From: Escherichia coli
GTDB taxonomy: Bacteria > Pseudomonadota > Gammaproteobacteria > Enterobacterales > Enterobacteriaceae
Reading direction: 5' to 3' (one strand)
Length of the DNA stretch: 23,806 bases
Assembly (NCBI GenBank): GCA_025544715.1
Contig: GCA_025544715.1_4109.5
The notes beneath the pieces are model-generated. The model was not told where the DNA came from. It saw only the letters and a program-made list of their open reading frames with translations, and searched no databases. Shown in pieces: positions 1 through 23,806 of the stretch. How positions within the stretch are numbered: the stretch's first letter is position 1; each line of letters begins with the position of its first letter. The translations under genes were made by a program, and so were the position numbers.

Positions 1-51
1 GTATAGTACTGAAAGCATTAATCAATGACAGAAAAAAGTTAAAATAATCTA

Positions 52-80
52 TTGACAATATCATCCAGTACTGGCATAAT
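52..80 (+). promoter_or_regulatory. sigma70-type promoter
   Basis: TTGACA (52-57), 17-nt spacer containing AGTACTG, CATAAT (75-80), then conserved ACTTACATCAAG start region. Confidence 0.6.
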
Positions 81-140
81 ACTTACATCAAGACGAGAAC
101 GTCACTAACCCATAGGGTGCACAAATGTAACTGTCTAATA

Positions 141-176
141 TTGATCAAAAAATGATCTGATCAATACTTGATCAAT
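141..176 (+). promoter_or_regulatory. cluster of TTGATCAA palindromes (four GATC sites in about 32 bp)
   Basis: attgatcaaaaaatgatctgatcaatacttgatcaatttg read directly; overlaps -35 of next promoter. Confidence 0.4.
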
Positions 177-195
177 TTGCGTAAAGTAGTATAAT
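168..195 (+). promoter_or_regulatory. candidate sigma70-type promoter
   Basis: TTGATC (168-173), 16-nt spacer, TATAAT (190-195). Confidence 0.45.
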
Positions 196-378
196 TCTAT
201 GCAGTTGGTTAGACGAAAGGTTATGATTAGTAGTGGAAGTGTATAAAAATTTTCATGGTGTATCGTTTCGCACATATGGCAATGAATATGTGGTATCATG
301 TGGATTGGAAAAAGTAAGAACAAGTAATATTATTGTCGCATTACAGTACTATAGTATTTTTATAATGAGGTTAAAATA

Positions 379-636
379 ATGGCTGTAGGATTCACAAAAG
401 ATGGGGCCGAGCAAGACGAGATTAACGCAGTGATTCAGGCCGCTGTTAACCACGCTAGAACGCAAATTAACGCACAAATAGAATCACTGATACATTGCCT
501 CGACTGCGGTGATAAAATCCCTGAGAATCGCCGCCAGGCCGTTAAGGGGTGTAAGTACTGCATAACTTGCCAGGAGGATCATGATAGTATTTTTAAACGT
601 CAACCGCGTAATTGTTGGCATAGATCTATGAGATAA
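379..636 (+). CDS. TraR/DksA-family C4 zinc-finger protein (85 aa)
   Basis: GAGG 8 nt upstream of ATG; paired Cys motifs CLDCGDKIP...CKYCITCQ typical of TraR/DksA zinc fingers. Confidence 0.75.
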   Translation: MAVGFTKDGAEQDEINAVIQAAVNHARTQINAQIESLIHCLDCGDKIPENRRQAVKGCKYCITCQEDHDSIFKRQPRNCWHRSMR

Positions 637-642
637 AAAGTA

Positions 643-670
643 TTGACAGTACTGAAAGATAGTGTATACT
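643..670 (+). promoter_or_regulatory. sigma70-type promoter
   Basis: TTGACA (643-648), 16-nt spacer with AGTACTG, TATACT (665-670). Confidence 0.6.
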
Positions 671-699
671 ATTTTATATCTTAACTGAGGATTGAAATC

Positions 700-1056
700 A
701 TGGGTATTCAACACATCACGCGTACTACTGACAATGGCGAGATCACTGGCTATCAAGTACAGGGCAAAGTAGCACAATTGCAGTACTGGTTTGTAAAACG
801 TGGATTGATTGCACCGGATCTTGATTATGACCGTGTAGCGTTTATTGATTCTCTTTATGTTGATCCTGATAGTCGGGGCAATGGTGAAGGTAACGAATTA
901 ATGAATGCCTTTATTGATGCCGCCGATGATTCAGATTGTATCATTTTAGAATGCGATACGGGAGAAGATAACGCCTTTAATCTTAAAGAATGGTACGAAG
1001 GTTTCGGATTCGAGGTACTGATCGATAGTGAATATCCTATCATGATTTTATCATAG
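700..1056 (+). CDS. small GNAT-like N-acetyltransferase (118 aa)
   Basis: GAGG RBS; VDPDSRGNGEGNELM resembles GNAT motif A (R-x-x-G-x-G) and C-terminal FNLKEWYEGFGF resembles motif B; judged by eye only. Confidence 0.55.
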   Translation: MGIQHITRTTDNGEITGYQVQGKVAQLQYWFVKRGLIAPDLDYDRVAFIDSLYVDPDSRGNGEGNELMNAFIDAADDSDCIILECDTGEDNAFNLKEWYEGFGFEVLIDSEYPIMILS

Positions 1057-1059
1057 TAC

Positions 1060-1088
1060 TTGCATTTAGTTTTCAGTACTGTTATAGT
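1060..1088 (+). promoter_or_regulatory. sigma70-type promoter
   Basis: TTGCAT (1060-1065), 17-nt spacer with AGTACTG, TATAGT (1083-1088), ACTTACATCAAG downstream. Confidence 0.6.
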
Positions 1089-1100
1089 ACTTACATCAAG

Positions 1101-1117
1101 GGGAAACATCTTCCCCT
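1101..1117 (+). other. 5' leader stem-loop (GGGGAA / TTCCCC)
   Basis: 6-bp inverted repeat just downstream of predicted transcription start, upstream of RBS. Confidence 0.5.
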
Positions 1118-1128
1118 ACTAAGAGGAA

Positions 1129-1323
1129 ATGAAAATGGAAAACTTATCAAGTATTTTAGTACAAGATGATTTCGGTAATCCTGGAAGTGCTATCATTGTT
1201 CGGGGTAATAAAGCAACATTTGTTATTGCTGGTGGACCTGTACAGCGTAGCATTAAAAACAATGCCGTTACTATTAATAATGTACGCTATCGCTTAGATA
1301 AAGAATTGATTCATAAACTGTAA
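1129..1323 (+). CDS. hypothetical protein (64 aa)
   Basis: ORF after promoter, hairpin and AAGAGG; in-frame ATG at 1135 is an alternative start. Confidence 0.6.
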   Translation: MKMENLSSILVQDDFGNPGSAIIVRGNKATFVIAGGPVQRSIKNNAVTINNVRYRLDKELIHKL

Positions 1324-1350
1324 TATTAATTTAATAGAGGATAACAATAA

Positions 1351-1674
1351 ATGTACATTCATACTACTATCACAAAGGAAGTCCGTTGCCAGTTCGAAAG
1401 TATTCCGGGCGTATGTTTCATCACTGGTACGTTTTCCCCTGGTGATCGTGATAATCCAGTACTGTTACAATTACGCCATCCATCATGGGATAAAGCATTT
1501 GATCTACCGTTGAATGAATTCGCAACTACTGCTGAAAAGTACATTAAAAATATTCGTGAGAATGATCGACTATTCATTAATGCTTTTAGTGATTCCGCGT
1601 TAAGCGAGATCCACGGCGTATTGGTTGCAATCATGGAATCAATGGAGAAAACTAAATTCAAACAAGGTGAATAA
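1351..1674 (+). CDS. hypothetical protein (107 aa)
   Basis: GAGGA RBS 8-9 nt upstream of ATG. Confidence 0.65.
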   Translation: MYIHTTITKEVRCQFESIPGVCFITGTFSPGDRDNPVLLQLRHPSWDKAFDLPLNEFATTAEKYIKNIRENDRLFINAFSDSALSEIHGVLVAIMESMEKTKFKQGE

Positions 1675-1680
1675 AAACTA

Positions 1681-1709
1681 TTGACAATGTAATCTAGTAC
1701 TGTATAATA
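1681..1709 (+). promoter_or_regulatory. sigma70-type promoter (consensus)
   Basis: TTGACA (1681-1686), 17-nt spacer with AGTACTG, TATAAT (1704-1709). Confidence 0.7.
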
Positions 1710-1720
1710 AGTTACATGAA

Positions 1721-1741
1721 GGGGAGAAAATGATTCTCCCC
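1721..1741 (+). other. 5' leader stem-loop (GGGGAGAA / TTCTCCCC)
   Basis: perfect 8-bp inverted repeat with 5-nt loop between promoter and RBS. Confidence 0.6.
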
Positions 1742-1758
1742 ACTGAGAGGAAAGAAAA

Positions 1759-1971
1759 ATGCAAGGTCAACTAATCGTTCGTAAATGGTCTGATACTAAT
1801 GAAAAACCGTGGGATGTTCAATACATCGGACCGGATGGGGTATCACGTTATCAGCCTGGCGTAACGCATAGTACTGAGCAATTCGCCAACGCTCACCGCG
1901 AACGCCTGTTAGAATCCATGAAACAGGGATACGGTGAAAAATTCATTCAAGATCATTGGCTGAAAGATTAA
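1759..1971 (+). CDS. hypothetical protein (70 aa)
   Basis: promoter, leader hairpin, GAGAGG RBS, ATG. Confidence 0.7.
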   Translation: MQGQLIVRKWSDTNEKPWDVQYIGPDGVSRYQPGVTHSTEQFANAHRERLLESMKQGYGEKFIQDHWLKD

Positions 1972-1988
1972 TATAAGGAGTACAGCTT

Positions 1989-2081
1989 ATGCAAATGAAT
2001 CCGATGATTATTGTTTTAGCTGTACTTATGATCATTCATGCAATAGTAGAAGTATTAAATCAATCAGGAGTAATAAAATGA
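1989..2081 (+). CDS. small hydrophobic peptide (30 aa, MQMNPMIIVLAVLMIIHAIVEVLNQSGVIK)
   Basis: AAGGAG 8 nt upstream of ATG; below ORF-track size cutoff; stop overlaps next start (ATGA). Confidence 0.4.
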   Translation: MQMNPMIIVLAVLMIIHAIVEVLNQSGVIK

Positions 2082-2251
2082 TCCAGGTAGAATTAACAGT
2101 ACTGAAAGATCTGTTTTATCGGTTAGGTACTACTGGCGAGTATCCTAAAAGTGATACCGCAAAACTTTTTGTATCACTCGATTTATGGCAACGCGAACAA
2201 TTAGTAATGTCCTGGCGTAAAGGTAAAGCAGATAGCGAGGTGAAAGCATGA
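2078..2251 (+). CDS. hypothetical small protein (57 aa)
   Basis: translated by hand; ATGA overlap with neighbours on both sides. Confidence 0.45.
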   Translation: MIQVELTVLKDLFYRLGTTGEYPKSDTAKLFVSLDLWQREQLVMSWRKGKADSEVKA

Positions 2252-2397
2252 AAGAATTCTTATTCGAAGTAGTGTTTCAAGGTGTCGGTAGTAACCAACT
2301 GATTCGCTCAAGTGGTTACAATGTTAACCAGGCATGGAATAACATTAAACAAATGTACCCGAACGCTATCACATATCGCAACCCGAAAGAAGTTTAA
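2248..2397 (+). CDS. hypothetical small protein (49 aa)
   Basis: translated by hand; ATGA overlap upstream; ends just before terminator-like hairpin. Confidence 0.45.
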   Translation: MKEFLFEVVFQGVGSNQLIRSSGYNVNQAWNNIKQMYPNAITYRNPKEV

Positions 2398-2411
2398 AAA
2401 GAATTGAAAAA

Positions 2412-2433
2412 GGGATTGACTCCGGTCAGTCCC
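2412..2433 (+). terminator. terminator-like hairpin GGGATTGAC-TCCG-GTCAGTCCC
   Basis: 9-bp stem with one G-U pair and 4-nt loop, preceded by A-run, followed by TTTGCTATTATATA. Confidence 0.5.
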
Positions 2434-2444
2434 TTTGCTATTAT
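2416..2444 (+). promoter_or_regulatory. promoter embedded in hairpin
   Basis: TTGACT (2416-2421), 17-nt spacer, TATTAT (2439-2444). Confidence 0.55.
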
Positions 2445-2535
2445 ATACGCATAGAAACAAATCAGCCCACAGGGTGCATAAATGTATCTATTGTTTGCTG
2501 GTGGCTAGTACTGAAAACTATTTTTAAAAAAGTAC

Positions 2536-2563
2536 TTGCATTGTACTTAGAATCAAGTATAAT
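2536..2563 (+). promoter_or_regulatory. sigma70-type promoter of the AAAAAGTACTTGCA class
   Basis: A-tract, TTGCAT (2536-2541), 16-nt spacer, TATAAT (2558-2563), GTTTTACAT downstream; same cassette at 5262, 6118, 6453, 7961. Confidence 0.6.
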
Positions 2564-2651
2564 GTTTTACATCAGGACGGGGAACGAAACAAGTAACCCC
2601 GTTAAGTAGTCCAGGAGTAAGACATAAGAAAACCTCCCCTGATAAAATAGT

Positions 2652-2680
2652 TTGACAATAGAAAGTAAACGAGTATAATA
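2652..2680 (+). promoter_or_regulatory. sigma70-type promoter (consensus)
   Basis: TTGACA (2652-2657), 17-nt spacer, TATAAT (2675-2680), ACTTACATCAA downstream. Confidence 0.7.
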
Positions 2681-2712
2681 CTTACATCAACCACTGATAA
2701 GGAAACATTAAA

Positions 2713-2988
2713 ATGCGGATTCTACTGACAGCTAACGAAATCGAACAAGTACTGACTACTAACCTGGAAGACTGGAAACGTGAAGCAGATATCCAGGCGG
2801 TTCAATGGCTTAACGATAAGTTAACGCCGGATGACTTAAGCAAGATTGTAGATCCTCAATTCTACGAAGATATTCACGACACCGCGTTAAGCGTCGAGGA
2901 TGTACTTGATAAGCACTACATTGATATTGATTTGCAGGTTTACGGTCGTAAAAACTTTATCACTATTCACGACATTTACAATAATTAA
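2713..2988 (+). CDS. hypothetical protein (91 aa)
   Basis: AAGGA RBS 10 nt upstream of ATG; promoter upstream. Confidence 0.7.
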   Translation: MRILLTANEIEQVLTTNLEDWKREADIQAVQWLNDKLTPDDLSKIVDPQFYEDIHDTALSVEDVLDKHYIDIDLQVYGRKNFITIHDIYNN

Positions 2989-2991
2989 GTA

Positions 2992-3019
2992 TTGACAAAG
3001 TATCTTAGTACTGTATAAT
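2992..3019 (+). promoter_or_regulatory. sigma70-type promoter (consensus)
   Basis: TTGACA (2992-2997), 16-nt spacer with AGTACTG, TATAAT (3014-3019); almost identical to promoter at 5569. Confidence 0.7.
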
Positions 3020-3034
3020 AGTTTACATCAAGGC

Positions 3035-3052
3035 AGGGGGAATGGTTCCCCT
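3035..3052 (+). other. 5' leader stem-loop (AGGGGGA / TTCCCCT)
   Basis: inverted repeat with AATGG loop between promoter and RBS. Confidence 0.55.
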
Positions 3053-3076
3053 CCTAACTAAAAGAGAGAAATTAAA

Positions 3077-3400
3077 ATGGCTATGATCCTGTCCCAGAAA
3101 GTAGAACTGAAAATTGTAACCTCCTTTGACATTAAAGTGAATCGCTGGACTGATCGGAACGGTAACACTTACCACTCTTGCTACGTGTCCGCATTGATTG
3201 GTGATCGCTGGGAGGATTTAGGACACGAAACATTTACATACGGTTACGGCACTCAAGGCGAATACACGGGCTTGGAGATCATTAAAGAAACCGTTATAGG
3301 TTTCAACCCGAAAGAAAACGTTATTCACCGCATCGAGGAAGAGATCAACAAAGAAATAACAGTTCGCTACTACGATGTAAAACGTAAGAAAGATATGTAA
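3077..3400 (+). CDS. hypothetical protein (107 aa)
   Basis: promoter, leader hairpin, purine-rich RBS, ATG. Confidence 0.7.
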   Translation: MAMILSQKVELKIVTSFDIKVNRWTDRNGNTYHSCYVSALIGDRWEDLGHETFTYGYGTQGEYTGLEIIKETVIGFNPKENVIHRIEEEINKEITVRYYDVKRKKDM

Positions 3401-3422
3401 TAGAATCCATTTAAAGTACTAT

Positions 3423-3451
3423 TTGACATTGCCCAGATAGTACTTTATAAT
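3423..3451 (+). promoter_or_regulatory. sigma70-type promoter (consensus)
   Basis: TTGACA (3423-3428), 17-nt spacer with AGTACT, TATAAT (3446-3451). Confidence 0.7.
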
Positions 3452-3495
3452 AGACTCTAACTTGTAGTACTAACTTAACTAATAGGATATATACC

Positions 3496-3891
3496 ATGAT
3501 TACTAAATTCTACGCTACCCGTGAAGCTGCCCGTATTGTTGCACGCGAGGAAGGAGAAGCATTTAAAGACATGGGCAAAGATGCACCGAAAGGCCAACGC
3601 TGGGCCGTACAGTTCAAAGAAATCTCTGATATTGTGAATTCACCTGAGCCAGTACTAACAGCAGAAGAACAAAAACAAGCTGAAGAACTGGCGGCAATTC
3701 TTAACGCTCAAGATGAATTCGTCGCGGGTACTGATATCCAGGTTGTAGTAAATTCGAATGCATGGACTCACGCGGATCACCTGGCAAACCTGAAGCGTCC
3801 AAGTGAACTGATTCGCAACCAAAAAGAGATCCGTCATGACCGTAAGGGAAACCGTGTTACCGTATACAGTAAACGCCGCCAGGTTATCTAA
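3496..3891 (+). CDS. hypothetical protein (131 aa)
   Basis: AGGA RBS; consensus promoter upstream; followed by strong terminator. Confidence 0.7.
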   Translation: MITKFYATREAARIVAREEGEAFKDMGKDAPKGQRWAVQFKEISDIVNSPEPVLTAEEQKQAEELAAILNAQDEFVAGTDIQVVVNSNAWTHADHLANLKRPSELIRNQKEIRHDRKGNRVTVYSKRRQVI

Positions 3892-3913
3892 TAACTTGCA
3901 GTACTAACAACAC

Positions 3914-3938
3914 GGCGGGATCAGTTCCCGCCTTTTTT
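3914..3938 (+). terminator. rho-independent terminator
   Basis: GGCGGGA-TCAGT-TCCCGCC 7-bp GC-rich stem followed by TTTTTT. Confidence 0.8.
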
Positions 3939-3953
3939 ATAGGATAAACTAAA

Positions 3954-4208
3954 ATGATGAAGGTACAACTATCTAAAGATAATATCTTGCGGGTACACTA
4001 TAAAGCACCACAGAGAATCATCACAAAGGCCGTACAGCTTGCTAATGAGTTTATTAATGGTAGTCTATTACCCAGGAAGTTAAGCAACGGGAAACTACGT
4101 GTTATCGATGTAGACACTAACAACAGAATAGTAATTGAGAATACTGGAAAGATAAACCTTTATGAGCATCAACAGTATAATAAGAAAATAAAACTAATAT
4201 CACGTTGA
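3954..4208 (+). CDS. hypothetical protein (84 aa)
   Basis: AGGA RBS then ATG; lies directly after terminator, so expression may rely on read-through. Confidence 0.6.
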   Translation: MMKVQLSKDNILRVHYKAPQRIITKAVQLANEFINGSLLPRKLSNGKLRVIDVDTNNRIVIENTGKINLYEHQQYNKKIKLISR

Positions 4209-4233
4209 CAGTACTCAAATGTTTTAGTACTAT
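4205..4233 (+). promoter_or_regulatory. candidate sigma70-type promoter
   Basis: TTGACA (4205-4210) overlapping upstream stop codon, 17-nt spacer with two AGTACT, TACTAT (4228-4233). Confidence 0.5.
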
Positions 4234-4262
4234 GTATCTATACCAACACGGGGGAAAACAAA

Positions 4263-4505
4263 ATGATTACTTTAGAAAAACGTATCAAAGAAACTACATC
4301 GCTGGTGGAACTGTTAACTGTACTGAAATGCCGTACTACTCGGTTTAGTACACCGGACTTTATTAATATGGTTGATGTTAACGGTCGTTATCGCATTGCA
4401 GTAGAACAAGGAACAGCGAAAGTATTCAGTACTAAAAACACTAAGGAAGTGATTCACGCTGTAAGTGTTAAAAAAGTAGTTGCAATTGATAGTAAAGTAC
4501 TGTAA
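4263..4505 (+). CDS. hypothetical protein (80 aa)
   Basis: GGGGGA RBS then ATG. Confidence 0.6.
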   Translation: MITLEKRIKETTSLVELLTVLKCRTTRFSTPDFINMVDVNGRYRIAVEQGTAKVFSTKNTKEVIHAVSVKKVVAIDSKVL

Positions 4506-4536
4506 GATAGTTACATTAACTCAAGGAGAACATGCA

Positions 4537-5121
4537 ATGCGTCAATATACTAAATTCATCCGGTCCCTGTCAGAAATGGAAACTAATAAAGAGATCCTTT
4601 CAGCTTGTCGGTTAGCTGGTCTGGAAATCATCGGGGCCGGATCATCCCGTATAGTATTCGCTTTAAATGATCGGTTAGTGATTAAGGTCGCTAATTGTGA
4701 TGCGGGTGTAGAACAAAATGAAACTGAATGTAAGGTATGGAATTTTTTAGACTATGACCGCCCTCAGTTGAAACAGTTCTTTGCTAAGGTGCATATGCAT
4801 TTAAGCGATCCTGATAATATGTTTATTGTTATGGATCGTTTGAGTACTGCAAGCAAAGGCAGTGTAAAGCACGTTAACGCGTGCAACGAATTAAAGTACA
4901 ATATTAAACGTAATGCCATTGAACGCCAGCACCGCTTTGCTGATGCATTACAACACGTTGATGATACCTTATCAACCCTAACGTTAAGAGATATCAGAAA
5001 ACAGAACATCGGCCAGGATCGCAACGGCCTTATTAAAGTACTTGATTACGGTTTAACCCGCAATATCTGGAATCAGTACTATAAAAAGCGTGATGTAAAA
5101 GCCGTAACTATAACACGATAA
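4537..5121 (+). CDS. minimal protein-kinase-like protein (194 aa)
   Basis: AGGAGA RBS 7 nt upstream of ATG 4537 (ORF track extends to 4480). Gly-rich loop IGAGSSRIVF, then VIKV lysine, catalytic-loop-like DIRKQNIG (D-x-K-x-x-N) and DFG-like LDYG. Confidence 0.55.
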   Translation: MRQYTKFIRSLSEMETNKEILSACRLAGLEIIGAGSSRIVFALNDRLVIKVANCDAGVEQNETECKVWNFLDYDRPQLKQFFAKVHMHLSDPDNMFIVMDRLSTASKGSVKHVNACNELKYNIKRNAIERQHRFADALQHVDDTLSTLTLRDIRKQNIGQDRNGLIKVLDYGLTRNIWNQYYKKRDVKAVTITR

Positions 5122-5135
5122 AAAAGATTAAAAAT

Positions 5136-5157
5136 GGGATTGACTTCGGTCAGTCCC
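5136..5157 (+). terminator. terminator-like hairpin GGGATTGAC-TTCG-GTCAGTCCC
   Basis: 9-bp stem, UUCG tetraloop, U-containing tail; directly after stop of kinase-like gene. Confidence 0.5.
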
Positions 5158-5168
5158 TTTGCTATTAT
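5140..5168 (+). promoter_or_regulatory. promoter embedded in hairpin
   Basis: TTGACT, 17-nt spacer, TATTAT (5163-5168). Confidence 0.55.
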
Positions 5169-5261
5169 ATATTCATTGAGAGATAGCTCACTGACCCACA
5201 GGGTGCAGAAGTGTATCTATTATATAAGTATTCAGTACTGAAAACTATTTTTAAAAAGTAC

Positions 5262-5290
5262 TTGCAAACTATCTCAAATCGCGTATAATG
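5262..5290 (+). promoter_or_regulatory. sigma70-type promoter of the AAAAAGTACTTGCA class
   Basis: TTGCAA (5262-5267), 17-nt spacer, TATAAT (5285-5290). Confidence 0.6.
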
Positions 5291-5301
5291 TTTTATATCG
5301 A

Positions 5302-5323
5302 GAGGGGGAAATGGTTCTCCCTG
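5302..5323 (+). other. 5' leader stem-loop (GGGGGAA / TTCTCCC)
   Basis: inverted repeat with AATGG loop; the loop ATG is the spurious ORF-track start at 5311. Confidence 0.55.
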
Positions 5324-5343
5324 GTACATTAAGGAATAAAATC

Positions 5344-5565
5344 ATGACTACAATGACTTGCATTCACGCTTCAAACCTGCTTAATGATGCGGCCTTTAAT
5401 GTTGAAACAGAATATCAATGTTATCGGGATGAAAATAAAAAAGTTTTTGTAGTTGATAATAATGGTTTCCATATTGAATTGCAATCCGGTTTCACTGGCA
5501 TTGATGGTAAATCAGTATGGGGCGTACAGGACGATAAAGGCACATATCATTTTAAACGTAATTAA
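5344..5565 (+). CDS. hypothetical protein (73 aa)
   Basis: start moved from 5311 (hairpin loop) to ATG 5344, 8 nt after AAGGA. Confidence 0.6.
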   Translation: MTTMTCIHASNLLNDAAFNVETEYQCYRDENKKVFVVDNNGFHIELQSGFTGIDGKSVWGVQDDKGTYHFKRN

Positions 5566-5568
5566 GTA

Positions 5569-5596
5569 TTGACAAAGTATATCAGTACTGTATAAT
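5569..5596 (+). promoter_or_regulatory. sigma70-type promoter (consensus)
   Basis: TTGACAAAGTAT-ATCAGTACTG-TATAATAGTTTACATCAAGG, near-identical to 2992-3033. Confidence 0.7.
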
Positions 5597-5608
5597 AGTT
5601 TACATCAA

Positions 5609-5627
5609 GGGGAGAATAGTTCTCCCC
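5609..5627 (+). other. 5' leader stem-loop (GGGGAGAA / TTCTCCCC)
   Basis: perfect 8-bp inverted repeat, loop TAG. Confidence 0.6.
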
Positions 5628-5649
5628 GATACTAAAAGGAAACAAAATT

Positions 5650-5922
5650 ATGTCTAGCTACTCCGCTACTATGATCATTAAAGATATGAACGGTAATCCT
5701 ACTTCTGCTGGTGGATCATTTGGAAACATTAACTTAGATGGTCGGTTATCAATTGAATCAGCCATCAATGCAGCGAAAGAAGTTTTTAAGAATGAATGTA
5801 CTGTAAGCAAGCTGGATTATATGGGCTTCGCTATCGAAAAAACTAATCGTTTTGTGGACTACAAAAAACCACTGATGATTGATACTAACCTGAAAGCGAA
5901 CGAAGTGGAATACTTATTATGA
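5650..5922 (+). CDS. hypothetical protein (90 aa)
   Basis: AAGGA RBS then ATG. Confidence 0.65.
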   Translation: MSSYSATMIIKDMNGNPTSAGGSFGNINLDGRLSIESAINAAKEVFKNECTVSKLDYMGFAIEKTNRFVDYKKPLMIDTNLKANEVEYLL

Positions 5923-6110
5923 CAGTTGAAGAAGTTAAAAAAGTACTGGCAGTACTACGCTATCATAATCATTGCAAGGTTAAGAATGATCCTGATTATC
6001 TTGATTCATCCCTGGAAGAGGATACACTACAAGCAATAAGCCATATGCAAAAAATGCTTAAGCGTATGACTGAAAAGAATAGACCGGACTATATCGGAAA
6101 TAAAATTTAA
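5919..6110 (+). CDS. hypothetical protein (63 aa)
   Basis: ATGA overlap with upstream stop, suggesting translational coupling. Confidence 0.55.
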   Translation: MTVEEVKKVLAVLRYHNHCKVKNDPDYLDSSLEEDTLQAISHMQKMLKRMTEKNRPDYIGNKI

Positions 6111-6117
6111 AAAGTAC

Positions 6118-6145
6118 TTGCATTGTAGTTAGATTAACGTATAAT
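6118..6145 (+). promoter_or_regulatory. sigma70-type promoter of the AAAAAGTACTTGCA class
   Basis: TTGCAT (6118-6123), 16-nt spacer, TATAAT (6140-6145). Confidence 0.6.
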
Positions 6146-6157
6146 GTTTTACATAGA

Positions 6158-6178
6158 GCGGGGGAATAGTTCTCCCGC
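6158..6178 (+). other. 5' leader stem-loop (GCGGGGGAA / TTCTCCCGC)
   Basis: 9-bp stem with one G-U pair; same hairpin repeated at 7132-7152. Confidence 0.6.
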
Positions 6179-6196
6179 CAGTCCAGGAGATACACC

Positions 6197-6463
6197 ATGA
6201 ACACTATCGAAATCACTATCAATGCTCACGTATACGACAACGTAGTACTGCAAACTACTATGACCGCTCACGATACCAGTACTTTGCGGAATACCGTTGT
6301 AAGTGCTGTATGTGCTGCAATCGGTGATGTAGCCCTGGAAAATGCAGAACACATCAACAACGGTTTCACTATGTGCAAGCGTGATAACGCAAAACATATC
6401 ATCGTAGAAGGTTACGGCGGTGTAGAATATAACCTTTATATGAAAAAAGTACTTGCATCGTAA
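6197..6463 (+). CDS. hypothetical protein (88 aa)
   Basis: CCAGGAG RBS then ATG. Confidence 0.65.
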   Translation: MNTIEITINAHVYDNVVLQTTMTAHDTSTLRNTVVSAVCAAIGDVALENAEHINNGFTMCKRDNAKHIIVEGYGGVEYNLYMKKVLAS

Positions 6464-6480
6464 TTAAAACAAAGTATAAT
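6453..6480 (+). promoter_or_regulatory. sigma70-type promoter overlapping end of upstream CDS
   Basis: AAAAAGTACTTGCAT with TTGCAT at 6453-6458, 16-nt spacer, TATAAT (6475-6480). Confidence 0.55.
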
Positions 6481-6490
6481 GTTTTGCATA

Positions 6491-6509
6491 GGGGGAGATA
6501 TCCTCCCCC
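6491..6509 (+). other. 5' leader stem-loop (GGGGGAG / CTCCCCC)
   Basis: perfect 7-bp inverted repeat, loop ATATC. Confidence 0.6.
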
Positions 6510-6528
6510 ACTAATAAGGAGTACTAAA

Positions 6529-6753
6529 ATGGCTAATCATGATGACCTGATTCGGGAAGTAGCTAACCTGGCGGCAGAAAAGAAATCATTCGATTCTATC
6601 TATAACACCGCTCACCGTGATTCAGTACTGGCATCAACGCAAGATCAAAAAGATGAACTGATCGCCACCTATCATGAAGCATGGAAGTATTACCGCCAAT
6701 GGGAGAAAGAAGAAAGTGAGTCTACCATTGACGGCCTCAATAATCTAATCTAA
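6529..6753 (+). CDS. hypothetical protein (74 aa)
   Basis: ORF-track start 6484 is a TTG upstream of the hairpin; ATG 6529 follows AAGGAG RBS. Confidence 0.65.
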   Translation: MANHDDLIREVANLAAEKKSFDSIYNTAHRDSVLASTQDQKDELIATYHEAWKYYRQWEKEESESTIDGLNNLI

Positions 6754-6771
6754 AGTTTTATTTCAGTACTA

Positions 6772-6800
6772 TTGACAATACTGGATAGTACTGATATGAT
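6772..6800 (+). promoter_or_regulatory. sigma70-type promoter
   Basis: TTGACA (6772-6777), 17-nt spacer with AGTACTG, TATGAT (6795-6800). Confidence 0.55.
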
Positions 6801-6827
6801 AACTTTACTATCTAAAGGGGAAACATA

Positions 6828-7085
6828 ATGGAACAGTTCACACAATATCGGGTAAATCCTCAAGCTATGGCCTATGTAGAAGACCATAAAACATTACCAG
6901 TACTGCAACCAGTTAAAGGTCATATCTATCGTGCAATGTCATGGAGTAACGCCCAGGATGGATATACTACCGCCGCCGTGGGTATGTACTGCGGGAATGG
7001 TGAATGGTTTGATCCTAGTAATCCGGTAGCCATTGACAGTACTGAAAAAATGAAATGGGCCGACTACATCGAAGATATTTCATAA
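6828..7085 (+). CDS. hypothetical protein (85 aa)
   Basis: AAAGGGGA RBS then ATG. Confidence 0.65.
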   Translation: MEQFTQYRVNPQAMAYVEDHKTLPVLQPVKGHIYRAMSWSNAQDGYTTAAVGMYCGNGEWFDPSNPVAIDSTEKMKWADYIEDIS

Positions 7086-7091
7086 AACTAT

Positions 7092-7119
7092 TTGACAGTA
7101 CTAACCAGTAATGTATAAT
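7092..7119 (+). promoter_or_regulatory. sigma70-type promoter
   Basis: TTGACA (7092-7097), 16-nt spacer with AGTACT, TATAAT (7114-7119), GTTTTACATAGAG downstream. Confidence 0.65.
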
Positions 7120-7131
7120 GTTTTACATAGA

Positions 7132-7152
7132 GCGGGGGAATAGTTCTCCCGC
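7132..7152 (+). other. 5' leader stem-loop (GCGGGGGAA / TTCTCCCGC)
   Basis: identical to hairpin at 6158-6178. Confidence 0.6.
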
Positions 7153-7174
7153 CAATAGTTTGGAGTAAAACATT

Positions 7175-7375
7175 ATGTCTATCGCTATCGCCCTGGTTGA
7201 AGTACTGAAAGAAGCTAAAGCCAACCTTATCGATGTACAGATTAAGGAATTGCAAAATGGTTTAATCGGCTGTACTTGTACCGCTGGTGGAGCGGCAGAC
7301 TATCGGGAATTCGAATCACTTGAATCGATGGTCCGTTATCTTACCATGATCGTAGAAGATTGGAGAATCATCTAA
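7175..7375 (+). CDS. hypothetical protein (66 aa)
   Basis: GGAG RBS then ATG. Confidence 0.6.
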   Translation: MSIAIALVEVLKEAKANLIDVQIKELQNGLIGCTCTAGGAADYREFESLESMVRYLTMIVEDWRII

Positions 7376-7393
7376 CAAAAAAGAATAAAAAAA

Positions 7394-7415
7394 GGGATTG
7401 ACTCCGGTCAGTCCC
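7394..7415 (+). terminator. terminator-like hairpin GGGATTGAC-TCCG-GTCAGTCCC
   Basis: same hairpin as 2412-2433. Confidence 0.5.
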
Positions 7416-7426
7416 TTTGCTATTAT
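7398..7426 (+). promoter_or_regulatory. promoter embedded in hairpin
   Basis: TTGACT, 17-nt spacer, TATTAT (7421-7426). Confidence 0.55.
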
Positions 7427-7538
7427 ATACGCATAGACAAAAACTAGCCCACTGGGTGCAGGAGTGTATCCAAAATATATAGTTAATAACGGTGAGTAAC
7501 TATTTGCTGGTGGAGTGAAAACTATTAATAAAAAACTA

Positions 7539-7567
7539 TTGACAAAGTATATCAGTACTGCAATAAT
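7539..7567 (+). promoter_or_regulatory. candidate sigma70-type promoter
   Basis: TTGACAAAGTATATCAGTACTG then AATAAT; weaker -10 than sibling promoter at 5569. Confidence 0.5.
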
Positions 7568-7620
7568 GTATCTCGTAGGGCGGCAATGGTGCGACGGCCC
7601 ACAAAGTTAGGAGTAACATC

Positions 7621-7953
7621 ATGTCTACATCAATCGCTATCGTTAAAGCTTTCATCCGTACCAATGTTTCTTCTGTATTCATCGACGGTCTGGATCGGGA
7701 AGTAGAATACTCAATCATTATCGCACAGACTGCAAACGGTGCTCGGTACATCCTGAATGATAGTGAAGCAAATCACTACTACTTCACTAAAGCTACTGGC
7801 TTTAAACGCATCGATGCTGACGTAGTATACGCTAAGATGAATAAGCTGGTAGACAAGATTAACGCTAAAGGTACTATAGATTTACAGTACTGGAACGAAA
7901 CCGATCCAGAATACGGATCTCACCGCTACCTGAATCCAGGAATTAAAATGTAA
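7621..7953 (+). CDS. hypothetical protein (110 aa)
   Basis: TTAGGAG RBS then ATG; GC-rich leader hairpin upstream. Confidence 0.7.
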   Translation: MSTSIAIVKAFIRTNVSSVFIDGLDREVEYSIIIAQTANGARYILNDSEANHYYFTKATGFKRIDADVVYAKMNKLVDKINAKGTIDLQYWNETDPEYGSHRYLNPGIKM

Positions 7954-7960
7954 AAAGTAC

Positions 7961-7988
7961 TTGCATAGTACTTAGAATCAAGTATAAT
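7961..7988 (+). promoter_or_regulatory. sigma70-type promoter of the AAAAAGTACTTGCA class
   Basis: about 45 bp identical to promoter at 2527-2570. Confidence 0.6.
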
Positions 7989-8000
7989 GTTTTACATAGA

Positions 8001-8022
8001 GAGGGAGAAATGGTTCTCCCTC
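8001..8022 (+). other. 5' leader stem-loop (GAGGGAGAA / TTCTCCCTC)
   Basis: perfect 9-bp inverted repeat with ATGG loop; loop ATG is the spurious ORF-track start 8010. Confidence 0.6.
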
Positions 8023-8042
8023 CTAAATTAAGGAGTTTTATC

Positions 8043-8444
8043 ATGACCTTCTCAATCAATTCCTTCGCTGACGTTTTAGTACTGGCACGGACTTTCGGTA
8101 AAGATGCACTGGAGTACGCTGTAAGTAATGGCACTATCCAACCGGAACAATGCCGCATCATTGGAAACTGCAAACGTTGGGCGGTATCCAATACTATTGC
8201 ACTGGAAAACTTCAACGATGGCAACAATGAATATTCTGTTGATGTAGTATTCGAAGCCGTTGATCTCGGCGGTATCTATAACACTAACTTGAATGATGTG
8301 CGTATCGTTCGCACGGGGTTCGGTGCTTATGATGTATCTATCCGTGAAGCTATGGACAAGGGATACATTAGCAAGGACTTACTTGCTCACATCATGCAGC
8401 TGTGGACGGAACGTAACGAAGCACGTACTATCTTAGGGCTGTAA
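8043..8444 (+). CDS. hypothetical protein (133 aa)
   Basis: start moved from 8010 to ATG 8043, which follows AAGGAG RBS. Confidence 0.65.
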   Translation: MTFSINSFADVLVLARTFGKDALEYAVSNGTIQPEQCRIIGNCKRWAVSNTIALENFNDGNNEYSVDVVFEAVDLGGIYNTNLNDVRIVRTGFGAYDVSIREAMDKGYISKDLLAHIMQLWTERNEARTILGL

Positions 8445-8468
8445 GCAATACACATCACCAAACATCAT

Positions 8469-8488
8469 AGGCCGCTCTCTAGCGGCCT
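8469..8488 (+). other. GC-rich palindrome AGGCCGCT-CTCT-AGCGGCCT
   Basis: 8-bp perfect inverted repeat in AT-rich context; no U-run, so not a classic terminator. Confidence 0.35.
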
Positions 8489-8512
8489 TAACTATATCAG
8501 GAGGGCATACAT

Positions 8513-8722
8513 ATGTTCTATACCGTATACAGCGTTCTAGGTACTATTGCAGGCGTACATGATAACGTCAATGATGCTATGCGTACAGTACTGCAACAGG
8601 TTCCACTAAAGCCTAAGACTGTTAAGCAGATGACAGCACGACTAACCAGGGCGACGGATGGCGTGGAAGTATGGCAGGACTACGGGGATACACAGATAAT
8701 CGTTAGCGTAACGAAGGATTAA
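8513..8722 (+). CDS. hypothetical protein (69 aa)
   Basis: AGGAGG RBS then ATG. Confidence 0.6.
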   Translation: MFYTVYSVLGTIAGVHDNVNDAMRTVLQQVPLKPKTVKQMTARLTRATDGVEVWQDYGDTQIIVSVTKD

Positions 8723-8750
8723 TGCGTAAAGGGATCTAGTACTGATTCAG

Positions 8751-8816
8751 AAAAAAGTCAAGGCGTTTTTAAAATTATGCGTTAAAAAAATGCATAGGTA
8801 ATCCCTTGACTTTTTT
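8751..8816 (+). other. 13-bp perfect inverted repeat flanking a 40-bp spacer; possible bidirectional terminator or operator
   Basis: AAAAAAGTCAAGG (8751-8763) and CCTTGACTTTTTT (8804-8816) are exact reverse complements; inner TATGC/GCATA pair. Confidence 0.35.
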
Positions 8817-8913
8817 GAAATAAAAGGGATTGGACTATGGCAAAATGCGTAGGGGGCTAAAGGGCGGGTAACCTTAGCGACTTCGATAAAGGGGTATTAC
8901 GAATAAAATGTTA

Positions 8914-8941
8914 TTGACTTTTTATATGAATCGTATAAAAT
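8914..8941 (+). promoter_or_regulatory. candidate promoter for the paralog array
   Basis: TTGACT (8914-8919), 16-nt spacer, TAAAAT (8936-8941). Confidence 0.5.
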
Positions 8942-8971
8942 ATGATTGATATTAATTTTAAGGGAGTCCCT

Positions 8972-9169
8972 ATGCATATTTTAACTCAAGCAGAACACCA
9001 CGAAAGACTTATCAATAACATGGCTATGATAATGTATAAGTCACATGAACGTGGTATGTCCTATAAGCGTGAATTAGTTATGGCACTATTCATTGGGACT
9101 AACTTTCAGGAAAGGTATGTCAACGATTGGATTTGGTATTTAATTGAAGATATAACGAGTAAACTATGA
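8972..9169 (+). CDS. family-1 paralog 1 (LGTNYQ-motif small protein)
   Basis: AAGGGAG RBS then ATG 8972 (ORF-track start 8942 is upstream of the RBS); C-terminal LFIGTNFQERYV...IEDITSKL. Confidence 0.65.
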   Translation: MHILTQAEHHERLINNMAMIMYKSHERGMSYKRELVMALFIGTNFQERYVNDWIWYLIEDITSKL

Positions 9170-9366
9170 AAATGCGTAAATTAACCGAAAAAGAATATCA
9201 AGCACTGTTACGTAAAAACTACACAAAGATTTATAATACAGACTCACACGTAGAAAGAATGGAGTTATACCTTTTGATTACATTGGGAACTAACTATCAG
9301 GATGCATGGGTAACGAAATATGTGGATACATTGAAAAATAAAACATTGTCCACGAGGAAACAATGA
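9166..9366 (+). CDS. family-1 paralog 2
   Basis: ATGA overlap; ITLGTNYQDAWV motif. Confidence 0.7.
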   Translation: MKMRKLTEKEYQALLRKNYTKIYNTDSHVERMELYLLITLGTNYQDAWVTKYVDTLKNKTLSTRKQ

Positions 9367-9572
9367 AAACTATAACACGAACCCAATCATTCGGACTTAT
9401 CTTGAAATACATGGACTTAATGGTGGATATCAGCAAAGACCTGCCTAAAACTGAAATTGAAGTTGCAAGAGCAGAGATCCGCATGTTGGCTGTACTGAAC
9501 ACAAACCATCAGGAAGATTATGTTGAAGAATGGATTCATTTTTTAATAGAAGATATTAAGAGTAAATTATGA
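9363..9572 (+). CDS. family-1 paralog 3
   Basis: ATGA overlap; AVLNTNHQEDYV...IEDIKSKL. Confidence 0.7.
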   Translation: MKTITRTQSFGLILKYMDLMVDISKDLPKTEIEVARAEIRMLAVLNTNHQEDYVEEWIHFLIEDIKSKL

Positions 9573-9784
9573 TTATTATAGAAAACTCATATCAATATAC
9601 TGAACGCATTGCTGCCAGGCAACTTGAAATCCTCATAATATACGAAGAGACTTCTGATTTAAACTTAGCTGAGGTATTGGAAAATGAAATACTTTTGGGT
9701 GCATTCTTGGGAACTGACTATCAGGAGTATTATGAGCAAAAGTATTTGTCATCTCTTGAGAAATACATCAGGAGCAAATTATGA
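9569..9784 (+). CDS. family-1 paralog 4
   Basis: ATGA overlap; AFLGTDYQEYY motif. Confidence 0.7.
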   Translation: MIIIENSYQYTERIAARQLEILIIYEETSDLNLAEVLENEILLGAFLGTDYQEYYEQKYLSSLEKYIRSKL

Positions 9785-9993
9785 TTTTTTTAACACCTGA
9801 AGAATATAAGAAACGTTTTAATTCTGTCCAGACTGAAATATTACTTATATACCTTTCAAATGCAGACCTTAACTTATCAAGGGCAATGGAGAAGGATTTA
9901 CTTATGGGTGCATTTTTGGATACAGACTTTCAGGAGTATTATGTAGGGAAATACTTAATTGAACTTCAGAACTACATTAAGAGTAAACTATGA
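9781..9993 (+). CDS. family-1 paralog 5
   Basis: ATGA overlap; AFLDTDFQEYYV motif. Confidence 0.7.
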   Translation: MIFLTPEEYKKRFNSVQTEILLIYLSNADLNLSRAMEKDLLMGAFLDTDFQEYYVGKYLIELQNYIKSKL

Positions 9994-10208
9994 AACATTT
10001 AAGTAATATAGAGAAGAATAAAATTATCATAGCTGCAATAAACAAATATTTTACACTTCAACAAAAAGAATGTTTATCTATAAGGGAACACAGAATAAAC
10101 ACCACCGATGTACGCATGATGGCTGTACTGGGGACTAACTTCCAAGAAGGCTATGTTCATGAGCACATCGTTGCACTCACTAATTACATAATGGACAAAT
10201 GTAAATGA
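9990..10208 (+). CDS. family-1 paralog 6
   Basis: ATGA overlap; AVLGTNFQEGYV motif. Confidence 0.7.
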   Translation: MKHLSNIEKNKIIIAAINKYFTLQQKECLSIREHRINTTDVRMMAVLGTNFQEGYVHEHIVALTNYIMDKCK

Positions 10209-10417
10209 AACGTCTTAGCAGCAGAGAATATTCTGCTATATTACATAAAGCTTTACCTGAGTTACAAAACATCGAGACGACCATCCCTGAGCCAACGCGA
10301 GGTGTACTGTTTACGGATTGTATGTTATTACACTTCATGGGAACTAATCACCAAGAATCTATAGTATCATCTCTCATCAACGCACTTAAACTTGAAATAA
10401 GAGACAAATGTAAATGA
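10205..10417 (+). CDS. family-1 paralog 7
   Basis: ATGA overlap; HFMGTNHQESIV motif. Confidence 0.7.
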   Translation: MKRLSSREYSAILHKALPELQNIETTIPEPTRGVLFTDCMLLHFMGTNHQESIVSSLINALKLEIRDKCK

Positions 10418-10671
10418 AACACTTGACAGACGATGAATATTCACTTAGAATTCGAAAGCTCACCCCAGAAGCAAGAGTAATCTACGATGACGATGCACTT
10501 TCATGGGTAGAGATGAAAGTTAAAGTTAATGAGCTATGGTTGCTGTACTTTCTGGGGACTAACTATCAAGAGAAATATTGCACCGATTACATTGAACAAC
10601 TAATGGAACTTATACAGGAAAAACTAAATGATCGAATTGTGGAAAAATATGAAAACTTTATCAAGCACTGA
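10414..10671 (+). CDS. family-1 paralog 8 with C-terminal extension
   Basis: ATGA overlap; YFLGTNYQEKY motif; usual junction stop is missing, giving a 13-aa extension overlapping the next gene. Confidence 0.65.
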   Translation: MKHLTDDEYSLRIRKLTPEARVIYDDDALSWVEMKVKVNELWLLYFLGTNYQEKYCTDYIEQLMELIQEKLNDRIVEKYENFIKH

Positions 10672-10900
10672 GTATCAAACTGCCCTATTCTCTTTACTAA
10701 ACACCCTTCGCAAGAACAATGAACTTTATCCTTCCCCTGAGAATGATGTAGTTAATGGAGACGTGCTCCTTCTTAAATTCATTGGAACTGATAAACAAGA
10801 TACCTTCACTGATCGTTATATCAATGCACTAAGAAACCTTGTAGCATATAAAACCCGCAAGGCCCAAAGAGAATGGAAGAGACAATGCGACAAAGACTAA
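10628..10900 (+). CDS. family-1 paralog 9
   Basis: KFIGTDKQDTF motif; family-like N-terminus begins at in-frame ATG 10649, so the true start may be 10649. Confidence 0.6.
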   Translation: MIELWKNMKTLSSTEYQTALFSLLNTLRKNNELYPSPENDVVNGDVLLLKFIGTDKQDTFTDRYINALRNLVAYKTRKAQREWKRQCDKD

Positions 10901-11136
10901 ATCACAAAATGTATTGTAAACTATTACAATCACTGGCACAGAAACACTATGATACAGTATCTGAAATATTACCCTATGATATCATGCGTTTAATTCATAG
11001 TGAGGCCGAGATGCTTGTACTGATGAGAGGGACTGATAAAACAGCAATAGCCAGATCGATTGAGCAATATATTGATGCACACTGCCAACACATGAGAACC
11101 GAAATCTGGAGGAAAGAGAATGAAACTCCTGAGTAA
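10873..11136 (+). CDS. family-1 paralog 10 (divergent)
   Basis: LMRGTDKTAIARSIEQYI keeps G-T-D and spacing but loses the Q; overlapping frame. Confidence 0.55.
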   Translation: MEETMRQRLNHKMYCKLLQSLAQKHYDTVSEILPYDIMRLIHSEAEMLVLMRGTDKTAIARSIEQYIDAHCQHMRTEIWRKENETPE

Positions 11137-11353
11137 TTATGAATATTATAGTCTGTTGCGAACTATACAAGCAAAAGTTTCTAGTATTTCTTTAAACAAA
11201 TCTATTGCACAAGAGGACAAATGTGTTATAATGGCTGAAATGAAGTTAGCTCTCTTCGTTGGAACAAACTATCAAAACATCTACACTGACGTATTGTTAG
11301 CCAGCCTACGCAACAAGGTGTTATCCAAAAATGAGAAAATTACAAGGTGTTGA
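11120..11353 (+). CDS. family-1 paralog 11
   Basis: MKLLSNYEYYSLLR N-terminus; LFVGTNYQNIY motif. Confidence 0.65.
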   Translation: MKLLSNYEYYSLLRTIQAKVSSISLNKSIAQEDKCVIMAEMKLALFVGTNYQNIYTDVLLASLRNKVLSKNEKITRC

Positions 11354-11549
11354 ATATATTAAGCTTCTGAAAACCTGTGCAAGCAGAAGGAGAAAGATTC
11401 AAAATGATAAAAGCATCTCTATTGACCTTAAGCACGCACTAGTAACTGAACTCTATGTAGGTGCACTCTTAGGCACAGACTATCAACAAATGTATGTAGA
11501 CATGTGGATTGAGGCTCTACTGAAAGAGGTTAAAAGTAAATGCAAATGA
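11331..11549 (+). CDS. family-1 paralog 12
   Basis: ALLGTDYQQMYV...KSKCK. Confidence 0.65.
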   Translation: MRKLQGVEYIKLLKTCASRRRKIQNDKSISIDLKHALVTELYVGALLGTDYQQMYVDMWIEALLKEVKSKCK

Positions 11550-11785
11550 TTAATTTAACTTATATTGAATATCAAAAACGTTTAAATGCATCCAGAGATA
11601 TAAGGATTCAAATATTCAATAACAAAAGATTGAAGCCTGATATCAGGAAAATCAAAATCATAGAAGCAGAGTTGTGCAACTTTTTAGGGACGAACTATCA
11701 GGCAGGTAAGGTAAAAAACTATCTTAGAGAACTCATGAATAGTATTGAAAATAAATGCAAGGATAATGAATATGAAAATGATTAA
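11540..11785 (+). CDS. family-1 paralog 13
   Basis: NFLGTNYQAGKV motif; in-frame ATG 11546 would give the usual ATGA overlap. Confidence 0.65.
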   Translation: MQMINLTYIEYQKRLNASRDIRIQIFNNKRLKPDIRKIKIIEAELCNFLGTNYQAGKVKNYLRELMNSIENKCKDNEYEND

Positions 11786-12011
11786 ATTATCTCAAGCAAA
11801 ATATAAAGAACGCCTGGTGAAAATTGCACCTGGACTTAATGAAATCCATCACGGAGAAGTCATTAAACATGGAAATAAGATGATTATGAAACTTGAGTTA
11901 AAGGTGGGTGCATTCATAGGAACAAACTATCAGGAGTATTATGTAGATGAATACATAATCGCACTTAAGAGATACATTGGAAGAAAACTATATCTACAAA
12001 CTAAAGAATAG
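11772..12011 (+). CDS. family-1 paralog 14
   Basis: ORF-track start 11745 is TTG; ATG 11772 follows AAGGA; AFIGTNYQEYYV motif. Confidence 0.6.
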   Translation: MKMIKLSQAKYKERLVKIAPGLNEIHHGEVIKHGNKMIMKLELKVGAFIGTNYQEYYVDEYIIALKRYIGRKLYLQTKE

Positions 12012-12040
12012 TATTGAAAATAAATGCGAGGATAATGAAC

Positions 12041-12304
12041 ATGAAAATGATTAATTTAAGTAAAGATGAATATACCGAGCGTATGGCAAAAATCTCAACT
12101 AAACGTAACACACTCTATCACAACCCAGAAATTCAACACAGTAAGAAAATGATTATGATGCGTGAGTTAAAGATGGGAGTATTCTTAGGAACAAACTATC
12201 AAGATACAGAAGTAAATCGCTTAATTTCGGAGTTACTAATGGAAATCAGAGGTAAGCTGTACTTTCATCAAATTACCCAACCACTGAGGTGTACTAAGAA
12301 ATGA
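12041..12304 (+). CDS. family-1 paralog 15
   Basis: ORF-track start 12014 is TTG; ATG 12041 follows GAGGA; VFLGTNYQDTEV motif. Confidence 0.6.
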   Translation: MKMINLSKDEYTERMAKISTKRNTLYHNPEIQHSKKMIMMRELKMGVFLGTNYQDTEVNRLISELLMEIRGKLYFHQITQPLRCTKK

Positions 12305-12516
12305 TCAACATCACATTGCAAGAAAGATTCATCCGAATCAACTATGCAATTACCAAATTAGATGCTACTATAGGATTCCAAAGTCTACCATATAAAACCA
12401 GATTGTTATTAGAGTGTGAAGCTAAGTTGGGTGTACTGTTAGGGACGCAACACCAACAACGATATGTGGAAATCTGGATTGACCTTTTAACCCAAAATAT
12501 ATATGAGAGAATGTAA
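12301..12516 (+). CDS. family-1 paralog 16
   Basis: ATGA overlap; VLLGTQHQQRYV motif. Confidence 0.7.
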   Translation: MINITLQERFIRINYAITKLDATIGFQSLPYKTRLLLECEAKLGVLLGTQHQQRYVEIWIDLLTQNIYERM

Positions 12517-12753
12517 ATGCAAAATGAAATGATATACTTAACGAATGAAGAATTTCAAGAGAAGATGTTAAAAACCAAAAACATTAATCTTAAGTTCGTT
12601 CCAAATCAATCAATATCTGAAGTATCTGCAAATGTATTGTTTCAGAAGCTACCATACTTTCTTGGAACTGATAAACAAGAATTTATGGTTCAAAATATGA
12701 TTGAACATCTTATGATGAGTATTAAGGAAAAAGTAAATGCAAAAACAAAATGA
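12517..12753 (+). CDS. family-1 paralog 17
   Basis: starts right after upstream stop; YFLGTDKQEFMV motif; N-terminus MQNEMIYLT shared with next gene. Confidence 0.65.
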   Translation: MQNEMIYLTNEEFQEKMLKTKNINLKFVPNQSISEVSANVLFQKLPYFLGTDKQEFMVQNMIEHLMMSIKEKVNAKTK

Positions 12754-13003
12754 AATGATATACTTAACACCTGCTGAGTTAACAGAAAGACTAGTTAAAT
12801 CCAGAAGATATACAAATCAACTTCCTCACAACCCAAACCAGACCCCAGCCGAAAGGAGTGCAGAAGTTTTATTCCAATCACTACCATACCTTCTTGGAAC
12901 TAATAGACAAGAGTATCATATCGAACGTATAATTAGATATCTTAAAATTACTATTCAGGAAAAGATACATGAACAAGAATATAAAAATCTTTACGGTCAA
13001 TGA
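12737..13003 (+). CDS. family-1 paralog 18
   Basis: YLLGTNRQEYHI motif; N-terminus MQKQNEMIYLT. Confidence 0.65.
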   Translation: MQKQNEMIYLTPAELTERLVKSRRYTNQLPHNPNQTPAERSAEVLFQSLPYLLGTNRQEYHIERIIRYLKITIQEKIHEQEYKNLYGQ

Positions 13004-13226
13004 ATATCATGATATTATAATGAAGACGAATATTGTAAATTCTAAAATTTCAAATACCAAGTTCATCCTTGAACATACATTAGAAGAACGACAATTGATA
13101 TTAGTTGAAGCAAAACTTCTTGCACTATTAGGTTCTAACTATCAAGACGAGTACATAAGAAAACTAATATACCTTTTAACTAAACATATCAGAAAAAAGA
13201 CACATGAAACACTTGACAGACGATGA
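12969..13226 (+). CDS. family-1 paralog 19
   Basis: ALLGSNYQDEYI motif. Confidence 0.65.
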   Translation: MNKNIKIFTVNEYHDIIMKTNIVNSKISNTKFILEHTLEERQLILVEAKLLALLGSNYQDEYIRKLIYLLTKHIRKKTHETLDRR

Positions 13227-13434
13227 ACATGGGCTTATAGTAATGGATGTAATCAACATCGAATACAAAAAGTTGATACGCTACCGTTGTTATGAAGATA
13301 AGCAACTAGTTCTAGCAGAACAGAAGTTGTTTCGACTCTTAAACACAAACTACCAAGCACAATACGAAGAATCGTATATGTACCTTTTGGCGAGGAAAGC
13401 AAAAAGAGATTATGAAAATTTTAAGCAAAGGTGA
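13204..13434 (+). CDS. family-1 paralog 20
   Basis: RLLNTNYQAQY motif; first 24 nt identical to paralog 8 (ATGAAACACTTGACAGACGATGAA). Confidence 0.65.
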   Translation: MKHLTDDEHGLIVMDVINIEYKKLIRYRCYEDKQLVLAEQKLFRLLNTNYQAQYEESYMYLLARKAKRDYENFKQR

Positions 13435-13639
13435 TTCAGTAATATTACTTATAGAGAGTTCAAGTCAATTCTTAAACATATCACTGTCTGATATAGATGA
13501 AGATGATAAAGAAGTACTGAGAGCAGATTTAAGAGTACTGTTACATCTCGGAACAAACCTACAAGAAAGATATGTAGAGTACTACATTGATGAACTTAAA
13601 GAATCAGTACTGAGAAAATGCAAATGCAAATGCGAATGA
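13412..13639 (+). CDS. family-1 paralog 21
   Basis: HLGTNLQERYV motif; C-terminus KCKCKCE encoded by AAATGC hexamer repeat. Confidence 0.65.
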   Translation: MKILSKGDSVILLIESSSQFLNISLSDIDEDDKEVLRADLRVLLHLGTNLQERYVEYYIDELKESVLRKCKCKCE

Positions 13640-13851
13640 TTACCGACGAAGAATACCTAACAATCATAAATGGACTGTTTTTGAAGCTCTTCGTCATTAA
13701 CACATCAGATATACCAGATATGGATAAAATTATTAAGAGAAATGAAATCTATGTTCTAGCTACCCTGGGAACTAACTATCAAGAATACGATATTAATGAT
13801 TATATTAAGACACTTAAACGAGCGATTGAACTAAAATGCCAAAACCACTAG
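13618..13851 (+). CDS. family-1 paralog 22
   Basis: ATLGTNYQEYDI motif; start may be ATG 13636 (ATGA overlap). Confidence 0.6.
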   Translation: MQMQMRMITDEEYLTIINGLFLKLFVINTSDIPDMDKIIKRNEIYVLATLGTNYQEYDINDYIKTLKRAIELKCQNH

Positions 13852-14051
13852 GAACAGCAGAATACATTGAACTCATGGGATTACACTTCTCATCCTTTCA
13901 GAAACTTATGCGAGAATCAAAGAATGATTTAGAATATACCATCAGAGGTTCAGATTTAAGAATGCTTCTCACCCTAGACACAGATTCCCAAGAGCGATTT
14001 GTCAATGAGCACATTAGAGCACTTTTAATGGAAATTCAAAGTAAACTATGA
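13836..14051 (+). CDS. family-1 paralog 23
   Basis: TLDTDSQERFV motif. Confidence 0.65.
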   Translation: MPKPLGTAEYIELMGLHFSSFQKLMRESKNDLEYTIRGSDLRMLLTLDTDSQERFVNEHIRALLMEIQSKL

Positions 14052-14263
14052 AGGTAATATCAAACCAAGAGTACTTGGCACTATTCAGAAAGAATAATCA
14101 TAAATTTATGGCACTTGATACAAGAACTGATATAGGGGAACTTGAAAAAAATCTTTTGCGTTCAGAGATGATAGTACTGACACTCTTAGGAACACAGCAT
14201 CAAGAAAGAACTGTTAATTCACACATAGAAATACTTAAGAAGCTTATACAGGAAAAGTTATGA
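14048..14263 (+). CDS. family-1 paralog 24
   Basis: ATGA overlap; TLLGTQHQERTV motif. Confidence 0.7.
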   Translation: MKVISNQEYLALFRKNNHKFMALDTRTDIGELEKNLLRSEMIVLTLLGTQHQERTVNSHIEILKKLIQEKL

Positions 14264-14481
14264 GAATCATAACACAACAAGATATGTTTAAGTTCACAAG
14301 GGATTATGCATCTGAATTTGATGCTATATTATCAAAAAGTTACAATGACCCTTATACAGAAGATGTACACTACAATGAATTATGGATGTATATACTTTTA
14401 GGTACAAATAAGCAAGAGCAAGCAGTACAGAAGTATTTGACAGCCTTAAGTACTGCTACTGCTAATGGAGTATGTGTTTAA
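14260..14481 (+). CDS. family-1 paralog 25
   Basis: ATGA overlap; ILLGTNKQEQAV motif. Confidence 0.7.
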   Translation: MRIITQQDMFKFTRDYASEFDAILSKSYNDPYTEDVHYNELWMYILLGTNKQEQAVQKYLTALSTATANGVCV

Positions 14482-14725
14482 AATGCTAGTACTGACAGAA
14501 TTAGAAATGGCAATGAGGTTTAATAGATTCAGACATTTACTTAAACCTATACAGAGGATTAAGTGCCCATTTGTAGTGAAACAGGTATTAATTTATGAGC
14601 ATAAGTTATTTGTATCATTAGGTACGAATGAACAAGAGTATTATTTGAAGTTGTACTTAATTACATTAATAGATTTAATTCACTATAAAACCAAACAAGC
14701 TAATAAAGAGAAATATGAAAACTAA
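14465..14725 (+). CDS. family-1 paralog 26
   Basis: VSLGTNEQEYYL motif; alternative start ATG 14483. Confidence 0.6.
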   Translation: MEYVFKMLVLTELEMAMRFNRFRHLLKPIQRIKCPFVVKQVLIYEHKLFVSLGTNEQEYYLKLYLITLIDLIHYKTKQANKEKYEN

Positions 14726-15059
14726 TATACAACTCAAGGTATATAAATCATTTGAACATACATATATCAAAAGTAGTCTATGTAGAGATGTAATGGATTA
14801 CAAGGGTAAGCCATTCACAATTACCTATGATTCTTATGTTAGTGATTTATATATATCATTTGTTAATTACGAAAATAAAATATACAAGCACGTTGATATT
14901 AAAGATTTAAGTACTTTATCACCAGAGGAATACTTTCAGGAATCATTAGTATGGGATTTAGAGTTTCCTATGCCATTAGTACATAAGATGATAGTACTAA
15001 TGAAAGAATCTAAACAGGAGCCTAATAGTGCTTATGAAGAACACATTATTGAGTATTAA
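14715..15059 (+). CDS. family-2 paralog (acidic-FQ motif protein, 114 aa)
   Basis: SPEEYFQESLVWDLEF motif; overlaps end of last family-1 gene. Confidence 0.65.
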   Translation: MKTNIQLKVYKSFEHTYIKSSLCRDVMDYKGKPFTITYDSYVSDLYISFVNYENKIYKHVDIKDLSTLSPEEYFQESLVWDLEFPMPLVHKMIVLMKESKQEPNSAYEEHIIEY

Positions 15060-15082
15060 GAGTACTGATAGTACAAATGTTC

Positions 15083-15111
15083 TTGACTGTACTTTTCATT
15101 ACTGATATAGT
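15083..15111 (+). promoter_or_regulatory. candidate sigma70-type promoter
   Basis: TTGACT (15083-15088), 17-nt spacer, TATAGT (15106-15111). Confidence 0.5.
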
Positions 15112-15140
15112 GCACCAACGTTAATCATAGGGTACAGATT

Positions 15141-15386
15141 ATGTTAAAATTTTTAAATTTCCTTATCGTCTTGTGTATTGTTCTTGGAATTGCACCGTTT
15201 GTATTAGCGTATCTGGATTCAGATGAAATGCAGAAGATGAATTGTACAAAGACAGGACAGAGTAGAGAAGAGACGGTTATGATACCCGTAACGGTTATTG
15301 TTAATAACATACCAATTACGAACATGATTCCTACCCTAACGACAACGTACCAGTACTCTTGTACAGATGGAGAGAGATGGAGATGA
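15141..15386 (+). CDS. small membrane or secreted protein (81 aa)
   Basis: hydrophobic N-terminus MLKFLNFLIVLCIVLGIAPFVLAYL; stop overlaps next start (ATGA). Confidence 0.5.
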   Translation: MLKFLNFLIVLCIVLGIAPFVLAYLDSDEMQKMNCTKTGQSREETVMIPVTVIVNNIPITNMIPTLTTTYQYSCTDGERWR

Positions 15387-15703
15387 AATTTAATATAGCA
15401 AAAACATCGAATGTATGTATATTTGGTTATGCAGATGAGTTAGGTGATCTTGACATTCTTTTGTACAAAAAGGATGGTGTTATGCATTTCAAGTACCAGG
15501 ATGAAGAGGCAGACAATTATCCTTTACCTAATTTAGTACAAATGCAGGAAGATGAATTATTCCAGTACAGCTTAGTATATGACATTGATATTTGCACGAT
15601 GCCAGTACTAATTAATATTCAAAAAGTGATGCTCGATGTGTTTGATAGGCTAATACAAGGCACACAAGGAAGAACCATATATGTCAATGTACAAGACAAT
15701 TAA
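15383..15703 (+). CDS. family-2 paralog (106 aa)
   Basis: ORF-track start 15359 is TTG; ATG 15383 overlaps upstream stop; QEDELFQYSLVYDIDI motif. Confidence 0.6.
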   Translation: MKFNIAKTSNVCIFGYADELGDLDILLYKKDGVMHFKYQDEEADNYPLPNLVQMQEDELFQYSLVYDIDICTMPVLINIQKVMLDVFDRLIQGTQGRTIYVNVQDN

Positions 15704-15745
15704 TCAAGAACATAAAACCTAAAATACAGGGAGTACAGAGAACGT

Positions 15746-16012
15746 ATGCAAAACACAAGGTATTATAAAAAAGTAAACCAATATTTGTACGCATCGAAGT
15801 ACAGGGATTTTTGTTTAAAGGGTGGTGATGAAGATTTTTCTTTGCGATTATCAGAATTTAATCTGTTATTTTATCTTGGTACATCGGAACAAGAAGAAAT
15901 GGCACAGAAATTTATCAAGCACCTTGAACAAAAAATTCATATGCAAATTTTGATGCTTAAGGTACATAATGAGATAAACAAATATGAATCCAACAATAGT
16001 ACAGGATCTTAA
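15746..16012 (+). CDS. family-1 paralog, dispersed copy (88 aa)
   Basis: LFYLGTSEQEEMAQKFIKHLEQKIH matches family-1 C-terminal block although located inside the family-2 zone. Confidence 0.6.
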   Translation: MQNTRYYKKVNQYLYASKYRDFCLKGGDEDFSLRLSEFNLLFYLGTSEQEEMAQKFIKHLEQKIHMQILMLKVHNEINKYESNNSTGS

Positions 16013-16373
16013 ACAAGTAATATTCCTTTTGAATACAAGAAGTTCCTTGTATACAGAGTTAAAAGATATTAATGCATTTTATCAGAATTTTGTAATTCAA
16101 GAGTTCAGTGATTTAATTACAGATGCATTATTTGAATTATCGGAAAAATACAAAGGAAAAGAGTTCAGTGTTAAGAATGTATTACGTCCTTTATCAAAGC
16201 GTATAATAAAATTAGATTGTTTCGAATTTGACAATAAAGATTTATTCGGTCATAATCTAAGTACAGCTTTATATTTTATTCCTGATTCAGACAAAAATCA
16301 TCCTATTCATTACGGATGGATTTTGTCTTACATAGAACAAGGAAAGGAGTATCCTATTAAATGGAACGATTAG
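15984..16373 (+). CDS. hypothetical protein (129 aa), possible degenerate family-2 member
   Basis: long ORF on coding strand; weak NAFYQNFVIQEF resemblance to the FQ motif. Confidence 0.5.
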   Translation: MNPTIVQDLKQVIFLLNTRSSLYTELKDINAFYQNFVIQEFSDLITDALFELSEKYKGKEFSVKNVLRPLSKRIIKLDCFEFDNKDLFGHNLSTALYFIPDSDKNHPIHYGWILSYIEQGKEYPIKWND

Positions 16374-16521
16374 GGCGATTAGATTATTACACAATTAATA
16401 CAAATTATTTGTTGAGTAATATAAAATCCGATTACAAAATATGGATAAAGAACAGAGATAGTATGTGTTATGAATTTTATTTAGATTATGCCATCAAACG
16501 ATTTTTAAGAGAAGAACATTA

Positions 16522-16722
16522 ATGCACACACCGCACAAAGAGCACACAAAGCACAAAAATACAAAAACGATAAATGTTTTAAATGATTCTTTATTGGTGA
16601 GTATAAATTTATATTATAAAATTCATTTAAATGGTGGTATTGAAAATTTTAGTTATTATTTGAGTGCAATATCGCAAGAGCATTTAATATACCAAGATCA
16701 TTTATTGCACCCGAATCCATAA
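16522..16722 (+). CDS. doubtful small ORF (66 aa)
   Basis: no convincing RBS; begins in CA-rich low-complexity DNA; kept only because it is on the coding strand of a 350-bp gap. Confidence 0.25.
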   Translation: MHTPHKEHTKHKNTKTINVLNDSLLVSINLYYKIHLNGGIENFSYYLSAISQEHLIYQDHLLHPNP

Positions 16723-16730
16723 GGCGAATT

Positions 16731-17276
16731 ATGAATGAGATAGAATTATTAGCACACAAGATTAGTACAATAATGCTTATCCTCAATAACAACCATCCTA
16801 TATCGCAGATAGATGGAATCCTGAGTCAGAGGACAGGTGGTAGTTTATATTTGACATTAACAGAGGTTATCGCAAGGAATTACATTGATATTGAAATCGA
16901 GAACAGTGATGCATCAGGAAAGGTTGATGTAGGTGCATTAATCAGTTCAAATCCAGTATCAGCATCACCATTGACACGAAATGTAAGTACAGGATTCGAA
17001 GGGTATTTGTGGTACAATACCAATGATGATTATTTTATATATCAGCATTCAAATACAAATTATGATGAAGACAAATTTAAGTTCATAGACCCTTATGATG
17101 AAGCTGAAGTATTTCAAAAATCATTAATCACAAAACCGCATGAGATGATGTATCTAATGTTATTCAGTACAATGCATTTGAATCCATTAATTAAAGGTTT
17201 AAAATTTTATATTCAATTGAATTTAGTCCATGTAGTTTATGATTTATTAATGCAAGGATATAGTTATGAAGTATAA
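16731..17276 (+). CDS. family-2 paralog, long form (181 aa)
   Basis: DEAEVFQKSLI motif; C-terminus ...VYDLLMQGYSYEV parallels C-terminus of 17887-18462. Confidence 0.65.
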   Translation: MNEIELLAHKISTIMLILNNNHPISQIDGILSQRTGGSLYLTLTEVIARNYIDIEIENSDASGKVDVGALISSNPVSASPLTRNVSTGFEGYLWYNTNDDYFIYQHSNTNYDEDKFKFIDPYDEAEVFQKSLITKPHEMMYLMLFSTMHLNPLIKGLKFYIQLNLVHVVYDLLMQGYSYEV

Positions 17277-17577
17277 AATGCTTTATACATTAACATTAAT
17301 ATATGTAGAATTAGAATCCGATTCAGATGCATGGAATTTAGTTAAAGAGGTCGATACAAATCAATGGTACATGGCAAATTTAGACGCACAGGTTGTTACG
17401 GATTATTTTATAGATTTTAATACATTATCTGAAGAAGAATTTTTCCAAATGCAATTGGTGGTTGACATGTACGGGCATGACATGGTAACATTACGAAATA
17501 TACAGAAAGCCGTTAATGAAATCCAAAGCAAGAAAGATTATGAGGTAGGAGCGTATTATGACATCGACGTACAATGA
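17266..17577 (+). CDS. family-2 paralog (103 aa)
   Basis: LSEEEFFQMQLVVD motif; close paralog of next gene. Confidence 0.7.
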   Translation: MKYKMLYTLTLIYVELESDSDAWNLVKEVDTNQWYMANLDAQVVTDYFIDFNTLSEEEFFQMQLVVDMYGHDMVTLRNIQKAVNEIQSKKDYEVGAYYDIDVQ

Positions 17578-17588
17578 GTACAATAGTT

Positions 17589-17906
17589 ATGAAGTATAAA
17601 ATGCTTAATACAGTATCAGGGATATATGTAGAATTAGAATCCGATTATTCAGATGGATGGAATTTTATTAAACGCCACGATATAAATACATGGTACATGG
17701 CACATTTGGATAATGACGTAATAATAGATAATTTTGTCGATTTTAATACATTATCAGAAGAAGAATTTTTCCAAATGCAATTTGTGCTTGATACAAATGG
17801 ATTTGATTTGCTATTATTAAGGAATATTCAGAAAGCGGTTAATGAATTCATAATCCAAAATAATTCAGGTAAAATGGGGATGTTCCATGATCTGGAAGTA
17901 CAATGA
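17589..17906 (+). CDS. family-2 paralog (105 aa)
   Basis: start placed at ATG 17589, homologous to the start of 17266; LSEEEFFQMQFVLD motif. Confidence 0.65.
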   Translation: MKYKMLNTVSGIYVELESDYSDGWNFIKRHDINTWYMAHLDNDVIIDNFVDFNTLSEEEFFQMQFVLDTNGFDLLLLRNIQKAVNEFIIQNNSGKMGMFHDLEVQ

Positions 17907-18462
17907 AAGCAACGATTACAATGAAATTCAGTACACCTACGCTAATGCAATCCTTATGGGACAAAAATTAGCTTGTATTGTTGCAGCCTTATATAATGCA
18001 CAGAAAGATTACAAGCGTCATATCCACAAATGTATTGGTATTATTCCATCTAAGTACAATACATATATTGCGTGCACGAGTCATTTTGATAAACGATTCA
18101 ATACACCTGATACCCCAAATGCCAGTAGTGTTATTGGTCTTTTGGATTTCGCACCTGGTGCTGTTATTGGAAAGAATGATTTAGAGTACGCATGGTATAA
18201 TAAAAATTCCCCATTAGTAATGGTAAAATATGATACAGAAACGAACAAAACAATAGAGTACAATACATATAAATCAGAGGAAGAATTTTTCCAAGGTTCA
18301 TTGCTTGTGCCAGTGCGTTTGTTGTTTTATAATGTCCTTATTAGTACAGTACACAATAGTCCATTACACAAGAATCACAAAATTAATTTCAATTTTTGTG
18401 CTTATGCGATTGATGGTGTGTATGAGTGTTTAATGGAGGTATTGAGTTATGAAGCTGAATAA
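17887..18462 (+). CDS. family-2 paralog, long form (191 aa)
   Basis: SEEEFFQGSLLV motif; C-terminus ...VYECLMEVLSYEAE. Confidence 0.65.
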   Translation: MIWKYNESNDYNEIQYTYANAILMGQKLACIVAALYNAQKDYKRHIHKCIGIIPSKYNTYIACTSHFDKRFNTPDTPNASSVIGLLDFAPGAVIGKNDLEYAWYNKNSPLVMVKYDTETNKTIEYNTYKSEEEFFQGSLLVPVRLLFYNVLISTVHNSPLHKNHKINFNFCAYAIDGVYECLMEVLSYEAE

Positions 18463-18790
18463 TACATTTGATATTAATAAGTTAAGAGAATGGTTTTATA
18501 GTATTGAAATTGAAGCCATCCCGTATCATAGATATGAACAATATAATTTAACCAGTATTGATATCCGTGAGTTGTACGCGTATTATCAAAGTGCATTAGA
18601 GATGCATAAGTTATTTTTGAGTACAGATTTTGTTCTAAATTACAATTTTGAGGAATTTAATAATTATAATTTAGTACAGAAATATGTAGTAGCAAAGTAC
18701 ATGTACCTTCAAGGAATTACAAGTACCGTGGAATTCAATACAGTCCTTGCTTTAGTTGAGGTAATTTTATGCAGTACATGTATGATTTAG
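18449..18790 (+). CDS. hypothetical protein (113 aa), possible degenerate family-2 member
   Basis: ATG overlapping upstream gene end; ELYAYYQSALEMH weakly motif-like. Confidence 0.55.
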   Translation: MKLNNTFDINKLREWFYSIEIEAIPYHRYEQYNLTSIDIRELYAYYQSALEMHKLFLSTDFVLNYNFEEFNNYNLVQKYVVAKYMYLQGITSTVEFNTVLALVEVILCSTCMI

Positions 18791-19275
18791 AGTTCAGTTT
18801 AGATGCAGCATTTAAATATGTTCACAAGATAGAAACAATATACAGTACATTATGTGCAATACAATCAGTATCATCTGAGTTTGATGTTGGTGAAAAATAT
18901 CAGGTATGGAATAATACATTTCTAAACAAAGAACGTTGCTCTACGGGGTTTAATATTTTAACATTTAATCCCAGCAATTGTTACCCAGAGAAGCATGAAC
19001 GTTATCCGAATGACGACATGTGGTTTGATTACACAAAAGATGGTGATATGTCATCCCTTGTAGTTCCTGATGATTTTAATGCCGAAGATTTAACGAAAGA
19101 GTGGTGGTTTCAACAGAATTTAGTACACGATGATATTGATTTATTTTTTTATGTAGTATTTAAAATGCTTTACCACAACAATATATTAAAAGATAGTGTG
19201 TTTTTTTCATGTCTATATATTGATGATTTGTACAATGAAATCCAAATCAACATGCCCATAACGCCTGTATCGTAA
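18769..19275 (+). CDS. family-2 paralog (168 aa)
   Basis: TKEWWFQQNLVHDDIDL motif. Confidence 0.65.
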   Translation: MQYMYDLEFSLDAAFKYVHKIETIYSTLCAIQSVSSEFDVGEKYQVWNNTFLNKERCSTGFNILTFNPSNCYPEKHERYPNDDMWFDYTKDGDMSSLVVPDDFNAEDLTKEWWFQQNLVHDDIDLFFYVVFKMLYHNNILKDSVFFSCLYIDDLYNEIQINMPITPVS

Positions 19276-19290
19276 GATATGGGCTTTTTT
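19255..19290 (+). terminator. possible terminator (CCCATA / TATGGG stem plus T-run)
   Basis: 6-bp stem with large 17-nt loop followed by CTTTTTTCGTTTT; large loop lowers confidence. Confidence 0.35.
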
Positions 19291-19300
19291 CGTTTTGGTA

Positions 19301-19329
19301 TTGACAAAGAAGTGCAAAGCTGTTATCAT
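19301..19329 (+). promoter_or_regulatory. sigma70-type promoter
   Basis: TTGACA (19301-19306), 17-nt spacer, TATCAT (19324-19329). Confidence 0.6.
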
Positions 19330-19357
19330 GTGTAATCATTTTAAAGGAGAACATATA

Positions 19358-19870
19358 GTGAGTTTCATAATCCCAAGTACATACGAAGATGCATCAAGTG
19401 CAGTTCATAAGATTCATTATATTTTTAATTTAATTATTAGATCTGCAAAAATTAAAATGTATGCACCTCTTGTGACAAATAATCGAAATGAAGAAATTTT
19501 TATTAGCACAGACAAAATTATTTTTCCATATTTCAATGAAGATAGATTGTGGTTCATACATTTAGCTGCATTACAAAAATATAAGATGTCAATTCGTAAT
19601 AATTTGGTTATACCGTTATATCATCCCGATATTGGAGAGGATGAATATTTTCAGTACAGCACAGTACACCGCCATGAAGATATCTTTGCTGCTATGCTTA
19701 TTGCTAAATTGAACACCGTTGATTTGGAGCAGTACAAATACAATAATAAATCATGTAAGATCATAATCCCTGCATTCATAGCTCTTTATGATTATGTGGT
19801 GCATAACAAAAAAGATGATACATATGCTTTCAATGAAGAGTATTTGGATTTTTTTAAGGAGAACATATGA
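19358..19870 (+). CDS. family-2 paralog (170 aa), GTG start
   Basis: ORF-track start 19295 is TTG inside the promoter; GTG 19358 lies 8 nt after AAGGAG; GEDEYFQYSTVH motif. Confidence 0.55.
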   Translation: MSFIIPSTYEDASSAVHKIHYIFNLIIRSAKIKMYAPLVTNNRNEEIFISTDKIIFPYFNEDRLWFIHLAALQKYKMSIRNNLVIPLYHPDIGEDEYFQYSTVHRHEDIFAAMLIAKLNTVDLEQYKYNNKSCKIIIPAFIALYDYVVHNKKDDTYAFNEEYLDFFKENI

Positions 19871-20394
19871 GCAGTGAAGTAGAGAAAGCAATGACATTCA
19901 ATGAAATTGGTACATTTAAAGATAAGATCATTGATTGTCTTGAATACATGATTTGTAGTAATATCGAGAGTATTGAGATATTTAACAAGAGAAATCGCTC
20001 TTATCATATGATGTACATTGCAAACAATAATGGTATCCTTCCATTTATTTCGGATAGTACAATATGGTACGCATGTGATACGAAAAAATACACAGTAGGT
20101 TCACATGTATTTGAGACACATTATGATCTAATTATTCCTGAGCATTGTATGCAAGAAGAAGAATATTTTCAAATGCAATGTGTACATGCACCATTAGTGT
20201 TGTTTAGTTTATATATTGTACCTTATATCACCAAATGTGTTCATGAGAATAAAGCTCCGTGGAATCATGAATTTGTATCATTGAAGTTATTGTATAATGT
20301 ATTAGCAGAATATTATGATTACAGGCACAATGGTACAATCAGCGATGTATGGGATTTCGAAAATTTAAGGGTGAAAACATACACAGGGGCATAA
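19867..20394 (+). CDS. family-2 paralog (175 aa)
   Basis: ATGA overlap; QEEEYFQMQCVH motif. Confidence 0.7.
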   Translation: MSSEVEKAMTFNEIGTFKDKIIDCLEYMICSNIESIEIFNKRNRSYHMMYIANNNGILPFISDSTIWYACDTKKYTVGSHVFETHYDLIIPEHCMQEEEYFQMQCVHAPLVLFSLYIVPYITKCVHENKAPWNHEFVSLKLLYNVLAEYYDYRHNGTISDVWDFENLRVKTYTGA

Positions 20395-20395
20395 C

Positions 20396-21010
20396 ATGAG
20401 CAGAATGAAAATGAATGATTTGATGCAGTACAGTAAAATTGCTATTCCAGTGCTTAATAAAGTGCTGGATGCATTCATTGCCAAATACCCTGAGAATTCA
20501 GTGTTATGTATTCCATTTAGTGTTCCAGATAAAGATGATATATTCCAAGTGAATGTCAGTACACGTGGTATTACATTACAGCAGAAATACATGGATACGG
20601 AATATTATGGAATAAAGTTGGATTCAGTACAGGGTTCAAAATCAGCCTATGATTTTTTTGTTCCTAATAATATAGAGTCATGGGAAACAAACATTTCAAA
20701 GAAAGATGAAAATGATGTTCCTATTAGTGGTGTGTTCAACAATAAAGTTTTTTATTATTACGAAACCGACAAATTCCCTGAAGAGTTATATTATAATTCA
20801 GAAATGAATGAAGATGTAGATGCATTCATGTTTCAATTATCGTTAGTACATGATATCATTGATGTTCAAGAGTTAAGAGCAGAAATCAATTTAGCTAAAG
20901 AATTATCGGACATGCTGCCACCGTTTAGTATGCTTTTTTGTGAAGGAGGTTATTTTTCAAAAGAAGTGTTTGAACATTTCGTAGATGTTGTAAAAGGGTT
21001 GGATATATAG
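20396..21010 (+). CDS. family-2 paralog (204 aa)
   Basis: EDVDAFMFQLSLVHDIIDV motif. Confidence 0.65.
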   Translation: MSRMKMNDLMQYSKIAIPVLNKVLDAFIAKYPENSVLCIPFSVPDKDDIFQVNVSTRGITLQQKYMDTEYYGIKLDSVQGSKSAYDFFVPNNIESWETNISKKDENDVPISGVFNNKVFYYYETDKFPEELYYNSEMNEDVDAFMFQLSLVHDIIDVQELRAEINLAKELSDMLPPFSMLFCEGGYFSKEVFEHFVDVVKGLDI

Positions 21011-21011
21011 T

Positions 21012-21206
21012 ATGCTTATAGTTGATATTAAACAAAAATACCGTAAGTTTGATTGGTTCACCGACAGTTTCCAGCTTGAATTATTACATTTGAATATCTG
21101 TGAAACATTATGTGCAGAAACACAAGATGAATTAGATGATAGAGTGATGAACATAGTAATGCTTTCTTGCTTTAAACATTTTGGTTATTTTTTCGGACAG
21201 AATTGA
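21012..21206 (+). CDS. hypothetical protein (64 aa), possible degenerate family-2 member
   Basis: FTDSFQLELLHLNI weakly motif-like; tightly packed between neighbours. Confidence 0.5.
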   Translation: MLIVDIKQKYRKFDWFTDSFQLELLHLNICETLCAETQDELDDRVMNIVMLSCFKHFGYFFGQN

Positions 21207-21214
21207 GGTATAAA

Positions 21215-21730
21215 ATGCATCAACACAAGCATCATTCATATGATTTTGCAATTAACATCATGAAGTTCATTCGAGCGTTGGAGGATGGTAAGCTTAGTCA
21301 TAAGTACAGGGAAGAGGGTAACAATTGGTTCAGAAATGATTCCGAGTTCAGTTGTCATAAAATCGTGTATAGTAATCATTACAGGGCCAATTACCTACAA
21401 GATGTAGTGATGTGTTTTGAATATGTGTTGCAGTTCAGGGGTTCAATCCAAGATGAGTTGATGGAGAACATGTACATCCGATACCTTCCAATGCTCAAAG
21501 ATGAAAATGTAGCATTCAATTCGATATACCAACGAGTTCGTGAAATAGAGTGCAGGGATATATTAGATACAGAAGAATCGTATTTCCAGCAATCCCTGAT
21601 TTATGCACCTGATTTATTACAGGTACATAATTTGTTTAATACATTACGTCAGAACATCAGTACAGACATATTTTTGTCATTATCGGATTATGATACATTT
21701 GTCAAAGATTTAGAGGAAATAGGTTTATGA
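21215..21730 (+). CDS. family-2 paralog (171 aa)
   Basis: ORF-track start 21203 is TTG; ATG 21215 follows GAGG; TEESYFQQSLIYAPDLL motif. Confidence 0.65.
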   Translation: MHQHKHHSYDFAINIMKFIRALEDGKLSHKYREEGNNWFRNDSEFSCHKIVYSNHYRANYLQDVVMCFEYVLQFRGSIQDELMENMYIRYLPMLKDENVAFNSIYQRVREIECRDILDTEESYFQQSLIYAPDLLQVHNLFNTLRQNISTDIFLSLSDYDTFVKDLEEIGL

Positions 21731-22071
21731 GTAGGTTTTCAGTTTATATAGTAAACGTCAGTAAAGATGGTAGTTTAATTGAATTTGATGTAGTTGATAA
21801 CAATGATAATTCATATGGTATTAAGGTACAAGACAATGATGTACAGTTCAGTACAAGGACAAATTTTGAGAATCCAGTCCAAGTTCCGAATTTCATAGAA
21901 GATGAAGCTGCACGATTCCAATACGAAACGGCATATGACAATGTACATATGCATATTATTATGCAAACGAGTTTAGTTCAATTAGTTCCTTTGTTCAGAC
22001 AAAATATATATGTACATGAAGTGTCGATTAATGGCATTCAAAGTTCCGTTTTGTTCGGTACAAATATGTAA
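21727..22071 (+). CDS. family-2 paralog (114 aa)
   Basis: ATGA overlap; EDEAARFQYETAYDNV motif. Confidence 0.65.
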   Translation: MSRFSVYIVNVSKDGSLIEFDVVDNNDNSYGIKVQDNDVQFSTRTNFENPVQVPNFIEDEAARFQYETAYDNVHMHIIMQTSLVQLVPLFRQNIYVHEVSINGIQSSVLFGTNM

Positions 22072-22081
22072 GGAAAGTACA

Positions 22082-22633
22082 ATGAGTTCAATGAGTTTAT
22101 TAGATACATTAGAAAAAGACAGAAGTGCCATTAAGCGTTTAAAAGAGCAAGTACAGAAGATTGTATACAACGTTGATAAGTTTGAGGTTCCCGGAAGATT
22201 TGGTGATATTTCCCATACGGAGATCAAATCCCTTAAGTCAGATTTGTTGATTAAAAATAAAAATGCGTTGATTTTAGTTTTGAGTTCAGATATGATGGGG
22301 GCAACACATAGTTATAATGCCGTATCAGTGCGTTCCGAGTGTGAAGGTATATATCTATCACAGGGTTTCAATAGTGAGACACAGGTTGGGTTTTGTGATG
22401 CTGTACATGACCCTATGAAGTTCACGAGAAGTGAAGCCCAAGCGTTATTAGAGCTATCAGACGAGAGTTTGTTTCAGTACAGTACAATGTATGACAATGA
22501 TAAGCTTCGTTGTATGTACGCTGTGAAGCATTATACACATGAGTTCTCTGGATTTGCATACCTTTTAGTTAGAACCAATACCTCATATATTGATATGTTA
22601 GAAGATTACATCGATAAAGTTGTTAATGTATGA
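22082..22633 (+). CDS. family-2 paralog (183 aa)
   Basis: ATG 22082 follows AAGGA (ORF-track start 22010 lies inside upstream gene); SDESLFQYSTMYDND motif. Confidence 0.6.
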   Translation: MSSMSLLDTLEKDRSAIKRLKEQVQKIVYNVDKFEVPGRFGDISHTEIKSLKSDLLIKNKNALILVLSSDMMGATHSYNAVSVRSECEGIYLSQGFNSETQVGFCDAVHDPMKFTRSEAQALLELSDESLFQYSTMYDNDKLRCMYAVKHYTHEFSGFAYLLVRTNTSYIDMLEDYIDKVVNV

Positions 22634-22652
22634 TGTATGATTATGGGATGGG

Positions 22653-22823
22653 ATGATGCTGATGAAAGAGTTATTTGAAGATCAGTTCAATACATATGTG
22701 GACAATATTCTTTATTCTAGCCGTGCTAGTCAACGAGGAAATCGTGCTTACAACATAGATTACCTATTAGTGGTGCTGAGTTCACAGTACACCTACGCTG
22801 TACAGAGGACATATTATGAATAG
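22653..22823 (+). CDS. doubtful small ORF (56 aa)
   Basis: translated by hand from ATG 22653; weak RBS; fills gap between neighbours on coding strand. Confidence 0.3.
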   Translation: MMLMKELFEDQFNTYVDNILYSSRASQRGNRAYNIDYLLVVLSSQYTYAVQRTYYE

Positions 22824-23025
22824 TGCAAGTAATAGTGATATTGCCAAGGAGAAGTTTAAGTGCAGTTTAGATTACGGTTTAAATGATTTTCTTACATGCA
22901 CAATGTACAGGGATGATGATTATGAACAATCCGTAATTTCGTTGCACAGATATTTCGAAATAATTTACGCAAGATATCTTAGAAGGTTAGAGGGAATAGG
23001 GGATTGGAATTATGATTACGTTTGA
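22816..23025 (+). CDS. hypothetical protein (69 aa)
   Basis: ORF on coding strand; end overlaps next start. Confidence 0.5.
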   Translation: MNSASNSDIAKEKFKCSLDYGLNDFLTCTMYRDDDYEQSVISLHRYFEIIYARYLRRLEGIGDWNYDYV

Positions 23026-23236
23026 AGAGCCGGAAGTGGCATATTGCTTTAGTGTGAAAGGTTTTGAATTCATGATGGATTCGATTTTGAAGGATACATA
23101 TTTGGTTCAGATTGCAGTTACAGATAATACAGATAATGTATTACAGCGTGTATTGAATATATACGAGAGGACGAGTCGAAGGCTTTGTGCAATGAAAAGG
23201 ATTGAAGAAATCAAGGTTTCTAGGCTGAATAAATAG
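23012..23236 (+). CDS. hypothetical protein (74 aa)
   Basis: ATGA-type overlap with upstream gene. Confidence 0.55.
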   Translation: MITFEEPEVAYCFSVKGFEFMMDSILKDTYLVQIAVTDNTDNVLQRVLNIYERTSRRLCAMKRIEEIKVSRLNK

Positions 23237-23427
23237 AGACATTTCGTTTTCACAGGCCGCTGGAGGGGGTCAAAAAAATTTCCGCTGAAAAACATGCTAA
23301 GGTATATGTTTAATATAAAGTTTTATATTGTGTTTTTCAGAGTACAGTTCATGTTTCCTTAAACAAAAATACCCCGCCGCCGAACGTGCTCTTTATATTG
23401 TAGTTTACCTTATTAATTATAGTAGAG

Positions 23428-23806
23428 ATGAAGATGGAAATAAAATATAATGAATTTTGTGCAAGGACATGGATGTACACTGGTGAGTTAGTTACGCACT
23501 CTAACTTATACAAGGGTGATTTAAACTACGCTAGGGACAAGATTTTAAAGTACTGGAATGCTGACTTTTATTTGATGGATTTTAGTACTGGGTTTAGGGG
23601 TAAAGCAACCGAGATGTTGGACTATACAGTACTTGATGATGCTGCACTGTTTCAGGAGGCATTAGTATTTGACAAGAAGTACATCTGTACATTAGAAGAG
23701 ATGATTGAATTACAGCGTAGAATTAAATGTATTCACAGGGAATGTATAGATATCTGGTGCAGTACTGGTGAAGATGATTTTTGTAATCATTTCAATCTAG
23801 GGGAAG
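23428..23806 (+). CDS. family-2 paralog, 3'-truncated by window end
   Basis: translated by hand: MKMEIKYNEF...LDDAALFQEALVFDKKY...; no stop before window end; start may be 23434. Confidence 0.55.
   Translation, partial: MKMEIKYNEFCARTWMYTGELVTHSNLYKGDLNYARDKILKYWNADFYLMDFSTGFRGKATEMLDYTVLDDAALFQEALVFDKKYICTLEEMIELQRRIKCIHRECIDIWCSTGEDDFCNHFNLGE

What the first reader, a model, noticed from the sequence alone, without database searches (positions are those of the whole stretch)
17255..17610. Recently duplicated gene pair in family 2
Genes 17266-17577 and 17589-17906 are close paralogs (MKYKMLYTLTLIYVELESD versus MKYKMLNTVSGIYVELESD; both contain FNTLSEEEFFQMQ and LRNIQKAVNE), and the start context ATAGTTATGAAGTATAAAATGCTT is repeated at 17259 and 17582. 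Identity is far higher than between other family-2 members, so this is a young duplicate.
Basis: seen in the sequence. Interest (0 to 1): 0.5.

Follow-up and report, generated by a model that had tools for sequence, protein, structure and literature searches.

The report
Tandem paralog pair in jumbo coliphage
Two neighbouring small genes of unknown function in a 121Q-like giant E. coli phage really are each other's closest relatives, but they are long-diverged versions found side by side in nine phages rather than a fresh duplication, which is an ordinary product of gene shuffling in a variable phage region.

Summary
Genes A (17266-17577) and B (17589-17906) are 61% identical in protein and about 75% in DNA. 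The next-best family-2 pair is 31%. An exact 24-nt start context occurs at 17260-17283 and 17583-17606, one base off the stated coordinates.

The 'young duplicate' reading does not hold:
- Synonymous divergence between A and B is about 0.62, against 0.10-0.21 between orthologs of each copy.
- Eight other Asteriusvirus genomes carry the same A+B tandem, with A 95-99% identical, and the same junction scar (16 nt of the downstream gene's 5' end, then AGTT).
- The repeated start context is conserved in every allele of this slot across the genus, so it says nothing about age.

The closest relative, 121Q, differs by a clean 323-bp indel bounded by the 24-nt repeat and keeps only B. A-type, B-type and other alleles each occur alone in other phages. 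The junction scar is undecayed, which suggests two already-diverged alleles were joined or swapped by recombination at conserved gene boundaries.

Both proteins are acidic, fold confidently as four to five β-strands, two helices and a last strand, evolve under purifying selection, and have no characterised homolog. This is ordinary phage mosaicism.

The parts
16731..17276 (+). Upstream flanking gene X1 (181 aa, phrog_19795). Its last codons (..Y S Y E V *) overlap the start of gene A by 11 nt. Its conserved 3' end supplies the left boundary sequence.
   Evidence: 97% aa identical to 121Q gp349 but only 55% or 46% identical to the genes that precede A in the other two-copy phages.
17254..17258 (+). 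AAGGA Shine-Dalgarno-like sequence 7 nt upstream of gene A's ATG. B has no equivalent, only a GAG.
   Evidence: read directly from the sequence.
17260..17283 (+). Copy 1 of the exact 24-nt direct repeat ATAGTTATGAAGTATAAAATGCTT (6 nt upstream plus the first 6 codons of A).
   Evidence: 2 matches, 0 expected; family D15 (64 nt, 91% identity, spacing 323).
17266..17577 (+). Gene A, 103 aa, pI 4.1, phrog_33987. Predicted fold: four strands, two helices, a last strand.
   Evidence: (pLDDT 89.5, pTM 0.82). Orthologs 95-99% aa identical in 8 phages, omega 0.03-0.21.
17260..17582 (+). The 323-bp unit (gene A plus spacer) that is the only large difference from phage 121Q across the aligned stretch 16601-19300. 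In 121Q the two 24-nt repeats are merged into one.
   Evidence: register switch inside the repeat, no other scar; flanks 97.5% identical.
17578..17588 (+). A-B spacer GTACAATAGTT, the junction scar. GTACAAT is the remnant of the 5' end of the downstream gene X2. AGTT is the last 4 nt before a small-gene start (the X-gene 3' end). The AT at 17583-17584 is shared microhomology.
   Evidence: The other two-copy phages have the longer form AAGCAATGAGTACAAT|AGTT, which matches the first 16 nt after B's stop in vB_Ec-M-J and WPEC3 at 16/16. The window form equals that form minus 9 nt (GTGAAAGCA).
17583..17606 (+). Copy 2 of the exact 24-nt direct repeat.
17589..17906 (+). Gene B, 105 aa, pI 4.4, phrog_33987. 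An alternative start at ATG 17574 gives MSTIV+B (110 aa) and overlaps A's stop as ATGA.
   Evidence: pLDDT 84.3, same topology with one extra short strand. 98% aa identical to 121Q gp350, 79-80% to the second copy of the other two-copy phages.
17887..18462 (+). Downstream flanking gene X2 (191 aa, phrog_19795, paralog of X1). Its first 20 nt overlap the end of B. Its 5' end carries the slippage-prone TACAATGA repeats.

Best explanation
A and B are two long-diverged versions of one small, fast-evolving accessory gene. They sit in a variable, non-structural region of an Asteriusvirus (121Q/PBECO4-like) jumbo coliphage.

Origin of the tandem (inferred). One unequal recombination event joined position +16 after a small-gene stop (inside the 5' end of X2) to position -4 before a small-gene start (the X 3' end), with 2 nt of microhomology. 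That made a repeat unit of about 332 bp, which is 323 bp in this window after a 9-nt slippage deletion. The event predates the split of the nine genomes that share it. Because the 16-nt junction remnant is undecayed while the genes differ by dS ~0.6, the two copies were most likely already different alleles when joined, for example during co-infection. Alternatively, one copy was later replaced by allelic exchange. Either way they did not diverge in place.

Later copy-number and allele changes (inferred). These occur by homologous recombination at the conserved gene-boundary sequence, which consists of the X-gene C-terminal codons, AAGGA, and MKYKML. The 323-bp indel between this window and 121Q is one such event.

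What is shown: both genes are maintained by purifying selection, and each is predicted with confidence to fold as an acidic ~12 kDa domain of strands and helices.

What is inferred: they act as non-virion proteins that interact with the host, in takeover or counter-defence, and carrying two variants broadens the set of targets covered. Their biochemical function is unknown.
For: Identity of the phage: 95.7% nt to 121Q over 16700-19300; 34 Asteriusvirus-like records match.

Distribution: 8 records hold A-type (95-99% aa) plus a B-type copy. 26 hold one copy that is only 54-60% identical to A.

Alleles and tree: A, B1, B2, C (PBECO4 type) and D (ph0011) alleles. The NJ tree is (C),(A,((B1,B2),D)).

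Divergence: dS(A,B)=0.62. A orthologs 0.10-0.14 with omega 0.03-0.21. B1 vs B2 0.21 with omega ~0.5.

Junction scar: shared by all two-copy genomes and 16/16 identical to the X2 5' end of vB_Ec-M-J and WPEC3. Under neutral decay at the genes' synonymous p-distance (~0.35-0.41), the chance of 16/16 identity is about 1e-3 to 2e-4 (my calculation).

Indel against 121Q: a clean 323-bp indel bounded by the 24-nt repeat.

Single-copy alleles: A-type (90% aa) alone between X0 and X2 in L019; C/A chimeric alleles in L020 and L021; B1 alone in 121Q, L016 and L017.

Shuffling at the boundary: A lies downstream of three different X genes (X1 in the window, X1' in vB_Ec-M-J and others, X0 in Ecwhy_1). The ~30 nt before the start are nearly identical in all.

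Proteins: pLDDT 89.5 and 84.3 with the same topology; pI 4.1 and 4.4.

Non-virion: none of gp348-gp548 of phAPEC6, which include the orthologous gp453-465, were detected in virion mass spectrometry (PMC7247149).

Recombination machinery: these phages encode a RecA-like protein and an SSB.

Early-region context: repeated sigma70-consensus promoter cassettes upstream in the window. In fEgEco12 the locus lies about 10 kb inside the left 21-kb terminal repeat boundary.
Against: - The direction of the 323-bp indel (loss in 121Q or gain here) is unresolved. The window is the unrooted outgroup to 121Q and L016/L017.
- The undecayed 16-nt scar could instead be kept identical by conversion against X2, or by constraint. 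Its last 11 nt (ATGAGTACAAT) carry the start codon and first codons of B's possible MSTIV extension.
- Synonymous divergence between A and B is low in codons 1-39 (dS 0.13) and high in the rest (1.3). The difference is marginal (Fisher p=0.04 in the window, 0.59 in vB_Ec-M-J). It is not explained by simple joining of old alleles.
- There is no expression, interaction or phenotype data for any member. Every function statement is inference.
- The exact combination X1-A-B1-X2 is seen only in this window, and I could not check it against sequencing reads.
Confidence: 0.6

Rival explanations
1. An old in-place tandem duplication in a common ancestor, followed by divergence of the two copies where they sit and by reciprocal losses: A lost in the 121Q lineage and in ph0011, B lost in L019.
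For: A and B(+D) group together against the C alleles in the midpoint-rooted NJ tree. The tandem is shared by nine genomes with a single junction scar. Each loss is easy, because of the 24-nt repeat. The low synonymous divergence in the 5' third could be a trace of common descent or of conversion between neighbouring copies.
Against: The 16-nt non-coding scar after A is 16/16 identical to the X2 5' end, although the genes have dS 0.6 overall and 0.9-1.3 in the adjacent 3' part. B is slightly closer to the single-copy ph0011 allele (64-65% aa, 77% nt) than to A (61%, 75%). At least three independent losses are needed.
Confidence: 0.27
2. One reading: a recent duplication of one gene within this phage's own lineage.
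For: The genes are adjacent, on the same strand, share an exact 24-nt start context, and are the closest pair in the window. The nearest sequenced relative, 121Q, has one copy.
Against: dS is 0.62 and only 75% of nucleotides are identical. Window A is 98% nt identical to the A of vB_Ec-M-J and Ecwhy_1, and window B is 99% nt identical to 121Q gp350, so each copy has its own orthologs elsewhere. The spacer matches the vB_Ec-M-J-type X2 5' end rather than the window's own X2. The 24-nt context is conserved in all alleles of the genus.
Confidence: 0.03
3. An assembly chimera. A mixed sample holding a 121Q-like and a vB_Ec-M-J-like phage was mis-joined through the shared 24-47-nt boundary repeats, which created an X1-A-B1-X2 order that no phage has.
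For: This exact combination occurs in no other record. A and B of the window are not on record as exact proteins, and the junction pattern has no match in the viral, genome or metagenome contig collections. Both joins fall inside short exact repeats.
Against: Window A differs from every known A by about 2% nt and carries a private 9-nt spacer deletion. The flanks differ from 121Q by about 2.5%. This fits one independent lineage rather than two known genomes spliced together. The repeats are short (24-47 nt) relative to usual read and k-mer lengths. Mosaic combinations of the same modules are common in finished genomes.
Confidence: 0.05

Closest known systems
Escherichia phage 121Q gp350 and the A+B pairs of Ecwhy_1 (Ecwhy1_417/416), vB_Ec-M-J (EcMJ_093/094) and fEgEco12 (g098/g099); PHROG phrog_33987
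   Same: Direct orthologs. Window B is 98% aa identical to 121Q gp350. Window A is 97-99% identical to the first copy in the two-copy phages. The gene order X-A-B-X2 and the junction scar are the same. Both window genes match phrog_33987 over full length, with E=6e-41 and 1e-61.
   Different: The window combines a 121Q-type X1, B1 and X2 with an A gene otherwise seen only next to X1' or X0 and a B2 allele. Its spacer is 9 nt shorter, which puts an ATG in ATGA overlap with A's stop. All these proteins are annotated only as hypothetical.
Modular shuffling in the hyperplastic regions of T4-type phages, mediated by short repeated cassettes called PeSLs (Arbiol et al. 2010, PMC2839356; PMC4122927)
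   Same: Insertions, deletions and replacements of small non-essential genes between close relatives are bounded by short conserved repeated sequences that act as recombination sites. Here the 323-bp indel is bounded by a 24-nt repeat, and different alleles are joined at one boundary.
   Different: PeSLs are intergenic promoter-plus-stem-loop cassettes. The boundary here is coding sequence plus a ribosome-binding site (X C-terminus, AAGGA, MKYKML), with no promoter or terminator at the junction. PeSL-like promoter cassettes do occur elsewhere in the window at 1-8100. Mini-circle formation was not examined.
The 'family 2' paralogs of the same window and of RaK2-like jumbo phages (phrog_13866, phrog_19795 and others) that carry the L-S-E-E-E-F/Y-F-Q-x-S-L-V motif
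   Same: They share the motif, are mostly acidic, lie on the + strand and are tightly packed in tandem arrays. Structural matches exist to uncharacterised proteins of slurp01, RaK2 and fHe-Yen9-04, with Foldseek TM 0.55-0.75.
   Different: Outside the ~16-residue motif the similarity is weak: 31% identity or less, and hhalign probability 75% over 16 columns against the X family. A profile search found only 22 cluster representatives at E up to 1e-3 among 1.84 billion proteins.
Polo-box domains and the p32/Mam33 acidic proteins (a fold resemblance only)
   Different: Sequence identity is 4-11%. Foldseek against the PDB finds nothing at E up to 0.001 (best 0.43), and the sequence profile finds no PDB chain. 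No polo-box phosphopeptide-binding residues were examined. This is a generic resemblance, not evidence of family membership.

Membership tests
PHROG phrog_33987 (unknown function; orthologs of 121Q gp350) | Full-length match to the family profile | tested here: met
   A: E=5.9e-41 over residues 1-103 of a 108-position profile. B: E=9.8e-62 over residues 1-105.
'Family 2' motif superfamily of the window | Presence of the L-S-E-E-E-F-F-Q-x-x-L-V motif ahead of a second helix | tested here: met
   Both genes carry DFNTLSEEEFFQMQ. E58, F60, Q61, V65 and D67 are invariant in alignment A3. Weak matches to phrog_13866 at E=4e-5 and 2e-4.
'Family 2' motif superfamily of the window | Homology to the larger members (X type, phrog_19795) beyond the motif | tested here: inconclusive
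   hhalign of A3 against A4 gives probability 75% and E=2.6e-5, but over only 16 aligned columns.
Recent (young) tandem duplicate | Adjacent, same strand, with a recognisable duplication junction | tested here: met
   Start-to-start spacing is 323 bp. The scar consists of X2 5' sequence followed by AGTT.
Recent (young) tandem duplicate | Near-identity at synonymous sites, well below the divergence between orthologs | tested here: not met
   dS(A,B)=0.62, against 0.018-0.21 between orthologs.
Recent (young) tandem duplicate | Duplication private to this lineage, with relatives carrying one ancestral copy | tested here: not met
   Eight other genomes have A+B. Single-copy genomes carry B-, C-, D- or A-type alleles.
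PeSL-type modular shuffling (T4 hyperplastic regions) | Indels or replacements between close relatives bounded by short conserved repeats | tested here: met
   The 323-bp indel against 121Q switches register inside the 24-nt repeat. A follows three different X genes at one conserved boundary.
PeSL-type modular shuffling (T4 hyperplastic regions) | The repeat is a sigma70 promoter plus a terminator stem-loop | tested here: not met
   The boundary is coding sequence plus AAGGA. There is no terminator-like site in the stretch around A and B: the nearest reported ones are at 14308-14324 and 19263-19284. Only sub-consensus promoter matches occur, and fewer than in shuffled sequence (43 against 62.8).
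Polo-box / p32-Mam33 folds | Significant structural match | tested here: inconclusive
Acidic phage DNA-mimic or anti-restriction proteins (Ocr, ArdA, Arn type) | Strongly acidic small protein | tested here: met
   pI 4.09 and 4.38; net charge -12 and -10.
Acidic phage DNA-mimic or anti-restriction proteins (Ocr, ArdA, Arn type) | Sequence or fold homology to a known member, or a demonstrated inhibition activity | tested here: not met

The most novel reading that the evidence does not exclude
The slot between the X genes is an arms-race locus. Its acidic ~12 kDa products each neutralise a variant host factor or defence protein. Asteriusviruses widen their coverage by stacking alternative alleles in tandem and swapping them through the conserved coding boundary (X C-terminus, AAGGA, MKYKML). 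That boundary would then act as a built-in recombination cassette, a coding-sequence analogue of the T4 PeSLs. The excess of amino-acid over silent change in the N-terminal sheet (omega ~1.5 in codons 1-39) would reflect selection for new specificities.
Probability: 0.2. Interest if true: 0.55.

Novelty: new member of a known kind. Interest (0 to 1): 0.3.

Why it matters
As it stands, this is a clean and well-resolved example of how the accessory regions of jumbo phages change. Alleles of a small gene are stacked, lost and exchanged at short conserved gene boundaries, and the junction scar allows the joining event to be dated separately from the divergence of the genes. It also corrects an easy misreading: a repeated start context and a 61% identical neighbour do not mean a recent duplication.

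If the products prove to be host-takeover or counter-defence factors, the natural set of alleles (A, B1, B2, C, D and chimeras), in one or two copies, would be a ready-made panel for mapping their specificity. No function is known for this family today.

Tried and rejected
- **Wider family.** The word-indexed search found 8 clusters. The exhaustive profile search found 22 representatives, all small proteins with the same motif.
- **Other genomes with the window's exact arrangement.** Exact-protein look-ups of A and B (110-aa form) were not on record. The junction pattern GACGTACA-N(0-9)-ATGAGTACAATAGTTATGAAGTA had 0 matches in viral, genome and metagenome contigs.
- **Polarising the 323-bp indel.** Flank phylogeny of the window, 121Q and L016/L017 gives only an unrooted three-taxon tree, so this is unresolved.
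- **Gene conversion between A and B.** The deficit of synonymous changes in the 5' third is marginal (p=0.04 in the window, 0.59 in vB_Ec-M-J). I report it as unexplained, not as evidence.
- **Non-coding RNA or tRNA in the window.** None found.
- **Literature.** No paper on this protein family turned up. Searches returned genome descriptions only.
- **Protease-site idea.** I considered that the E-E-E-F-F-Q-x-S motif might be a protease site because, from memory, it resembles TEV/3C sites. I set it aside because the motif is predicted to be a buried helix with pLDDT ~90. It was not tested.
Full report
**1. What is there**

The window is AT-rich (30-42% G+C) and packed with small + strand ORFs. 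The stretch 16700-19300 is 95.7% identical to Escherichia phage 121Q. It matches 34 records in the phage collection (30 Escherichia, 4 Salmonella), most of them classified as Asteriusvirus jumbo phages of 310-386 kb.

Gene A is 17266-17577 (103 aa) and gene B is 17589-17906 (105 aa). B's open frame begins at ATG 17574, which overlaps A's TGA as ATGA. The two proteins are 61% identical (64/105, E=1e-43), and codon-aligned DNA identity is 75%.

The 24-mer ATAGTTATGAAGTATAAAATGCTT occurs exactly twice, at 17260-17283 and 17583-17606. None is expected by chance.

Among 15 'family 2' ORFs the next-best pair is 31% identical over 94 aa. All other pairs share little beyond a ~16-residue motif. A/B is also the closest pair among all 72 + strand ORFs of the window.

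**2. The pair is not young**

A tblastn search with A finds 34 records. Eight have two places: an A-type gene 95-99% identical to the window's A, plus a B-type gene. These are Ecwhy_1, vB_Ec-M-J, Turkey3, CMSTMSU, EC.P1, fEgEco12, WPEC3 and WPEC5. The other 26 have a single copy only 54-60% identical to A.

I extracted the genes from 15 related loci. The slot holds distinct alleles:

| Allele | Where found | Relation |
|---|---|---|
| A | window and the two-copy phages examined | 97-100% nt identical among them |
| B1 | window B, 121Q gp350 | 99% nt identical to each other |
| B2 | second copy in the other two-copy phages | 88-89% nt, 79-80% aa to B1 |
| D | ph0011 | 64-65% aa to B |
| C | PBECO4, TH47, BF17, SD-1_S14, UE-S1, A4 | 53-60% aa to A and B |

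A neighbour-joining tree gives (C),(A,((B1,B2),D)).

Nei-Gojobori estimates:

| Comparison | dS | dN | omega |
|---|---|---|---|
| A vs B | 0.62 | 0.25 | 0.40 |
| A orthologs | 0.10-0.14 | 0.004-0.020 | 0.03-0.21 |
| B1 vs B2 | 0.21 | ~0.10 | ~0.5 |
| window B vs 121Q gp350 | 0.018 | 0.008 | 0.44 |

So the split between A and B is several times older than the radiation of the phages that carry both genes. Each copy has its own orthologs, and both are under purifying selection.

The repeated start context is not a mark of youth either. The ~30 nt before the ATG and the first five codons (ATG AAG TAT AAA ATG) are nearly identical in the alleles of the genus examined, including alleles with dS ~0.9-1.1 to A and B. 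Those first 11 nt are also the last codons of the overlapping upstream gene.

**3. Anatomy of the junction**

In vB_Ec-M-J the 16 nt after A's stop (AAGCAATGAGTACAAT) are identical to the 16 nt after B's stop. The latter are the first codons of the downstream gene X2. After A they are followed by AGTT-ATG, which is the end of an X gene followed by a small-gene start.

The tandem was therefore made by joining position +16 after a small gene to position -4 before a small gene, with AT as shared microhomology. The unit is 332 bp.

The same scar occurs in six of the other two-copy genomes examined; CMSTMSU differs at one base, and WPEC5 was not fetched. This points to a single origin.

The window's spacer (GTACAATAGTT, 17578-17588) equals that scar minus 9 nt (GTGAAAGCA). 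The same deletion also turns A's last codon from CAG to CAA and creates the ATGA overlap. What remains matches the vB_Ec-M-J-type X2 rather than the window's own X2, which reads AAGCAACGATTACAAT.

**4. Relation to 121Q and direction of change**

Against 121Q the flanks are 97-100% identical per 100-nt block. The only large difference across the aligned stretch 16601-19300 is a 323-bp gap covering window 17260-17582. The 121Q sequence follows the A-side register up to the end of the 24-nt repeat and the B-side register from its start, with no other scar.

Two further 121Q-like contigs (L016, L017) also have X1-B1-X2. On 4.3 kb of flanks the window is the odd one out: 83 private sites, against 25 for 121Q and 51 for L016/L017. 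Without a root this cannot tell a deletion in the ancestor of those three from an insertion here.

Either way, the event is recombination across the 24-nt repeat.

**5. Old duplication, or joined alleles?**

Three results argue that A and B did not diverge in place after a duplication.

- First, the non-coding 16-nt scar is 16/16 identical to its source in X2, while the genes have a synonymous p-distance of ~0.41 in vB_Ec-M-J, and ~0.52 in the adjacent 3' part. At such rates 16 unchanged sites have a probability of about 1e-3 or less (my calculation).
- Second, each type also occurs alone. An A-type allele (90% aa) lies between X0 and X2 in L019. B1 is alone in 121Q. D is alone in ph0011. C/A chimeras are alone in L020 and L021.
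- Third, modules are freely recombined. A follows three different X genes (X1, X1', X0) that are only 46-56% identical to each other. C follows two different X genes. BF17, which is 91.4% ANI to fEgEco12 (PMC13070987), has C where fEgEco12 has A+B2.

I therefore favour (confidence 0.6) unequal recombination that brought together two already different alleles, or a later replacement of one copy. I give an old in-place duplication with reciprocal losses 0.27.

One result fits neither model neatly. Synonymous divergence between A and B is 0.13 in codons 1-39 but 1.3 afterwards, while amino-acid divergence is similar in both parts (0.20 against 0.28). The contrast is only marginally significant (Fisher p=0.04 in the window, 0.59 in vB_Ec-M-J).

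**6. The proteins**

A and B match phrog_33987 (unknown function) over their full length. Nothing reaches threshold in Pfam or NCBIfam, and nothing matches in PDB sequences.

An exhaustive profile search of 1.84 billion representatives returns 22 proteins, all about 90-130 aa with the same L-S-E-E-E-F/Y-F-Q-x-S-L-V motif.

AlphaFold2 models are confident:
- A: pLDDT 89.5, pTM 0.82. Strands 2-7, 11-15, 23-28 and 33-38; helices 56-65 and 73-88; strand 97-101.
- B: pLDDT 84.3, pTM 0.80, with the same order of elements plus one extra short strand.

The conserved motif forms the first helix.

Both proteins are strongly acidic, with pI 4.1 and 4.4.

The larger flanking genes X1 and X2 are paralogs of each other (phrog_19795). 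They share with A and B only the motif.

**7. Context and likely role (inference)**

The virion proteome of phAPEC6 contains no product between gp347 and gp549. The orthologous block is gp453-465 (PMC7247149). The proteins are therefore not detected in virions.

In fEgEco12 the locus lies at ~31.6 kb, about 10 kb beyond the 21-kb left terminal repeat.

The first 8 kb of the window carries families of repeated promoter-like cassettes with near-consensus sigma70 hexamers. For the related phage CBB, the gene-dense region of small genes with RpoD-like promoters was proposed to be the early, host-takeover region (PMC5259590).

A and B sit in a run of overlapping or abutting + strand genes. This run ends at a terminator-like hairpin at 19263-19284, where UE-S1 has an annotated terminator at the equivalent place.

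Small, acidic, non-virion, fast-evolving, copy-number-variable genes in such a region are most simply read as accessory proteins that interact with the host. This is inference; no member has been studied.

**8. Comparison with known systems**

The mechanism of change resembles the modular shuffling described for the hyperplastic regions of T4-type phages. There, recombination between short repeated PeSL cassettes causes insertions, deletions and replacements between close relatives (PMC2839356).

The difference is that the repeat here is a coding gene boundary with a ribosome-binding site, not a promoter-terminator cassette. The phages encode a RecA-like protein and an SSB, which could carry out such exchanges.

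**9. Verdict**

This is a real tandem paralog pair, correctly spotted. It is not a recent duplication. It is a shared, polymorphic arrangement of two long-diverged alleles in a mosaic region of a known phage genus, encoding proteins of a known but uncharacterised family. It is ordinary phage genome dynamics, documented here in unusual detail.

Interest 0.3. Novelty: new member of a known kind.

Noticed in passing
window 8942-14725 (plus 15746-16012): An array of about 27 consecutive + strand genes of 66-96 aa with a shared (L/F)-G-T-N-Y-Q-E motif (phrog_4148 for the one member tested). 24 of the 27 carry the motif pattern. The most similar members are neighbours: 11745/12014 at 54%, 9569/9781 at 52%, 12517/12737 at 47%. 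This suggests repeated local duplication.
   Followed up: partly
window 42-8047 (e.g. 2527-2584, 5253-5310, 6109-6166, 7952-8009; 2982-3033, 5559-5610; 2396-2488, 5120-5212, 7378-7470): Three families of repeated 50-97-nt intergenic cassettes carry near-consensus sigma70 promoter hexamers (TTGACA/TTGCAT ... TATAAT). One family (93 nt, 3 copies) has a G+C-rich stem-loop (GGGATTGACTCCGGTCAGTCCC) embedded in the promoter. They resemble the PeSL promoter-stem-loop cassettes of T4-type phages.
   Followed up: no
window 16731-17276 and 17887-18462; L003 2722-3862; L005 1868-3008; L004 2451-3008: The genes flanking A and B are themselves paralogs (phrog_19795), and their copy number varies between relatives. 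One X gene precedes the small-gene slot in the window, 121Q and Ecwhy_1. Two precede it (X0 and X1') in vB_Ec-M-J, fEgEco12, BF17 and TH47. All end in the same ...LMQGYSYEV* boundary.
   Followed up: partly
window 17895-17925 (B stop / X2 5' end), compared with L001, L003, L005, L016, L019: The overlap between the small gene's end and the X2 start contains repeated TACAATGA / GCAATGA units. It differs between relatives by 9- and 18-nt indels, which change the X2 N-terminus (KYNESNDYNEIQ, KYNESNEYNEIQ, TYNEYNEIQ, or a shorter form in 121Q). It looks like a slippage hotspot.
   Followed up: partly
L020 2001-2315, L021 710-1018 (proteins P0004, P0003): These single-copy alleles look chimeric. The N-terminal third resembles the C (PBECO4) type (..TKDMIYVELE..GWNLIYSSSSGWYM) and the C-terminal part resembles the A type (..YGHDMVTLR.IQKAVNEFKSKNNYEVGAYYDLEVQ). 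In both loci X2 is missing and the small gene abuts the homolog of window gene 18449-18790.
   Followed up: partly
window 17266-17385 vs 17589-17711 (codons 1-39 of A and B): Silent divergence between A and B is far lower in the first 39 codons (dS 0.13) than in the rest (1.3), while amino-acid divergence is similar. This gives omega ~1.5 in the N-terminal sheet. It is marginally significant and unexplained.
   Followed up: partly
window 19263-19329: A terminator-like hairpin with a T run (19263-19284) is followed by a promoter-like site (TTGACA-17-TATCAT with an upstream TG, 19301-19329). This is a probable transcription-unit boundary downstream of the A/B block. UE-S1 has an annotated terminator at the equivalent position.
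   Followed up: no
family-2 ORFs across window 14715-22633: From memory, the shared motif E-E-E-(F/Y)-F-Q-x-S resembles the recognition sites of TEV NIa and picornaviral 3C proteases (ENLYFQ/S, LFQ/G). In the models it is a well-packed helix, so it is probably a structural core motif. This was not tested.
   Followed up: no
L007 (Escherichia phage CMSTMSU, MH494197.1) 1871-4202: In this UNVERIFIED_ORG record the B copy and several X genes are broken by frameshifts, and few CDS are annotated. These are probably sequencing errors rather than real pseudogenes.
   Followed up: no
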